A stretch of 64,000 nt of DNA, taken from the NCBI GenBank assembly GCA_031556545.1, contig JAVBST010000004.1:46886-110885 (forward strand). The letters are read 5' to 3'. The DNA comes from Oscillospiraceae bacterium. Lineage in GTDB: Bacteria; Bacillota; Clostridia; Oscillospirales; Acutalibacteraceae. The translations under genes and the position numbers were made by a program. The notes under the pieces are model-generated. The model had not been told where the DNA came from, searched no databases, and saw only the letters and a program-made list of their open reading frames with translations. Each line of letters opens with the position of its first letter. Positions within the stretch are counted from its first letter, which is position 1. Positions 1 through 64,000 of the stretch are shown here, piece after piece.

Positions 1-654
1 TTTCTTTCGCATGATTTTCAGATAGCCAAACAGGGCGGAAATGCCGACCCCGATGGCAAAAACCGGTCGGATGCCCAACTTTATTTCCAGTTTGGCGCGG
101 CTCTGCTCATGAACAAAATCAGGTTCAAAGATGACCTTGCATTTTTTCACCTTCAATAAGGTCTGTATCGCCTGCACGCTCGGAAAAACGACTCCGCAGA
201 GCCGCCCGTATTGAAGGGCCGTCTGGGCCGCATCCTCTCCCGCAAAGTACATTTCCACGAACAAGTTGTAAACCCTTAAATGCCGCAAAAGAGTCTTGGA
301 AACCTTGGTCAGCAGTCCGGCCATGGATTGCAGCGTTTCCACCGCGCCGCCAAAACCGCCTTTATCCAAAAGGGTTTGTAACCACGATCGCTTTTTCTCC
401 CCTGCGGCGGCCTTATGCCGCTTTCTTGCAGCGGCTTCGGCTTTTTTTAAGGCTTTCTTCTCCGCCTTCTTCTCGGCGGCTGCCGCCTTTCTGGGCGAGC
501 CTATCTTTTGGGGCCCCAAAAGCCTCAGAAAAACAAACAGATACGAGAGTCTTACCGTCAGCTCATGTGTGTATAATACTTTTATTTTTATGGGAGAAAA
601 AAGTAAAAGGACAAGTAGAATACAGATTCCAAGAAAGACAAGCCAACCTGTCAC
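1..654 (-). CDS. DUF2953-like (YtfI-like) membrane protein; 3' end runs off the window
   Basis: Absent from the ORF track because there is no stop in the window. My minus-strand translation starts at GTG 654, preceded by AAAGGAGGG. It reads MTGWLVFLGICILLVLLLFSPIKIKVLYTHELTVRLSYLF, then a Lys/Ala-rich linker, and stays open to nt 1. Confidence 0.5.
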   Translation of the reverse strand, partial: MTGWLVFLGICILLVLLLFSPIKIKVLYTHELTVRLSYLFVFLRLLGPQKIGSPRKAAAAEKKAEKKALKKAEAAARKRHKAAAGEKKRSWLQTLLDKGGFGGAVETLQSMAGLLTKVSKTLLRHLRVYNLFVEMYFAGEDAAQTALQYGRLCGVVFPSVQAIQTLLKVKKCKVIFEPDFVHEQSRAKLEIKLGIRPVFAIGVGISALFGYLKIMRKK

Positions 655-726
655 AATCCTCCCTCCTTTTATCTCCAATGTGTTTGGCCGGGCCGCTATT
701 CTTTGCTTTCCCTCCGGCGAATCTGC

Positions 727-1329
727 CTATCCGGCGAAACCGGACAGCGCAAATAAATTGGTCTCTTCAACGGGGTTCGTCTGGGCCGGATCTTCCTCGA
801 AATGCTCCTGCGCGCGGGTGGGCAGCGCGGGCAATTCATCCAGAGAAGCAAGGGAAAAACATCGCAAAAAGTTGGAAGTGGTTCCATACAGCAAGGGTCG
901 TCCCGGCAAATCCATACGGCCTTTTTCCTCAATGAGCCCTTTTTGGCATAGGCCGCTGATCACCGCCAAGCAGTCTACCCCCCGCACCTGCTCCACAAAG
1001 GAGCGGGTCACAGGCTGGTTATAGGCAATTACCGCCAACACTTCAAAGGCCGCCTGGGAAAGCGGCGTATTTCGCCGCATTTGCAGCGCCTCCCGAATAA
1101 GGTGCGCATATTCACCCCTGCTGCACATTTGATAGCGGTTCTCCATCCGCAAAATGCACACGCCGCTATCGCTCTCATCCATGCGTTCGGACAAGGCCGC
1201 AATCGCGTCCAGCACCTGCTGTATCTCAACCTCCAGCACCTGTGCGATTCGTTCGGCTTCAAGAGGCTCCCCCGCCGCAAACAGAATGGCCTCCACAGCA
1301 GATTTTATTTTCTTTTGTTCCAAGCTCAT
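727..1329 (-). CDS. scpB: Segregation and condensation protein B
   Basis: ORF 727..1494 trimmed to the internal MSLEQKKIKSAVEAILFAAGEPL start, which makes an ATGA overlap with the scpA stop. ScpB-like winged-helix sequence throughout. Confidence 0.85.
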   Translation of the reverse strand: MSLEQKKIKSAVEAILFAAGEPLEAERIAQVLEVEIQQVLDAIAALSERMDESDSGVCILRMENRYQMCSRGEYAHLIREALQMRRNTPLSQAAFEVLAVIAYNQPVTRSFVEQVRGVDCLAVISGLCQKGLIEEKGRMDLPGRPLLYGTTSNFLRCFSLASLDELPALPTRAQEHFEEDPAQTNPVEETNLFALSGFAG

Positions 1330-2036
1330 TCTTCCCCCTTGATAATTTCCAGCTGCGGCTGTCCATCCACGCCAATCGTACGTACCCGCTTGGCCTTGAC
1401 CAATTCCAGGACCGCCAGAAACGTTGCCACCAAGTCGGAACGTGACTGGGCGCTTTGCAGCACTTTGTCCATTCGCACTCGCTGCCCTTTCCATAATTGC
1501 CGCATGACAAACACGATCTTGGAAGCCACTGATACGATCTTGCGGGAAACAATGCCTGTAAAAGCGGTTACAGGCGGTGGCAGACGCCTCTGCCCCTTAC
1601 CGACAGCCATCTGATAGGCGGCTAATATTTCCTCGGGCTCGTGTAAACGTTTGTATACTAAATCCGGCTCAATATCTTCTGGCGAGCGCCCTATAAAGTT
1701 AAAGCCTGTGGCGATCTCCGAAAGCTGCTGGGCCACCACCTTGCAGTCCCGGTATTCCAGCAGATCGCCCCTCAGTTCGGTTTTGAGTTTTTCCGCTTCC
1801 TCATGCACCGGCAACAGGGAGACCGTCTTAATATAAATCAGCCTCGCCGCCATATCCAGAAACTCGCTTGCCGTTTCCAAGTCCATCTCATCCTGGGATT
1901 CAATCACCCGCAGGTATTGCTCCACCAGGGTAAATATGGGGATATCATTAATATTCAGTTGATGCTTGCTGATCAGATGCAGGAGCAGATCCAACGGCCC
2001 CTCAAAATCTGTCAGCTTAAAAGAAAGTTTTTCCAT
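1326..2036 (-). CDS. scpA: Segregation and condensation protein A
   Basis: Typical ScpA N-terminus MEKLSFKLTDFEGPLDLLLHLISKHQLNINDIPI; sits directly upstream of scpB. Confidence 0.9.
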   Translation of the reverse strand: MEKLSFKLTDFEGPLDLLLHLISKHQLNINDIPIFTLVEQYLRVIESQDEMDLETASEFLDMAARLIYIKTVSLLPVHEEAEKLKTELRGDLLEYRDCKVVAQQLSEIATGFNFIGRSPEDIEPDLVYKRLHEPEEILAAYQMAVGKGQRRLPPPVTAFTGIVSRKIVSVASKIVFVMRQLWKGQRVRMDKVLQSAQSRSDLVATFLAVLELVKAKRVRTIGVDGQPQLEIIKGEE

Positions 2037-2074
2037 TTCTTCCCCTAAATATTCAAATCATTATGATTCTGTAC

Positions 2075-2761
2075 TCAGATAAACAATTTGAAAACCGACC
2101 CTATGACAAAATTCATACCCGAAAGCACCATGCTGGTCAACCAAGAAATGGGGCCTCCCAAAAAGCCGACAAAAAGCAGCATCATCAGCACAACACGGAT
2201 CATATTCTCATACTGCATCACCTTATAGTAGATCCTGTCCGGCAAAATCGCGTTCAATATGCGGGAACCATCCAAAGGTGGAATCGGAATGAGATTAAAA
2301 ACCGCCAGGGAGGTATTGATCAATGCTGCATAATAAAAGAAAATATATAACGCTGAAAACAAGGAACCGGAAATAGCCCCGCTCAAGCCCAATAAATTGT
2401 TGATCTGTAGAAAGATCAAAAACAGGAATGCCATCAAGAGATTGGAAAGCGGCCCCGCCAAACCGGTAATGGCCATATCGCGCTTAGGTTTCTTAAAATT
2501 GCGCATATTGACGGGTACGGGCTTAGCCCAGCCAAAGCCTATCAGCAGGATCATCAGCGCGCCATAGGGATCAACATGCGCGATAGGATTGAGGGTCAGG
2601 CGCCCCTGATAGCGCGCTGTAGGATCTCCCAGTTTGTTGGCCGTCCAAGCATGGGCAAATTCGTGCACCGGCATGGTGCAGAACACCACAAACACACTGA
2701 CCAAAATCATTGTAACCGCTGTTTGAAAGTCCATGCCTTGCCTAAGCGCAGAAAGCAGCAT
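2075..2761 (-). CDS. Site-2 protease family (M50) membrane metalloprotease
   Basis: HEFAHAW (HExxH) motif inside a polytopic hydrophobic protein. Confidence 0.8.
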   Translation of the reverse strand: MLLSALRQGMDFQTAVTMILVSVFVVFCTMPVHEFAHAWTANKLGDPTARYQGRLTLNPIAHVDPYGALMILLIGFGWAKPVPVNMRNFKKPKRDMAITGLAGPLSNLLMAFLFLIFLQINNLLGLSGAISGSLFSALYIFFYYAALINTSLAVFNLIPIPPLDGSRILNAILPDRIYYKVMQYENMIRVVLMMLLFVGFLGGPISWLTSMVLSGMNFVIGSVFKLFI

Positions 2762-2797
2762 AATGTCACACCCCTTATATCTTATAGAATATTATAC

Positions 2798-3694
2798 TCA
2801 ATTTTTTTCCATTGCACAAGCGATTTCACTCGAACCGGTCCCTGTGCCCGCCACCACACGCGGAATTCCCGCTTTGTCCTTGTGGGTGCAAAGATTTTGT
2901 ATGCCTGCCTGCGCAAAAATCCGCCTTACTTCCACCGCCTGCCCGATTCCGCATTCCACCGCCACTAAAGCGCCATCCCGCAAAGCCGGAAAATAGTGCT
3001 GCGCGATGGCCCGGTAAAAACGAAGGCCATCTTCGCCACCATCCAGCGCCATCACGGGCTCCCGCTGCACTTCTCGTTGCAAATCCGGCAAATCGCAAGT
3101 GGGAATATAGGGCGGGTTGCTCAGAAGCATATCGATTTCCGGCAATTTGTCAAGACCCTCCCCCTGCAATATATCCGCTGACAGCACGGTGACATTTTGC
3201 AGATTGTAGCGGGTCTTGTTTTTTTCAATATAAAACAGGGCTTCGGGAGAAAGCTCGACCAGATACACCCGGGCCTGGGGGCACGCAAGCGCAATCGATA
3301 TGCCTACGCAGCCACTGCCGGCGCACAGGTCGACCACCACCGGACAGGATGCCCCTCGTATCTGCACCAGCGCAGTCTCCACCAGCGTTTCGGTGTCCGC
3401 GCGGGGGATCAGAACTCCCTCTCCTACAAAAAAAGGATGGCCCATAAACTCCCATTCGCTCAGCAAATATTGCAAGGGCATCCCCCCGGCGCGCCGATGG
3501 ATGTCCTCCCGAAAGCGACCCAGCAAAGCGGGATCGGCTTCGCTTGCTTTTTCGAGCAAATACCGGCTGCGATCCATCCCAAAATGATGAGAAAAGAGGC
3601 AAAACGCATCAAAGGCGGGGCTGTCGCACCCCGCCTGCGTCAAAATCTTTTTGGCTTGCTGATAAATGTCCTGCAAGGTCAAATAAACTTCCAT
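2798..3694 (-). CDS. prmC: Release-factor glutamine N5-methyltransferase
   Basis: LSNPPYIP (NPPY) motif, SAM-binding VVDLCAGSGCVGI, HemK/PrmC-like length. Confidence 0.85.
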   Translation of the reverse strand: MEVYLTLQDIYQQAKKILTQAGCDSPAFDAFCLFSHHFGMDRSRYLLEKASEADPALLGRFREDIHRRAGGMPLQYLLSEWEFMGHPFFVGEGVLIPRADTETLVETALVQIRGASCPVVVDLCAGSGCVGISIALACPQARVYLVELSPEALFYIEKNKTRYNLQNVTVLSADILQGEGLDKLPEIDMLLSNPPYIPTCDLPDLQREVQREPVMALDGGEDGLRFYRAIAQHYFPALRDGALVAVECGIGQAVEVRRIFAQAGIQNLCTHKDKAGIPRVVAGTGTGSSEIACAMEKN

Positions 3695-3720
3695 CCTTTT
3701 CGAAACAAAGCGTGAACAGG

Positions 3721-4680
3721 CTAAATCGCATCGTCCTCGGGATTATCCGTAATCACTGCCTTGAGGGCATCAATTGCCACTTCAATCTGTTCGGTATCGG
3801 GTTCCTTGGTGGTGATGCGCTGCATCCAAAGTCCCGGCATGGAAAGCGCCCGGACCAAGGGGCCGTCGTGACGTCCGGCAAATTTAATAAACTCATAACC
3901 AAATCCCATCACCAAGGGCAAAATCAGAATTTTCACGCCAACCCAAACCCAAATGCCTCTCTGCGCAACCGGCGTAAAAAAGGTCAGCAGGGTCGAAATC
4001 ACAATGCCTAAAATCAACATCACAAAAATGAAGCTGGTGCCGCAGCGCGGATGAAAACGTCTTTGCGCTTTGACATTGTCCACCGTCAAATCAAGGCCGT
4101 TTTCATAACAGAAAATGGTCTTATGCTCGGCTCCGTGATATTCAAATACCCGGTGAATATCTTTGAGTCTGGATATCACAACGGTATATAACACAAAAAT
4201 CCCAATGCGCATTATCCCTTCAAACAGGGCCTGATAATAACTAATCTTTCCTCCTGCCAGATGGGTGTTAACCAGGCCGAAAATCGCAGAAGGAGCCCAC
4301 ATAAACAATACCATCGCCAATGCAATGCCCAATATGGAAGAAAGACCGGCAATGACACCGAAGAGCTTGTCGCCCAAAATCTTCTCAAATTTGCCGGGTT
4401 CCTTTTCCTCCTGTGCCAAACCCGACTTTTCTGCCGACGTCATCAGGCAGTCATAGCCGATAATCATCGACTCAACGAATCCCACCACGCCCCGAACCAG
4501 GGGCCATCCCAGAAATTTCAATCTTTCTTTGGCGCTTTTCCGGTTTTTATATTCCGTGGAAATACTCCCGTCCGGCACACGTACAGACAGCGCCAGCCCT
4601 TTGGGTCCACGCATCATTATGCCTTCAATTACGGCCTGGCCGCCTACGGATGTCTTATGTGTTTTGTTCTGGTCACTCAT
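3721..4680 (-). CDS. DUF1385 (YqhQ-like) membrane protein
   Basis: GGQAVIEGIMMRG and YHGAEHK motifs. Start moved to MSDQNK (ATG 4680), downstream of AAGGAGG and just past the kinase stop. Confidence 0.75.
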   Translation of the reverse strand: MSDQNKTHKTSVGGQAVIEGIMMRGPKGLALSVRVPDGSISTEYKNRKSAKERLKFLGWPLVRGVVGFVESMIIGYDCLMTSAEKSGLAQEEKEPGKFEKILGDKLFGVIAGLSSILGIALAMVLFMWAPSAIFGLVNTHLAGGKISYYQALFEGIMRIGIFVLYTVVISRLKDIHRVFEYHGAEHKTIFCYENGLDLTVDNVKAQRRFHPRCGTSFIFVMLILGIVISTLLTFFTPVAQRGIWVWVGVKILILPLVMGFGYEFIKFAGRHDGPLVRALSMPGLWMQRITTKEPDTEQIEVAIDALKAVITDNPEDDAI

Positions 4681-6157
4681 TATGTTCAGTAGAACCTCCT
4701 TCAATTTCCGGCAATAATTCCACCGGGGCAATCGGCAAGTAATCCTCTGGAGAAACTTCCGCCGGCAGGGTAATTGTCACCGTAGTTCCTTCGTTCTCTA
4801 CGCTGTCCACCTCCAGAATCCCGTTGTGCATCTGCACAATTTCATCGGAGACCGCCAGACCAATCCCGGAACCACGCACCGTTTTGTTGGCTTTAAAAAA
4901 CTTTTCTTTTACAAAGGGCAAATCCCCGGCGGAAATACCGCAGCCTTCATCCGTACACCAAATGCGCACCTTACGCTCCCGAATTTCAGCCCCGACACTC
5001 ACTTTGCCGCCCGGGCGGGAATATTTGATAGCATTGTCCAGAATATTGACAAAGACCTGCTTCAGACGGTCAGCATCCCCAAAAGCCGGGGCGGGTACAT
5101 CGGGAACGTTATAGACAAGTTCGATTTGTTCGCGCTTTGCACGTTCCCGGAAAGCGAACACGGTCTCATCCAGCTCTGCCAGTAAATCCAGCTTGCCTGA
5201 GCGCAGATTCATACGACCGCTCTTCATGCGGGAGAAATCCAAAAGATCCTCCACAATCCCCGACAGGCGGTACGCTTCGCTAATTATAACATGCATTCCC
5301 TTTTTTAACAACTGCTCATCCGTAGCGCCGACCTCCGACAGGGTCTCACCCCATCCCTGGATGGCAGTCAGCGGCGTTCGCAATTCATGGGATACCGTGG
5401 AAATAAAATCATTTTTTAAATTGTTCGCATCCTCCAGATCCTGTGCCATATTATTGATATCATCGCATAAGGCCCCGATTTCGTCATCATAGGTCTTATT
5501 GATGCGGGCGTTAAAATCTCCTTGTGCAATCAGCCGGGTCGTCGCACTGATCTCCCGCACCGGCGCCACAATGGAACGCAGAAAGAACAACCCTGACAGA
5601 ATGACCAACATCAGCACCCCAAAACAAGAAATGACAATGGCCACAATGATGTTACGGATCTGCTCGTCCACCAGTGTCAGCGAAACAATGTAGCGCACGG
5701 CCGGCCCCACAGACTGTCCGCTGGAAGCGGGCAAAAAGGTGGTATAGGCCATCACATGTTCCCCCGACTCCAGGCTGCCGACCCACTGAGCCTGCTGGGT
5801 TGCGGATTGCTTGGCCAAATAGTAATCATACATCTCGGTTTTATTCACCGGGAAGCCGGTGGAAGTGCTAACCACTTCTTCCTGGCTGTCAATTACCCAA
5901 ACCTCCATCCGGGTCTTCTCTGTAAAATTTTCTACAAACTCGCGGGCTCCCATTTTAAATTCAGCGTTCGTCTTGCCGGTATAGCGGCTGAAAAAGACCG
6001 TGACTCCCGCCCCGCTGGAAGCCAGCGTACGCCGTATGCTGGTGTAATAATAATTTTGTATGAGGACCGAAAAAACAATGGCAACTGCCAATAATACCAC
6101 CGTAATGACTCCCATGATGTTGACGATCCATCGGCGTGTGATACCCCTAATCCGCAT
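4673..6157 (-). CDS. Sensor histidine kinase (WalK-like; HAMP directly followed by HisKA, no cytoplasmic PAS seen)
   Basis: Two TM segments flank a ~150-aa extracytoplasmic domain. H-box SHELRTPL and an HATPase_c G-box (GSGIGLA) are present. Start placed at MRIRG, after GGGAGG. Confidence 0.85.
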   Translation of the reverse strand: MRIRGITRRWIVNIMGVITVVLLAVAIVFSVLIQNYYYTSIRRTLASSGAGVTVFFSRYTGKTNAEFKMGAREFVENFTEKTRMEVWVIDSQEEVVSTSTGFPVNKTEMYDYYLAKQSATQQAQWVGSLESGEHVMAYTTFLPASSGQSVGPAVRYIVSLTLVDEQIRNIIVAIVISCFGVLMLVILSGLFFLRSIVAPVREISATTRLIAQGDFNARINKTYDDEIGALCDDINNMAQDLEDANNLKNDFISTVSHELRTPLTAIQGWGETLSEVGATDEQLLKKGMHVIISEAYRLSGIVEDLLDFSRMKSGRMNLRSGKLDLLAELDETVFAFRERAKREQIELVYNVPDVPAPAFGDADRLKQVFVNILDNAIKYSRPGGKVSVGAEIRERKVRIWCTDEGCGISAGDLPFVKEKFFKANKTVRGSGIGLAVSDEIVQMHNGILEVDSVENEGTTVTITLPAEVSPEDYLPIAPVELLPEIEGGSTEHNE

Positions 6158-6193
6158 AGTTACCTCCCATGTCCCCATTGGCGCAGGGAAAAC

Positions 6194-6895
6194 TCAAATG
6201 ACCCATTTATAACCGAGGCCCCAGATCGTCACGAGGTGCTTCGGATTGGAGGGCGCGTCCTCCACCTTCATGCGGAGGCGGCGGATATTGACGTCCACAA
6301 TTTTTTCTTCTCCAAAATAGGCGCTGCCCCAAACCCGGTTGAGAATATCGGTCCGGTCCAGTGCGGCATTCGGGTTTTGAAAAAAGTATTCCATAATCTG
6401 AAATTCCACTTGCGTCAATTCAATGAACTGATCCTTTTTCATCAGCGTCCGGTTCCTGACATTTAGCAAAAAATCGCCCAAGCGAATTTCATCCTTGCTC
6501 TCCTGCGCTTCGGAGGGTTTGCTCATCGCTACCCGCCTATGTATTGCGTCCACGCGGGCTACCAGCTCCGAAGGGGAAAAGGGCTTCGTGATATAGTCGT
6601 CCGCGCCCACCATCAGGCCGGTCACCTTGTCCATTTCCTGTGTACGGGCGGTCAGCATCACAATGCCCAATACGCTGCTCTTTTTGCGCAGCTCCTTGCA
6701 CAAACTAAAACCATCCATGCCCGGCATCATAATGTCAAGGACCACCACATCAAAGGCCCCGCCTTCTGCCTCAAAAATCCGGAGGGCCTCCTCGCCATCG
6801 CCGGCTTCCATCACTTCATAGCCGCCCCGCTGTAAGTTGATCACCACAAACTCCCGGATAGAGGCCTCATCTTCGGCCACTAAGATTCTTTTCAT
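6194..6895 (-). CDS. OmpR-family response regulator (WalR-like)
   Basis: MKRILVAEDE receiver start, DVVVLDIMMPGMDG phospho-acceptor region, C-terminal winged helix ending GLGYKW. Confidence 0.9.
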   Translation of the reverse strand: MKRILVAEDEASIREFVVINLQRGGYEVMEAGDGEEALRIFEAEGGAFDVVVLDIMMPGMDGFSLCKELRKKSSVLGIVMLTARTQEMDKVTGLMVGADDYITKPFSPSELVARVDAIHRRVAMSKPSEAQESKDEIRLGDFLLNVRNRTLMKKDQFIELTQVEFQIMEYFFQNPNAALDRTDILNRVWGSAYFGEEKIVDVNIRRLRMKVEDAPSNPKHLVTIWGLGYKWVI

Positions 6896-7168
6896 TCCGA
6901 GCACCCCTTTTTTCTGGCATTCATGAAGCGCCCCCAACAAGCTACAGGGGTTCGCTTGCTTTTTCTACAAGTCCGCCCCAAAGGACGGGGTATGTAAATC
7001 CGTATTAACGCCTGCTTTATATTCCACTCAATACCCTGTGAGTATAAAACTTGTATTTGCGCCTGGCTATCTTCATGCGCCGCGGAGCGCTTACCCCGGC
7101 GCTTCGGCTAAGACAAATTCAGGATAGATTCATCCCCCGCAACCGCTGCATTTTTAAGACACAATCCA

Positions 7169-8473
7169 TTAACTCAAGCTCTTAAAGTTCTGTTCTAAAG
7201 TATCAATGCCAATGGCATAAAGGTTAGCTGCCGCACCAAGCCGTACCCCGTAGACCGTCCCGTTAACTCGCTTCCATTGGCTGTAACCGTCGGCCAACTG
7301 ACCGCCGACTTCGCTTTCCTTATAGGCGCGGATGCTGAGCAGCTCCTGCCCGATTTCCTGTGTGCTTTCGTCCCAGATATAAAAGCTCCAGGTTCTTGTT
7401 TTGGCATCACTCACAACGGTCACCGTATCCAGCCACTCCAGCGGATATACAAAGATGTATCCTTCCGGCCGGTTGACAACACTGTAACTGACGGGCTTTA
7501 ACTGGCCCTCCACATGCTGCGACCATTTCGTCAGCTTGAGCGCCCGTTCTTCCTTGTCAGCGCCAACCATCGGATATTCTCCGGGAATCTCCAATTGGCC
7601 ATCCTCGTCAATATCCCGGCAAGTCAGCAGCACGTTGCGCTCGGTCAAGTTTGTGCTTTTATCGGTCGCATTATAAAACACGTTGAGCAGCCGATTATTG
7701 CTCCAATGAATAATCTCTGTAATCATTTTACTGTCGCCTTTATAGGAATCGACATAAACCGTTGGCGGCATCTCATCGCTCTTGGTGCTCAGCGCCGCAT
7801 ACTGGGTGACATTGCCGTCCATATCCGCGGCTCCCACTTCTTTTATCTTCCCGTCTTGCAGCGCGAGCATCCGTACCTTGGAGGTTCGCTCAGAGGTGTT
7901 CAGATTAAACAAAAGCAGATTCATCGTTCCGTTGCCTGTCATATCGCGCATGACCATCTCGGTATAGATATCCTCATAGATATTTTCCAAAGCGTCCTGC
8001 GCATTGTATTTATAAATTGAGATCTCTTTCTCGGTGCTGCTGGTTGCAGAGTCCCAGCTGATGATAATCTCCTTTTTGCCGCTGCCATCCAAATCCTCAA
8101 AGGTCACCGAATTGATATCCGTCCCGTTGCCCACAGCACTGTAGGTGGTTTCCCATTGGTCCCCCACCTTATCCAGAATCATAAAATGCACCACGGCGCT
8201 CTCGGAAAGCTTGCTATAAAATGTGATCACTTCGTCCTTGCCGTCTTGATCAAAGTCGGACATCACAAAGGCGGAGCGGTAGTTGCCCGTCTTTGGGGAT
8301 TTCAAAATAAAATTCTTGCCCACTTTGCTTTCCAGCGCTTCCTGAATCCCCTTTTGTTCCCCATACAATTTGGGCGGACGCATAAAGGCTTCCGGATCAG
8401 AATTGGTAAAACTGCAAGCAGTCAAAAGCAGCATCACTGCCACCAACAGCACGCAACATTTCCATCGCAACAT
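7169..8473 (-). CDS. Lipoprotein with repeated DxDxDG / FG-GAP-like motifs (probable beta-propeller)
   Basis: Signal peptide with lipobox LLLTAC. Repeated DFDQDGKDEVITF, FEDLDGSGKKEIIISW, MTGNGTMNLLLF and DIDEDGQLEIP strings. Confidence 0.7.
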   Translation of the reverse strand: MLRWKCCVLLVAVMLLLTACSFTNSDPEAFMRPPKLYGEQKGIQEALESKVGKNFILKSPKTGNYRSAFVMSDFDQDGKDEVITFYSKLSESAVVHFMILDKVGDQWETTYSAVGNGTDINSVTFEDLDGSGKKEIIISWDSATSSTEKEISIYKYNAQDALENIYEDIYTEMVMRDMTGNGTMNLLLFNLNTSERTSKVRMLALQDGKIKEVGAADMDGNVTQYAALSTKSDEMPPTVYVDSYKGDSKMITEIIHWSNNRLLNVFYNATDKSTNLTERNVLLTCRDIDEDGQLEIPGEYPMVGADKEERALKLTKWSQHVEGQLKPVSYSVVNRPEGYIFVYPLEWLDTVTVVSDAKTRTWSFYIWDESTQEIGQELLSIRAYKESEVGGQLADGYSQWKRVNGTVYGVRLGAAANLYAIGIDTLEQNFKSLS

Positions 8474-8780
8474 ACCCGAACTCCGTTTCCGTCTCCCCGG
8501 TCGCCGGCACATACCGGGCCCGGCAATCTATCTATGGTTCTAAACAAAAATAAAATATTACAAAATTTCTTCACAATTGCAATGATACGAATCCCGGCAG
8601 GAACCTTTGCCCGCGGAGCATACAGCTGCGCGCCACAAAACTTAAATCGATAAAATTTTCCCGATTTTAATCACCAAAGTAATATAACATTTTTATTTGC
8701 CGGATAGTATTATAACATATAATTGAGCAAAACAATATATGAAATGTAAATATTCCCGTAAAAACAGGCGCGTGACGCTG

Positions 8781-8812
8781 CAAAAAAACGCCATCTCTAA
8801 AAAATGGCGTTT
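8781..8812 (-). terminator. Rho-independent terminator after mreB
   Basis: Minus strand reads AAACGCCAT-loop-ATGGCGTTT followed by TTTTG. Confidence 0.7.
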
Positions 8813-8850
8813 GGTCATCAGCCGCATCCTTCTTCGGTGGTACGCGCAAG

Positions 8851-9882
8851 CTATTCTGCCTGCGGCAGACTCCTTCTGGGTTTACGGGAATAGGTATTGC
8901 TCATCATCGCATCAATATTTTCCAGACAGGCCCCCACGCCCAGCGCCACGCACCGCAATGGCTCGTCCGCAATCCGAACCGGAATGCCCGTCTCGCTTTC
9001 CAGCAAGGCGTCCATCCCCCGCAGCAAAGCGCCGCCGCCCGTCAGGACAATGCCGTCCACGTAAATATCCGCCAGCAGCTCGGGCGCAGTTTTTTCCATT
9101 ACAGAGCGCACAGCGGTGACCAGAATTTCCAGAGGCTCCTGAAATGCCTCCAACACCTCTGTGGAGGAAATTTCAAAGGTTTGGGGCAGCCCTGTCAAAT
9201 AATTGCGGCCTTTGGCCGTTATTACAATTTCTTCTTCCCGGATATAGACGCAGCCAATGCGTTTTTTGATATCCTCCGCCGTACGCTGACCCACAAAAAT
9301 ATTGTATTTGCGTCGGACATATTTGATGATGGCCTCATCAAAATCATTCCCTGCCACTGCTATGGACGTCGATTCGGCAACATGCCCCAGCGTCATCACC
9401 GCGATGTCCGTGGTGCCGCCGCCAATGTCCACTACCATACAGCCATGCGCCTGGGCAATATCCAAGCCTGCACCGACCGCTGCCGCCAACGGCTCCTCCA
9501 TCAGGCACACCTTGCGGGCCCCGGCTCCGGTTACGGCATCCAGAATGGAACGTTCCTGTACCCCGGTAATCTGACCCGGTGCGCTAACGATCACCTTGGC
9601 TTTAAAAATGGTGTAGCCGCAAATCTTACGCAAAAAATACCGCAGCATCATTTCCGTGGCAGCGAAATCGGAGATAACGCCCTCCCGCAGAGGACGGGTC
9701 ACCGTAATGGAATCCGGTGAGCGGCCAAACATCTTTTCCGCTCTCCTGCCCACAGCGATCAAACGGCCATCCTGCGTGTTGGTTGCAATCACCGCCGGTT
9801 CCTGTAAAACAATCCCCTTGTGTTCTATATATATCAGAATATTGGACGTCCCCAAATCAATGCCAAGATTAAACCCAAACAT
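8851..9882 (-). CDS. mreB: Rod-shape-determining actin homologue MreB/Mbl
   Basis: LGIDLGTSNILIY phosphate-1 motif, VDIGGGTTDIAV, VLTGGGALLRG. Confidence 0.9.
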   Translation of the reverse strand: MFGFNLGIDLGTSNILIYIEHKGIVLQEPAVIATNTQDGRLIAVGRRAEKMFGRSPDSITVTRPLREGVISDFAATEMMLRYFLRKICGYTIFKAKVIVSAPGQITGVQERSILDAVTGAGARKVCLMEEPLAAAVGAGLDIAQAHGCMVVDIGGGTTDIAVMTLGHVAESTSIAVAGNDFDEAIIKYVRRKYNIFVGQRTAEDIKKRIGCVYIREEEIVITAKGRNYLTGLPQTFEISSTEVLEAFQEPLEILVTAVRSVMEKTAPELLADIYVDGIVLTGGGALLRGMDALLESETGIPVRIADEPLRCVALGVGACLENIDAMMSNTYSRKPRRSLPQAE

Positions 9883-10044
9883 GGCGCTCCTCCATTATCA
9901 TAAAACACCCCGCGGCATGGCACGAGGTATCACTTGTTCCAACTAATACATCCGCAAAAACAGGAAAGCTCTTACCGTCTATTTTCCAGCGAAGACGCGA
10001 AACGTCCGCTTGGGCAAAACCAGCCCAAAAATCCTGCTAAGACC

Positions 10045-10073
10045 ATGCTACGGGATAAAAATGTATTTGTCAA
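10045..10073 (-). promoter_or_regulatory. Candidate sigma-A promoter for mreB
   Basis: TTGACA, 17-nt spacer, TAGCAT on the minus strand; about 150-nt leader. Confidence 0.4.
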
Positions 10074-10144
10074 TTCATTTTAGAAACAAACCTGCATTGT
10101 TTACTAATTCTTCATACACGGGAACGCACATCCCCTCGATAGCA

Positions 10145-10864
10145 TTACCGGGTCGTAGCCGCACAAATGCCATAGACCGCCTTTGCGCCCGCCGCCAGCA
10201 AGCACTGCGCGCACTCATGCAAAGTCGCCCCCGTAGTCTGGATATCGTCGCAAAGCAGGATCGTCTTGCCGCTTACGCAGGCCCCTTCCTTCACCCGAAA
10301 AGCACCCTTGACATTTTCAATCCGCTGCCGGGCCTTCAGGGTATGCTGGGGCGCCACATCCCGGGCTTTGATCAGCAAATGCGGTTCAAAGGCAATCCCT
10401 CGATGAGGGGCAATGGCCCGAGCCAGCAATTCACTTTGATTATAGCGCCTGTCCCGATATGTATTGGTATGCAGGGGCACCACGGTCATGCAGTCAAAAG
10501 CAATATCCGGGAAGCATTTGGCAAGCGTCCGGTTCATCGCCTGGGCAAAAAATTGTGCATATTGTTTTTGTTCCTTAAATTTAAAGGACACAAGCGCCTC
10601 TTGAATTGCGCCTTCATAGTAAAAAGGCGCCCCACAGGCCTGATAGGCATAGGCAAGACGATGGCCGCTGCAATCCGACCGCTGCCGGCCGCAGCGGGGG
10701 CACAGGGGCGGCTGTATGGCAGGGAGCGTTGCAAGACAGCTTGGGCAAAAAGGCGTACCTGCGTCGACGATGGCATGACAACCGGCGCAACGCACCGGAA
10801 ACAGCATCCGCAACAGCGCCGAAAGAACCGAGTTCTTTCCCACCCGCATCTCCTCCTCAATCAT
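10145..10864 (-). CDS. comFC: ComF family protein (phosphoribosyltransferase domain)
   Basis: N-terminal CxxC...CxxC zinc finger and C-terminal PRTase motif ILLCDDIQTTGATL. The start may instead be MRVGK at 10849. Confidence 0.8.
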   Translation of the reverse strand: MIEEEMRVGKNSVLSALLRMLFPVRCAGCHAIVDAGTPFCPSCLATLPAIQPPLCPRCGRQRSDCSGHRLAYAYQACGAPFYYEGAIQEALVSFKFKEQKQYAQFFAQAMNRTLAKCFPDIAFDCMTVVPLHTNTYRDRRYNQSELLARAIAPHRGIAFEPHLLIKARDVAPQHTLKARQRIENVKGAFRVKEGACVSGKTILLCDDIQTTGATLHECAQCLLAAGAKAVYGICAATTR

Positions 10865-10900
10865 TCCGCTTTAACGCAGGGATACTCCGGCGCAGCCAGT

Positions 10901-13129
10901 TTAAACGCCGGAGCCATAGGTTGCATCCGTCTCGCACAGCATCGTTTTCAGCCCACTGTATCGCTTACCCTTGGCAACGTTTTGAATCATTCTTGAAACC
11001 ACCTCTGCGTCTCCCAGCAAAATCAGCAGGCTTTTGGCCCGGGTCACCGCCGTATAAAAGAGGTTTCGATAACATAAAAGCGATGCGACCTGCAACACCG
11101 GCATGATCACCGCCTCATATTCGCTGCCCTGGCTCTTATGAACCGTGATGGCGTATGCGAGTTCCAGGTCGCCCAGGCATTCCATGGGGTAAAAGGCCGT
11201 CCGGTCCTCAAAGCGTATGTTCATCCCACCTGCACGCATATCAATGGTTTCCACCCGCCCAATATCGCCGTTGAAAATTCCAGTCCCGATTTCGCCGCCG
11301 TCCCGGGTCCATTCGAGGCCGTAATTGTTTTTCGTTTGCATCACTTTGTCCCCTTCCCGCAGGACAAAGGACTTCATGTGCAGTTCCTTCTTATGGATTC
11401 CCGGCGGATTCACCGCTTTTTGCAAAATTTGATTGAGCTGCACGGTGCCCAGCAGTCCCTTGCGGGAAGGGCAAAGCACCTGAATATCGCTGTCTGCCGA
11501 ATAGCCGTAACTGGCGGGCAGGCGGCGGATATACAAATCCGCGACGGTCTGCTGCGCCCGTTCAGGCACCGGCTCTTTGAGGAAGAAGAAATCGCTGTCC
11601 CGCTGTGCAAGGCTTGGCATTTCCCCCTGTACAATGCGGTGCGCATTGGTAACAATGAGACTGCCCATCGCCTGCCGGAAAATTTCTTTAAGCTCGATGA
11701 CAGGCAAGCGTCCCGAATCAATCAGGTCGTGCAGAACATTGCCGGGGCCGACCGGCGGAAGCTGATGCGCATCCCCCACCAAAATCAGGCGGCAACTCAA
11801 AGGCAGCGCCTCCAGTACACTCCGGAACAGAAAGATATCGATCATGGACACTTCATCCAAGATAACCACATCAGCATCCAAGGGATTCTTCTCATTGCGC
11901 GCAAAGAATTGCCGTTCCTCGTTACTCCATTCCACTTCCAGCAACCGATGGATGGTTTTGGCCTCCATCCCCGTCAATTCCGTCATCCGCTTGGCGGCTC
12001 GGCCAGTGGGCGCCGCCAATACAATTTTATAGTTTTGCCGCTCAAAAAGGCGAATCATGCCTTTGAGGGTGGTGGTTTTCCCTGTGCCAGGCCCTCCGGT
12101 TAAGATGAGTATCCCTTTGGCCACGGCGGTTTCCATGGCCTGCCGCTGTCTGTCAGCAAAAGTCAGATGCAGCTCCTCCTCGATTTGCCGAATCTCCTCC
12201 CTTTGCAGCAAAAATCCGGCGGGAGGAAACTGTAAAATACGCTTCAGGGTTCCCGCCGCATAGCTTTCCGCAGCAAAGGCCGATTGCAAAAACAAAAAGT
12301 CGATTTCGCGCATTCGTTTTGGCACTAACGCTTCTTCCGCTATGAGGGCTTCAATTGCTTCCTCCACCGCCTGTTCACTGCCTTGCAACAAGCTCATCGC
12401 AAGCGGAAGCACCTTATGGCGCGGGGCGCAGGTGTGTCCCGATTGATAAAGATTGTGAGCCAGCACATGCAAAATCCCCGCTTTCACGCGGAATATCGGA
12501 TTTAGATGTTCCTCCATTCTGGCTGCGATCTCGTCCACCCGCTCAAAGCGGATATGTAATCCCTCACCACACAATATATAGGGATTCTTCTTGATAAGCT
12601 CCACACAGGCCACACCAAAGCGCTCATGTATGCGCAGGGATTCACTGGGCGTCAGTCCCCAGTTGCTCAAGGAGAGCATCACCTGCCGGACCGAAAACTG
12701 CTTTCGATATTCCTCCGCAATTTTTTCGGCCTTTTTGGGCGAAATCCCCTGTACTTCTACAAGGCGGTCCGGCGCCTTTTCCAAAATATCCAGAGTATCC
12801 TCGCCGAATAAATCCACAATCCGTTTCGCCGTTACTGGGCCAATGCCTTTAACACTGCCCGAGGACAGATACTGCAAAATGGCGGAACGTGTGGCGGGCA
12901 ATTGCCGCTCCACAGATTCCGCCTTAAACTGCGGGCCAAAGGTGGGATGGGTATCATGCCGTCCGCGCACAATCAGCGTTTCCCCCTGACCACACTCGGG
13001 CAGAACCCCCACGACCGTGACCAGCTCCTCGCCTGTATCCAACTCCAAAACCGTAAAGCCTGTATGGTCGTTGCGAAAAACAATCGCACCGGCCACACCC
13101 GTCAATTCGGTCCATTCCTGTTCCAGCAC
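10901..13129 (-). CDS. recD2: ATP-dependent RecD2-like DNA helicase
   Basis: 742 aa, helix-hairpin-helix N-terminal region, Walker A LTGGPGTGKTT, DEVSMID, SF1B C-terminal motifs (TVHKSQGSEY). Confidence 0.9.
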   Translation of the reverse strand: MLEQEWTELTGVAGAIVFRNDHTGFTVLELDTGEELVTVVGVLPECGQGETLIVRGRHDTHPTFGPQFKAESVERQLPATRSAILQYLSSGSVKGIGPVTAKRIVDLFGEDTLDILEKAPDRLVEVQGISPKKAEKIAEEYRKQFSVRQVMLSLSNWGLTPSESLRIHERFGVACVELIKKNPYILCGEGLHIRFERVDEIAARMEEHLNPIFRVKAGILHVLAHNLYQSGHTCAPRHKVLPLAMSLLQGSEQAVEEAIEALIAEEALVPKRMREIDFLFLQSAFAAESYAAGTLKRILQFPPAGFLLQREEIRQIEEELHLTFADRQRQAMETAVAKGILILTGGPGTGKTTTLKGMIRLFERQNYKIVLAAPTGRAAKRMTELTGMEAKTIHRLLEVEWSNEERQFFARNEKNPLDADVVILDEVSMIDIFLFRSVLEALPLSCRLILVGDAHQLPPVGPGNVLHDLIDSGRLPVIELKEIFRQAMGSLIVTNAHRIVQGEMPSLAQRDSDFFFLKEPVPERAQQTVADLYIRRLPASYGYSADSDIQVLCPSRKGLLGTVQLNQILQKAVNPPGIHKKELHMKSFVLREGDKVMQTKNNYGLEWTRDGGEIGTGIFNGDIGRVETIDMRAGGMNIRFEDRTAFYPMECLGDLELAYAITVHKSQGSEYEAVIMPVLQVASLLCYRNLFYTAVTRAKSLLILLGDAEVVSRMIQNVAKGKRYSGLKTMLCETDATYGSGV

Positions 13130-13139
13130 TCTTTATCCC

Positions 13140-14174
13140 TCACCAACACTTTGCTTTGTCCGCTTTTACCGTACAGGTCTCTTTTTTATCACAGTCATAG
13201 CAGACCTCATTTTCTAAAAAGACGCCTTCTTGGTAGGCCATCAGATTCTTGATGGTGACTTCGGCAATTTCAGACAAGGCCTCCTTGGTTAGAAAGGCCT
13301 GATGGGAAGTTACCAGCACATTGGGGTAGGAGATCAGCCGTAACAAATTGTCATCGGTAATGACCACTCCCGAAAGATCTTCGTAAAAATAATCGCTCTC
13401 CTCTTCGTACACATCCAGTCCCGCACCGCCAATTTTCCCATTGCGCAGTCCCTCAATCAGAGCCTCTGTCTCAATCAGTCCCCCTCGAGAGGTATTGATT
13501 ATAAACACGTCCGGCTTCATACGCTGAATGGCGCTCTTGTTTACAATATGCCAGGTGTCAGGGGTCAGCGGACAATGCAAGGAAATGATGTCCGAGCGCT
13601 CAAAGAGCTCCTGCATGGACACGTAAGCAATATCGGCATTTGGAGCCGGATAGGGATCATAGGCCATCACCTGCATCCCGAAGCCCTTGCAAATATCAAT
13701 AAAACAGCGGCCGATTTGCCCGGTACCGACCACTCCGGCCATTTTGCCATACAAATCAATCCCCATGAGACCGTTTAGGGTAAAGTTTCCCTCCCGCGTG
13801 CGTGCGTAGGCTTTATGGATCTTACGATTCATAGATAATAACAGCGCCGCCGCATGCTCCGCCACGGCCCGTGGAGAATAGGCAGGTACACGTACCACAT
13901 GTACTTTCCCAAAAGCGGCGCGGAAGTCCACATTATTGTAACCCGCACAACGTAGCGCCAACAGGTGTACGCCATAGGCGTCCAGCAAGTCCAAGGTCTT
14001 TTCATCAATCACGTCATTCACAAAAGCGCAAACCGCGTCAAATCCCTGCGCCAGCACCGCCGTATCGGCGCGCAGCTTATACTCAAAATAGGCAACTTCC
14101 ATCCCGGCGCGCTGAAAGCCCTCATCAAAATACAGGCGATCATAAGGCTTAGTATCAAAAAATGCAATCCGCAT
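13140..14174 (-). CDS. ldhA: D-isomer-specific 2-hydroxyacid dehydrogenase (D-lactate dehydrogenase-like)
   Basis: NAD-binding GVVGTGQIGR and the catalytic R..E..H pattern of the D-2-HADH family. Carries a short Cys-rich C-terminal tail (CYDCDKKETC...KCW). Confidence 0.8.
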   Translation of the reverse strand: MRIAFFDTKPYDRLYFDEGFQRAGMEVAYFEYKLRADTAVLAQGFDAVCAFVNDVIDEKTLDLLDAYGVHLLALRCAGYNNVDFRAAFGKVHVVRVPAYSPRAVAEHAAALLLSMNRKIHKAYARTREGNFTLNGLMGIDLYGKMAGVVGTGQIGRCFIDICKGFGMQVMAYDPYPAPNADIAYVSMQELFERSDIISLHCPLTPDTWHIVNKSAIQRMKPDVFIINTSRGGLIETEALIEGLRNGKIGGAGLDVYEEESDYFYEDLSGVVITDDNLLRLISYPNVLVTSHQAFLTKEALSEIAEVTIKNLMAYQEGVFLENEVCYDCDKKETCTVKADKAKCW

Positions 14175-14405
14175 GAAAAAGGGGCCTCCTCTTGGTTTTC
14201 AATCTAGCACTCAACGCCGCCAAACTGCGGCATGCCTATAAAAACTGGTCCGTATGCAGTTGTATGTCCTCCCTCCGCGATTATCGCATGGGCGAAGCAG
14301 CGGATGGGATGTCTCCATTACACCCGATTAAGCATAGAACAATTTCAAAATCAGAACATAATGAACCTTATTAGTATACCACATTGCCAGCGGATATACC
14401 AGTAA

Positions 14406-14440
14406 TTAGGCTGCTCTCGCTCCACGCAAAAGCAGCCTAA
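14406..14440 (-). terminator. 10-bp perfect hairpin after nrdR
   Basis: TTAGGCTGCT, 15-nt loop, AGCAGCCTAA; weak U-tract. Confidence 0.5.
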
Positions 14441-14453
14441 GAAATTTTATAGA

Positions 14454-14912
14454 TTACTGTCGCTCATTCAACAGTTTATTGAGTTCTTCCATAAAGGTAT
14501 TGATGTCTTTAAAGTGACGGTAGACCGATGCAAACCGCACATAAGCCACTTCATCAATATCCTTGAGTTTTTTCATTACGAGTTCCCCAATGTAAATGGA
14601 AGTGACTTCGCGGTCAAGCGTGTTCTGCAAAAGAGCCTCAATCTCATCCACGGCAACCTCCAGCGTCTCAATGGATACAGCGCGCTTCTCACAGGCCCGT
14701 AACATACCGTTGAGAATCTTATTGCGGTTAAACACTTCCCTGGACTTGTCCTTTTTCACGACCACGATGGGTACGCTCTCAATAATTTCGTAGGTTGTGA
14801 AGCGCTTGGTGCACTTTAGGCATTCACGTCTGCGGCGAATTCGCTCCCCCTCATCCGTTGGCCGGGAATCAATGACTTTGCTTTCTTCGTAAGAACAAAA
14901 AGGACATTTCAA
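14454..14912 (-). CDS. nrdR: Transcriptional repressor NrdR
   Basis: [17 protein letters not shown]...CLKC zinc ribbon plus an ATP-cone. Confidence 0.95.
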
Positions 14913-14984
14913 GCTCCCCTCACCTCCCCAATTTTTATATATTATAGCACAGGGAACGGGAAGGTTGCAAACAAATTTCTCCTA

Positions 14985-15290
14985 TTATCCCAAATATTCC
15001 ACCCCATATCGTTCCTCCAAATAATCTTCTATAAATTCCTGCAAAAACCTGCCCCGAATTTTTTCTTTTTGCAATAAATCAATCAACTCCTCCACCTCTT
15101 TTCGATCCGTTCCGACGTCCTCCAGCGTCTCTGTTTGGGTCTTGTCCTGCCAGCGGGTTGTTGCCCGAATGCCATACACCGGTACGGCTGGCAGCTCGTC
15201 CTCCTGCCTCCAACCCGAAACCATCTCAAAAGTTGATTCTGGCACTTCCCGCTTGTTTTTCTGTTGTTCCATTATGCTGATTAACGGCAT
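14985..15290 (-). CDS. Hypothetical acidic protein, 101 aa
   Basis: GGAGGGG lies 7 nt upstream of the ATG. No motif recognised. Confidence 0.5.
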   Translation of the reverse strand: MPLISIMEQQKNKREVPESTFEMVSGWRQEDELPAVPVYGIRATTRWQDKTQTETLEDVGTDRKEVEELIDLLQKEKIRGRFLQEFIEDYLEERYGVEYLG

Positions 15291-15511
15291 TTCTTACCCC
15301 TCCGCACTGTTATTCGTGAATTAATTTCACTCTTAATTACATTATACTTGAAATTTCCATTCTGTCAATATATCATCCAATTTTGTAATAATATACCATA
15401 TTGGTACAGAATCCGCCCTTTTTGCAACCAAGAACTTATATTGCATACGCAAGACAGACCGTGATACGACAGCCACAGTGCCGCAGAATTTTTTCCTGCG
15501 CTGTTGCACAG

Positions 15512-15548
15512 AAAAAAAATACCGCCGGAGTGCTAACACTCCAGCGGT
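15512..15548 (-). terminator. Rho-independent terminator after mscL
   Basis: Minus strand reads ACCGCTGGAGTG-TTAG-CACTCCGGCGGT followed by ATTTTTTTT. Confidence 0.8.
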
Positions 15549-15562
15549 TCCTTCTTCAATTA

Positions 15563-16048
15563 TCAGGCGGGCACCTCGCCACCTTCCAGCGTAGAGGTGC
15601 AGTGGGGGCAACGCACCGCTTCCAAGGCAATCTCCGTTTTGCAGTAGGGGCAGTCCTTGGTAGTGGGCGCTTCCTCATTCTTGGTTCTGGTCTTATCCAT
15701 GATAGAATTAATAATTTTGACCAGTATGAATATCACGAGTGCCATAAACAGGAAATTGATCACACTGGTGAGGAAGCTGCCAAAGCTGAGGGTTGCGGCT
15801 CCTGCCGCCTTAGCTTCCTCCAAAGTTGCGTAATGTTCACCGTTGAGGGCAATAAACCAATTGGAATAGTCTACGCCGCCAGTCACTAAACTCACGATTG
15901 GCATAATCACATCGTCAATCAAAGACTTCACAATGGTTTGAAACGCGCCTCCTATGATCACGCCAACGGCCAACCCGATCACATTGCCCTTCTCAATAAA
16001 TTTTCGGAATTCCTGAAAAAATGATTTAATGCCCTTGCTTGCTTTCAC
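15563..16048 (-). CDS. mscL: Large-conductance mechanosensitive channel MscL with a C-terminal CxxC...CxxC zinc-ribbon tail
   Basis: ORF 15563..16489 trimmed to GTG 16048, after AAAGGTGG. Reads KGIKSFFQEFRKFIEKGNVIGLAVGVIIGGAF...IMPIV; the tail is CPYCKTEIALEAVRCPHCTS. Confidence 0.85.
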   Translation of the reverse strand: MKASKGIKSFFQEFRKFIEKGNVIGLAVGVIIGGAFQTIVKSLIDDVIMPIVSLVTGGVDYSNWFIALNGEHYATLEEAKAAGAATLSFGSFLTSVINFLFMALVIFILVKIINSIMDKTRTKNEEAPTTKDCPYCKTEIALEAVRCPHCTSTLEGGEVPA

Positions 16049-16070
16049 GGTATGTAACCACCTTTCATTT

Positions 16071-16868
16071 TTAATTCCCATTGCTGAGAATGGATTCCAA
16101 ATACATTTTGCCCTGCAGTAGTTCTTGCTGTGTCTTAAAGTTGTCCCGATACACTTCCATGATATAATCCCCGTCATAATGCATTTGCTGGAGTTTTTGG
16201 AAGAAGCGGCAAAAGTCAAAGCTTCCCTCTCCGGGCACCATACAAGTGTTCTCCGACATGTGGTCGTTGATATGCACATGCACCATGGAGGGCCCCAACC
16301 GTTCCACATATTCCATGGGATCGATTTTTTCCCGCACCGCCTGCTTAATGTCAAACACCATCTTAAAGTCCGATCCCATAAAATCCCGCATTGCACAGAG
16401 AAAATCCGGTAATCCGGCTCGATAGCCCACCACATTCTCCTGGGCGAAATGCACACCCCAGGCGCGCCCCATCTCATACAGCTGTGCAAAACGCGTAAAA
16501 TATTCTTCCTGGCTGATCACCCCAGGCTGCCGGGAACCATGGATGACAATATACCTGGCCCCAATCTCACTGGCGGCCTCGCAATATTTTTTATAGAATT
16601 CAAGAGAATCATAAAAGCGCCGCTCATAATTACTGAAAAGCATCACGGTTTCAAACGCGGGGGTAAAGGGATGCACGGAAGAAATCCGTATCCCGTAACT
16701 ATCTGCGATTCGCTTGAGGTTTTTGCAAAAATCCTTTTCCAGCTCACTGAAGGTATTGATAAATATTTCCGTGCAGGAAAATCCAAGTTCCCCCACCGTA
16801 TGGAGAGCTCTTTCGGTTTCCTCCGGATAAAAACACGCTGTTGATACTCCTACCATGATTACTGCCAT
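16071..16868 (-). CDS. Sugar phosphate isomerase/epimerase (xylose isomerase-like TIM barrel)
   Basis: AP-endonuclease-2/TIM-barrel-like sequence from MAVIMVGVSTACFYPEETERAL. The N-terminal 71 codons of the tracked ORF look spurious; the exact start is uncertain (16856-16895). Confidence 0.7.
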   Translation of the reverse strand: MAVIMVGVSTACFYPEETERALHTVGELGFSCTEIFINTFSELEKDFCKNLKRIADSYGIRISSVHPFTPAFETVMLFSNYERRFYDSLEFYKKYCEAASEIGARYIVIHGSRQPGVISQEEYFTRFAQLYEMGRAWGVHFAQENVVGYRAGLPDFLCAMRDFMGSDFKMVFDIKQAVREKIDPMEYVERLGPSMVHVHINDHMSENTCMVPGEGSFDFCRFFQKLQQMHYDGDYIMEVYRDNFKTQQELLQGKMYLESILSNGN

Positions 16869-17095
16869 TTCTCTGCGCGGGCTCGGGCCATTCATTCTAA
16901 ATATTTTCACTGCCGTCCCTTCGCGCAGCAAAGGTGGAAATGTGGCAGTGATCCCAAAAAAGATATGCATTTTACCAACATTTTTACATTGTATCTCGGT
17001 ATAAAGGATGCTAAGATTATGACAGTCGTAAGCATTATACGAATCTGCAAGGGATACACTTGAAGCGTAAATTAAATACATAAAGGAGGAATTCC

Positions 17096-17359
17096 GTGAT
17101 TACACGCGAGTTTGTGCAATCCATCCGGAAGATTAATCCAGTATCCAAAACCATTATTGCTTTTGGCGCAGCCTTATCCATGGGACTGCTGATCTTTGCC
17201 GCCGGGCTCAGCCTGAGCGCATCCGCGTTGGGTAACTACTGGCACTATCAAAAATTTGCCATTGAAATAGTCAATACCGTCGGACGAATCTTTGTCGCCG
17301 CACTCATTCCCGCATTGATTGCCGATTTGGTTGTCCAAGGACGTACATTCAAAATGTAA
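17096..17359 (+). CDS. Small hypothetical membrane protein, 87 aa
   Basis: GTG start after AAAGGAGGA; two hydrophobic helices; followed by a terminator. Confidence 0.5.
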   Translation: MITREFVQSIRKINPVSKTIIAFGAALSMGLLIFAAGLSLSASALGNYWHYQKFAIEIVNTVGRIFVAALIPALIADLVVQGRTFKM

Positions 17360-17388
17360 CGCAAAGAAGTTAACTACATATACCGTGA

Positions 17389-17420
17389 AATGACCGCTCC
17401 AAAAAGAGCGGTCATTCTTT
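17389..17420. terminator. Bidirectional terminator between the small plus-strand ORF and secF
   Basis: AATGACCGCTC-CAAAAA-GAGCGGTCATT followed by CTTT. Confidence 0.65.
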
Positions 17421-17437
17421 GGTTTATTATAGGCGCA

Positions 17438-18394
17438 TTATGCAGTTGCCTTTTTGGCCTCCCGCTTGCGGTCGCGATACAACTCCCAAGTTACCCACAG
17501 GGGGCCCGCTACGAAAATGGAAGAATATGCGCCGAATATCACACCCACGCTCATCGGGATTGCAAAAGTGGTGATGGAGGTAAGACCCATGAGCCCTGCC
17601 ACTACAGCCACGGTCATGACGGCGAGGAAGGTTGCAATACTAACATTAAGGGAACGCGTAAAGGTCTGTCCCATACTCAGGTTGAGAAGTTCCGGTTTTG
17701 TGAGCTTGCCGCCCATCAGGCTCTTGTTCTCACGAATACGGTCGTAAATAACAATCGTATCGTTAAGGGAATAGCCCAGTATTGTCAGCACAACCGCGAT
17801 AAAATTGCTGTCAATATCAAAGCGGCAAATGATAAAGGTAAAGTAGACCAAAAGTACGTCATGGATGAGGGCAATAACCGCAGTGGTTCCAGCGGCAATC
17901 CCTCCGATTTTGCGGAAGCGCAAGGCTACATACAGCATCATAAAAATAGAGGCTAGGGCAATGGCGTAAATCCCCTTGAGTAAGAAGTCACGGCCCATGG
18001 AAGCATCCACACTGTTGAGTCTGAGCATGGTGAGCTCATTGTTCGGAAACGCATCATGCAGCGCCGTTGTGAGCTTGTCGCTTTGCTCCGTGGACATACC
18101 TGATTCGCCGGGCATGGTAATAATCAGGTTCTTTTCACCGGTGCTGGTGGTACTCTCTACCACTTCCACACGTGTTGCCATCTGATCGCTGACAATTTTA
18201 TCAACCTCATCCATGCCCACCTCTCCCGCATAGGAGTAGGTCATCATGATACCGCCCTTGAAACGCAAATCCAGGTGAGTCCCCAAAATAAAGTTGGCAA
18301 CAATACCGATAACCAAACAAGCTAAACTAATGGTAAAAAACAATTTCCGGTGTCCAAAAAAATCATAGTTTTGAATTTTACGCATTGTTTTCAC
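17438..18394 (-). CDS. secF: Protein translocase subunit SecF
   Basis: SecF-type six-TM protein overlapping the end of secD. Confidence 0.9.
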   Translation of the reverse strand: MKTMRKIQNYDFFGHRKLFFTISLACLVIGIVANFILGTHLDLRFKGGIMMTYSYAGEVGMDEVDKIVSDQMATRVEVVESTTSTGEKNLIITMPGESGMSTEQSDKLTTALHDAFPNNELTMLRLNSVDASMGRDFLLKGIYAIALASIFMMLYVALRFRKIGGIAAGTTAVIALIHDVLLVYFTFIICRFDIDSNFIAVVLTILGYSLNDTIVIYDRIRENKSLMGGKLTKPELLNLSMGQTFTRSLNVSIATFLAVMTVAVVAGLMGLTSITTFAIPMSVGVIFGAYSSIFVAGPLWVTWELYRDRKREAKKATA

Positions 18395-19748
18395 CTCCGT
18401 AAAGCTTTTTGTTACGGAATGGTTTAAACTTGGAGAGCCCCATTACCATAGCTCTGGAGGCGGAAACACCAAAGATAAAGTTGGCAATCACACCCAAAAG
18501 CAAGGTGAAGCCGAAGGAATAAATTTCACCGGTGGTAACGGCGCCGAACATAAAGGTAAAGGGTTTAACGATGACCGCAAAAATATTGCTTGGCGGTCCA
18601 AAGCATCCCATCAAAATGATGGATACGATAATCACCGTAATATTACCGTCAAAGATGGCCGAAAAGCTGTTGTGCTGACCAGCCACAATGGCGGAGTCCA
18701 GCGTCTTGCCCAATTTCAACTCATCTCGAATACGTTCGCAGGTAATAACGTTTGCGTCCACACCCATACCGATGGAGAGAATAATACCCGCTATACCGGG
18801 AAGGGTGAGGGTAAAGCTGGGAATAAAGTTGAAAAGACCCGATACCGCCGCAAGGGAAAAGGCCACCTGTCCGAGCAGTGCGACTACCGCAACGCCACCC
18901 GGGAGCTTATACAGCAGTATCATGAAAATGGCCACCAGTGCAAAGGCGATAATACCCGCCAACAGCACCGCATCCAATGCATTTTTACCCAAAGTGGGGT
19001 TAATTGTAGAGTAATTCTTGGTCTCCAGTTTGAAGGGAAGCGCACCGGCGTTGATCTTAGCCGCCAGATCCTGGGCGTCCTCCGCCGTGAAAGTGCCCGT
19101 GATGGAGGCGTTGCCATTTGAAATCTGGTTTTGAACCGTGGGGGCGGATATCATGGTTTCGTCCATCCAGATGGATATCTGCTTATTGAGCAGCCTGCCT
19201 GTAGCATCGGCAAATTTGTCCTTGCCGGTCGAGTTCAGCTCCAGCGCTACATAATGCTTCATTTCCTGAGAATCCCACTCGGACTTAGCGCTCCTGATAT
19301 CCTTGCCTTCCAGTACAACTGTCCCGGTCGCCTCCGTACCTTCACGGAAGGTCAGCTGCGCCGTCTCGCCCAACTCCTTGATCGCCAGCATGGGATCAAA
19401 ATTGGATTCGCCCTCTTTCCAGGGGAAACGCACAATAATACGCTGCGAGTTCTGATCTGTATACAACTCATAGTCTGCGATATTTTGGCTGATCAGACGC
19501 TGCTTAATGACCGATTCTGCGGACTGCAGTTCTTCCTTTGTCGCCGTAATATCTGCCGGCGGTGTATAGGTAACCTCCACGCCACCTTGAATGTCAATAC
19601 CCCACCGGATATCGCTTGCCCCTTTGATATAAATCGTTTTTACATCGCCAAATGTGCTGGATATACCAAAAAACGCACAATATGCCAATGCAAAAATGAG
19701 TAGGGCTACCACGAAAAACCGTACTCTACCCTTTCTCCTAACCTTCAT
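18378..19748 (-). CDS. secD: Protein translocase subunit SecD
   Basis: SecD periplasmic-domain and TM pattern. Start at MKVRRKG, after GGAGGAG. Confidence 0.9.
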   Translation of the reverse strand: MKVRRKGRVRFFVVALLIFALAYCAFFGISSTFGDVKTIYIKGASDIRWGIDIQGGVEVTYTPPADITATKEELQSAESVIKQRLISQNIADYELYTDQNSQRIIVRFPWKEGESNFDPMLAIKELGETAQLTFREGTEATGTVVLEGKDIRSAKSEWDSQEMKHYVALELNSTGKDKFADATGRLLNKQISIWMDETMISAPTVQNQISNGNASITGTFTAEDAQDLAAKINAGALPFKLETKNYSTINPTLGKNALDAVLLAGIIAFALVAIFMILLYKLPGGVAVVALLGQVAFSLAAVSGLFNFIPSFTLTLPGIAGIILSIGMGVDANVITCERIRDELKLGKTLDSAIVAGQHNSFSAIFDGNITVIIVSIILMGCFGPPSNIFAVIVKPFTFMFGAVTTGEIYSFGFTLLLGVIANFIFGVSASRAMVMGLSKFKPFRNKKLYGGENNA

Positions 19749-19827
19749 CGGCCACTCCTCCAAAGTTTACTTCATAATGCGACAAACAATAAAACATCCT
19801 GCTTGTCCGCTTTACGCTAACATTGCT

Positions 19828-19856
19828 ATTATATGGTTCTATACCGAAAATGTCAA
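19828..19856 (-). promoter_or_regulatory. Consensus sigma-A promoter for secDF
   Basis: Minus strand reads TTGACA, 17-nt spacer, TATAAT, about 80 nt upstream of secD. Confidence 0.6.
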
Positions 19857-20011
19857 TCAATTTTATTGAAATCTCTCAGTATTTTGACAGAAAAGCCCTA
19901 GGTAAGCACGGAATTGTTCTTGACTGGTGGATTTGCGAGAATTTTCCCTTCCGGCACGGTAAAAAAGCCGCCAATGTCATTGCTATTTAGCGCTTTTTTT
20001 CATATACGGGC

Positions 20012-20055
20012 GAAAAAAAGAACAGATAGGCGCCATCCGCGCTAACCGCTTATCT
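20012..20055 (-). terminator. Terminator after the aminotransferase gene
   Basis: Minus strand reads AGATAAGCG-loop-CGCCTATCT followed by GTTCTTTTTTTCG. Confidence 0.5.
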
Positions 20056-20114
20056 CGGCTGTAAAAAATGCTAAAGAAATTCTATTTTTCCGCAAGGCGT
20101 TTTGTCTTGAGCCC

Positions 20115-21374
20115 TTAGCTTTGCAGCAGCTTCTCCACACAGGCCAGTTTCACACAGATGCACAGCAGCTCCACCGCAATGCCCAATTCCGATACCGGCG
20201 GGAAGGTCGGCGCAATCCGGATATTCTGATCCTGCGGGTCTTTCCCATAGGGATAGGTTGCCCCAGCAGGCGTAAAAATAACACCTGCCTCCTTGCATAG
20301 CGCCACCACTCGCCCGGCGCAACCGGACAGCACGTCCAGACTGATAAAATAGCCACCCGAAGGTTTGTGCCAGCTTGCAACCCCGGCCGATTTCAGTTCC
20401 CTGTCCATGATATCCAGCACCATCGTAAACTTGGGGCGCAAAACGGCCGCATGCCTTTGCATATGCGCACGAATCCCCTGAAGATTGCCAAACAGCTTCA
20501 CATGCCGCAGCTGATTGAGCTTGTCGGGACCAATCGTCTGGAAAAACAGGCGCTTCTTGATGCTGGCCACATTATTTTCCGAAGCCGCAATGGCGCTAAT
20601 GCCACCGCCCGGAAAGGTAATCTTCGAAGTGGAGGCAAACATTACCGCGCGATCCTCATGGCCGCACTTTGCACACTCATCCAGCAAGTTCAGCAGGGGG
20701 TCGCTGGTCCCATACAGATCATGGACCACATAGGCGTTGTCCCAAATGATGCGGAAATCCGGCGCCGTCTGCATGGCGGCAAGACCGCGCACCACCCGGT
20801 CTGAGTAGGTAATCCCCTGCGGATTCGAATATTTGGGGACGCAGAACATCCCTTTTACACTCTCGTCCCGCACCAAGGCTTCAACCTGTTCCAAATCCGG
20901 CCCTTCCGCCGTCATCGTGACGGGGATCATCTCCAGACCAAAATACTCACAAATGGAGAAGTGCCGGTCATACCCGGGGGAGGGACATAAGATCTTGACC
21001 TTGCTCTGCGCCGCCCAAGGCGCCCCGCCCGTACCGTGGGTCATGGCCTGGGCAATATAGTCGTACATTAATGTCAGGCTGGCATTGCCGCCGATGATGA
21101 TATTCTCAGGGGCAACGCCCAGTATTTCTGCAAACAGCGCCTTACACTCGGGAATGCCGTCCAGGACGCCGTAGTTCCGGCAATCGGTGCCATCCGCCGC
21201 CTTATAATCGGTACAACGGAGCAGCTCCATCGACAAATCAAGCTGATCCGGACCCGGCTTCCCGCGGGACATATCCAATTTCAGATTCTTTTGCCGGTAT
21301 GCATCATATTTCGCCTGCAACTCGGACTGCAAGGCTTCCAGCGCTACCTGGCTCATCTGCGTATACTCTTGCAT
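20115..21374 (-). CDS. Class I/II PLP-dependent aminotransferase
   Basis: 419 aa; LDMSRGKPGPDQLDLS N-terminal region and a STSKITFPGG lysine region typical of fold-type I aminotransferases. Confidence 0.75.
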   Translation of the reverse strand: MQEYTQMSQVALEALQSELQAKYDAYRQKNLKLDMSRGKPGPDQLDLSMELLRCTDYKAADGTDCRNYGVLDGIPECKALFAEILGVAPENIIIGGNASLTLMYDYIAQAMTHGTGGAPWAAQSKVKILCPSPGYDRHFSICEYFGLEMIPVTMTAEGPDLEQVEALVRDESVKGMFCVPKYSNPQGITYSDRVVRGLAAMQTAPDFRIIWDNAYVVHDLYGTSDPLLNLLDECAKCGHEDRAVMFASTSKITFPGGGISAIAASENNVASIKKRLFFQTIGPDKLNQLRHVKLFGNLQGIRAHMQRHAAVLRPKFTMVLDIMDRELKSAGVASWHKPSGGYFISLDVLSGCAGRVVALCKEAGVIFTPAGATYPYGKDPQDQNIRIAPTFPPVSELGIAVELLCICVKLACVEKLLQS

Positions 21375-21390
21375 ACTTTTTCCTCTTTTC

Positions 21391-22797
21391 CTAAAATTCC
21401 GCGGAACCCGTGGTGCGTGGGAAGGGCAAAACGTCCCGGATATTGGAGATGCCGGTAAGATACATCACCATGCGCTCAAATCCCAGACCAAATCCAGCGT
21501 GTTTTGTACCGCCAAAACGGCGCAAATCCAAATACCAGCCATAGTCCTCCTCCTGCAAGCCCATTTCCTGTATGCGGCTTCGCAGCATATCGAGGCGTTC
21601 TTCTCTCTGGCTGCCGCCGATAATTTCGCCGATGGCCGGCACCAAAAGATCCATGGCCGCGACGGTCTTGCCGTCATCGTTGAGACGCATATAAAAGGCC
21701 TTGATATCCTTAGGGTAGTCGGTGACAAAGACAGGCTTTTTGAAAATCTGCTCAGTCAAATACCGCTCATGCTCCGTTTGCAGATCCGCGCCCCACTCCA
21801 CCTTATACTCAAAACTATCATTATGCGGTTTGAGCAGCTCAATCGCCTCAGTATAGGTCACATGCCCAAACTCGGAATTGGCTACGCTTTCCAGGCGGCT
21901 GACAAGCTCCTTATCATAAAACTGGCTCAGGAATTGCAGATCATCCGGGCAGGTGTCCAGCACATACCGCAGGATATACTTGATCATATCCTCGGCCAGT
22001 TGCATATCGTCCTGTAAATCCGCGAAAGCAATTTCCGGCTCAATCATCCAGAATTCGGCCGCATGCCGCTGGGTATAGGACTTTTCGGCCCGGAAGGTGG
22101 GGCCAAAGGTATACACTTTCCCAAAGGCCAATGCCATGCACTCGGCCTGCAATTGGCCGGAGACTGTTAAAAAGCTGGATTTGGCAAAGAAATCCTGGCT
22201 AAAATCCACCTTTCCCTGTTCGTCCCGGGGCAGGTTATTGAGATCGAGCGAGGTCACGCGGAACATCTCCCCCGCCCCCTCCGCGTCGCTGCTGGAGATG
22301 ATGGGCGAATGAGCATAGACAAAGCCGCGTTCCTGAAAAAAGCGGTGGATGGCGAAGGCCGTCACGGAACGAACGCGAAAAGCGGCACTCAAGGTATTGG
22401 TACGCGGGCGCAAATGCGCAATGGTGCGCAAATATTCAAGGGTATGGCGCTTTTTCTGCAAAGGATAATCGGGTGAAGAAACGCCCTCTACTGTGATTTC
22501 TGAGGCATGAATCTCGAAAGGCTGCTTGGCTTGCGGAGTCAGCACCACTTTGCCTGCCACCACCACAGCCGCCCCGACATTTTGCTTGGCAATCTCCTCA
22601 AAATTGGAAAGCTTATCCCGCTCAAAAACTACCTGCAGCCCTTTGAAACAACTGCCGTCATTGATTTCCATAAAGCCCAGGGCCTTAGAATCCCGAATGG
22701 TTTTCACCCATCCGCATAATGCCACTGTTTTTTCATCGGAAAGCCCTTGCTGATCCCGATACAGATCGGCAATCTCCGTTCTGATCAATAAAAACAC
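21391..22797 (-). CDS. asnS: Asparagine--tRNA ligase
   Basis: 468 aa class IIb synthetase: OB-fold N-terminus plus [21 protein letters not shown] and GGSQREER motifs. Confidence 0.9.
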
Positions 22798-22883
22798 CTC
22801 TTTTTCAACGTATCACTCTGCTTTTGATATCCACAAATTCCCATAGGAGATATACCTTCAAATTATATCAAATAATTCGGGGA

Positions 22884-24203
22884 TTACAAGTCTTCGTCAT
22901 AAAAATATTGATTTGTAAAGAGATTGCCCCTAATCACCGGCAACAAATTGTTCTCCTGCAGCCGCTGCGCCGCCAACATTACCGCAATCCCGGCAGTATC
23001 AAAATTGATCCCTCCCTGCAAAAAAACGGCGTAGGGTTCCCGAAGCGGCGCGTCGGCGGAGAGCTCAATTGAAGAACCCAGCGTGAACGCCCCCGCCGCC
23101 ATAATAATGTCGGCGTCATAGCCCGGCATGGGCGCCGGTTCCGCAGCCGCAAAGGCGTCTACCGGAGAGCCGCTTTGAATGCCCTGGCAAAAGGTGATAA
23201 GGCGCTTATCGTCCAGCAGACGGATGGCCTGGATGATATCCGCCCGCGGCTCATCAAAACGAGGCAGGGTCTCAAATCCCAGCCGCTCAAAAAGCGCGGC
23301 GGCAAAAATTGCCGTTTTCAGAGCCTCCCCCACCACTTTGGGAGCATGGTAGAGACCCATGTACAACTCCCGGTTATGCCCAAGGGAAGCGCCCACCTCC
23401 CTGCCCACGCCGGGGCAGCTGTAGCGCTGGGCACAAAGTGCCACCAAATCCGCGCGTCCGGCTATGTATCCGCCCGCGGGCGCAATGCCGCCGCCCGGGT
23501 TTTTAATCAGGGACCCCACAATCAGGTCGGCGCCGACCTCGGTAGGTTCCTGCTTCTCGACAAACTCACCATAGCAGTTATCCACCAGCACCGCCACGCC
23601 CGGATGAATGGCCTTCACGGTTTGTACAATTTCCCCGATCTGAGCGCAGGACAGGCTTTGCCGGAGACTATAACCCCGGGAACGTTGAATGTAGACCATC
23701 CGCACCTGCGGGTCCACGGCCGATGCAATGGCCGTAAGATCGGGTTTGCCCTGCGCATTCAGGGATACCTCCCGGTACCGGATGCCAAAATCGGCCAGAG
23801 AACCACCCCCGTGCGCCTGATTCCCCATGAGCGCTTGGAGGGTATCATAAGGTTGGCCCGTAACGCTCAATACCGTATCACCCGGCCGGAGCACCCCGAA
23901 CAGGGCCACCGCCAACGTGTGCGTTCCCGACAAAAAGGAGTGGCGCACCAAAGCGTCCTGCGCCCCCATGATCTCGGCAAATACCTGATCAAGCGTATCC
24001 CGTCCCCGGTCATCATAACCGTAACCGGTCGTGGCGGCAAAGTGCGATTCACTCACCTGATATTCAATAAAACTATGCAGCACTTTCTGGGCATTGTAAG
24101 CGGCGGTCCGCTCCACCTCATCGAAAAACATGGCGGTTTCCAACATCACTGCCGCCGCCGTCTGCTGCAATTTGGGATCAAACCTGAAAAACGGATTGTT
24201 CAT
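22884..24203 (-). CDS. Methionine gamma-lyase-family PLP protein (YnbB / aluminium-resistance-like)
   Basis: 439 aa with a YnbB-like sequence (GYGYDDRGRDTLDQVFAEI, SLIKNPGGGIAP). Confidence 0.75.
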   Translation of the reverse strand: MNNPFFRFDPKLQQTAAAVMLETAMFFDEVERTAAYNAQKVLHSFIEYQVSESHFAATTGYGYDDRGRDTLDQVFAEIMGAQDALVRHSFLSGTHTLAVALFGVLRPGDTVLSVTGQPYDTLQALMGNQAHGGGSLADFGIRYREVSLNAQGKPDLTAIASAVDPQVRMVYIQRSRGYSLRQSLSCAQIGEIVQTVKAIHPGVAVLVDNCYGEFVEKQEPTEVGADLIVGSLIKNPGGGIAPAGGYIAGRADLVALCAQRYSCPGVGREVGASLGHNRELYMGLYHAPKVVGEALKTAIFAAALFERLGFETLPRFDEPRADIIQAIRLLDDKRLITFCQGIQSGSPVDAFAAAEPAPMPGYDADIIMAAGAFTLGSSIELSADAPLREPYAVFLQGGINFDTAGIAVMLAAQRLQENNLLPVIRGNLFTNQYFYDEDL

Positions 24204-24219
24204 TGCTATTCTCCATTAT

Positions 24220-24993
24220 CTATCGTTCATTCTTATCCAAAAACGCCCATGTATCCACCACCGAAAATCCCCGTTTCTGATAAAAATATTCATTCCCGGG
24301 ATGATCGGTCATCACGTAGATCCTTTTGCCCTCTGCGTGGAGCTGTCCCGCGATGTGCCGCGTCAAGCCCGTCGCCATCCCTTGTCCGCGGAAGTCCGGC
24401 CGGGTGGCGATCCCCCCTAATATAGCGGACGCTTCCCCAAAAGCTGTCACCAGCAAAGAAGCGATCCGCTCCCTGCCCTGCTGTAGGCAATAGGCGCGAG
24501 CCGTATGATGGCGGACCCGGTGGGAGAGATCGAGATACCACGCCTCAAAGCCTTTAAGACAATAAATGCCCGGATCACTCTCTCGGAGCAGGTCATAGAC
24601 GGCCCGCAAGGGCGGGTTGGTTTCCAACACCCCCGGTAAAGAGTCCGTCGGCGCCCCTTGCCATTCCAGAACACTTCCCCTTTGGGCCAAGCGGACCTCT
24701 GGCCCCAGTCTATCGATCCAACTGCCGCATAGGGTGAGTTGCCGAAAAGGCAGCATCTGCAGAAATGCGGACAGCTCTTCCGTCGGGCCCTCTTCCGCCA
24801 CCAGCGTCAAAGCGCTGTCAATCAGGCATAGCGCCGCATAGGGACTTCGCCCATCCCACGCTAACCAAAAGGAGGCAAAGGCATAGCCGGTGCCATACGC
24901 AGTGCAAAAGGACTCTATGCGCGCCCCCAGCGGATGTCGGCGGCAAAAACGCAGCAGGGATCCGGTATCCTGCTTGTCCACCAGCTTGATCAT
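24220..24993 (-). CDS. GNAT-family N-acetyltransferase
   Basis: C-terminal acetyl-CoA motif RPDFRGQGMATGL. Confidence 0.7.
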   Translation of the reverse strand: MIKLVDKQDTGSLLRFCRRHPLGARIESFCTAYGTGYAFASFWLAWDGRSPYAALCLIDSALTLVAEEGPTEELSAFLQMLPFRQLTLCGSWIDRLGPEVRLAQRGSVLEWQGAPTDSLPGVLETNPPLRAVYDLLRESDPGIYCLKGFEAWYLDLSHRVRHHTARAYCLQQGRERIASLLVTAFGEASAILGGIATRPDFRGQGMATGLTRHIAGQLHAEGKRIYVMTDHPGNEYFYQKRGFSVVDTWAFLDKNER

Positions 24994-24997
24994 CGCA

Positions 24998-26029
24998 TCA
25001 TAACACTTGGCCTGAGGCTATCGCAACCGCCATGGCTTCCATCAAGTTGCGGGTATGCGTTAGATCCGTCTGGCTGATGACACAGTGAGCCGTGTGCAAA
25101 TAGCGGCAGGGCAGCGAAAGCGCCAGTGTGCGCACTCCCTCCCGGCTCAGATGGACAGCGCCCGCATCATTACCGCCCGCCACCGCTTGCTTGGCCTGCA
25201 CCGGAATTCCGCTGTGCGCCCCGATAGCGAAAGCGGCTTCGTAGAGGCTTCGGTCATACAGGGTGCTTCTATCCATAAAGGAAACAACGGGGCCCGCATG
25301 CAAGCAGCAAACCTGTTTCTCTTCTTCCACACCCGCAATATCGGCCGCCGTAGTCGTTTCGGCAACGAGCGCAAACTCAGGCTCCAAGGCAAAGGCAGCG
25401 GTCCTTGCGCCGCGTGCGCCCACTTCCTCCTGTACCGTAAAGGCAAAGTAGAGATCTGTCTCCTGCTCCTTGCCAATCATATCCAATAAAATAGCACAGC
25501 CGGCGCGGTCATCCAGCGCTTTGCCCCGCAGGATATCCCCGCCCAAGTGGCCGTATTCGCTATCAAACACCGCAACGCTGCCAGGCGGAATCAGGGTCGT
25601 GGCTTCCTCCGCGTTACTCGCGCCGATATCCATGTACATCCCCTCAAAGTCCGGCACAGAATGCTTCTCTTCCGGCTTAATCAAATGCACGGGTGTAATG
25701 CCGATCACGCCATATGGGCCCTGCTCAAAGCGTACCCGTCTGCCAATTACCGCGCGCGGATCCAGCCCGCCCACCGGGTGAAAACGGAGATACCCTTCCT
25801 CTGTGGCACCCGTTACAATAAAACCCACCTCGTCCATATGGGCACATAAAAGCACTTTCTTCTGCGCGGGACGCATCCCTGCTTTGAAGACGAGCAAATT
25901 CCCCAGCGCGTCCTGACGAACCTCGGCATGATCGCCGATGATTTCAAGGATGGCTTGACGAATCGCCTCTTCACGGCCAGATACACCGTCACAGGCGCAT
26001 AACTTTTCCAGTATTGCGAGTAATTTCAT
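24998..26029 (-). CDS. M42 family metallopeptidase (FrvX/CelM-like)
   Basis: Trimmed to MKLLAILEKLCACDGVSGRE, making an ATGA overlap with the upstream paralogue. AHMDEVGF motif present. Confidence 0.85.
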   Translation of the reverse strand: MKLLAILEKLCACDGVSGREEAIRQAILEIIGDHAEVRQDALGNLLVFKAGMRPAQKKVLLCAHMDEVGFIVTGATEEGYLRFHPVGGLDPRAVIGRRVRFEQGPYGVIGITPVHLIKPEEKHSVPDFEGMYMDIGASNAEEATTLIPPGSVAVFDSEYGHLGGDILRGKALDDRAGCAILLDMIGKEQETDLYFAFTVQEEVGARGARTAAFALEPEFALVAETTTAADIAGVEEEKQVCCLHAGPVVSFMDRSTLYDRSLYEAAFAIGAHSGIPVQAKQAVAGGNDAGAVHLSREGVRTLALSLPCRYLHTAHCVISQTDLTHTRNLMEAMAVAIASGQVL

Positions 26030-27042
26030 TGTGCGTCCTCCCCCCGGGTTCGGATATAGGCGGCCAGCAAGCGCGCCGTGTTTTCCAAATCTGCGAGATC
26101 CACCACTTCCACCCCGGTGTGCATATAGCGCAGAGGCAGCGAAAGCAAGGCCGTGGGGATCCCAATTTTTGAGATTGTGAAGACATCGGCGTTGGTACCC
26201 GTCGTCCCCCCCATCACTTCGAGCTGATAGGGGATGCCTTCCTGCGCGCACAGCGCTATCATCCGGTCGCTCATGCGTTTGGCCAGAACAGGGGCAATGC
26301 CAATCATCGGCCCATCCGAGAGTTTGCCGCACTTATGGGCGGGCGTGCCGGGAGAAGCGGCAAAGCTGACATCCACCGCCACCGCTTCCTCAGGCTCACA
26401 GCGAAAAGCCGCCGGTTTGGCCCCCCGGGTGCCCACCTCTTCCTGCACGGAAAAAAGCACGGTCAGGTTGGCTTCGACCTTTTGCTGTCGCAACAATTCC
26501 AGGGCCCTGAGAATCGTTGCGATACCGGCCCGGTCATCCAGAGATTTGCCCGTAACACGGCCGTTTTGCAAGGGAGTGAGACTTTTCCGCAGAAAGACGC
26601 GGTTCCCCGGCTTCACTTGCGCCTGCGCCTGCGTTGCGTTGAGCCCGACATCCACGGCCATCTCTTCGATGGAGGGAACCTTGTCCATATCCTTGCTCAA
26701 ATGTGGCGGTAGGGTGCAAACAATGCCCGGCAGGGGCGCTTTTCCATATACGGTCACGCTGCTGCCCAGTAATATGCGCGCATCCATACCGCCGCAGGCT
26801 GATACTTTTAAAAAGCCTTTTTCGTCAACATGCGTCACGATCAGGCTGATTTCGTCCATATGGGCATCCAGAAGGATGTGAGGCCCCTGCCCCTGCACAC
26901 GGCCATAGAGGTTCCCCATCGCATCGGTCTGCGTTTTTGCATAATGGGATAAAAGAGACTGGGCGGCGCGCATTGCCTCGTCCTCTTGCCCTGCGCCGCC
27001 GTGCGCCCGGGTCAAGGTCTCGAGCATCCATTTTAACTCCAT
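26026..27042 (-). CDS. M42 family metallopeptidase, second paralogue
   Basis: AHMDEISL and SLDDRAG motifs; translationally coupled to the downstream paralogue. Confidence 0.85.
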   Translation of the reverse strand: MELKWMLETLTRAHGGAGQEDEAMRAAQSLLSHYAKTQTDAMGNLYGRVQGQGPHILLDAHMDEISLIVTHVDEKGFLKVSACGGMDARILLGSSVTVYGKAPLPGIVCTLPPHLSKDMDKVPSIEEMAVDVGLNATQAQAQVKPGNRVFLRKSLTPLQNGRVTGKSLDDRAGIATILRALELLRQQKVEANLTVLFSVQEEVGTRGAKPAAFRCEPEEAVAVDVSFAASPGTPAHKCGKLSDGPMIGIAPVLAKRMSDRMIALCAQEGIPYQLEVMGGTTGTNADVFTISKIGIPTALLSLPLRYMHTGVEVVDLADLENTARLLAAYIRTRGEDAQ

Positions 27043-28445
27043 GGCTTTTCCCCTTCCTCCAAGGCCATTACCAGGCTCTTGTAATGCTTGCCGCGCACTT
27101 CGAAGTTTTTATAAGCGTCAAAGCTGGCACTCGCGGGCGAGAGGGAGACAATATCCCCTGGCTCGGCTGCCACCTTTGCCAAACGTACCGCATCCTCCAT
27201 GTCCTTGGCATATAAGATGCGCATCCCCGAGGTCGCAAACTCTTTATGTTTGCGCACCACATTTTCAATCTGCGGTCCCGTTTTCCCCATGAGAATCAGC
27301 GTCTTGACCTTTTTTACAAGCATTGGCGCCAAAGGCTCAAAGGGAATCTTTTTATCATAGCCGCCCGCAATGAGGAGGATTTTCTGCTGCATCGCGTCGA
27401 GCCCTGCCATCGTACGCGTAGGATTGGTGGCAATGGAATCGTTATACCACCGCACCCCCGCGACCTCCCGTACAAGTTCCATGCGATGCTCCACACCGCT
27501 GAACTCCCGCGCCACCCGCGCCATATTTTCAGGCGTCACATAGCCCCAAAGGGCCGTGATGGCTGCCAAATAATTTTCCACATTATGATTGCCCCAGAGC
27601 TTTATATCATCTCGGCGCATCACCGGGTATTGTTCCCCTTCGTCACAAAAATAAATCTGCTCACTCGGATCTATATACGTGCCGCGCCGGGGGGCTTCCT
27701 TACGGCTAAACCAAAGCTGTTCGCCACGCACAAGATCCCCCATCTCCCGCGTGATGGCATTGTCAAGATTGAGAACACTGCGGGAAAACGCCCCCTGGTG
27801 CCACAAAATATTTTTCTTGGCATCCACATATTCCTGCATGTCCTTGTGCATATCCAAATGATTGGGTGCGACATTGGTCACCACCGCTACATCCGGGCTG
27901 CACCGCATGGAAATGAGCTGAAAGCTCGAAAGCTCCACCACGACTTTATCCTCGGGCAAGATCTCTTCAATGATGGGCAACAGGGGTTTGCCGATATTTC
28001 CCCCCAAATGCACGCGGAACCCCTGTGCCTTGAGCATTTCCGCAATCAACGTGGTGGTGGTGGTCTTGCCGTCCGAGCCTGTCACGGCAAAGATCTGCGC
28101 GGGGCACAGCTCAAAAAACACCTCCATCTCGGAGGTTATCACCACGCCCCTTTGGCGGTAGGCGTTAAGTTCCGGTAAATAAAACCGCATGCCCGGTGTG
28201 CGGAAAATGATATCGACATCAAGATCCTCTAAATAGTCTTTCCCCAGTTTCAGTGTTGCCCCGGAAGCCTCCAACTCCTCGGCTATACCCGCAAAATCGG
28301 TGCGTTCATGCGCATCACAGGCAATCACCTGCGCACCGTACTGTAAAAACTGCTTGATGAGAGGGGTGTTGCTCACCCCTATCCCACAAAAGGCAATCCG
28401 TTTGCCCTGCATACTCTCAAAGAACGCGACGGCTTTCCAATCCAA
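27033..28445 (-). CDS. murD: UDP-N-acetylmuramoylalanine--D-glutamate ligase
   Basis: VTGSDGKTTTTT P-loop and Mur ligase domains. Start proposed at TTG 28445 (MDWKAVAFF), 6 nt after AAGGGTGGGG. Confidence 0.85.
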   Translation of the reverse strand: MDWKAVAFFESMQGKRIAFCGIGVSNTPLIKQFLQYGAQVIACDAHERTDFAGIAEELEASGATLKLGKDYLEDLDVDIIFRTPGMRFYLPELNAYRQRGVVITSEMEVFFELCPAQIFAVTGSDGKTTTTTLIAEMLKAQGFRVHLGGNIGKPLLPIIEEILPEDKVVVELSSFQLISMRCSPDVAVVTNVAPNHLDMHKDMQEYVDAKKNILWHQGAFSRSVLNLDNAITREMGDLVRGEQLWFSRKEAPRRGTYIDPSEQIYFCDEGEQYPVMRRDDIKLWGNHNVENYLAAITALWGYVTPENMARVAREFSGVEHRMELVREVAGVRWYNDSIATNPTRTMAGLDAMQQKILLIAGGYDKKIPFEPLAPMLVKKVKTLILMGKTGPQIENVVRKHKEFATSGMRILYAKDMEDAVRLAKVAAEPGDIVSLSPASASFDAYKNFEVRGKHYKSLVMALEEGEKPWS

Positions 28446-28546
28446 TCCTACCCCACCCTTATGCAAACTTTAGCATGATTGCGCATGTGTCCACGCAGTA
28501 GACACGCGCTTAAATGCCGGAATAATAGTGCCCTACACAACACGAG

Positions 28547-28580
28547 GAAGGGAATTGAATTTCTACGCTCAATTCCCTTC
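28547..28580. other. 12-bp perfect hairpin in the ATPase/murD intergenic region
   Basis: GAAGGGAATTGA, 10-nt loop, TCAATTCCCTTC; no U-tract on either strand. Confidence 0.5.
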
Positions 28581-28809
28581 GTAATATTATACGTTTATGA
28601 TGGAAAAATATCAATACTTTCCTGTCTGATATAGGAAATTTCGAAGATTGCATTTTGAAAAAACCGCAGACAGACTGCCGGAAACGACATCCGTATAGGC
28701 CCGCCCGTTTTCACACAAGCTGCAAGCCACGAAAAACCAGATCCGGAAGGCCGCGCACACTCCCGGCGGATTTCGCGTGGCGATGGGGCCAGCGTCGCGC
28801 CGGCTCATA

Positions 28810-31521
28810 TCAGGTTCCCATTTCCCGTTCTTTTTGAAAATGCAGCAGGATTTTTCGTATCCAGTCCACCGGAACCACGGTCGCGGCAATGATAAGGCTT
28901 ACACGGAGCTCGGCCGGCGTGAGAGCCACCGTCCGGAACAAAGAGCCGCCATAGTAAATGAGTAAAATCTGAATGAACGCCACCAGCCCCATTACGGTAA
29001 TAAAGGCCTTATTGCGCCACAGGTGTGCCAGAAGATTGAGGCGGTGGGTGCGGGCATTGAAGCTGTTGAAGACCCCCGCAAACATAAAAAAGGCGAAAAA
29101 TCCCGTCATGAGATAGCGGTTGTCGGGCGCTTCGCGGAAGAGTCCGCGAATGGCCGGCATTTTGAGGAAGAGCACACAAAGAATGGCGGTGTATACACCG
29201 GTGAAGAGAATCTCATTCCACATATACGAGTTGATAATTTTCTCTTCCCGTTTTTTGGGCTTTTCGTTCATATACTCTTTCAGGGGCGCTTCTCCGCCAA
29301 AAGCGAGCCCGGCTAAAGTGTCCATCACCATATTAATCCAGAGCATCTGGATCACCGTGACAGGCGTATCGATGCCAATAAAGGGACCAATGATGGAGAT
29401 GCCCACAGCGCAGAGGTTGACAGTGAGCTGGAAAATAATAAACTTTCGGATGCTTTTAAAAATAGTGCGTCCATAGAGAATGGCCCTGGAAATGGAGAGG
29501 AAATTATCGTCGAGAATGACAATATCGCCCGCCTCCTTGGCCACCTCGGTACCGCTGCCCATAGCGAAACCAACATCTGCCTTTTTGAGCGCCGGCGCAT
29601 CGTTGACGCCGTCCCCGGTCATCCCGACCACCAGCCCACATGCCTGTGCGAGCCGTACCAGCCGACTCTTATCCGAAGGCAATGCCCGGGCCACAACCCG
29701 CAGACCAGGGAGCCTCGCCTTCAGTTCGCTGTCACTTAGCCGCCCCATCTGATCCGAAGTCATGACCGCCTCCGCCGGACCGTGCTTAACAAGGCCTAAT
29801 TCTCGGGCAATGGCCACGGCAGTCTCACGACTGTCACCGGTAATCATTACAACCTGTATACCCGCCCGTTGGACCTGTCGAATCCCTCCCACGGCTTCCT
29901 TGCGGATCTCATCTCGAATCCCAACAATTCCCACCAAAGTCAGGTTTTGAAAGCCCATTTCTTCGCGTAAAGGCGCATCACTTGTCGCTAGCGCAATTAG
30001 CCTTACCGCTTGCTTCGCAGCCTCCATCATAGAATGCTGGAGATGACTTTGTTTTGCAAAAGTTCTTTTTTGACCATTTTCGTCATAATATGTAGTGCAG
30101 TAGGGCAGGATCTTTTCTGGCGCGCCTTTGATGAAAGTACAATGACTTGCTGCGGTTCGAATTTCGGCAGCGGAGTACTTTTTGGCGCTGTCAAAGGGAA
30201 TCGATTTAATTTTGTTAATAATGGATGGGTCTGCCGCATATTTTCCCACATAGTCCAGCAAGGCGCGTTCCGTTGCGTTGCCTCCGATGGCCACCTTGTG
30301 TTTTCCCTGCTGGCTCAAACTGGCCGCCGTATTATACAGAGCGGACACCCGTACGAGCTCCCACAGAGGCTGATGCTTGCGCAACGCGGGGAGGTCGGTA
30401 TATTCCTGATTGTCCCCGCTGATAAAGGTTTTGACCCGGAGCTGTCCCTTGGTCAGGGTGCCTGTCTTGTCGGTAAACAGCACATTGACGCTGCCCGAGG
30501 TTTCAATGCCCACCAATTTCCGAACCAGCACATTATCCTTGAGCATCCGTTTCATATTGGAGGAAAGCACCACGGTAATCATCATGGGCAGCCCTTCGGG
30601 TACCGCAACCACAATGACGGTCATAGCCAATGTAATTGCATTCATCGCAATGCCGGAAATATAAGAAAAATCTTTGATGCGCTGTGCAATCAACGCCATC
30701 TGAAAACCGTTGTCAATCATCAGGGAATTGAAAATATAAGCCACCGCCACAAAAAAGGCCCCAATATAACCCACGCGGCTGATGGTGCCCGCCAGATGGC
30801 CCAGGCGCAGCTTTAAGGGGCTTTCCCGGGGTTCCTCCTGCACTTCCCGGGCGAGACTTCCGAAAAAGGTTTTATCGCCAACCGACACAATCCGCATTTC
30901 GCCCTCACCGGCACACACCACAGAGCCGCAAAACAGCCGGTTCGGATCCTGGAATCCCCGTTTATGCTCGCCCGGCACAAAGAAGCTTGTGTCGGGACTT
31001 TTATGTGCCTCTTTGCTCTCTCCATTGAGCGCCGACTGGTCTACATCCAGTTCCCCTTCTAGCAAAATTCCATCTGCCGGAATCCGATCCCCCGCGCACA
31101 GGGAAACCGTATCGCCCTTCACCAGCTCCGCAACCGGCAGTTCCACCCGCTGGCCCGAGCGCCAGACCCGGCACTTGATTCTCGCACTCTCCTCTTGTAA
31201 TTTTTGAAAGGCGGATTCACTGCCGTATTCCGACAGCGTGGACACCAGTGTCGCTAAAAAAATCGCCGCTGCAATCCCGGCCGATTCATAAAAATTGAGC
31301 GTCTTCATGATGAAGAGGGTGTTGACCGCCAGGGCAATCAAAAGAATCCGAATGATAGGGTCCCCGAAATTGGCAAGATATTGCCGGAAAAACCCTTTCT
31401 GCTTTTGATGGGTAATCACATTTGCGCCCGATTCCGCGCGGGCCCTTTCAACCTGCTGCGAATTCAGGCCTTTATAACCAGGTGCGCCGTCCCTAAACGC
31501 ACTGCCTTTCATAGTCTGCAT
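28810..31521 (-). CDS. Calcium-translocating P-type ATPase (P2 type)
   Basis: 903 aa; DKTGTLT phosphorylation site, TGDGVNDAPALKKADVG hinge, 10-TM layout. Confidence 0.9.
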   Translation of the reverse strand: MQTMKGSAFRDGAPGYKGLNSQQVERARAESGANVITHQKQKGFFRQYLANFGDPIIRILLIALAVNTLFIMKTLNFYESAGIAAAIFLATLVSTLSEYGSESAFQKLQEESARIKCRVWRSGQRVELPVAELVKGDTVSLCAGDRIPADGILLEGELDVDQSALNGESKEAHKSPDTSFFVPGEHKRGFQDPNRLFCGSVVCAGEGEMRIVSVGDKTFFGSLAREVQEEPRESPLKLRLGHLAGTISRVGYIGAFFVAVAYIFNSLMIDNGFQMALIAQRIKDFSYISGIAMNAITLAMTVIVVAVPEGLPMMITVVLSSNMKRMLKDNVLVRKLVGIETSGSVNVLFTDKTGTLTKGQLRVKTFISGDNQEYTDLPALRKHQPLWELVRVSALYNTAASLSQQGKHKVAIGGNATERALLDYVGKYAADPSIINKIKSIPFDSAKKYSAAEIRTAASHCTFIKGAPEKILPYCTTYYDENGQKRTFAKQSHLQHSMMEAAKQAVRLIALATSDAPLREEMGFQNLTLVGIVGIRDEIRKEAVGGIRQVQRAGIQVVMITGDSRETAVAIARELGLVKHGPAEAVMTSDQMGRLSDSELKARLPGLRVVARALPSDKSRLVRLAQACGLVVGMTGDGVNDAPALKKADVGFAMGSGTEVAKEAGDIVILDDNFLSISRAILYGRTIFKSIRKFIIFQLTVNLCAVGISIIGPFIGIDTPVTVIQMLWINMVMDTLAGLAFGGEAPLKEYMNEKPKKREEKIINSYMWNEILFTGVYTAILCVLFLKMPAIRGLFREAPDNRYLMTGFFAFFMFAGVFNSFNARTHRLNLLAHLWRNKAFITVMGLVAFIQILLIYYGGSLFRTVALTPAELRVSLIIAATVVPVDWIRKILLHFQKEREMGT

Positions 31522-31658
31522 AAACCTTGCTCCTTCCGAATCGATCCGCCGTAATCAATCATATTCGGACAGGCAAGCGTTTATGACCATTTTGTGGGCA
31601 GCGGGTGATCCCTGCCGGTTGATCTGCACAGACCCCGTGGGCGCTCCTTTCCCTTTCC

Positions 31659-31687
31659 TTGCATTTTACAGCCATATGGGGTAAAAT
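31659..31687 (+). promoter_or_regulatory. Candidate promoter for coaX
   Basis: TTGCAT, 17-nt spacer, TAAAAT. Confidence 0.4.
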
Positions 31688-31734
31688 ATTACTATCAAGT
31701 CGAAAAGGGGGACACGGGCATCTTGCCCCAACGG

Positions 31735-32499
31735 ATGAATCTGACCATTGATGTAGGGAATACACATATTACTTTGGGCGCTTTTGATGGCGACGCCCTG
31801 CTTTTTGTGGCAAGATTGGCAACCGACCGGTTGCGTACCGACGACCAGTATGCCATCGAATTGCGCGATATTTTTAAGTTGTACCAGATTGCTTCGCAAA
31901 GCTTTTCGGGCGGTATTATCGGTAGCGTGGTTCCCGAGCTGACCACCTCCATCCAAAGAGCCGTCACCAAAGTTACCGGCATCAAGCCCCTGATTGTAGG
32001 ACCCGGCATTAAAACAGGCCTGAATATTAAAACCCACGCCGCAGGACAGGTTGGCGCTGATTTAGTGGCGGGCGCCGTCGCCGCCATCACGAAGTATCCT
32101 CTCCCCTGCATCGTCTTTGATATGGGCACTGCCACCACGCTGAGCCTTATTGACGCCAATGCCTGTCTTTCCGGTTGCGTGATTGCCGCCGGGGTTGGCA
32201 TCTCTCTGGACGCACTGGCCACCCGCACTTCCATGTTGCCCCATATCAGCCTGGATACGCCCGATTCCGTTATTGGCCTGAACACCGTGGACTGTATGCG
32301 CTCCGGCGCTGTATTCGGAGCGGCGGCCATGCTGGACGGCCTCGTGGAGCGCATCGAAAAAGAGGCGGGGCCCATGACATCCCTCGTGGCCACCGGCGGC
32401 CTTGCCAAAGAAATTATTCAGCATTGCAACCGCCAAATTGAATATAATAACAACCTTCTCCTGGAAGGATTGCATACGATTTATTTAAAGAACGTATAG
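31735..32499 (+). CDS. coaX: Type III pantothenate kinase
   Basis: MNLTIDVGNTHITLG (DxGNT) and the ASKHA fold pattern. ATG 31735 chosen over the tracked TTG. Confidence 0.9.
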   Translation: MNLTIDVGNTHITLGAFDGDALLFVARLATDRLRTDDQYAIELRDIFKLYQIASQSFSGGIIGSVVPELTTSIQRAVTKVTGIKPLIVGPGIKTGLNIKTHAAGQVGADLVAGAVAAITKYPLPCIVFDMGTATTLSLIDANACLSGCVIAAGVGISLDALATRTSMLPHISLDTPDSVIGLNTVDCMRSGAVFGAAAMLDGLVERIEKEAGPMTSLVATGGLAKEIIQHCNRQIEYNNNLLLEGLHTIYLKNV

Positions 32500-32590
32500 C
32501 TTTCATGTTCGCTATATTTTGCGCTGCATCCTGTAAGTAAACACTGATTGCATCAGCGTTTACTGGGAGCAGCAGCAAGGAGGAATAAAT

Positions 32591-33217
32591 ATGCAAAACA
32601 CTGCCATCCCTCAAAAGAAGCTGACGAACCCCTTTTACCTGACCCAGCTCGCGATTCTATCCGCCATTGTCATTCTTATGACCTTCGCGCCCTATGTGGG
32701 GTACATTTTCCTTGGCGGGGTATCCATTACCCTGCTGCATATCCCGGTCATTCTGGGCGCGGCTGTTATGGGGCCTAAGGCCGGTGGCATCCTCGGCACC
32801 GTTTGGGGCCTCACCTGCTGGATTAAAGCCGTCATCAGTCCCCCCAGCCCCTTGGAGGGCATTCTGTTCCGCAATCCCATCGTCGCCGTGTTACCCCGCA
32901 TTTTGGCCGGGTTGGTGGCCGGATGGATCTTTCTGCTCTTTGTCCGAATTCTCAAAAACAATTGGATCAGCGCTGGCGTTTCGGCCCTATTGGGCACCTT
33001 GACGAATACGATCTTTACATTGGGCGCCATTTTTTTGTTTTTCGGAGGTTCCAAGGGCTCAGATCTTGGTATTACAGCCCTCGATTTGGGCAGCTTTCTC
33101 AAATTTATTCTGGCGACTCTGGCCGCCAACGGCATTGCGGAAATGGTCGCGGCCATCGTGCTGGTTGTCCCCATCAGTCAGGCACTGCTGGCATTGGGGC
33201 GCAGGTTAAAGGCTTAG
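32591..33217 (+). CDS. ECF transporter S component (possible pantothenate-specific PanT, by context)
   Basis: Small six-TM protein after GCAAGGAGG; sits immediately downstream of coaX. Confidence 0.65.
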   Translation: MQNTAIPQKKLTNPFYLTQLAILSAIVILMTFAPYVGYIFLGGVSITLLHIPVILGAAVMGPKAGGILGTVWGLTCWIKAVISPPSPLEGILFRNPIVAVLPRILAGLVAGWIFLLFVRILKNNWISAGVSALLGTLTNTIFTLGAIFLFFGGSKGSDLGITALDLGSFLKFILATLAANGIAEMVAAIVLVVPISQALLALGRRLKA

Positions 33218-33278
33218 GCGCGAACGCTTCCCTCAGTTCGCAGTAGAACCACGAAACAGGCATAAGATTACGGCCTAA

Positions 33279-33320
33279 AGCCGTGTTGGATGGATTATCC
33301 CTCCTGCACGGCTTTTTTCT
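33279..33320 (+). terminator. Terminator after the ECF S-component gene
   Basis: AGCCGTG...CACGGCT followed by TTTTTCT. Confidence 0.55.
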
Positions 33321-33401
33321 ATTGCTCACAGCCCTGCATATTCCCATTGCGGTCGTTCATAATAGTAAAAATGGGAAATCATGCGTTTGGTTGAGGCGTC
33401 T

Positions 33402-34082
33402 ATGTATATTTCGTTAATTCGGTCGGTCATTCTGTATTTTGTGATTGTCATAACCCTGCGGCTGATGGGCAAGCGGCAGATTGGGGAGCTCCAGCCTTCT
33501 GAGCTGGTGGTCACTATCCTTTTGTCCGAAATCATTTCTATTCCCATGCAGGATCCCGGCATCCCGCTGGTTTCGGCTCTGATTCCTGTTTTCGTTTTTG
33601 TCTCACTGGAGATTATCCTCTCCGTACTCGCCATCAAGCTCCCCAGGCTCAGGAGTCTAGTCAGCGGGCATCCCATCATGATCATCCGTGATGGTCAGTT
33701 GGACCAAAAGCAAATGAAGCGTGTGAGGCTCAATATCACCGACCTCATGGAAGAACTGCGGCTCAAAAACATCTTCTCCCTAGATGAGGTGCAGTATGCC
33801 ATTTTGGAGACCAATGGCGCATTGAGCGTGGTGCCCAAGCCTCTCTATAAGCCCCTGACCCCTCAATCCATGGATATGGAGCTTCCAGCGGACGCGGGTC
33901 TTCCTTTCGTGGTTATTTCGGACGGCAGAATTATTGAAACCGGCTTTGAAGGCTGCAGCATGCACGAAAGTGAAATCAAGAAGGTTCTGGACAAGCAACA
34001 TTTAAAGCCCGAGCATGTGCTGATTATGACGGCGGATAAGCAGCATAATTATATTATCGTGAAAAAGGACGATGCCAATTGA
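33402..34082 (+). CDS. DUF421 (YetF-like) membrane protein
   Basis: LRLMGKRQIGELQPSELVV signature. The second ATG (after GAGG) is preferred; 33381 is also possible. Confidence 0.75.
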   Translation: MYISLIRSVILYFVIVITLRLMGKRQIGELQPSELVVTILLSEIISIPMQDPGIPLVSALIPVFVFVSLEIILSVLAIKLPRLRSLVSGHPIMIIRDGQLDQKQMKRVRLNITDLMEELRLKNIFSLDEVQYAILETNGALSVVPKPLYKPLTPQSMDMELPADAGLPFVVISDGRIIETGFEGCSMHESEIKKVLDKQHLKPEHVLIMTADKQHNYIIVKKDDAN

Positions 34083-34459
34083 AACGGATTTGGGTGGCGG
34101 TTGCTTTTTTAAGCATTGCTGTGGGCCTGTGTATTACCGGCACCATCCTGCTGCATGCCTCGTCCCAAAAGATCTGTCGCTTATTGGAGGAATGCAAGAC
34201 GCTTTCCGACACACAGGAAGCCGTGGGCGCTCTCGAAAAAGCTGAAGAAATTCAGCACACCTGGGAAAAGAATTTCCTGCCCTATTATATTTTTATCCGA
34301 CATGGGGAGCTGGATACTTTGGAACAGGGAATTGACCTGCTGCCAACATTGGCCAAGGATAAAAACTGGCCGGCATATAGTATATGGGTTCAAAAATGCT
34401 TGCACGAACTGGATCGTATCGATGACCTGGACCATCCGAACTTCCGGAATATTTTTTGA
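34079..34459 (+). CDS. DUF4363-like small membrane-anchored protein
   Basis: The start overlaps the DUF421 stop. One N-terminal TM helix and a helical C-terminal part; this is the usual partner of DUF421 genes. Confidence 0.6.
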   Translation: MKRIWVAVAFLSIAVGLCITGTILLHASSQKICRLLEECKTLSDTQEAVGALEKAEEIQHTWEKNFLPYYIFIRHGELDTLEQGIDLLPTLAKDKNWPAYSIWVQKCLHELDRIDDLDHPNFRNIF

Positions 34460-34653
34460 CGGCGCCGGAGAAATTTTTTGCTTTTTACGTGTTGATACTC
34501 CCGCACGGCGCCCTCACACAAAGATCAACGCTTGCCGTTTTTGACTGCAAACGCTATAATAATTATTGTAATTACAAATGCATAGAAAGCCCAAAAACCG
34601 CGCCAGCACCGTGGAGCATAAGTCTCGGCGCTGCTGATAAAGGAGGCCTTGCC

Positions 34654-36399
34654 TTGGAAGCGAGCCCGTACATACAAAAATCGAAGCTGAGAATATTTGC
34701 CGGCTTTTACCGGCCTCATCTCAAACTCTTCCTCTTGGATATGGTCTGTGCGCTGTTTATCTCGACCGTGGATATTGCATTCCCCTTGCTTACGCGCTAT
34801 ACCCTCAACACCCTTTTGCCGCAAAATCTCTACGGGATTTTCTTTGGCTTGATGGGTGGATTGGGCGCGGCTTACTTACTGCGGGCACTCCTCTTATATG
34901 TGGTAACTTATTGGGGCCATACCCTGGGAGTGCTGATGGAGGCCGACATGCGGCGGGATCTGTTTACGCATTTGCAGCGCCTCTCCTTCAATTTTTATGA
35001 TTCCAACCGCACCGGCCACATTATGAGCCGTGTAACCACCGACTTATTTGAAATTACCGAGCTGGCCCATCACGGCCCCGAGGATATCGTGATTTCTACC
35101 CTTACCTTGATAGGCGCCTTTGTTGTGATGTTCGGCATCAATTGGCAGCTTGCCTTATTGCTGTTGTGTCTGGTGCCTCTGGCACTGCTCTTCACCATTT
35201 CCCAGCGCAAGCGCATGTCTTCAAGCTCCCGCAAGGTCAAGGAGCATACCGCCGGTATCAACGCCGACATCGAATCGAGCATTTCGGGCGCCCGGGTGGC
35301 TAAGGCCTTTGCCAACGAAGCCTATGAGGTGGACAAATTCATGGCGGGCAACGAACGCTTCAAGCGTTCCAAAAGCCACTTTTATGCCAATCTGGCGGTC
35401 TTTCTCAGCGGCATGGATTTTTTCACCAGCATTTTCAGCGTCCTTGTCGTGGCGCTGGGCGGCTATCTGATCATGCAGCAAAAAATGAACATCGTGGATG
35501 TTTTGACCTTCAGCCTGTATGTCACTACTTTTTTGCAGCCGATCCGTAAACTGACCCAGTTTGTAGAGCAGTATACCACAGGGATGGCGGGCTTTGGACG
35601 CTTTGTCGAGATCATGCGTATGCAGCCCGATGTTACCGACGCTCCGGATGCCAAGTCCCTGCAACATGCCCGTGGTGACATTGAATTCAAGGACGTCACC
35701 TTCTCCTATAACGAAAAAGCCAACGTACTCACCCACGTGAATTTACAGATTCCGGCCGGAAAAACCCTTGCCATCGTCGGGCCCTCAGGCGGCGGCAAAA
35801 CCACCTTGTGCCACTTGATTCCGCGCTTTTATGATATTTCGGAGGGGCAAATTCTTTTGGATGGTACCGATATCCGCAAGTATACCCTCAACAGCCTGCG
35901 CCAAAATATCGGCATCGTCTCGCAGGATGTCTTTCTGTTTGCGGGCTCTATCCGCGAAAACATCCGCTACGGCAATATTCACGCTACGGAAGCCGAAATT
36001 GTGGAAGCCGCCAAACGCGCCGAAATTTACGAGATGATTCAGGAAATGCCGGAGGGACTGGACACCGAAGTGGGGGAACGGGGCGTCCGGCTTTCAGGCG
36101 GGCAAAAGCAGCGCATCAGCATTGCGCGCATCTTTCTCAAAAACCCACCCGTTCTAATCCTGGATGAGGCAACCTCCGCCCTGGACACCCTCACCGAAAG
36201 GCGTATTCAGGCTTCCTTTGACGAACTTTCCAAAGGGCGCACCACCCTGGTGATTGCCCACCGGCTATCCACTGTCGTCAACGCCGACGAAATCATTTAC
36301 ATTGATGAAAACGGCATTCAGGAGCGCGGCAGGCACGAGGAGCTCCTGTCACGCGGTCAACAGTATGCACGGCTGTATTCGATGCAATTTTTGAAATAG
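34654..36399 (+). CDS. ABC exporter, fused permease/ATPase
   Basis: Trimmed to TTG 34654, 7 nt after AAAGGAGG. Six TM segments, Walker A GPSGGGKTT, signature LSGGQKQR, Walker B ILILDEATS. Confidence 0.85.
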   Translation: MEASPYIQKSKLRIFAGFYRPHLKLFLLDMVCALFISTVDIAFPLLTRYTLNTLLPQNLYGIFFGLMGGLGAAYLLRALLLYVVTYWGHTLGVLMEADMRRDLFTHLQRLSFNFYDSNRTGHIMSRVTTDLFEITELAHHGPEDIVISTLTLIGAFVVMFGINWQLALLLLCLVPLALLFTISQRKRMSSSSRKVKEHTAGINADIESSISGARVAKAFANEAYEVDKFMAGNERFKRSKSHFYANLAVFLSGMDFFTSIFSVLVVALGGYLIMQQKMNIVDVLTFSLYVTTFLQPIRKLTQFVEQYTTGMAGFGRFVEIMRMQPDVTDAPDAKSLQHARGDIEFKDVTFSYNEKANVLTHVNLQIPAGKTLAIVGPSGGGKTTLCHLIPRFYDISEGQILLDGTDIRKYTLNSLRQNIGIVSQDVFLFAGSIRENIRYGNIHATEAEIVEAAKRAEIYEMIQEMPEGLDTEVGERGVRLSGGQKQRISIARIFLKNPPVLILDEATSALDTLTERRIQASFDELSKGRTTLVIAHRLSTVVNADEIIYIDENGIQERGRHEELLSRGQQYARLYSMQFLK

Positions 36400-36414
36400 C
36401 AAGGATGATCGCTT

Positions 36415-37281
36415 ATGGCTTGTGTGATTTGTCCCCGTCACTGCAACATAGACCGCATGACACAACCCGGCTTTTGCCATGCCCTGGAGCATCCCCTCGT
36501 GGCGAAAACAATGCTTCACCATTGGGAAGAGCCTCCCATCAGCGGCACCCGGGGATCGGGCGCCGTTTTCTTTGCCGGCTGCAACCTACGCTGTGTCTTT
36601 TGCCAAAATCACACCATCAGTCAGAACGCTGTCGGCAAAGCGGTATCGATACCGCAATTGGCGGATCTTTTTTGGGAGCTGGAAAGCCGAGGCGTTCATA
36701 ATATTAATCTGGTTACCCCTATGCACTTTGTCTCGCCCCTTGCAAAGGCCTTGGAAACAGCCAAAAACCGTGGGCTTCGGATTCCGGTGGTCTACAATAC
36801 AAATGCTTACGAGACCGTGGCATCCCTACGGCGGCTGGAAGGGCTCATCGATATCTATTTGCCCGATCTCAAATACTTTGACGATACCCATGCCCGCCAA
36901 TATTCCCATGCCCCAAACTACTTTGCCCATGCTTCGCAAGCGGTGCTGGAAATGCAACGGCAAGTGGGTGACGCCGTGATCGATGCGCAGGGCATCATGC
37001 AAAAAGGTCTCCTCATCCGGCATCTGCTTCTGCCAGGGCTGCGGCAGGATTCCATGCGCATTCTCGATTGGATACGAGCGTATTTGCCCACTACATACCT
37101 GAGCTTGATGGCGCAGTATGTTCCGGTACATGAGGCCAAAAACTATCCTAACATTAACCGCCGCATCACCACCTTCGAGTATGATTCGATCGTGGCTTAC
37201 TTTTTCAAAATTGGCTTACAAAACGGATTTATGCAAAGCCGGGAGGCCGCCACTTCCGATTTTACCCCGGATTTCCTCTGA
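36415..37281 (+). CDS. Radical SAM protein (PflX-like activase family)
   Basis: CNLRCVFCQN CxxxCxxC cluster; 288 aa; no SPASM extension. Confidence 0.75.
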   Translation: MACVICPRHCNIDRMTQPGFCHALEHPLVAKTMLHHWEEPPISGTRGSGAVFFAGCNLRCVFCQNHTISQNAVGKAVSIPQLADLFWELESRGVHNINLVTPMHFVSPLAKALETAKNRGLRIPVVYNTNAYETVASLRRLEGLIDIYLPDLKYFDDTHARQYSHAPNYFAHASQAVLEMQRQVGDAVIDAQGIMQKGLLIRHLLLPGLRQDSMRILDWIRAYLPTTYLSLMAQYVPVHEAKNYPNINRRITTFEYDSIVAYFFKIGLQNGFMQSREAATSDFTPDFL

Positions 37282-37423
37282 TATAGCCAGCTATTACTCG
37301 GGCATTTACGAGGATTTTGAGGGAGTCTCTTATGTGCCGGAGTGACAGGAACATCGTAAGCATCTCGCTTCCAGCAGTGATACTTTCAACGCTTACGGCA
37401 TATAATTCCCGCAAAGCAGATGT

Positions 37424-37466
37424 AAAGGCATGTCACTTTACAAAGATAAACGACATGCCTTTATTG
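37424..37466 (+). terminator. Terminator after the radical SAM gene
   Basis: AAAGGCATGTC, 17-nt loop, GACATGCCTTT followed by ATTGT. Confidence 0.55.
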
Positions 37467-37573
37467 TAATGCTCTTTCTCCAGCACTCAAATATGGAGAT
37501 TTTAAGGAAAGTCACTATATGCCGGAGTCCTGTTGACCAGGTATCGCTTGGGGCGGCGTGGCCTTGCATTTAA

Positions 37574-37601
37574 GCGTGTGTCCGCTCCGCGGACACACTC
37601 G
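37574..37601. other. GC-rich 10-bp hairpin, function unassigned
   Basis: GTGTGTCCGC-TCC-GCGGACACAC. Confidence 0.4.
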
Positions 37602-37884
37602 CATTATCGCTTTGGTAATTGGTGAATTTTTCCGCTTTTAATTGCCAAAGCAATATTTGCACCAAAAGTATTCTGCGCTTCCGCGCGTTAAAAAATTTTA
37701 CCCGGAACCCAATTCCGATCTCAGGCAATAAGAAACGAGCCACTCTCCCGAGCATAGACCTCGGGGCATCAGGCTTCATGCAACGCTCCAGAAGAACGGG
37801 GTATCAGCCCCTGCATGCTGCGCCACACTTTCGCCGGGTTTTGCGGAGCGGATACCCCAGCGCAGTCGGCTAAATAGCCCCCAA

Positions 37885-38208
37885 TTATTGTCCGCCTTCA
37901 TCTTTATCGCTGGAATTGTTAACAAGAATTCCAGCTTGTTTAATGACCTGATTGCCAAACACGCTGCCTGCGGCACAAAGAAGCCCTTGTGTCAAAACAG
38001 AGAAAATCAGCTCAAAAATTTCGCGGGCATCGCTGAAGGGCTGTGTAGAAAACAGATAGCATCCGCACAGAAGAATTCCAACCCCCGACAGGATAAAGGG
38101 AATCCACGCATCGTTAATTTTTGTTTTTTCTTTAATGATCCAACCAATAAACCAAAGCACAGGAACCACCAACAACAATCCGGGTTCAATATAATCGCTA
38201 AAACTCAT
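37885..38208 (-). CDS. Putative phage-type holin
   Basis: 107 aa; two or three hydrophobic helices and a charged C-terminal tail (SSDKDEGGQ); directly downstream of the amidase. Confidence 0.55.
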   Translation of the reverse strand: MSFSDYIEPGLLLVVPVLWFIGWIIKEKTKINDAWIPFILSGVGILLCGCYLFSTQPFSDAREIFELIFSVLTQGLLCAAGSVFGNQVIKQAGILVNNSSDKDEGGQ

Positions 38209-38336
38209 TCATATTCACCTCAATTTCTTCCTCTATCTCACTTATGGCTCCGGTATTTACATACAGGAATTTTGAGAAAAGCGCTTCCCCTCAGTAAACT
38301 CGAAAACATGCCACATGGTTTCAAAGAGCGCAGTTA

Positions 38337-39119
38337 CTATTCAAGCGCAATATAGCTTGGGAATTCCGCTTGCGTGAGCTTAAGCCTCATTGCGTCCGCA
38401 TTCGTTTTATTGTTAAATGCGCCTGTTTGCACACGGTACAGCTTATCAGGATACAGCTTGGAGATGGCGCTAAATCCGCTATTTTGGAGACGTTGTACCA
38501 TCGCATCCGCATTCGCCTTGATGGCAAACGCTCCCGTCTGGACGCGGAACAAACGATTGGGAATAGGCACTATCGCTTTTACACCCTTATAAGGCAATCG
38601 ATAAAGATCCACAAGTGCTTGGCCATAACAGGCTGCTTCAACTTCCAGCTCACCCTCCGTGTCGATGATCATACGATCCTGCGAGTCGATAAAGGCAAAT
38701 TCCCCTAAGAAGGAGGGAACATTCAGTGAACGGGCTGCGGCAATACACCAGAAATCTATACCTGTTTTAACGCCGCGGCTATTTTGTCCTGCTATCTCCG
38801 CCTCGGAAATCCAATATTCCGCAAGTATCTCTGAACGCGGTGCATTATAGCCAATCCAGGCCTCACAGCCGTCGCCTTCTCCCGCGTTATGATGGATCGA
38901 AATGATGCCATCCGGATTGGCCGCAATCATCTTTTTGGTGCGATCCGGAACATGAACGTCTGTCGTCCGGTTCAATATCAGTTCACAATCGTAATTGGAT
39001 AAAAAATCACGCAAATATAAAGCAACTTTTAAATTCAGTTCCTTTTCAATGAAATCTCTATAAACCGCTCCGGGGTCGACGCCTCCATGTCCGACATCGA
39101 CATATATTCTTGTACTCAT
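38337..39119 (-). CDS. N-acetylmuramoyl-L-alanine amidase (Amidase_3) with two C-terminal SPOR repeats; no signal peptide (CwlC-like architecture)
   Basis: MSTRIYVDVGHGGVDPGAV and SIHHNAG motifs. Two repeats: LFRVQTGAFAIKANADAM and LYRVQTGAFNNKTNADAM. Confidence 0.85.
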   Translation of the reverse strand: MSTRIYVDVGHGGVDPGAVYRDFIEKELNLKVALYLRDFLSNYDCELILNRTTDVHVPDRTKKMIAANPDGIISIHHNAGEGDGCEAWIGYNAPRSEILAEYWISEAEIAGQNSRGVKTGIDFWCIAAARSLNVPSFLGEFAFIDSQDRMIIDTEGELEVEAACYGQALVDLYRLPYKGVKAIVPIPNRLFRVQTGAFAIKANADAMVQRLQNSGFSAISKLYPDKLYRVQTGAFNNKTNADAMRLKLTQAEFPSYIALE

Positions 39120-39240
39120 ATTGTTTTAACCTCCCAGAAATTGGTGTGAAGACACCCACTATTTTTATATGCAGGCAACCTGCAATATGATACTCCGTAC
39201 TTGTGAAAACATCTCTCCCATTTTCATATCGAAAAAAGCA

Positions 39241-39275
39241 CAAGAAAAGCCCCGGCGAATTACTCCACCGGGGCT
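39241..39275 (-). terminator. Rho-independent terminator closing the ORF-less unit, just upstream of the amidase promoter region
   Basis: Minus strand reads AGCCCCGG-TGGAGTAATTCG-CCGGGGCT followed by TTTTCTTGTGCTTTTTT. Confidence 0.7.
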
Positions 39276-39276
39276 A

Positions 39277-40252
39277 ACCATTTTGCCGAATTCCACATCA
39301 CAATCCCGTTGCCATTCCATGGTCTTATCCGAGACCGTGACCAGAGGTATCCACTATTTTTTGTTGGAACTAAATGCTCCATGGCTCTTGCGACTAAGGG
39401 ATTAAGACATGTGCTATACTGAAAATTATAAATCCCTCAAAATTAGCATCAAGGTTTTTAAAATTGCTCAGATCGCTTTTCGTTCCAGAAACATATTCGC
39501 CAAGGTTCACATCATATCGACCAGGAAAAATATATTCTACTGTACGGAAATATGCCTGCTAATCAAACGCTCGAGCCAATCCACTTACGGGAATTTTAGG
39601 CGGCAGGTAACCTGAAACTACTGTCTCTATCCATACCGGAAGTGCATCATTACTTGTTGCCTCCATCCCCAATAAGACAACTTTTTCATCTTATTACAGG
39701 ACAACACTGAAGCAACATCCCCTGTGCTCAGACAAGTTGCCACATACTTGCCTGTCTTGCCGCACTGCGCGAACGCTACGCCTGCCAACGGTCACAAGGC
39801 TTTATGCCTTATATCTGGGAGCATGGAATGAAGTATCATCCTGCTTTCCGTTGCGTTTTAAGCTCCGGATTGCTTAATATTAAATGAACTTATTCCTGAA
39901 TTCCCCTATCATTCTTCATTTACCGTTTCGTCAGCATCGCCACAGGCGGCAGGAACACACACGGTTTCTCTTCATTGTACATTGGAACCGCCTCCTTTGC
40001 TTACATTTATATAAAGGAAAATTACAACTCTGTCCTTTCCAAATCCCCTTCCAATTATTCTCTCATCCTTACACGCGGCCATTGCCTGGTACCGGAAACC
40101 AATGTTTTTCAAAACTCGCCAAGCCGCGTATAATAAAAGGGGTTGCGTTTTACGCCTACATTGAGAGGACAGCGTCTCTATTCCTTTATACAGCGAACCA
40201 ACAATCGCGCTGGAACTTACCATAGCCACCATATATATGAATCTGTTGGTTC
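39277..40252 (-). pseudogene. Promoter-to-terminator unit with no intact ORF: decayed gene(s) and/or a long noncoding transcript
   Basis: One minus-strand frame (about nt 39285-39690) reads protein-like but has six in-frame stops: DEKVVLLGMEATSNDALPVWIETVVSGYLPPKIPVSGLARAFD*QAYFRTVEYIFPGRYDVNLGEYVSGTKSDLSNFKNLDANFEGFIIFSIAHVLIP*SQEPWSI*... The region is visibly more AT-rich than its flanks. Confidence 0.4.
39920..39982 (-). CDS. 20-codon sORF (MYNEEKPCVFLPPVAMLTKR) with a strong SD; possibly the decapitated 5' end of a dead gene
   Basis: AAAGGAGG lies 8 nt upstream of the ATG. The same frame continues protein-like through further stops. Confidence 0.2.
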   Translation of the reverse strand: MYNEEKPCVFLPPVAMLTKR

Positions 40253-40258
40253 AACTAT

Positions 40259-40287
40259 AGTATAAGATATTTCTAGGCAATTGTCAA
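40259..40287 (-). promoter_or_regulatory. Near-consensus sigma-A promoter driving the ORF-less unit
   Basis: Minus strand reads TTGACA, 17-nt spacer, TATACT. Confidence 0.55.
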
Positions 40288-40454
40288 TACATTATATGAA
40301 TTTTATATAAACATTATGTTAACTTTGTTATTTTTCCTCTCCATACTATGCCGCATTTGCCTACGGATATTTTGTCGAAAGCGCTTATGCGCAGGGACGG
40401 ACTCCGTTGAAGGCAGCGCAGCTTTGTGTGTTAGCGCGTTTCTGTTGCCTGGCA

Positions 40455-40494
40455 AACGGCGAGGCCCACCCCGGAAGAGGTGGCCCTCGCCGTT
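40455..40494 (-). terminator. 16-bp hairpin (one mismatch) about 150 nt downstream of the GH53 gene
   Basis: AACGGCGAGGCCCACC-loop-GGTGGCCCTCGCCGTT; no clear U-tract. Confidence 0.45.
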
Positions 40495-40643
40495 GCAATC
40501 AAATTGTTGGGGCTTATCCCGATGTGCTTCTCATTGTACTGTAACAGGGCATCAGTCCCTCAGCACCGCCCCGGGGGGAGGGATAATCACACATAGCACA
40601 AACCCCAAAAACCACAGCGCATTTATGGCCTCGGCGCAGTTGG

Positions 40644-43247
40644 CTAAATCAGCGAAACAACTACATCAAAGGCTTTTGCCGCACTCTTCTCGCCCAAGGA
40701 ATTGCCCGCGTAGGCATATAGGCGGCGAGGATTGCCCGCAGTACCGATCTTCACTTTGAGCACCCAAGTGCAAGTACCATCGGCATTCAGCGTCTTGCTG
40801 ACCACCGTCTTACCCAGACAGGCGGCCGCCGGGTCGCTAGCGGTGCTGATGTTGGCGCTGTAAGCACCCTCGGCATTGGTTTTGATGGTATAATCCGCCA
40901 ACACATTCACCTTGGCACTGCTGGGTGGCGTCACCGATATAACCTCCGGCGCCGCAGCGGTCTTGGTCACATTGATCTCACCCGCCAAGCCGGAGTTCAC
41001 ATAGCCGCTGCCGTCATAGTCAAACCAGACCCGCAGGTCACGTTTACCGGCGGTACCCACTTTCACCGTTGCCGTAAAGGTCTTCACATCGCCGGAAACA
41101 GTGGTCTGCAAATTCTGGAGACTAATCCCCCCGCCATTTTCATTGGTGAGAATCATACCCTGCACGCCGGCCGGGGCTTTTACTATAATCTGGAAGGGTT
41201 CGTCCACCAAAACCTTGCTCTTATCAATGGTAAAGGAGTTGGCGCCTACAGTTACCGTGGCTTTTACGCTCTTCATGTTGCCGTCCACGGTGGCGGTACC
41301 GTTCACCTCAAAGGATCCGGCACCGGCATAGGCAGCAGGAGCTACCGCATCCCAAGTCACCGGCACATCGCTCTTGGCGCCGGTAGTGACATCCATATTT
41401 TTAACCGTCGCCGGCAGCACCGGCGCAGTGCCCGGTGTCGTTGTGCAATAGATGCTGCTCTCCAACACATTCTTGGCATAGGCGTCTTTCCAGACCTGCA
41501 TGGATGCGCGGGCCGTACCATTGACTCCCGAACCCGTAAAGAATACGCTGGTGCCGTTCCACGGCCATACGCCCTGCCCCACGTTGTTAGGCACGTTGTT
41601 GATAATGGAGAGAAGATCCGCGATATCGTCGCCCTGGGACTGAATGGTATAGGGCGTGCCATCCGGCTTGTTATTATCATTGCGGGCGGTACCGGAATAA
41701 GGAGGCGAACATTCCGCAATATTGAGCAGGGTGCCGGGCAGCAGCTTGGAAATTTCCACAAGGTTGCGCTCCAGCTCGCCATAAGAACCGTGCCAATCCT
41801 GATAATATGAAACGCCAATACGGTCAAGTTTGCTGCCCATCTGAGACAGACGGCCCGTCAACTGCGTAATAAACTCTTTGACTTTGGGAAATTTTTCGCT
41901 GTCGGGCAGGGGCACTTTTGCCGCGCCTTCCACAACATTGAACGCACAGTGGACTTCCGTCATAATCGCCGTATTGTAGTCGGTGGAGACTTTCCGCACA
42001 GCACGCACACCCGCATCCACCAAACGGGCCAAACGCTGGCAGGAGTCGAGATATTGCTGGTATTGCGCTGTCGTCACTTCGTCTTTGTGCCAATACTTCC
42101 AGATGATACCCCCACCATATTCATGAGCGTAACGACCGGAGGTATAATAATGGTGCTTGTCTACGCCGGATATATCATCGTACTCCTTGCCCCACATCAT
42201 ACCGTTGGTGATTTCGTTACCGATGGCAACCACAGTGGGCGCCGTGCCCTGCGCCGCCAAATCGGCAATGGTCTTGTACGTGAAATCATAGGTGGCCTGT
42301 ACCAGCGCGTCGAAGGAGAGATCCGCCCAAGCATAGGGTTTGGGTTGATTCTGGGGGTCCGACCAGCTGTCCGCATAGTGGAAGTCGATCGCGGTATCCA
42401 CACCTGCCGCCTTGAGGGCCTTGGCTTCCAGTAGCGTCACCGCAGGACTGCATTGAGGCAGACCCGCACCGATCCCCCCCGAGTAATTACTGGGGTTGCC
42501 GTTGTTCTCATTCTTAGCTTCGTTCCAGATTCTCAGGCGGATGACATCCCAGCCGAAGTCTTTCACGAGTCCAAAAATGCTGTTGCCGGCGGCAGCCGAT
42601 TGCGGGTCGGCCAACCTGCCGCCGCGATAGCCTTCCATCGGGGGTGTATTGCCGGCATTATAGTAATATGTGTTGTTGTTGCTCCCCTGCTCCGACATGT
42701 CCGAACCGTTATACATGTTGTCACGCAGGTAATTGATAACACGGAATTCACGGATTGCTACCGGGACGCCGCCTGTGATGGTCAGTTTCAGATAACGGAG
42801 GCCTTTTTGGCTGAAAATGTCCGTGAATCCGCCCGCGACCTGTGTATTGCCCGTGCGGTCAGCCAACAGGGTCCACTTGCTCCCGTCTGTAGAACCTTCC
42901 AGCTTGTACTGGTAGGCGGCATAAGCGCTGTCAAAAACCACAACCGTTTTCCGCACGGCATCATAGGTGCCGCCCAGATCCAGCATGAACCAGCTGGCTG
43001 CATTGGTTTTGCCCGCGCTCCAGGTGGAATTGAGATCATCGTCCACCGCGAGTTTAGCCTGATCCGAATTCGTGCTCGCTGAAGCGGTAACCCAGTATTT
43101 CCCGGCAATGTTGCTCTCTTTCGGGGTATAGGCAGCTGTGCCGTTGAGGGCCGAGGTCGGCATCGCAAGTAGTGACGGAACCAAAATCAAGGCTGCCACC
43201 AGAGTCGCCATTACGCTTCTGCATAGACGTTTTCTGCTGTTCATCAT
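40644..43247 (-). CDS. Secreted CBM32 (F5/8 type C)-GH53 endo-beta-1,4-galactanase with Ig-like domains and a conserved C-terminal module
   Basis: Signal peptide present. Discoidin-like N-domain (AVDDDLNSTWSAGK...FRVINY). GH53 motifs GWDVIRLRIWN, VAIGNEITNGMMW, GVSYYQDWHGS, NIAECS. Confidence 0.8.
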   Translation of the reverse strand: MMNSRKRLCRSVMATLVAALILVPSLLAMPTSALNGTAAYTPKESNIAGKYWVTASASTNSDQAKLAVDDDLNSTWSAGKTNAASWFMLDLGGTYDAVRKTVVVFDSAYAAYQYKLEGSTDGSKWTLLADRTGNTQVAGGFTDIFSQKGLRYLKLTITGGVPVAIREFRVINYLRDNMYNGSDMSEQGSNNNTYYYNAGNTPPMEGYRGGRLADPQSAAAGNSIFGLVKDFGWDVIRLRIWNEAKNENNGNPSNYSGGIGAGLPQCSPAVTLLEAKALKAAGVDTAIDFHYADSWSDPQNQPKPYAWADLSFDALVQATYDFTYKTIADLAAQGTAPTVVAIGNEITNGMMWGKEYDDISGVDKHHYYTSGRYAHEYGGGIIWKYWHKDEVTTAQYQQYLDSCQRLARLVDAGVRAVRKVSTDYNTAIMTEVHCAFNVVEGAAKVPLPDSEKFPKVKEFITQLTGRLSQMGSKLDRIGVSYYQDWHGSYGELERNLVEISKLLPGTLLNIAECSPPYSGTARNDNNKPDGTPYTIQSQGDDIADLLSIINNVPNNVGQGVWPWNGTSVFFTGSGVNGTARASMQVWKDAYAKNVLESSIYCTTTPGTAPVLPATVKNMDVTTGAKSDVPVTWDAVAPAAYAGAGSFEVNGTATVDGNMKSVKATVTVGANSFTIDKSKVLVDEPFQIIVKAPAGVQGMILTNENGGGISLQNLQTTVSGDVKTFTATVKVGTAGKRDLRVWFDYDGSGYVNSGLAGEINVTKTAAAPEVISVTPPSSAKVNVLADYTIKTNAEGAYSANISTASDPAAACLGKTVVSKTLNADGTCTWVLKVKIGTAGNPRRLYAYAGNSLGEKSAAKAFDVVVSLI
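40647..41234 (-). other. Copy 1 of the shared ~195-aa C-terminal tandem-domain module (GH53 protein)
   Basis: Aligns by eye along its whole length with 50002..50586 and 52494..53069. Confidence 0.75.
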
Positions 43248-43706
43248 GCTCCTCCTAAATAATTGAATTTATCTGAAACTGTTGCCACAGACCGACAATA
43301 GCCCACGCCATTGGTCATTCTTGATTGTACAAAGGATATATGGCTATGATCTGATCCGTCTGCATGCAGCCTCATGCCTACATTTGAAACCCTGAATCTC
43401 GCCCCATATATTTTCCGTGCCGATATAAAAAAGCATTATTTTTCCATCCATTCTAGCAATTAAATGGTAACATGGATTCCCGAGCAAGTCTATGGACATT
43501 TATATCTTAAATATGCAAAATTCTCTCTTTTTAATGAAAAATATCAATAATCATGATTGTATTTGTGATAAGCAAAGGCCGCAATATCCAAAACGGAAAA
43601 GTCCATAATAATTTAAATGAAAACAACGTAAACGTTCAAGAGGGCTTTTCATTTGGCTAAAATTATGCTACAGTAGTGAAAGAAAGTGAACAAGAAGGGA
43701 AAATCG

Positions 43707-44258
43707 ATGAAATTCAATGCATTTGACGCCGGTATCGAACCCGGCGGATTGCGCAATAAAAGCGAGATTAAGATTTTGATCTGCTATATGCTCAGCAGTG
43801 TGGGCAAGCCTCTGACGCAGCAGAACATCAACGAGATTATTCAGGAGACAGGGCTTGCCAATTATTTCGAGGTCAATGACGCCTTGGCCGCTCTGGCCGC
43901 CACACAGAGCATCGCCTGTGTGGAAGAAGAGGGCACCCCCGCTTATTTGGCAACGGAGCTGACCCGAGAGGTGGCCAACACCTTGGAAACCGCCCTCCCC
44001 CTTTCCGTTCGCGAAAAAGCGGTACATGCCGCCGTACGGCTTTTAACCAAAATCCGCCGCGAGCAGGAAAACCGGATTGAGATCCGGCAAAACCAGGATG
44101 GCTACACCATCCGCTGCGCCATTTTGGACGGCAGCATGGAATTGATGTCCATTCAAGTGTATGTGGCCGACCTTATTCAGGCCGAAAGCATCAAGGCGCA
44201 ATTTCTCGAAAACCCGGCCGCAATATATAACGGCGTCATCAACCTATTGGTGGAATAG
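43707..44258 (+). CDS. DUF4364 family protein
   Basis: MKFNAFDAGIEPGGLRNKSEIKILICYML, typical of DUF4364. ATG after GAAGGGA. Confidence 0.65.
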   Translation: MKFNAFDAGIEPGGLRNKSEIKILICYMLSSVGKPLTQQNINEIIQETGLANYFEVNDALAALAATQSIACVEEEGTPAYLATELTREVANTLETALPLSVREKAVHAAVRLLTKIRREQENRIEIRQNQDGYTIRCAILDGSMELMSIQVYVADLIQAESIKAQFLENPAAIYNGVINLLVE

Positions 44259-44270
44259 GTTGATGACGCC
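44232..44270. terminator. 17-bp perfect hairpin between the convergent DUF4364 and araC genes; it embeds the DUF4364 stop codon
   Basis: GGCGTCATCAACCTATT-GGTGG-AATAGGTTGATGACGCC. Confidence 0.6.
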
Positions 44271-44293
44271 GTCCGGTGTTAGATTTGACTTTT

Positions 44294-45169
44294 TTATTTG
44301 GGTTGTGAGGCTTCCTGCTCCTGTTGCAGCTTGGCCAGTTTCTTAGCCCGCACATATTTGCTGGGCGGTACATTCTTGTACTTCTTAAAAATACGAGAAA
44401 AATAAAGCTGATCATTAAAGCCGGAGGAATATGCCGCCTCACTGACGGACAGGCCATGTTCCCGCAGCAGTTGACAGGCCTCATTAATGCGGAAGCGGGT
44501 CAGGAACTCATTGGGCGGAATATTCATGTATTTAATGAATAGTCTGTATAAATGGCTCCTGGAAATGCCCGCGCTTTCGGCAATCTCATCCACATTAATG
44601 TTGCGGGAATAGTTATATTGGATAAACCGCAGGGCCTTCTCTACATATTCATAATCCCCGCCGGAAGCGCTGTCCTCAAAAGGCTCCGCAAAATCCATCA
44701 GCGTTGCCAAAAACAGATATAGTCCGCCAATCATGCGCGCTTCGCTGCGCGTGGAGGTGCCGTTGGCGTTATAGATATCCAGCATCGCCGATTTGATGGT
44801 GTCGTTTTCGCCATAATTATTCACAGGATTGGCCTGCGTCAACCCTGTTGGGCCCATCAGCCGGTCGGCGTCCGCGCCGTTAAAGCCCACCCAGTAATAT
44901 TCCCATGGATTTTGCTGGTCGGCGCAATAGCTAACCACCTTAGTGGGGACAATCAAGAAAATATCGCCGGCTTTCAACTGATAGGTGTGGGTTCCGTCAT
45001 GATAGGTTCCTTCGCCCGAGGATATGTAATGCAGCAGATAGTGGTTGCGCATGGCCGGACCCCAACTGTGATTGGGTTCGCATTTTTGAAACCCGCAGCT
45101 GTACACGGCCAGCCCAATGCTTTCCTGAAACGGCACTTTAAATGAATGCTTAAAAACGGAACTGTCCAT
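44294..45169 (-). CDS. AraC-family transcriptional regulator (cupin sensor plus HTH)
   Basis: C-terminal AraC HTH (ISRSHLYRLFIKY...YSSGFNDQLYFSRIFKK). Divergent from galK. Confidence 0.85.
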   Translation of the reverse strand: MDSSVFKHSFKVPFQESIGLAVYSCGFQKCEPNHSWGPAMRNHYLLHYISSGEGTYHDGTHTYQLKAGDIFLIVPTKVVSYCADQQNPWEYYWVGFNGADADRLMGPTGLTQANPVNNYGENDTIKSAMLDIYNANGTSTRSEARMIGGLYLFLATLMDFAEPFEDSASGGDYEYVEKALRFIQYNYSRNINVDEIAESAGISRSHLYRLFIKYMNIPPNEFLTRFRINEACQLLREHGLSVSEAAYSSGFNDQLYFSRIFKKYKNVPPSKYVRAKKLAKLQQEQEASQPK

Positions 45170-45493
45170 GTCACCGGTCCCTTCCTTTCCACGGCTTGAT
45201 TACAAACACCAATTGTGTTCAGTACGGAAATCAGAAGATCCAAACACCCTTTTTGAACCGGCTGCGCCGGGGCATCCGCTCCGCAGGATCCACGGCCGCG
45301 GTCACAGGGAGTGGTTCATTAACATCAACCTGTTGCTTTCCCTCATTATAACCTCAAAATCGAATTTCTGCAATATTGTGCAACAATTATCCATATATTT
45401 GATAGAATTATTCCGGGTATTTTCGCGCAAAAAGTGCTATGATATTATACAGATTGATAAAGCGCTCACAAACTAACCGGTAAAGGAGGGATA

Positions 45494-45556
45494 ATGGGCA
45501 TTGGCGAATTTGGCTGTTTTAACGCATGGCGCCGCCCTTGCCCTGACATATGGTAG
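45494..45556 (+). CDS. 20-codon upstream ORF (MGIGEFGCFNAWRRPCPDIW) overlapping the galK start
   Basis: AAAGGAGGG lies 5 nt upstream of its ATG. Its TAG stop overlaps the galK ATG region (ATATGGTAG). galK has no SD of its own. Confidence 0.3.
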   Translation: MGIGEFGCFNAWRRPCPDIW

Positions 45557-46833
45557 ATATTTCAAAACTGGCAGAACAATTGCGCGAGGGCCGTTTTGAC
45601 AGCGTGCTTTCACCTCTCTATGTGACGCCATCCGAAGTGGAAGTGCAGCGCACACGGTACGAAAAGGCCACCGCCCGCTTTGCGGAAATCTTTGGCGGGG
45701 ATCGTCAGGTTTCTCTATTCAGCGCCCCGGGCCGTACCGAAGTGGGCGGCAACCATACCGACCATAACCATGGCCGTGTGCTGGCCGCAAGTGTGAATCT
45801 TGACGTCATCGCGGTGGTGGCCCGCAATGAGGATTCTGTCATCCGCATTCAGTCGGAAGGCTACCTCATGGATACGGTGCATCTCAGCGATCTCTCGCCC
45901 CAAACAAACGAGGTCGGCAAATCGCGGAGTTTAATCCGCGGCATATGCGCCCGCATCCGGGAACTCGGATACGAAATCGGGGGATTTGACGCCTATACTA
46001 CCTCGGCGGTGCTCAAAGGCTCTGGCCTTTCTTCCTCTGCAGCCTTTGAAGTGCTGGTGGGCACCATCCTCAACCACCTCTTCTGTGAAGGCGCCATTGA
46101 TGCCGTCCGTATTGCGCAAATCGCACAGTATGCCGAGAACGCCTATTTTGGAAAGCCTTGCGGTCTCATGGATCAAACGGCTTCCTCGGTCGGCTCTTTT
46201 GTAACCATTGATTTCCTGGATCCCGAACATCCGGTGATCGAAACCGTTCAATTTGACTTTAGCGCCTGCGAACACGCCTTATGCATTGTGGATACCGGCG
46301 GCAACCACGCGGATTTGACAGAGGACTACGCCTCCGTCCGCAGGGAAATGGAAGCGGTGGCTGCATTCCTGGGACAGAAAGCCCTGCGCGATGTGGAGCA
46401 GGCAGACTTTTTGGCTGCGATTCCGGCTTTGCGCAAGGAGCTGGGCGACCGCGCCATTTTGCGCGCCATTCACTTTTTTGGTGACAATGCCCGTGTGCTG
46501 GCGGAAGTTGAGGCTTTAAACCAGGGTGATTTTGAAACCTTCAAGCAACATATTATTGCTTCGGGTCTATCTTCTTATCAATACAATCAAAATGTATACA
46601 CCTGCAAGAACCCCTCGGAACAGGGCTTATCCTTGGCCTTGGCCCTTTCCCAGCAAATTTTGGAAGGGCGGGGTGCTTGGCGTGTGCATGGCGGCGGCTT
46701 TGCCGGTACCATTCAGGCCTTTGTGCCCCAGGATCTGCTGCATACTTATCAGCGCCGCATGGAAGAAGTTTTTGGCCCTGGCTCATGCTATATTCTTTCC
46801 ATCCGGCCGGTGGGCGGCGTCAAAGTCCTTTGA
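45550..46833 (+). CDS. galK: Galactokinase (GHMP kinase family)
   Basis: APGRTEVGGNHTDHNHG and the GHMP motif KGSGLSSSAAFEV; adjacent to galT. Confidence 0.75.
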   Translation: MVDISKLAEQLREGRFDSVLSPLYVTPSEVEVQRTRYEKATARFAEIFGGDRQVSLFSAPGRTEVGGNHTDHNHGRVLAASVNLDVIAVVARNEDSVIRIQSEGYLMDTVHLSDLSPQTNEVGKSRSLIRGICARIRELGYEIGGFDAYTTSAVLKGSGLSSSAAFEVLVGTILNHLFCEGAIDAVRIAQIAQYAENAYFGKPCGLMDQTASSVGSFVTIDFLDPEHPVIETVQFDFSACEHALCIVDTGGNHADLTEDYASVRREMEAVAAFLGQKALRDVEQADFLAAIPALRKELGDRAILRAIHFFGDNARVLAEVEALNQGDFETFKQHIIASGLSSYQYNQNVYTCKNPSEQGLSLALALSQQILEGRGAWRVHGGGFAGTIQAFVPQDLLHTYQRRMEEVFGPGSCYILSIRPVGGVKVL

Positions 46834-47042
46834 TAGTTGGTCTACTGTCCAACCCTGCGTTCATGGAACCAGCGTAAACGCTGGCCTGATCGTTTCGTGT
46901 CCTGTTTTGGATCGCTATATGCCAAAGCCAATCAGGTACATTCCTTGTCCCCGAGGCGCAACTTTATAAACCGTAGCCCGGCGAATACCGCACCGCTCTG
47001 CGGCGGGGAAATCTATTACAATATTTTCGGGAGGTTCTTCCT

Positions 47043-48056
47043 ATGGCTGAGTTAAGATGGAATCCACTGATACAAGATTGGGTAATGATTGCCTCACATC
47101 GACAAGACCGCCCCCAGATGCCCAATGACTGGTGTCCTTTCTGTCCGGGTTCCGGTAAGGTCCCTGACCACTATATGGTATATGAATATGATAACGACTT
47201 CCCGGCTCTATCTCAGGCACCCCTGCCGCCAGACGATGTTGTCACCCCTTTCTTTAAGGCTAGGCCTGCCTATGGGAAATGTGAAGTCATTCTATATTCC
47301 CCGGAGCATACTACGACTCTCCCGGAATTGTCTGTGCCGCATATCCATAAACTGGTTGATTTGTGGGCCGAACGCTTTGACGCGATTCGGCAGGATGAAA
47401 ATATTAAGTATGTTTTTATTTTTGAAAACCGTGGCGAAGTGGTGGGCGTGACCATGCCCCATCCCCACGGCCAAATTTACGGCTATTCCCATATTCCCAA
47501 AAAACTCGAAATCGAGTTAAATTCCAGCAAAGCCCATTATGACGACCATCATAGCTGTCTATTCTGCGATATGCTGCAAGCGGAACTGGATTTCAGCCGC
47601 CGGGTTATTTTCAGCACCCCTTATTTCACGGTCTTTTTGCCCTTTTTCTCTGAATATCCCTATGGCGTCTATATCATGAGCAACCACCATGTGGGCGATA
47701 TTACACAGCTCAATGACATACAGCGGGAAGATTTGGCCAGAGTTCTGCAGGAAACCACCGGTATGCTGGATGCCCTGTTTGATTATCAATTCCCCTATAT
47801 GATGTGTATGCACAATGCCCCTGTGAACAGCGGCGATACCAGCGACTATTTCCATTTTCACATTGAATTCTTTCCCCCTATGCGCTCCGCTGACAAGCAG
47901 AAATTCAACGCCTCTTCCGAAACAGGCGCTTGGGCACACTGTAATCCAACCGCACCCGAAGAAAAAGCGCAGGAACTGCGCACTGCCCACCAACGGTTTT
48001 TGCAGGCCAAATTATGCCCGATGGAAGAAGCGGAAGAAAAAGTACAGCATTTTTAG
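47043..48056 (+). CDS. galT: Galactose-1-phosphate uridylyltransferase (HIT-type)
   Basis: CPFCPG zinc site and HPHGQIYGY active-site His-Pro-His. Confidence 0.9.
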   Translation: MAELRWNPLIQDWVMIASHRQDRPQMPNDWCPFCPGSGKVPDHYMVYEYDNDFPALSQAPLPPDDVVTPFFKARPAYGKCEVILYSPEHTTTLPELSVPHIHKLVDLWAERFDAIRQDENIKYVFIFENRGEVVGVTMPHPHGQIYGYSHIPKKLEIELNSSKAHYDDHHSCLFCDMLQAELDFSRRVIFSTPYFTVFLPFFSEYPYGVYIMSNHHVGDITQLNDIQREDLARVLQETTGMLDALFDYQFPYMMCMHNAPVNSGDTSDYFHFHIEFFPPMRSADKQKFNASSETGAWAHCNPTAPEEKAQELRTAHQRFLQAKLCPMEEAEEKVQHF

Positions 48057-48194
48057 GCAAAAACAGTCCCATTATGGGATTTGTTTTGCAGCCGATATGC
48101 GAAGGGATCTAAAAAGGAGCTATCGGCTTGGCTGACAGCTCCTTTCGCATTTTTGAGAATCAATGTTATTAATGTGAAATATAATTTCTCTATA

Positions 48195-48223
48195 TTGAAT
48201 ATTTTTATATAAAATAGTATAAT
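48195..48223 (+). promoter_or_regulatory. Consensus-like promoter for the GH43 gene
   Basis: TTGAAT, 17-nt spacer, TATAAT. Confidence 0.5.
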
Positions 48224-48300
48224 GGCATCGTGCAGATTTTGCCAGTGACTACTCGCTGTCAAAAGAGCTGCATCAATAAAAAATGGAGAGAAGGATTAAA

Positions 48301-50589
48301 ATGAAGAAAATGAAGCGATGGCTGGCACTGGTGCTGGCGCTCGCGGTGCTGACGGGTACCCTGACACTTACATCCGCAGCATCCGACAACGCGCAGACCA
48401 ATGCGACTTACTACAACAACGCAGCCTTCAGTGCCGCCGACCCCGCAGTCATGCATGATCCCGTTTCCGGCAACTACTACGTTTATTCTACCGACGGCGC
48501 CACCAGCGGAACACGTTTCGGGATTTTCCGCTCGGCAGATCTGGTGACCTGGGAAAGACTGAATGGCGCCATGCCCAGTACAGGCCAATGGGGCAATGAT
48601 TGGTTCTGGGCGCCCGAATGCTACTACAACGAAAAAACGGGCTGGTATTTCCTCTTTTACGCGGCCAGAATCCGCAGCAATACGGATCTGTGTGAGCAGC
48701 ATTTCGGATTCCGCTCCTTTGACGAAGCTTGCAAGGTGGGAGTAGCCGTTTCCCGCAGCCCGGAGGGCCCCTTCACCAACATTGCGTCGACCCCCATCGA
48801 CTATTACCCATACGATCCCAACTACTATGATGTCAACCAAATTATGCCCAATGTCAACACCCCGCCCAAAACCTTGGAAGAAGGCATGACTGCCCCTAAG
48901 GGTACATATCTGCCCTACATTGACCCCAATGTCTACTTCGATGACAATGGAAAAATCTACCTATATTTCTCCCGGAACTGTTACCGCGACTGGGTTTGGG
49001 ATCCCGACCTGGGCAAGTACCTTGAGGAGTCCAACATCTACGCGGTGGAGCTGACAACAGACTGGTGGACCGATCCTGACGCAAAAACCCTGCCCGCTGT
49101 TGCGCCCGCCTACCGCAACGTGAACAAAGCGCCGACCGATGCCGAATCGGTGCGCAAGGATGGCTTTTTCCCCGTCATCAACTATGCCATGGAAAAGCAG
49201 GAATGGGAAAACGCGCATATCAACCGTGTCCCCACCAATCGCCGCTGGGCGGAGGGTTCCACCACCATCAAGTATTACTTTGACAAAAACGGCGACGGCA
49301 TAAAGGAGCCCTATTACTACATGTTCTATTCCTGCAACAACTGGGAAAATGAATGGTACGGCGTCGGTTACGCCGTGGCCAGCAATCCATTGGGACCTTG
49401 GAACAAATATGATCTCAACCCCATCATTAAGCTCAATGCCGATATGTCCGGTACCGGACACGGCAGCGTCGCCTGGTCTCCCGACGGCAGCGAGCTGTTC
49501 TATGTCTATCATGCCCGCCCCGGCATTACCGGCGGTCGCCGGCTTTATCAGGACCGCTTGTTTATCGACGAGACCAAGATTGATGCCGATACGGGACTTC
49601 CGACCGTCTCCGTGAAACAGTCGGCCAATGATCAACCTGTCCCTTCGGGCGTGGCCCCCTATCTTGTCAAGGCCGACACATCTTCTCTCCGGCTACAGCC
49701 CGCCGGAACCTCGCAGATTAACTTTACTGTGCAAACGGCACAGGGCACAAAGCTTGCCCTCTCGAACGCACTCAACCGCGTAGTCGCCACCATAGACGAT
49801 CCGAGCATCGCTACGGTTACGGCAACCACGGCAGGGGCGGCGACTGTCACAGCCGTCAGTGAGGGCCAGGCAACGCTGACCCTGCAATATCAGCGGCGCT
49901 CTTCGGACGGCAGCTACTATGACGTCACCAACACCGTAAACGGTGTAACGACACCCGCCAAGCTGACGGTTCCGATTGCGGTCATGTCAAAAATCCCGAC
50001 CATTGCGATTGATAAGACACAGGCCGCCATCAACGAAAACTTTACGGTATCGGTGGAAACGGATGTCAATGTCGCAAAACTCCTGCTCGCCAACGAGAAC
50101 GGTATGCCCTTGAGCGTCAAGAGCCTGACTTCCAGAACAGAGGATGACAAAAAAATCTTTACGGCAACCATGTGCCTCGGCACCGCGGGCAACGACAGGC
50201 AAATCCGCGTTGCGCTGGATTATGGCAAGGGCAAGGGCTATGTGGACAGCGGCGTATTCGGTACCATCGATATCACCAAGACCAGCGAAGCACCCAAGGT
50301 GCTTAAGGTCGAGGCCCCGGCAACCGCACTCGTGAATGTGGCCGCCAATTATGCGATCACCACCAATCTTGAAGGCTCATACAGCGCCAATTTACGCGCC
50401 AACGGAGCTAGCAGTGATTTGGGGAAAACAGTCGTTAGCAAGACGATGAACCCGGATGGGAGCTTCACTTGGGTCATCGCGGTCAAAATAGGCACCGCCG
50501 GCAACCGCGCTCTTAACGCGTATGCAGGCAACTCCATCGGGACTCGCAGCGATCCCTACCCCTTCGCACTGACCGTGAAATTGTTTTAA
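48301..50589 (+). CDS. Secreted GH43 family glycoside hydrolase with a Big_2 domain and the conserved C-terminal module
   Basis: Signal peptide MKKMKRWLALVLALAVL. GH43 five-bladed propeller strings (DPAVMHDPVSGNYYVYSTDG, WAPECYY, EGSTTIKY). Big_2-like ATVTAVSEGQATLTL. Confidence 0.8.
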   Translation: MKKMKRWLALVLALAVLTGTLTLTSAASDNAQTNATYYNNAAFSAADPAVMHDPVSGNYYVYSTDGATSGTRFGIFRSADLVTWERLNGAMPSTGQWGNDWFWAPECYYNEKTGWYFLFYAARIRSNTDLCEQHFGFRSFDEACKVGVAVSRSPEGPFTNIASTPIDYYPYDPNYYDVNQIMPNVNTPPKTLEEGMTAPKGTYLPYIDPNVYFDDNGKIYLYFSRNCYRDWVWDPDLGKYLEESNIYAVELTTDWWTDPDAKTLPAVAPAYRNVNKAPTDAESVRKDGFFPVINYAMEKQEWENAHINRVPTNRRWAEGSTTIKYYFDKNGDGIKEPYYYMFYSCNNWENEWYGVGYAVASNPLGPWNKYDLNPIIKLNADMSGTGHGSVAWSPDGSELFYVYHARPGITGGRRLYQDRLFIDETKIDADTGLPTVSVKQSANDQPVPSGVAPYLVKADTSSLRLQPAGTSQINFTVQTAQGTKLALSNALNRVVATIDDPSIATVTATTAGAATVTAVSEGQATLTLQYQRRSSDGSYYDVTNTVNGVTTPAKLTVPIAVMSKIPTIAIDKTQAAINENFTVSVETDVNVAKLLLANENGMPLSVKSLTSRTEDDKKIFTATMCLGTAGNDRQIRVALDYGKGKGYVDSGVFGTIDITKTSEAPKVLKVEAPATALVNVAANYAITTNLEGSYSANLRANGASSDLGKTVVSKTMNPDGSFTWVIAVKIGTAGNRALNAYAGNSIGTRSDPYPFALTVKLF
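50002..50586 (+). other. Copy 2 of the shared C-terminal tandem-domain module (GH43 protein)
   Basis: See copy 1. Confidence 0.75.
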
Positions 50590-50697
50590 ATTGCTGACCC
50601 CTGTTTTCATAACGCACCCCAGCAAAACCGCATAACTTCCCACAAGATGAGCTCCCAAAAAGCTAACCAATATATTACTGCAGCATAGGCTGAAATG

Positions 50698-50733
50698 AAT
50701 CACTCCCCGCGGTAGAAACTGCGGGGAGTGATT
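50698..50733 (+). terminator. 13-bp perfect hairpin downstream of the GH43 gene
   Basis: AATCACTCCCCGC, 10-nt loop, GCGGGGAGTGATT; weak U-tract. Confidence 0.5.
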
Positions 50734-50824
50734 CGTGGAGCGCCTCAGAGGGCAGTGAATCGGATCAGAATGTGCTGTGCTACATTTCGCTCGGCTTCCC
50801 GGAGGGGATGCCCCGTACAGCCGG

Positions 50825-50854
50825 TTGACAGAACATGGTAATAAGTGGTATTAT
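50825..50854 (+). promoter_or_regulatory. Candidate promoter for ugd with extended -10
   Basis: TTGACA, 18-nt spacer, TGgTATTAT; leaves a leader of about 165 nt. Confidence 0.4.
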
Positions 50855-51023
50855 GGTTTTCAGAACGGCAGCGCCTTTGCATGAGGCTATTCCCCCTCCC
50901 CTATTTTCCCTTTTGGGTTCTCGCCCGTTCCTCTGCGCACAAACACGGAACCTGCCGGGATAGCGAGCCTTTCCTTTCATTTTCCTTCGCAATACGAATA
51001 AAACGTTGGGAGCAAGTGGTATT

Positions 51024-52235
51024 ATGGAAAAAACAATGAAAATCACCGTTGCAGGAACGGGCTATGTCGGACTTTCCAATGCCATTCTGTTGGGACAGCG
51101 CCATGAAGTCTGGGCAGTGGATATCCTCCCCGAAAAAGTTGAAATGATTAACCGTAAGCAATCCCCGATTGTTGACAAGGAAATCGAGGAGTATCTTGCA
51201 ACCAGAGAATTGCATCTGACCGCCACAACAGATGCTGAAAAAGCATATAAGGACGCTCATTTCATCATTATTTCCACCCCCACCAATTATGACCCTCAGG
51301 TCAATTTTTTTGATACCTCCAGTGTTGAATCCGTGATTGAAACGGTCATACGGGTGAACCCGGAGGCCATCATGGTCATCAAATCCACGGTGCCGGTCGG
51401 CTTTACCGAGGATATGCGCCAAAAATACCACAGCGATAACCTCATCTTTTCGCCGGAATTTTTGCGTGAGGGCCAGGCGCTGTATGACAACCTATATCCC
51501 AGCCGCATTATCGTCGGCGCGCCCAAGCAGCGAAGAGTTCGGGCAGAAGCCGAAATCTTTGCAAACCTCCTGGCGGAGGGCGCAATAAAAGAGGATATTC
51601 CCACATTGATCATGAATCCCACGGAAGCAGAGGCCGTTAAGCTCTTTTCCAACACCTATTTGGCTTTGCGTGTATCTTATTTCAATGAATTGGATACGTA
51701 CGCCGAGGTGCGTGGTCTGGATACCAAGTCCATCATTGAAGGCGTTGGACTCGATCCACGCATTGGCACCCAATACAACAATCCATCTTTCGGCTATGGA
51801 GGCTATTGCCTGCCCAAAGACACCAAGCAACTGCTGGCCAACTACAATAGGGTTCCCAACAACATTATCGGCGCGATCGTGGAAGCCAACCGCACCCGAA
51901 AAGACTACATTTCCGACCGGATTTTGCAATTGGCCGGCTATCCGCAAACCCCTGATCCCATCATCGGGATATACCGCCTGACCATGAAAGAAGGCAGCGA
52001 CAATTTTCGGCAAAGCTCCATTCAGGGCGTTATGAAACGCATCAAAGCCAAGGGTGTCGAAGTTGTTGTATACGAGCCAACACTCACGGAGGACCATTTC
52101 TACAACTCACGGGTCATTCGAAAACTAGAGGAATTTAAAAACATATGTCATATAATCGTTGCAAACCGGTATAACGCCGATTTGCACGATGTCCTGAATA
52201 AGGTCTACACCCGGGATTTGTTCCTCAGGGATTGA
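51024..52235 (+). CDS. ugd: UDP-glucose 6-dehydrogenase
   Basis: [13 protein letters not shown] Rossmann motif and catalytic GGYCLPKD. Confidence 0.9.
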
Positions 52236-52266
52236 TATGCGCAATATGACTCCGGCATTTATATGG

Positions 52267-52300
52267 CGTGTTGACAGATCTTGTCGACACGCTCTTTCTT
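52267..52300 (+). terminator. Terminator after ugd
   Basis: CGTGTTGACA-GATCT-TGTCGACACG followed by CTCTTTCTT. Confidence 0.5.
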
Positions 52301-52316
52301 ATGCCATCTATCCGGC

Positions 52317-52357
52317 AAAAAGCGGCATCCCTTCTCGCGAAAGGGGATGCCGCTTTC
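52317..52357. terminator. Bidirectional terminator between the convergent ugd and GH97-like genes
   Basis: AAAAAGCGGCATCCC-loop-GGGATGCCGCTTTCT. Confidence 0.65.
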
Positions 52358-52490
52358 TAAACAGGATACGATTACTTTGGCAATTACAATAGGAAACATC
52401 TCGGTAGTTTTATCCATTGCCAACGTCATACTCGCGGTTCATACGGATAAGCATTATGACCCCGAGCGGGCATCGCGGCCGCGATGCCTC

Positions 52491-55400
52491 TTAGATCAAG
52501 GTGACTGCAACTTGGAAGGGATAGGGCGCGCTCTGCTCCCCTTGCACATTCCCCGCGTAAGCGTCAAGCGACCGATAGCCCGCTGAGCCGATCTTGACAC
52601 CGAGTACCCACGTACAAGTACCGTCGGCATTCATGGTCTTACTGACGATCGTCTTGCCCAATTTACTGCTGCCGCTGTAAATGTTCGCACTATAGGATCC
52701 TTCCGCATTTGTGGTAATGGCGTAGCTGGCCAGCACATTCGCTTTGACGGTTGCGGGCGCTTGCACCTTTACAACAGCAGGCGCTTCCTTGGTGAGGGTA
52801 ACATCCATGAACGCAGATGCGTTGGCGGCCACATAGCCTTTACCGTCTCCGTAATCAAGCAGGAGCGTAAATTGGCGGTCCTTGCCGGCGGTTCCTACTT
52901 TCATAGTCGCCGTAATGGTTTGCTTGCCGTTCTCGGCCGTGGATACAAGGCTTTGCAGGGAAACGGGCTGTCCGTTTGCGTTGGCAACGAGGATGCGCCG
53001 AACTGCCGCCGAGCATTGTACGGTAACGCCAAAGGTTTCATTGACCGCGACTTTTTCTTTATCAAAGATCATACTGCAGAGATCTTTTTCGGCCATCGCA
53101 ATGACATTGCCTAACGTAACCGCTGCCGCATAGATCCCTGCATAGCTTAACTGGCCATGCAGCACGGCCTGCGCGTCTTCAACCGCTTGCCCCAGCAGCG
53201 CTTTATTAGGGACCTCTCCCAGTTGGCCGTATAAGGCTTTCGCCTTTTCGATCATCGCCCTTAACGGCGCGGTGTTGACAGATCGATCGGATAGCAGAAT
53301 TTTGGCGTCACACCAGTTGGCATGGTCAAAATTGATGCCGTCTCCTCCATCCTTGGCCAGCAGGCGAATTGTTTTGGCATTTTCCGGCACAGCCACGTCA
53401 ATCACCCCATAAGATGACATCTGCGTCATGTTTCCGGAATCATAGACGGACACGCCGTCTATGAACACCTGGAAGGCGACACGGTTGGTCGTGTTGCCGT
53501 TGTAAGTGCTGATACTGCAAAAAGCCTGAAATTTTTCGACACCCAAATCAGTAATATCGTAGGTGAGCCCCGTAATAGCGTGGCTGCCGATCCCCTTCTC
53601 GAAGGTTACCACTTTGCCCTCGCCGTCACGCCCGGTAAGGGGATTCCCGCTGCGGGCCTTATCTTTGACGCACTCCCCGCGGTCGCTTTTGGCGGAAGGG
53701 GTCATGTCACTGAGATAGAGTACCCGCTCATCACTGGGAGTTTTGAAGTTAACGGTATAGGTCACCGACTTGAACGCGTTCGCAGCCGTGATAGAAGCGC
53801 TGCCCGGCAGTGCGCTTACCTGCTTGACAGCCGTCACTTGACTGCCTTGCGTCAGGGCGAGTGAAATCTCCGGCACCAAATCGCCGGGCCTCAACTGTAC
53901 CTCATAGCTGAATTTATCCACCGCAAAACCTTCTATGGATTTTCCGTTGATGAGCAAATCGGTGGCGGGGCGCTTTAGCTCCTCTATTTGGTTAATGGCA
54001 GCCACCAGTACGTCGTAATTTGTAACCAACAGTTTGGCATACGCAGGCAACGCATTGAATTTTGACAAAACGGTGTTGACGTACGCCTCTTTTTCCGCTA
54101 GATTCTCTCTCGTAATTGCGCCGATACCCTGAATGGCGGTGATGACTTCCACCACCAAATCCTGAAAATCGGTATATAACGGATATTTTATAAGGTCATC
54201 CGCGGTCGCGGGGGTAAAGCGCACGGCAAAGCCGGTGTTATTGTGCATCGCTCTACTAAGCGCCATTGTAGCATTCACAATAAAGGTATCCACTAACACA
54301 TCGTTTACTTTTGTTTCATCCGAGGGGTTGGTATAAATCTCCGCGCGGTAGGGTGTGCCCGCCGTCAGGAAGGACAAATTGACCGCCAGATTTCTCTCCA
54401 CGGCAGAAAGGCTGGAAAGGTAGAAATCGCCGCCACTCCGACGCAGCACGGTTGCATATTCTTCCATTTTAGATTCGATATAGTCGCTCTCATCCCATAC
54501 GGTGGGCATGTCATCCCAGAGCTTGACTTCCGGCTTCACCGCCGTGCCGCCCGTGGGCGCGTCATACCAATAGAGATACTGCAGGGGGCTATAGAACATG
54601 AGGCTGCCAGCCATGCGGAAGGCTCTGCTGGTATTACGGGTCAGGGCATAGCACCAGGTATGGTCCGCCGCGCCTGCCACCATGCGGGTGAAGAGATATC
54701 CTAAATCTTCGCTTGCCAAGGGATTTTCCTCATCCCCGTGGATCGCTTCCAGGGTTAAGAGGTTGGGATATGTGCGCTCGTAGCCGGTAGGCAGCATTTC
54801 GTCATGGATATCGACCACCAGTTTGTTATCGGCCGCGATTTTCACCCAGTCGTACACCATTTTGGTAGTTGCCTGAGATCCGATGGGGACAAAGCCGAAT
54901 TTGATGCCGTCGATGCCCCAATCGTTTACATAATGCTTAAACAGGGCGTCCAACTGCCCCTTCTGCCATTGATCCTGCAAATGCCGGAAATTCACATATA
55001 CCACCAGCTTGATGTTCCTGGCATCGGCATAGGCTTTGATTTCGTTGTAATCCAACCCGGCAATGGTTTGCCAGGGATCACTGGACATATTGCCTTCGGG
55101 TCCATACCAGCCCGCGTCAAAGTGCGCATAGGTGATGTTATGCTCCGCAGCGTAATCAATGCGCTGTTTTGCGCCCGCCGTATTGAGAGTCGTCACGCGC
55201 AGGGCCTTGCCGGGCTCAATCCAGGAGGTATCGGCGATAGCACTGGGCGGATTGAGATTCTTGACCAGATAGTTATGGTTCAGCAAGTCGCCTTCCCGGC
55301 CTCCGATGACAAAGGTCCGCCAGGAAGAAGCAAAATCGCCTTTGGCAAGATTCACGTCCACCTCGTTTTTGATCTGTGTCGGATCCAGGCTCGAGTTGGT

Positions 55401-56207
55401 CGTGACCCCGTTAAACAAGGTGCGGATCGTCCCGCTTTCGGCGCCGTCCTGCGTGAAATGCACACGGGTATAATCCACCTGATTCGCTTCGGTGATGGAG
55501 AGCGCATACCCATTGCCGATAAGCGTCAAGGGTCGGAAATACCCCCTGTCCACAGCTTTCAACTCACTCACGGGCGTTTTGATTGCATGGGTCTGGTTGC
55601 CGTTCAGATGGACATAAGCCGTGGCGGTATTGTCGAGATTAAAATAGGTGAGTTCTTGTTTTATGACAAACTGAGGTTTTACATTATCTTGTGGGAAGAC
55701 ATAGCGGAAGGTCACGCCCTCATTGTATGCCCGTAAAACCACATCCATTTTGGTGCCGTCCCCTTTGGATTTCAGGTGGACGATTGCTTCATTGTACTGG
55801 TTGGGAATTTGTTTGCGCTCGCTGAGGAGATCCGTCCATGAGCTGTCCACCTGATTCGCAGTCACAGAAAGCAACTCGAAATTGGTGTTGAAGGTGCCGT
55901 AATCCAATTCCATACCCAGCTTTGAATTCTCAACCACACTTTTGCCCTTATAATCTATTTCATAATAGGGCGTGCCGCTACTGTCCAGCCAAAAGCTGGC
56001 GGTAATATTTTGATCAGAGGATTTTACTTCCCGCAAATGTTGGACATCGCTGTATTTTTCGGTTGCAGGCCGGTATGTAAAAGCGCTGTCAGCATCCAAC
56101 GCAAATACACCCAGAGATGGGGTAAGGGCCGTCATGGTAAAAATAATAGCCAAAAGGCAAGCGATCACTTTGTAGCTTTTTTTCAACTGAATCTTCCTTT
56201 CTTTCAT
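52491..56207 (-). CDS. Secreted GH97-like glycoside hydrolase with FIVAR-like helical linkers, an NPCBM domain and the conserved C-terminal module (1238 aa)
   Basis: Start at MKERKIQLKK (signal peptide). GH97-like strings: SWRTFVIG, SWIEPGKAL, GIKFGF, VVDIHDEMLPTGYERTYPNLLTLEAIHGDE, FTRMVAGAADHT. NPCBM: YLSDM...KGIGSHA...DHANWCDAKI. Confidence 0.6.
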   Translation of the reverse strand: MKERKIQLKKSYKVIACLLAIIFTMTALTPSLGVFALDADSAFTYRPATEKYSDVQHLREVKSSDQNITASFWLDSSGTPYYEIDYKGKSVVENSKLGMELDYGTFNTNFELLSVTANQVDSSWTDLLSERKQIPNQYNEAIVHLKSKGDGTKMDVVLRAYNEGVTFRYVFPQDNVKPQFVIKQELTYFNLDNTATAYVHLNGNQTHAIKTPVSELKAVDRGYFRPLTLIGNGYALSITEANQVDYTRVHFTQDGAESGTIRTLFNGVTTNSSLDPTQIKNEVDVNLAKGDFASSWRTFVIGGREGDLLNHNYLVKNLNPPSAIADTSWIEPGKALRVTTLNTAGAKQRIDYAAEHNITYAHFDAGWYGPEGNMSSDPWQTIAGLDYNEIKAYADARNIKLVVYVNFRHLQDQWQKGQLDALFKHYVNDWGIDGIKFGFVPIGSQATTKMVYDWVKIAADNKLVVDIHDEMLPTGYERTYPNLLTLEAIHGDEENPLASEDLGYLFTRMVAGAADHTWCYALTRNTSRAFRMAGSLMFYSPLQYLYWYDAPTGGTAVKPEVKLWDDMPTVWDESDYIESKMEEYATVLRRSGGDFYLSSLSAVERNLAVNLSFLTAGTPYRAEIYTNPSDETKVNDVLVDTFIVNATMALSRAMHNNTGFAVRFTPATADDLIKYPLYTDFQDLVVEVITAIQGIGAITRENLAEKEAYVNTVLSKFNALPAYAKLLVTNYDVLVAAINQIEELKRPATDLLINGKSIEGFAVDKFSYEVQLRPGDLVPEISLALTQGSQVTAVKQVSALPGSASITAANAFKSVTYTVNFKTPSDERVLYLSDMTPSAKSDRGECVKDKARSGNPLTGRDGEGKVVTFEKGIGSHAITGLTYDITDLGVEKFQAFCSISTYNGNTTNRVAFQVFIDGVSVYDSGNMTQMSSYGVIDVAVPENAKTIRLLAKDGGDGINFDHANWCDAKILLSDRSVNTAPLRAMIEKAKALYGQLGEVPNKALLGQAVEDAQAVLHGQLSYAGIYAAAVTLGNVIAMAEKDLCSMIFDKEKVAVNETFGVTVQCSAAVRRILVANANGQPVSLQSLVSTAENGKQTITATMKVGTAGKDRQFTLLLDYGDGKGYVAANASAFMDVTLTKEAPAVVKVQAPATVKANVLASYAITTNAEGSYSANIYSGSSKLGKTIVSKTMNADGTCTWVLGVKIGSAGYRSLDAYAGNVQGEQSAPYPFQVAVTLI
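52494..53069 (-). other. Copy 3 of the shared C-terminal tandem-domain module (GH97-like protein)
   Basis: See copy 1. Confidence 0.75.
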
Positions 56208-56569
56208 CTTGTCATCATTCACAAGACACGCTATTACTCCGGCATGCAATACAAGGATTTTGGGGGGATCCCCTAGGGCCAAAGTAATAGGTTCCACATA
56301 ATGGGTATCTCTTTTGTAAAGGCAACCGGGTTGTTATCCTCTCCCTCCCGGATAAAAATTATATAATATCTCTAGAAAAATAGAAAAAAGTTGATATTAC
56401 ATCAATATTATAAAGGAAATTCTTGGGAGAGAATAGCGCCAATTGTACCGAAATTATGGATTATTATCCCTTAATCTTAACTATATTTCATATGAGTTGT
56501 ACAAGATCGTCCTGGATTTCCCGAAAAGTAAATAGCTGTTTTGTACATTTTCTCTGCATAATTTTATAC

Positions 56570-56607
56570 CAACAGCAAACCCCGAATCGGCCTTGGCCGA
56601 TTCGGGG
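56570..56607 (-). terminator. Terminator after the MATE gene
   Basis: Minus strand reads CCCCGAATCGGCC-AA-GGCCGATTCGGGG followed by TTTGCTGTTGG. Confidence 0.65.
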
Positions 56608-56718
56608 CAAAACACAAAAAACAGCGTATCCCTCTTGCTCTGCATGGAAGCCGATAGAAACGGGGGCGCTAACAGCCATGAGGCACCTTGCGTCCACTGC
56701 ATTTTCACATTGGGATAA

Positions 56719-58089
56719 TTAATCCCTTGTAAGTTTGTTGAGCCACCGGTGTTGCCGGAAGTGGAATGCGGCAACAGGAATTTTCAAGAATTCATCTAAG
56801 CAAAGCACCATATACACCATCACCGGCTCTACATGCCATACAAAAGCGCACAAATACCCGAGTGGTAGCATGACACCCCACATGATGACCGCATCGCACC
56901 AGAAGCCGAATTTCGTGTCGCCGCCCGCGCAGAATATACCACTGATCAACATGGAATTCATCGACATCCCCACACAATAACAGGCACATATGTAAAGCAT
57001 TCCGTTTAGATAGCCCCGTGCTGTGTCGGTTAAGTCAACAACTTGCAATGCCAGCGGTTTCATGAGCAGCACTGCCGCACCGGCTAACACGCCAAAAAAC
57101 AGCGCGTACCCATATAGTCGGCTCCCGGCTCTTCGGGCCGCTTGAAAATCACCCTTCCCCAGGTATTGACCCACCAAAATACTGCCGCCCCCGGCAATGC
57201 CCGTGCAGAAAACGAGGGCCAAATTTCTGACCACCACGGCAATTGAATTGGCGGCCACCATGTCGGAACTCACATGACCAATGATGGCAGCCGTGGCCGT
57301 CAAGGCACATCCCCAGACAATGAAGTTGGCCTGAACAGGCGTCGTGTAGCGAAGATAATCCTTAAAAAGATGGGAGTGCGTGTCATCGCGCGAGGGGAAA
57401 CGAAACCGGATATTCTTCCCTTTCAGGGAATGGACGACGCAGCATGCCAGTTCGACAAATCGCGCGCTGACAGTTGCCGCCGCCACGCCGACGATGGCGT
57501 TTTCCGGCGCGCCGGGGAATAGCACGAAAATGCTCACGGCGTTCAGCGCAATGTTCAGGAACAAGCACGCAGAACTGACAAGCGCACTAAAGCGCGCTTC
57601 CCCCCGGCTCCTGGCCACACAGAGATACATTTGCGACAGGCTCATCGCAAAATAGGAGAAGGAAATCACCCGCTGATAGCGGGCGCCGTATGCGATCAGC
57701 TTGGGATCAGCCGTAAAAACGCGCATCAGCCAATCCGGAAAGCCCATTGAGGCTATAAAAAAGACAAAGGATACCATCACTGAAAACATACAGGCGATGC
57801 TTAGCACCCGCTGCATGGCCCGAATATCATTTTTTCCCGCATATTGGGCGGTAAGGATGCCCGCGCCCGTGGACAAACCCAAATAGAACAACGTCAGCAC
57901 AAAGGTGATCTGCGCTGCCAGCGATATGGCGGACATGGCGGGCTGGCTGATTATGCCCAGCATAAAGACATCCGCCGAACTGACCATGGCCGAAATCAGA
58001 TTCTGCAGCGCAATAGGGATGACGAGCCTAAGCAGGATGCGATTAAAATGCCTTTGATCCGGGGCTATTCCCTCAGCTCCATTATTAAT
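56719..58089 (-). CDS. MATE/MOP-superfamily transporter; the annotated ATG (57987) truncates conserved TM1, so a non-canonical start is proposed
   Basis: 12-TM MATE-like protein. The frame stays open upstream of 57987 and reads INNGAEGIAPDQRHFNRILLRLVIPIALQNLISA, a typical MATE N-terminus, with no ATG/GTG/TTG. ATT at 58089 lies 8 nt after GAGGAGG. Confidence 0.6.
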   Translation of the reverse strand: MNNGAEGIAPDQRHFNRILLRLVIPIALQNLISAMVSSADVFMLGIISQPAMSAISLAAQITFVLTLFYLGLSTGAGILTAQYAGKNDIRAMQRVLSIACMFSVMVSFVFFIASMGFPDWLMRVFTADPKLIAYGARYQRVISFSYFAMSLSQMYLCVARSRGEARFSALVSSACLFLNIALNAVSIFVLFPGAPENAIVGVAAATVSARFVELACCVVHSLKGKNIRFRFPSRDDTHSHLFKDYLRYTTPVQANFIVWGCALTATAAIIGHVSSDMVAANSIAVVVRNLALVFCTGIAGGGSILVGQYLGKGDFQAARRAGSRLYGYALFFGVLAGAAVLLMKPLALQVVDLTDTARGYLNGMLYICACYCVGMSMNSMLISGIFCAGGDTKFGFWCDAVIMWGVMLPLGYLCAFVWHVEPVMVYMVLCLDEFLKIPVAAFHFRQHRWLNKLTRD

Positions 58090-58235
58090 GTCCCTTACCT
58101 CCTCATTTTTGCCTGGCCCGTATAGGGCCTTCTCCCATTATATTGGTTTTTCTCTTTAATTTCCAGTATTTTCATGTTAAGTGAAATGCGAAAAAGCGGA
58201 AAATATATGTAACGCATTTATTATAATTCTACAGC

Positions 58236-58264
58236 TTGAATTTCATGCACTACAGTGCTATAAT
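58236..58264 (+). promoter_or_regulatory. Consensus promoter for the LtaS-like gene pair
   Basis: TTGAAT, 17-nt spacer (ending in TGc), TATAAT. Confidence 0.55.
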
Positions 58265-58341
58265 ATTATTCGATTTTTTGGAGCAAAATGAAGCTTGAAA
58301 TCGAAACCTGTATTCTCCACATCAATTTAGTGAGGTGCTCT

Positions 58342-60057
58342 ATGCGTCAAAAATGGAAGACCCTGGTGAAAGAAGACAGACCCTTTCTTAAACGTCTGCT
58401 GCCCGCGCTGCTCTTAGCTTTTGCGCTGTCTTTCTCCTTTATTGTAATCGGGATTTTCGATCTTTATCTGAGTAATATCGGCAATTATCCTTTCGCTTTT
58501 TCTACGATCCTATGGCCCGTCATCGGATTGGGGGTTGCTTGCTTAGCCATTATCACCCTTGTTTTCATTATCCTGCGGGGCAAGTTCTATGATTTGGCTA
58601 TTTCCCTGGGCATTGGCGTTCTGCTGGCCGGCTACCTGCAAGGAAATTTTCTGAATATCAATTTGGGTGAATTAACGGGCGATACCATTCCGTGGCACTA
58701 TTATTCCAAAGAGGCAGTCCTAAATTCACTGTTGTGGATGGCAATCATCTTGTTGCCCTTTATCCTGTATTATTTTAGCCGAAAAGTCTGGCGCGCAGCC
58801 TGTGTTGTGCTTCCCATCATCCTGATTGGCATGCAAGTTGCCGGCATTGCCTCGGTTGCCATGTCGACCGACATCGCCGGTAAAGAACAGGAAATACAAT
58901 CGAGGATGCAAGAGGCCTACCTTTCGGACGAAGGGATGTTCGAAGTCTCCTCCAAAAACAATGTCATTGTGTTTGTACTAGACCGGCTGGATCAGAAATA
59001 TATTGATAAGGTCAATCGTTTGCATCCGGGGTTCTTTGATAAATTTGACGGTTTTACCATGTTTCCGGATCATATGTCCCTGTACTGCCGCACTTATCCC
59101 TCTGTTACTTATTTGCTGACCGGCGAAATCAGCTATTTTGACAAGCCCGCGGAAACATTCTTTACCGAGGCTTATCAAAAAGGCAAGTTTATCCCCACAC
59201 TGCGTGAAAATAATTATACCACAAAAATGTATATGGATGCCTATGCGGCATACAACAATGTCTCTAACTTGAATGGCCTGGCTGACAACATTAGATCTGC
59301 ACAAGGAGATGTGCAAATCCGGCTCCCTTCGATCATGAAAAAAATGGTGCAGTTTTCGGCTTACCGCTATGCCCCTCATATTGCAAAACCCAGCTTCTGG
59401 TTTTCGGAAGGCGAGTTTGCCAATACAGTTGTCTTTGACGAGGACACCCAATATTATGATAAGTCCAACGATGCGTGGGTTATGCAATCCCTGCAGGCAA
59501 AAGGCCTCACTGTACAAGACCAACAAAACAACTTCTCCTATATTCACTGGATAGGATGCCACCAACCTTCTTTAAACGAAAACGGGGACTATGTGGGGGA
59601 GGAAAATACAGACATTACACGCCATACCATGGGAGAATTCAATCTGGTATATGAATACTTACAACAGATGAAGGCCCTGGGCGTATATGATAATGCCACC
59701 ATTATCATTACGGGAGACCACGGTAAATCCGAAGACAGCCAAACATTAGGAACCTACAAAACAACGGGCTTATTCGTCAAGCCGGCCGGCAGCAAAGACA
59801 CCCCCCTGCAAATTTCTAACAAGCCTGTGTCGCATGCAAATTTTGAAGCCACCGTGCTGGAAGGCGCCGGCATTTCCAAAGATGGCTTTGGGCAATCTGT
59901 CTGGGATGTCCCCGAAAACGATTCCACGCCCCGGCGGTTTCTTTATAAGGTGGATGATGAACCCTACCGTCTGGAAGAATACGCGGTTACCGGGGATGCC
60001 AATGACTTTAGCAACTGGAAATGGATTCGGAACATTCCGATACAATATGATCATTAA
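58342..60057 (+). CDS. Membrane-anchored alkaline-phosphatase-superfamily transferase (LtaS / phosphoethanolamine-transferase-like), paralogue 1
   Basis: About 190 aa of TM helices, then VIVFVLDRLD, RTYPSVTYLLTG (candidate Thr nucleophile), IHWIGCHQP and IIITGDHGKSED. Confidence 0.7.
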   Translation: MRQKWKTLVKEDRPFLKRLLPALLLAFALSFSFIVIGIFDLYLSNIGNYPFAFSTILWPVIGLGVACLAIITLVFIILRGKFYDLAISLGIGVLLAGYLQGNFLNINLGELTGDTIPWHYYSKEAVLNSLLWMAIILLPFILYYFSRKVWRAACVVLPIILIGMQVAGIASVAMSTDIAGKEQEIQSRMQEAYLSDEGMFEVSSKNNVIVFVLDRLDQKYIDKVNRLHPGFFDKFDGFTMFPDHMSLYCRTYPSVTYLLTGEISYFDKPAETFFTEAYQKGKFIPTLRENNYTTKMYMDAYAAYNNVSNLNGLADNIRSAQGDVQIRLPSIMKKMVQFSAYRYAPHIAKPSFWFSEGEFANTVVFDEDTQYYDKSNDAWVMQSLQAKGLTVQDQQNNFSYIHWIGCHQPSLNENGDYVGEENTDITRHTMGEFNLVYEYLQQMKALGVYDNATIIITGDHGKSEDSQTLGTYKTTGLFVKPAGSKDTPLQISNKPVSHANFEATVLEGAGISKDGFGQSVWDVPENDSTPRRFLYKVDDEPYRLEEYAVTGDANDFSNWKWIRNIPIQYDH

Positions 60058-60122
60058 AAAGCGCACACCGATTGACTTATGCTACTTGATCCACTGTAGA
60101 AACAAGAAATGCGAGGTAATGT

Positions 60123-61841
60123 ATGAAGCTGAAAGTCAAAGCGCTCCTGCAAGATGACCGGCCTTTCCGCAAGCGCTTATTTCGAGCACTGTTACTGGCC
60201 TTTGCCCTCACTTTTACCTTCATCATCATTGGCATCTTTGATCTTTATCTGGTGAACATTGAGATTTACCCTTTTCCTCTCTCCGCTATTTTTTGGCCCG
60301 TTTTATGCCTGGGGGCCACTTGCCTGCTGGTGCTTTCAATAGGCTTGGCGCTGCTACGCGGCAAGGTCTATGATATGGCCATCTCCATAAGTGCAGGCAT
60401 CCTGCTGGCAGGTTATCTGCAGGGGAACTTTTTTGATCTGCATCTGGGGCAATTATCGGGCAATACGACCACTTGGCAGGATTATCTCAAGCACAGCCTC
60501 CCCAATGCTTTAATTTGGCTTGTTATTATCACGCTAGCTTGTGCTTTGTATCACTTCCACAAAAAAGCTTGGAAACTGGCAACCGTCGTATTGCCTATCT
60601 TGTTGATCGGCATGCAAATTGCAGGGCTTACTTCTGTGGCGATCGCCGCGGATGTATCTGTTAAGGCAAAAGAGGTGGCCGTACAGCCTCAAACGACCTA
60701 TCTTTCCACTAAAGGTATGTTCGAATTATCCACAAAAGACAATATTATCGTCATTGTACTGGATCGGCTGGACACTAAATATATTGACACTGTCAAATCC
60801 GAGAATCCCAACTTTTTTGAACCGCTGGATGGCTTCACCTATTTTTCCAACCACACTTCCCTCTACAGCCGCACCTACCCCTCGGTAACTTACTTGCTTA
60901 CGGGGAAGAAGTCCCACTTTGAAGAGCCGCCGGACACGCTTTTCAATGAAGCCTATCAAAACAGCACCTTCCTCCCAGAACTGCGCAAACACGGTTACAC
61001 CACAAAACTCTATATGGACGGATATTACACCTATTCCCACGCCCGGCAATTGGAGGGTTTGGCTGATAATCTGGGAACAACAACGCACACGATGCAGACG
61101 CAAACCATGCCCATTTTGGGGAAAATGGTGGATTTCTCAGCCTACCGCTATTCACCCCGTCTGCTCAAGCCCGCCTTCTCTTTGCAGGAAAGAGATTTTA
61201 ATAAATCCATTGCCATCCAAGGCGCCGACCCGGCCTACACCCCCAGTAATGACACTTGGATACTCCAACATCTGCGCGAAAGCGGCCTGACGCTGCAAAA
61301 CCGGCAAAACAATTTTGCCTATATCCATATGGTGGGATGCCATGAAATTGTATTGAATGAGCAAAGTGAGTGTGTAGGTGAAAGAAACACTAACATCGTC
61401 AAACATACCCAGGGAGAATTCAATATTGTCTATACATATTTGCAGGAAATGAAAAAGCTTGGGGTATATGACAACGCAACCATTATCATTACCGGAGATC
61501 ATGGCAAATCCGAGGATCGTAAAGATTTGCAAAACGGCGTCACCGTAGGGCTTTTTGTCAAGCCCAAGGGCAGCCATGGCACTCCTCTGCAGGTATCCAA
61601 AAGTCCCGTATCACACGCAAATTTTCAGGCCACCATTTTGGACGCCGCAGGCATTTCCACGGAGGGCTACGGTCAAACAGTTTGGGAAATTCCCGAAGAC
61701 GCCCAAATTACCCGCCAATACTTATATAAGGTTGATAAAGCCAACGGCCATTTTCTGGAGGAATATGAGATTAACGGGGATGCGAATCTTTGGTCCAATT
61801 GGAAATTCATCAAACGAACACGTATCAAATATGACCGCTAA
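60123..61841 (+). CDS. Membrane-anchored alkaline-phosphatase-superfamily transferase, paralogue 2
   Basis: Colinear with paralogue 1, identical at roughly half or more of positions by eye. Same motifs (IIVIVLDRLD, RTYPSVTYLLTG, IHMVGCHE, IIITGDHGKSED). The 65-nt gap has no terminator. Confidence 0.7.
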   Translation: MKLKVKALLQDDRPFRKRLFRALLLAFALTFTFIIIGIFDLYLVNIEIYPFPLSAIFWPVLCLGATCLLVLSIGLALLRGKVYDMAISISAGILLAGYLQGNFFDLHLGQLSGNTTTWQDYLKHSLPNALIWLVIITLACALYHFHKKAWKLATVVLPILLIGMQIAGLTSVAIAADVSVKAKEVAVQPQTTYLSTKGMFELSTKDNIIVIVLDRLDTKYIDTVKSENPNFFEPLDGFTYFSNHTSLYSRTYPSVTYLLTGKKSHFEEPPDTLFNEAYQNSTFLPELRKHGYTTKLYMDGYYTYSHARQLEGLADNLGTTTHTMQTQTMPILGKMVDFSAYRYSPRLLKPAFSLQERDFNKSIAIQGADPAYTPSNDTWILQHLRESGLTLQNRQNNFAYIHMVGCHEIVLNEQSECVGERNTNIVKHTQGEFNIVYTYLQEMKKLGVYDNATIIITGDHGKSEDRKDLQNGVTVGLFVKPKGSHGTPLQVSKSPVSHANFQATILDAAGISTEGYGQTVWEIPEDAQITRQYLYKVDKANGHFLEEYEINGDANLWSNWKFIKRTRIKYDR

Positions 61842-61892
61842 ATGACAACAAAAGCCTTGCTGATGGACTCAGCAAGGCTTTTGTGTTGTCAT
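61842..61892. terminator. Long bidirectional terminator between LtaS-like paralogue 2 and topB
   Basis: ATGACAACAAAAGCCTTGCTGA-TGGAC-TCAGCAAGGCTTTTGTGTTGTCAT. Confidence 0.75.
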
Positions 61893-61971
61893 TCGATATG
61901 TCTCTTGCCATAGCGAACCCCTCAGCGCTGTATGTCGCTTTTGTGTCCGGTAAGCCATAACCCAATCGTTT

Positions 61972-64000
61972 TCATCCCTTGTTTTGTTCCTTCCATTTTG
62001 CCAACTGATCGGCCAATGCGGAATTCCCAAAACTCTCCTGCTTCTGATTTGCCAAATAGCTTTTAATCGCGGCTTTGTTGGCGCCCGAGGAAGTTCTACG
62101 TTTTTCAAAATCCGCCATCCGCTCCCGGTAACCGCAGACACATACAAAGAGCCGCTTTTCGCCCTCGCCGCGCAGCTCCAGCTTCTTGTGACAATTGGGG
62201 CAACGGGCGTTGGTCTGCACCGCAAGGCTCTTGCGGTATCCGCATTCCCGATCGGGACAAACCAGCATCTGCCCCTTTTTGCCCTTAACTTCAAGCAGAA
62301 ACTTCCCGCAATCCGGACATTTTTCCCGAGTCATATTATCATGCACATACTTGGCGTCGCTCGCAATCACAGATGAAACCAGCTTGGCCGCATAGCTGCG
62401 CATGTTGGCAAGAAAGGCGTCACTTTTGGCCTGCCCCTTACTGATGAGCGCCAGTTGCTGCTCCCATTTTGCGGTCAGTTCGGCCGACTTTAAATCCGGG
62501 GGAACAATCGCAATCAGCTGAATGCCTTTAGAGGTAGGCATCAGCTCCTTCCCCTTGCGTTCAATGTAAAAGGTACTGAATAGCTTTTCAATAATATCGG
62601 CGCGCGTCGCCGGCGTCCCCAAACCACTGGTGGTTTGCAATACATCCCGCAGGGCTTTATCGCTGACCTGCCCGGTGGGATGCTCCATCGCGGAAAGGAG
62701 TGTCGCCTCCGTATAGCGGGCAGGCGGCTTGGTTTTGCCACTGACCAGACTGACGGAGCGAACCGTTAGCCGGTCTCCCTGTGACAGGGGCGGCAGGCTT
62801 TGTCCGTCATCCTCTTCTTCCTCTGGATCATTGGGGGCAGAGACGCCATAAACCGCTTTCCAGCCCGGATTTTTGACAATCTTCCCTTTGGCATAGAATT
62901 TCTCTTTGCCCAGGGTAATGGTCAGCTTGGTTTCCTCATATTCAAAGGGTGGTGACAAAACCGCCAGAAAGCGCTTGACCACCAAGTCATAAATATTGCG
63001 CTCTTCAGGTGATAAGCGCACCAGATCCGCAGGTTCCTCTGTGGGGATGATCGCGTGGTGATCACTAACCCGCTGATTATCGACGATGTAGCGAGTGGAG
63101 AGCGGCCTGGCTTTCAGGAGCTGAAAAGCCATTTTGGCATAGGGGCCCACCGCGATACTCTTGAGACGGTCAGGCAAGGTAGGGACGATGTCATCCGTAA
63201 TATAACGCGAATCCGTCCTTGGATAGGTCAAGAGCTTGTGCCGCTCATACAGCGACTGCATGAGCGAAAGGGTCTCCTTGGCCGAATAGGCATACTTTCG
63301 GTTGGCATCCCGCTGAAGTTCTGTCAAGTCATAGGCGGCAGGCGGCGCTTTGTGCTGATACTTCTTCGTTAGGCTCGTGACAGAAGCGGGTTTTCCCTGC
63401 ACTTCGGCCAGTATGCTTTCGGCTTTGCCGCGGTCAAACAGGCGCGACTCCTGCCGGTCATTCATCCACAGGGCCGAAAAGCCGTTACACTCTGCTTTTA
63501 TCGAATAATAGTCTTTAGGGACAAAATGCTTGATTTCCTCTTCCCGCGCCACAATCAACGCAAGGGTGGGCGTTTGCACCCGTCCGGCCGAAAGTTGGGC
63601 GTTATGCTTACAAGTCAGCGCCCGCGTCACATTTAAGCCGACCAGCCAGTCCGCTTCGGCACGGGACTGCGCCGACCAAAACAGATTGTCATAATCACGT
63701 GCGGGTTTGAGATGCTGGAATCCCTCACGGACCGCCTTCGCTGTCTGCGATGAAATCCAGAGGCGTTTGGCCGGCTTCCTGCATCCGGCTTTCATGAGGA
63801 TCCAGCGGGCGACCAGCTCACCCTCACGCCCGGCATCCGTCGCAATGATGATTTCGGAAACATCCGTGCGCTTTAGGAGGTTCTGCACAACCCGGAACTG
63901 TTTGCCGGTCTCCTTCATCACAACGAGCTGCATTTTCTCAGGCAGCATGGGCAGCGATTCCAGATTCCATTCCTTATAGCGCTCACTGTAGACTTCCGGG
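61972..64000 (-). CDS. topB: DNA topoisomerase III (type IA); 5' end beyond the window
   Basis: TOPRIM IIIATDAGREGELVARWI, active-site LTYPRTDSRYI, C-terminal zinc ribbons (CPDCGK...CPDRECGY, CPNCHKK). The frame is open to nt 64000. Confidence 0.85.
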   Translation of the reverse strand, partial: PEVYSERYKEWNLESLPMLPEKMQLVVMKETGKQFRVVQNLLKRTDVSEIIIATDAGREGELVARWILMKAGCRKPAKRLWISSQTAKAVREGFQHLKPARDYDNLFWSAQSRAEADWLVGLNVTRALTCKHNAQLSAGRVQTPTLALIVAREEEIKHFVPKDYYSIKAECNGFSALWMNDRQESRLFDRGKAESILAEVQGKPASVTSLTKKYQHKAPPAAYDLTELQRDANRKYAYSAKETLSLMQSLYERHKLLTYPRTDSRYITDDIVPTLPDRLKSIAVGPYAKMAFQLLKARPLSTRYIVDNQRVSDHHAIIPTEEPADLVRLSPEERNIYDLVVKRFLAVLSPPFEYEETKLTITLGKEKFYAKGKIVKNPGWKAVYGVSAPNDPEEEEDDGQSLPPLSQGDRLTVRSVSLVSGKTKPPARYTEATLLSAMEHPTGQVSDKALRDVLQTTSGLGTPATRADIIEKLFSTFYIERKGKELMPTSKGIQLIAIVPPDLKSAELTAKWEQQLALISKGQAKSDAFLANMRSYAAKLVSSVIASDAKYVHDNMTREKCPDCGKFLLEVKGKKGQMLVCPDRECGYRKSLAVQTNARCPNCHKKLELRGEGEKRLFVCVCGYRERMADFEKRRTSSGANKAAIKSYLANQKQESFGNSALADQLAKWKEQNKG

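Follow-up and report, generated by a model that had tools for sequence, protein, structure and literature searches.

A tandem Ig-like module at the C-terminus of unrelated secreted glycoside hydrolases in Oscillospiraceae, a possible localisation tag

Introduction

Why would three secreted glycoside hydrolases with unrelated catalytic domains end in the same stretch of about 195 residues? The question is raised by 64,000 nucleotides from an Oscillospiraceae bacterium, in the following called the window, in which a first-pass annotation had noticed the shared ends and proposed that they are a common tag, analogous to a dockerin or a CTD, shuffled onto different catalytic cores. Surface retention of polysaccharide-degrading enzymes in uncultured gut and digester Clostridia is known for few systems, namely cellulosomes, SLH domains, sortase and CBM37.

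The three enzymes and their neighbourhood

The first enzyme is a secreted endo-beta-1,4-galactanase of 867 aa on the minus strand (40647..43247) with the architecture CBM32-GH53-Big_4, that is F5_F8_type_C with the CBM32 fold at aa 54-159 (Pfam E 1.5e-11), GH53 at aa 222-571 (2e-48), Big_4 at aa 599-652 (3e-9) and the module at aa 672-867. Its orthologues carry the name arabinogalactan endo-1,4-beta-galactosidase. The second is a secreted GH43 protein of 768 aa on the plus strand (48283..50586), with a GH43 domain that Pfam places in stretches from aa 50 (E 5e-29), a weak, sub-threshold Big_2-like region at aa 483-566 (E 0.005) and the module at aa 574-768. The third, a secreted GH97-NPCBM protein on the minus strand (52494..56297), has an open reading frame of 1268 aa from a GTG codon, but the real start is likely to be MKERK at nt 56207, which gives 1238 aa; both versions are present in the protein collection, and a contig retrieved for this protein is 100% identical to the window. 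Here GH97_N (aa 91-351), GH97 (aa 370-575), GH97_C (aa 600-694) and NPCBM (aa 860-1000) are followed by about 75 aa and then by the module. The 75-aa stretch has no assigned domain and looks alpha-helical by eye. The Pfam assignments bear out the catalytic families that had been named earlier.

All three proteins begin with a signal-peptide-like leader, as judged by eye, and none of them has a Pfam match to SLH, dockerin, choline-binding or Gram-positive anchor domains at E≤1, a scan that does detect SLH in the orthologues P0159, P0161 and P0190. The first reading had likewise seen no LPXTG, dockerin Ca-loop pairs, SLH or choline-binding repeats, and the Pfam and regex scans agree with it. The proteins stop in the last beta-strand of the module.

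Between the GH53 and GH43 genes (44294..48056) lie an AraC-family regulator on the minus strand (44294-45169) and, on the plus strand, a galactokinase (galK, 45550-46833) and a galactose-1-phosphate uridylyltransferase (galT, 47043-48056), all three identified by Pfam. With the glycoside hydrolase genes they make up a neighbourhood for the use of galactan and galactose. Rfam gave no match across the whole window. Two LtaS-like genes are also found in it.

The module is an internal duplication, present in three old copies

Translated up to the stop codon, the module is 196 aa in the GH53 protein, 195 aa in the GH43 protein and 192 aa in the GH97 protein. The alignment of the three is colinear and needs only small gaps, as had been claimed from inspection by eye, and it has 79 invariant columns at a pairwise identity of 50-56%. 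They are also the full set in the window: in tblastn of each module against it they find one another with E-values of 1e-52 to 1e-67, and the next best match has E>0.9.

The module consists of two homologous Ig-like domains of about 95-100 aa each, born of an internal duplication. The N-terminal domains, delimited by the alignment, are located at 40947..41234 (minus strand, about 96 aa, placed also by predicted strands) in the GH53 protein, 50002..50286 (plus) in the GH43 protein and 52788..53069 (minus) in the GH97 protein. An HMM built from C-terminal domains of the family alone matches all three, with domain E-values of 2e-10 to 3e-13 (2.2e-10, 2.8e-12 and 3.4e-13, respectively). The corresponding C-terminal domains are located at 40647..40946 (about 100 aa, pI 9.0, ending in VVVSLI), 50287..50586 (pI 9.4, ending in LTVKLF) and 52494..52787 (pI 9.1, ending in VAVTLI), from the alignment and, for the first two, the AlphaFold2 models. 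The suggested duplication of a unit of about 95 aa is confirmed by this HMM and by the two sandwiches of the AlphaFold2 model. The accompanying statement, that each unit ends with K(V/I)GTAG..R, has to be corrected: the motif forms the E-F turn, some two-thirds into each domain, with two strands still to come.

Amino-acid identity among the window copies is 57-65% in the terminal domain as compared to 43-49% in the inner domain, while identity at third codon positions is just 33-45%, which is near saturation. This pattern suggests purifying selection on the module, strongest on the distal domain. Recent gene conversion as the source of the similarity can be ruled out because the synonymous sites are near saturation, and the low identity at third codon positions implies that the spread of the module is ancient. 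The proposed shuffling onto different catalytic cores is thus an old event, and it is supported by the diversity of the carriers described below.

Predicted fold and family membership

AlphaFold2 predicts the pair as two consecutive Ig-like beta-sandwiches of 7-8 strands (pLDDT 87.5), and a single domain, the terminal one of the GH43 protein, was modelled alone at pLDDT 94.8. In Foldseek searches with these models only generic Ig, FN3 and E-set folds were found, with hundreds of Ig domains at probability 1.00 and best TM scores of 0.64-0.68. The best PDB match of the single domain is the E-set domain of a sulfite dehydrogenase (TM 0.64), and the other top matches are Ig I-set and C1-set domains. 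All lie below the TM score of about 0.7 over the domain above which a PDB structure was counted as close in fold. At the level of fold, the predicted structure thus makes the module domains Ig-like or E-set beta-sandwiches, and the check that the first-pass annotation had proposed gives a confident Ig-like pair with no closer counterpart than these generic folds.

In sequence, the module pair is a family new to Pfam-A, NCBIfam and the PDB, as had been anticipated. None of the three modules has a threshold match in Pfam-A or NCBIfam (chance scores of 11-15 bits against cut-offs of 24-35, at E≤10), and none of 34 C-terminal domains from the family reaches a Pfam gathering threshold; the best were Big_3_5 at 3.5e-4 (1/34) and Big_6 at 0.0019 (2/34). 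Profile searches against PDB sequences gave best E-values of 0.077 and 0.83, which is chance level. The module shares its general fold with the E-set families Big_1, Big_2, Big_3_5, Big_6 and Big_13, but its signature and its fixed terminal tandem layout are specific to the family.

The known anchoring and binding modules were also looked for one by one. Dockerin_1 is unmatched by the module and no dockerin-like loop pairs occur among 150 family proteins; WxL has no Pfam match in the window proteins, the modules or the 34 C-terminal domains; CBM_X2 is unmatched by the modules (E≤10) and by the 34 domains (E≤1); and LPXTG near the C-terminus is absent from the true members in the regex scan. 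An isopeptide domain of the CnaB/SpaA type was rejected, the conserved Lys/Asn(Asp)/Glu triad being absent. In the literature we found nothing specific on an Ig-like cell-wall anchor of clostridial glycosidases.

The residues conserved across the family, with the signature VN(E)xF...NE.G...TW...GT(A)G.R, are mostly turn Gly, Asn and Thr, core hydrophobics, Trp and one near-invariant Arg per domain, a pattern that can be wholly structural. The terminal domains in the window have a pI of 9.0-9.4, as compared to 4.9-5.2 for the rest of each protein, with a net charge of only about +2.5. In 59/61 family members the module is the more basic part of its protein, but the median module pI in the wider family is 5.3, so the basic character itself is a trait of the window lineage. 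Several aromatic residues are kept in the terminal domains of the window subfamily, in the strings NY(A/T)I, EG(S/A)YSAN and AYAGN, and in two of the three also in PYPF.

Carriers and hosts

Searched exhaustively with an HMM, 1.84 billion representative proteins yielded 188 relatives at E≤1e-3. Among the 150 best of the 188, the module is at the extreme C-terminus, ending ≤30 residues from the end, in 145, and the chain usually terminates straight after its last strand. The carriers belong to GH2, 3, 30, 38, 43, 53, 78, 97, 106 and 127, PL11, esterases, peptidase M28, CotH and LRR proteins. Proteins with a pectate-lyase-like fold, LRR/beta-propeller proteins and proteins with a metallo-beta-lactamase fold are further carrier types, the LRR being of the BspA type. 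Neither batch of carriers has SLH, dockerin or Gram-positive anchor families among its 25 commonest. A signal-peptide-like N-terminus was seen in 96/147 carriers with a crude test, and the remainder are mostly short fragments or mis-started proteins; the listing of relatives that had been proposed earlier thus points mostly to secreted proteins.

In a few relatives (P0007, P0012) the single domain occurs in several tandem copies, resembling the repeats of a stalk. P0024, with eight apparent stretches, an LPXTG and a membrane anchor, was rejected as a member, as it is a Big_1-repeat protein with summed weak matches. The organism itself has three carriers in the window, and three more are found on contigs of the same run with compatible tetranucleotide composition, two of them in adjacent genes.

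All source records of carriers that were looked up turned out to be metagenome assemblies or MAGs. The carrier contigs bear sporulation genes typical of Clostridia (SpoIIGA, sigma-E/G, SpoIVA, SipL) and also sortases, and the hosts look like spore-forming Gram-positive Clostridia. Two scans of the GTDB species representatives with narrow back-translated motifs, which cover the close subfamily, found no relative, and tblastn against all PLSDB plasmids, including the megaplasmids of Ruminococcus albus 7, found no match to the module.

What fills the module slot in GH53 orthologues

The window GH53 protein is 62-66% identical to its closest orthologues, and the homology ends at about aa 667, just before the module begins at aa 672. 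Past this boundary the orthologues have a cohesin-like domain and three SLH, a cohesin-like domain and a dockerin, a dockerin, or SLH repeats. Since the slot holds known surface-attachment modules in the closest GH53 relatives, the module is probably a localisation tag as well. In many other orthologues, however, the slot is empty or filled by other Ig-like or FIVAR modules, and the replacement is therefore suggestive and not diagnostic. The cohesin-like domain, which occupies the slot of the first module domain, was considered as a homologue and rejected; the similarity is non-significant (36% over 86 residues), and 28 of the 86 aligned residues belong to the shared upstream region.

Possible functions of the module

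The proposal of a common tag analogous to a dockerin or a CTD stands as far as position and context go: the module is terminal in 145/150, it is carried by signal-peptide proteins, and SLH or dockerin take its slot in GH53 orthologues. Against it, the fold is generic and the conservation looks structural. Surface retention, substrate targeting and complex assembly cannot be separated by sequence alone. The explanation that we find best, and which may quite possibly be right, is that the module is a portable non-catalytic localisation tag, most likely one for retention at the cell surface, and an analogue of the CBM37 of R. albus. After Sec export, the terminal, more conserved domain would attach to the envelope of the cell that produces it, where the partner might be a surface receptor protein or a wall polymer of anionic character; in the window lineage, it would be the mildly basic terminal domain that binds, and the inner Ig-like domain would serve as a stalk. 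Such non-covalent binding would hold the enzyme and the sugars that it releases at the cell surface. The module pair would then do the job of SLH and dockerin in the closest GH53 orthologues, and of CBM37 in R. albus. CotH, BspA-type LRR and peptidase M28 are typical surface or cellulosome cargo. C-terminal modules that are specific to a lineage and fix enzymes to the cell have precedents in CBM37 (PMC4081043) and WxL (PMC9772566).

A less likely explanation, but the first that has to be weighed, is that the module is a new carbohydrate-binding module which targets the enzymes to plant cell-wall polysaccharide, for instance the pectic rhamnogalacturonan/arabinogalactan matrix, and not to the bacterium. 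Pectin- and arabinogalactan-active carriers dominate (GH53, GH43, GH78, GH106, GH127, PL11, GH2, GH3, esterases, pectate-lyase-like fold), and because of this enrichment a substrate-binding role fits equally well. The window genes are neighbours of galK, galT and the AraC regulator, an anionic pectin would suit a mildly basic domain, several aromatics are retained in the terminal domains of the window subfamily, beta-sandwich accessory modules of CAZymes are often CBMs, and CBM37 shows that binding to substrate and to cells can coexist within one module. On the other hand, carriers such as peptidase M28, CotH, LRR/beta-propeller proteins and metallo-beta-lactamase-fold proteins have no obvious glycan substrate in common, and many carriers already have bona fide CBMs (CBM32, CBM6, NPCBM). 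An aromatic platform is not conserved across the family, and no CBM of known structure is found among the top Foldseek matches, nor by sequence. Moreover, CBMs sit N-terminally, internally or C-terminally, whereas the module keeps so strictly to the end of the chain.

That the module is an inert, ligand-free structural appendage, serving solubility, stability, protease resistance or as a stalk, and spread in the lineage by domain accretion, we consider rather unlikely. The generic Ig/E-set sandwich would agree with it, as would a conservation that reflects the needs of the fold (turn glycines, core residues, a possible Glu-Arg pair) and the relatives with tandem single domains, as in the stalk repeats of surface proteins. 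Terminal Ig- or FN3-like domains of no known role are also common on bacterial glycosidases. However, behind the last domain there is nothing for a spacer to hold apart, and of the two domains it is the terminal one that old paralogues conserve better (57-65% identity, as compared to 43-49% in the inner one). A specific role is also indicated by the way in which the module keeps strictly to the C-terminus on unrelated cores, and by the SLH/dockerin replacement.

It is improbable that the module works as a dockerin, plugging into a cognate receptor on one of the organism's own scaffold or surface proteins to form a multi-enzyme complex. The cargo of glycoside hydrolases, carbohydrate esterases, polysaccharide lyases, CotH, LRR and peptidases mirrors the dockerin-bearing proteins of ruminococcal cellulosomes (PMC4081043), several GH53 orthologues have a dockerin in the slot, and there are numerous carriers per organism. 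Yet neither the window nor the fetched loci yielded a protein that could serve as receptor or scaffold, and the module lacks Ca-binding loop pairs and matches neither dockerin nor cohesin in Pfam. The module might, lastly, be a C-terminal sorting or secretion signal of the type IX kind, read and perhaps cleaved off by a dedicated export or attachment machinery. Like the T9SS CTD, it is an Ig-like sandwich with which many secreted enzymes of unrelated type end, and CHU_C gives a weak match in 2/34 C-terminal domains (E 0.012). This reading is highly improbable, as the hosts look like Gram-positive spore-forming Clostridia and T9SS is confined to Bacteroidota, the T9SS sorting-domain models of NCBIfam and Pfam never rise above noise, the module is a tandem and not one domain, and the carriers have ordinary Sec signal peptides.

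Comparison with known systems

The closest analogue of a surface-retention tag of this kind is CBM37 of R. albus, a lineage-specific C-terminal module through which enzymes are held at the cell surface and which also has affinity for many polysaccharides (PMC4081043). Its units of about 100 aa, sometimes in tandem, are found on many glycoside hydrolase, carbohydrate esterase and polysaccharide lyase cores and on non-catalytic proteins, in high copy per genome and in one lineage only, and the orthologues in a sister species carry dockerins in its place (PMC4081043). The window module is similar in unit size, in the diversity of its cores and in having a dockerin in the slot of its orthologues. 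The two are not similar in sequence, as judged from one CBM37 example, the C-terminal ~105 aa of WP_013483737 from R. albus 7, for which the module HMM scored about 0 bits and the best blastp match had E 0.43 over 10 residues. We infer that this xylanase (GH11-CBM22-GH10-CBM37) is YP_004090078, since the architecture matches the entry in PMC4081043. Furthermore, CBM37 is not limited to the extreme C-terminus, and its binding has been demonstrated by experiment, whereas the window module is a putative binder.

SLH and type I dockerins are, like the module, portable terminal modules on diverse secreted enzymes and occupy the same slot after CBM32-GH53-Big_4, but SLH is helical and dockerin EF-hand-like, as compared to the Ig-like sandwich of the module. 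The WxL domain is always last, 160-190 aa long, all-beta and found on signal-peptide proteins of Gram-positive bacteria, where it is the inferred wall anchor of large multi-domain proteins (PMC9772566). In enterococci, lactobacilli and Listeria it binds peptidoglycan non-covalently. The window module is likewise last and all-beta, on signal-peptide proteins; WxL, however, is a single domain with its two WxL motifs on adjacent strands, whereas the two conserved Trp of the module lie in the two separate repeated domains, and a small-WxL/DUF916 gene cluster is absent from the window. The T9SS CTD of Bacteroidota is also a common Ig-like C-terminal tag on many unrelated secreted hydrolases, and differs from the module in that the latter has spore-forming Clostridia as hosts, consists of two domains and has no sorting-domain match.

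Significance

If the module is a structural appendage only, the gain is limited to better domain annotation. A new C-terminal tag that is easy to recognise, on the other hand, would allow annotators to flag the surface-displayed or co-localised secretome of these lineages and would warrant a family of its own in Pfam or CAZy, with about 190 clusters at 50% identity known by now, and at about 22 kDa the module would be a compact handle for enzyme display if a ligand is found. It is conceivable, and we put it forward tentatively, that the tandem Ig-like pair is a new class of non-covalent surface-attachment tag in uncultured spore-forming Clostridia, a third solution beside SLH and cohesin-dockerin. 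This would imply that the Gram-positive cell displays an entire secretome, with peptidases, CotH and LRR proteins as well as glycan-degrading enzymes, via a wall or receptor ligand peculiar to this tag.

The shared terminal module

Three large proteins of the window, all with signal-peptide-like N-termini, end in the same module. They are a CBM32-GH53 protein (40647-43247, minus strand; F5_F8_type_C of the CBM32 fold, GH53 and Big_4, best Pfam match GH53 at 2e-48), a GH43 protein (48283-50586, plus strand; Pfam GH43, 5e-29) and a GH97-NPCBM protein (52494-56297, minus strand; Pfam GH97_N 5e-52, GH97 4e-37, GH97_C 1e-15 and NPCBM 1.5e-26). Colinear alignment of their terminal 196, 195 and 192 residues needs a few short gaps and gives 50-56% identity, with 79 invariant columns. 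In tblastn each module finds only the other two copies in the window (E 1e-52 to 1e-67; the rest E>0.9), and an HMM of the wider family run against the six-frame translation of the window gives the same three and no more. The chains stop directly in a beta-strand (...VVVSLI, ...LTVKLF and ...VAVTLI), and at E<=1 none of the three has a Pfam match to an SLH, dockerin, choline-binding or LPXTG-anchor domain. The first-pass annotation had proposed colinear C-termini lacking these anchors, and since the alignment, tblastn, HMM and Pfam results agree, its description is accurate in all but the position of one motif. It took each module to be an internal duplication of a unit closed by GTAG..R; the duplication holds, as an HMM built from C-terminal domains only matches the window N-terminal domains (domain E 2e-10 to 3e-13), but the motif is an internal turn two-thirds through the unit. 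The halves share up to 30% identity across 76 residues in blastp, and judged by sequence comparison the two domains are homologous, that is, true repeats. The signature of the wider family, one per domain, is VN(E)xF.V.V.T ... L.NE.G ... DG..TW ... (V/I)GT(A)G.R.(F/L).V.A ... G ... I.V. In the subfamily, the terminal domain also keeps surface residues within LGKTVVSK, NYxIxTNxEG and AYAGN.

From the three-sequence alignment AlphaFold2 predicted two all-beta domains in succession, with seven strands in each (mean pLDDT 87.5), and a model of the terminal domain alone, built with 34 family sequences, reached pLDDT 94.8 and pTM 0.85. Foldseek against PDB and BFVD returned generic Ig, FN3, IPT, PKD and E-set sandwiches, with TM values for the single domain of at most 0.64 in PDB and 0.68 in BFVD. 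The predicted fold thus groups the module with the bacterial Ig-like/E-set domains. None of the three modules or the 34 family C-domains reaches a Pfam-A or NCBIfam threshold, a few family members giving sub-threshold hints to Big_3_5, Big_6 and Big_13, and profile searches of PDB sequences gave chance matches only. The module, rightly called unassigned at first pass, is an Ig-like fold outside every catalogued sequence family.

The third-codon identity among the window copies is 33-45%, which rules out recent gene conversion among them. Nearly saturated third positions together with a preserved protein identity imply purifying selection, and this is strongest on the distal domain, where amino-acid identity is 57-65% as compared to 43-49% in the inner domain. 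These values indicate, as far as sequence divergence can tell, that the paralogues are old and that the terminal domain is constrained. A basic module joined to an otherwise acidic protein characterises the window lineage and its nearest relatives; the terminal domains of the window carriers have a pI of 9.0-9.4, as against 4.9-5.2 for the remainder. Of 61 family members, 59 have a module more basic than the remainder of the protein, although the family median pI is only 5.3.

Between NPCBM and the module, residues ~1000-1075 of the GH97 protein (53070-53300) have no Pfam match and look alpha-helical by eye. Two close relatives have a FIVAR domain upstream of the module, directly before it in P0002 (GH3) and about 220 residues before it in P0003 (GH2). 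A helical segment of this kind may often accompany the module.

Genomic surroundings and hosts

The three enzymes stand in a galactan/galactose utilisation neighbourhood. Between the GH53 and GH43 genes are those for an AraC-family regulator, galactokinase and galactose-1-P uridylyltransferase (44294-48056), and UDP-glucose 6-dehydrogenase (51006-52235) is encoded between GH43 and GH97. A gene for a DUF4364 protein (43686-44258, plus strand; E 2e-43) separates the GH53 gene from the AraC regulator. The ~1.5 kb from the Amidase_3/SPOR gene to the GH53 stop (39120-40640) give no Rfam match, and their longest ORF does not exceed 113 aa. On the minus strand they hold a strong promoter-like site (40287-40259, 11/12 matches) and a terminator-like hairpin with a 12-bp stem (39275-39248). 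This stretch might be the remains of a gene or encode an RNA that the annotation lacks.

Of the clusters, 20 were looked up; every one stems from a metagenome assembly or MAG, and 17 are singletons. Scans of GTDB species representatives with close-subfamily motifs found no relative. The window is 100% identical to a contig of run SRR23967709. Also in this run, two neighbouring genes, GH3-CBM6-GH30 and GH3, each have the module. A further GH3 carrier of the run adjoins SpoIIGA, two sigma-70-family sigma factor genes, which by position are probably sigE/sigG, Coat_F and SpoVS. The tetranucleotide composition of the same-run carrier contigs lies at the lower edge of the self-similarity range of the window, and they may belong to one genome, which would then hold at least six carriers. 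More distant carriers adjoin SpoIVA and SipL, or stand near sortase genes. In the window itself, two tandem paralogous Sulfatase-family (PF00884) genes of ~570-590 aa (58288-60057 and 60123-61841, plus strand) resemble LtaS-type lipoteichoic acid synthases in size, as would fit a Gram-positive envelope that contains anionic polymers. The sporulation genes and sortases on carrier contigs, together with this pair, imply that the hosts are spore-forming Gram-positive Clostridia. One CotH-domain carrier (8091-13477 on ENA ERZ28614383 scaffold_894) lies immediately downstream of the spore-morphogenesis genes SipL and SpoIVA, and one may ask whether some carriers belong to the spore surface and not to the vegetative cell.

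Extent of the family

HMMER, run exhaustively over 1.84 billion cluster representatives, gave 188 proteins at E<=1e-3, 74 of them at E<=1e-10. A word-indexed protein search with two module alignments found no match, though several of the 188 are representatives in the same collection, and its negatives are therefore unreliable for this family. When the domain was re-mapped on the best 150 of the 188, the distance from the end of the module to the C-terminus was at most 15 residues in 90 and 16-60 residues in 55; in full two-domain matches the chain almost always ends right behind the last strand. The exceptions to the terminal position are P0007 and P0012 (several tandem single-domain copies), P0144 (N-terminal) and P0024. 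The last is really a Big_1-repeat, LPXTG-anchored protein whose match is probably spurious, and we do not count it in the family.

The carriers belong to GH2, GH3, GH30, GH38, GH43, GH78, GH97, GH106, GH127 and PL11, besides many esterases, a pectate-lyase-like fold, a metallo-beta-lactamase/esterase fusion, peptidase M28, CotH, and LRR or beta-propeller proteins, frequently with CBM32, CBM6, NPCBM or FIVAR beside the module. A crude signal-peptide test was passed by 96 of 147 carriers, the failures being mostly short fragments or mis-called starts. LPXTG and dockerin-like loop pairs are absent from all true members of the family. This variety bears out the proposal that the module is portable across unrelated catalytic cores on exported proteins.

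Possible function

The most informative result on function is what fills the slot of the module in orthologues, a comparison made for the GH53 core. Homology of the window GH53 protein to its closest orthologues (62-66% identity) extends to about residue 667, shortly before the module starts at residue 672. Behind CBM32-GH53-Big_4 the orthologues have a cohesin-like domain and SLH repeats (P0159, P0160 and P0161), a cohesin-like domain and dockerin (P0163 and P0164), dockerin alone (for example P0232), SLH alone (P0190), or FIVAR, Big_3_5 or nothing. Precomputed Pfam assignments on 120 GH53 homologues gave dockerin in 9 and SLH in 5, and the module is seen in just one orthologue, the truncated P0167. 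By the same replacement logic CBM37 has been seen as the alternative to dockerins in R. albus (PMC4081043). The cohesin-like domain directly behind Big_4 in P0159-P0164, followed by SLH repeats or dockerin, makes an enzyme with cohesin plus anchor or dockerin, an unusual architecture in its own right.

Judging from these sequence patterns, it is quite conceivable, and the reading we tentatively prefer, that the module retains the enzymes non-covalently on the surface of the producing cell. On this view the inner domain would be a stalk for the terminal one, which would bind a surface receptor or a polymer of the wall. A less probable explanation is a CBM of a new kind that targets the pectic or arabinogalactan matrix; the pectin-centred carrier repertoire and the aromatic residues kept in the window subfamily speak for it, and cell binding and glycan binding can coexist, because CBM37 shows both. 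Rather unlikely is an inert Ig-like appendage, with which the structural look of the family-wide conservation would agree. A dockerin-like protein-protein plug is improbable, no true family member having dockerin-like loop pairs, and a T9SS-like sorting signal can hardly be considered, as the host is of the wrong type.

The nearest functional analogues of a surface-retaining module are CBM37, SLH, dockerin, WxL and the T9SS CTD. By membership the module belongs to none of these: Pfam and NCBIfam give no match to them, the single R. albus 7 CBM37 sequence compared shows no similarity to it, and the architecture and gene cluster of WxL are absent. Stated most safely, it is a tandem Ig-like module that is portable, non-catalytic and strictly C-terminal, carried by secreted proteins of a clostridial lineage. 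It is real, reproducible and uncatalogued, and best described as a new family among the Ig-like accessory/terminal modules of secreted CAZymes; that the tandem pair is a new surface-display tag is a plausible hypothesis.
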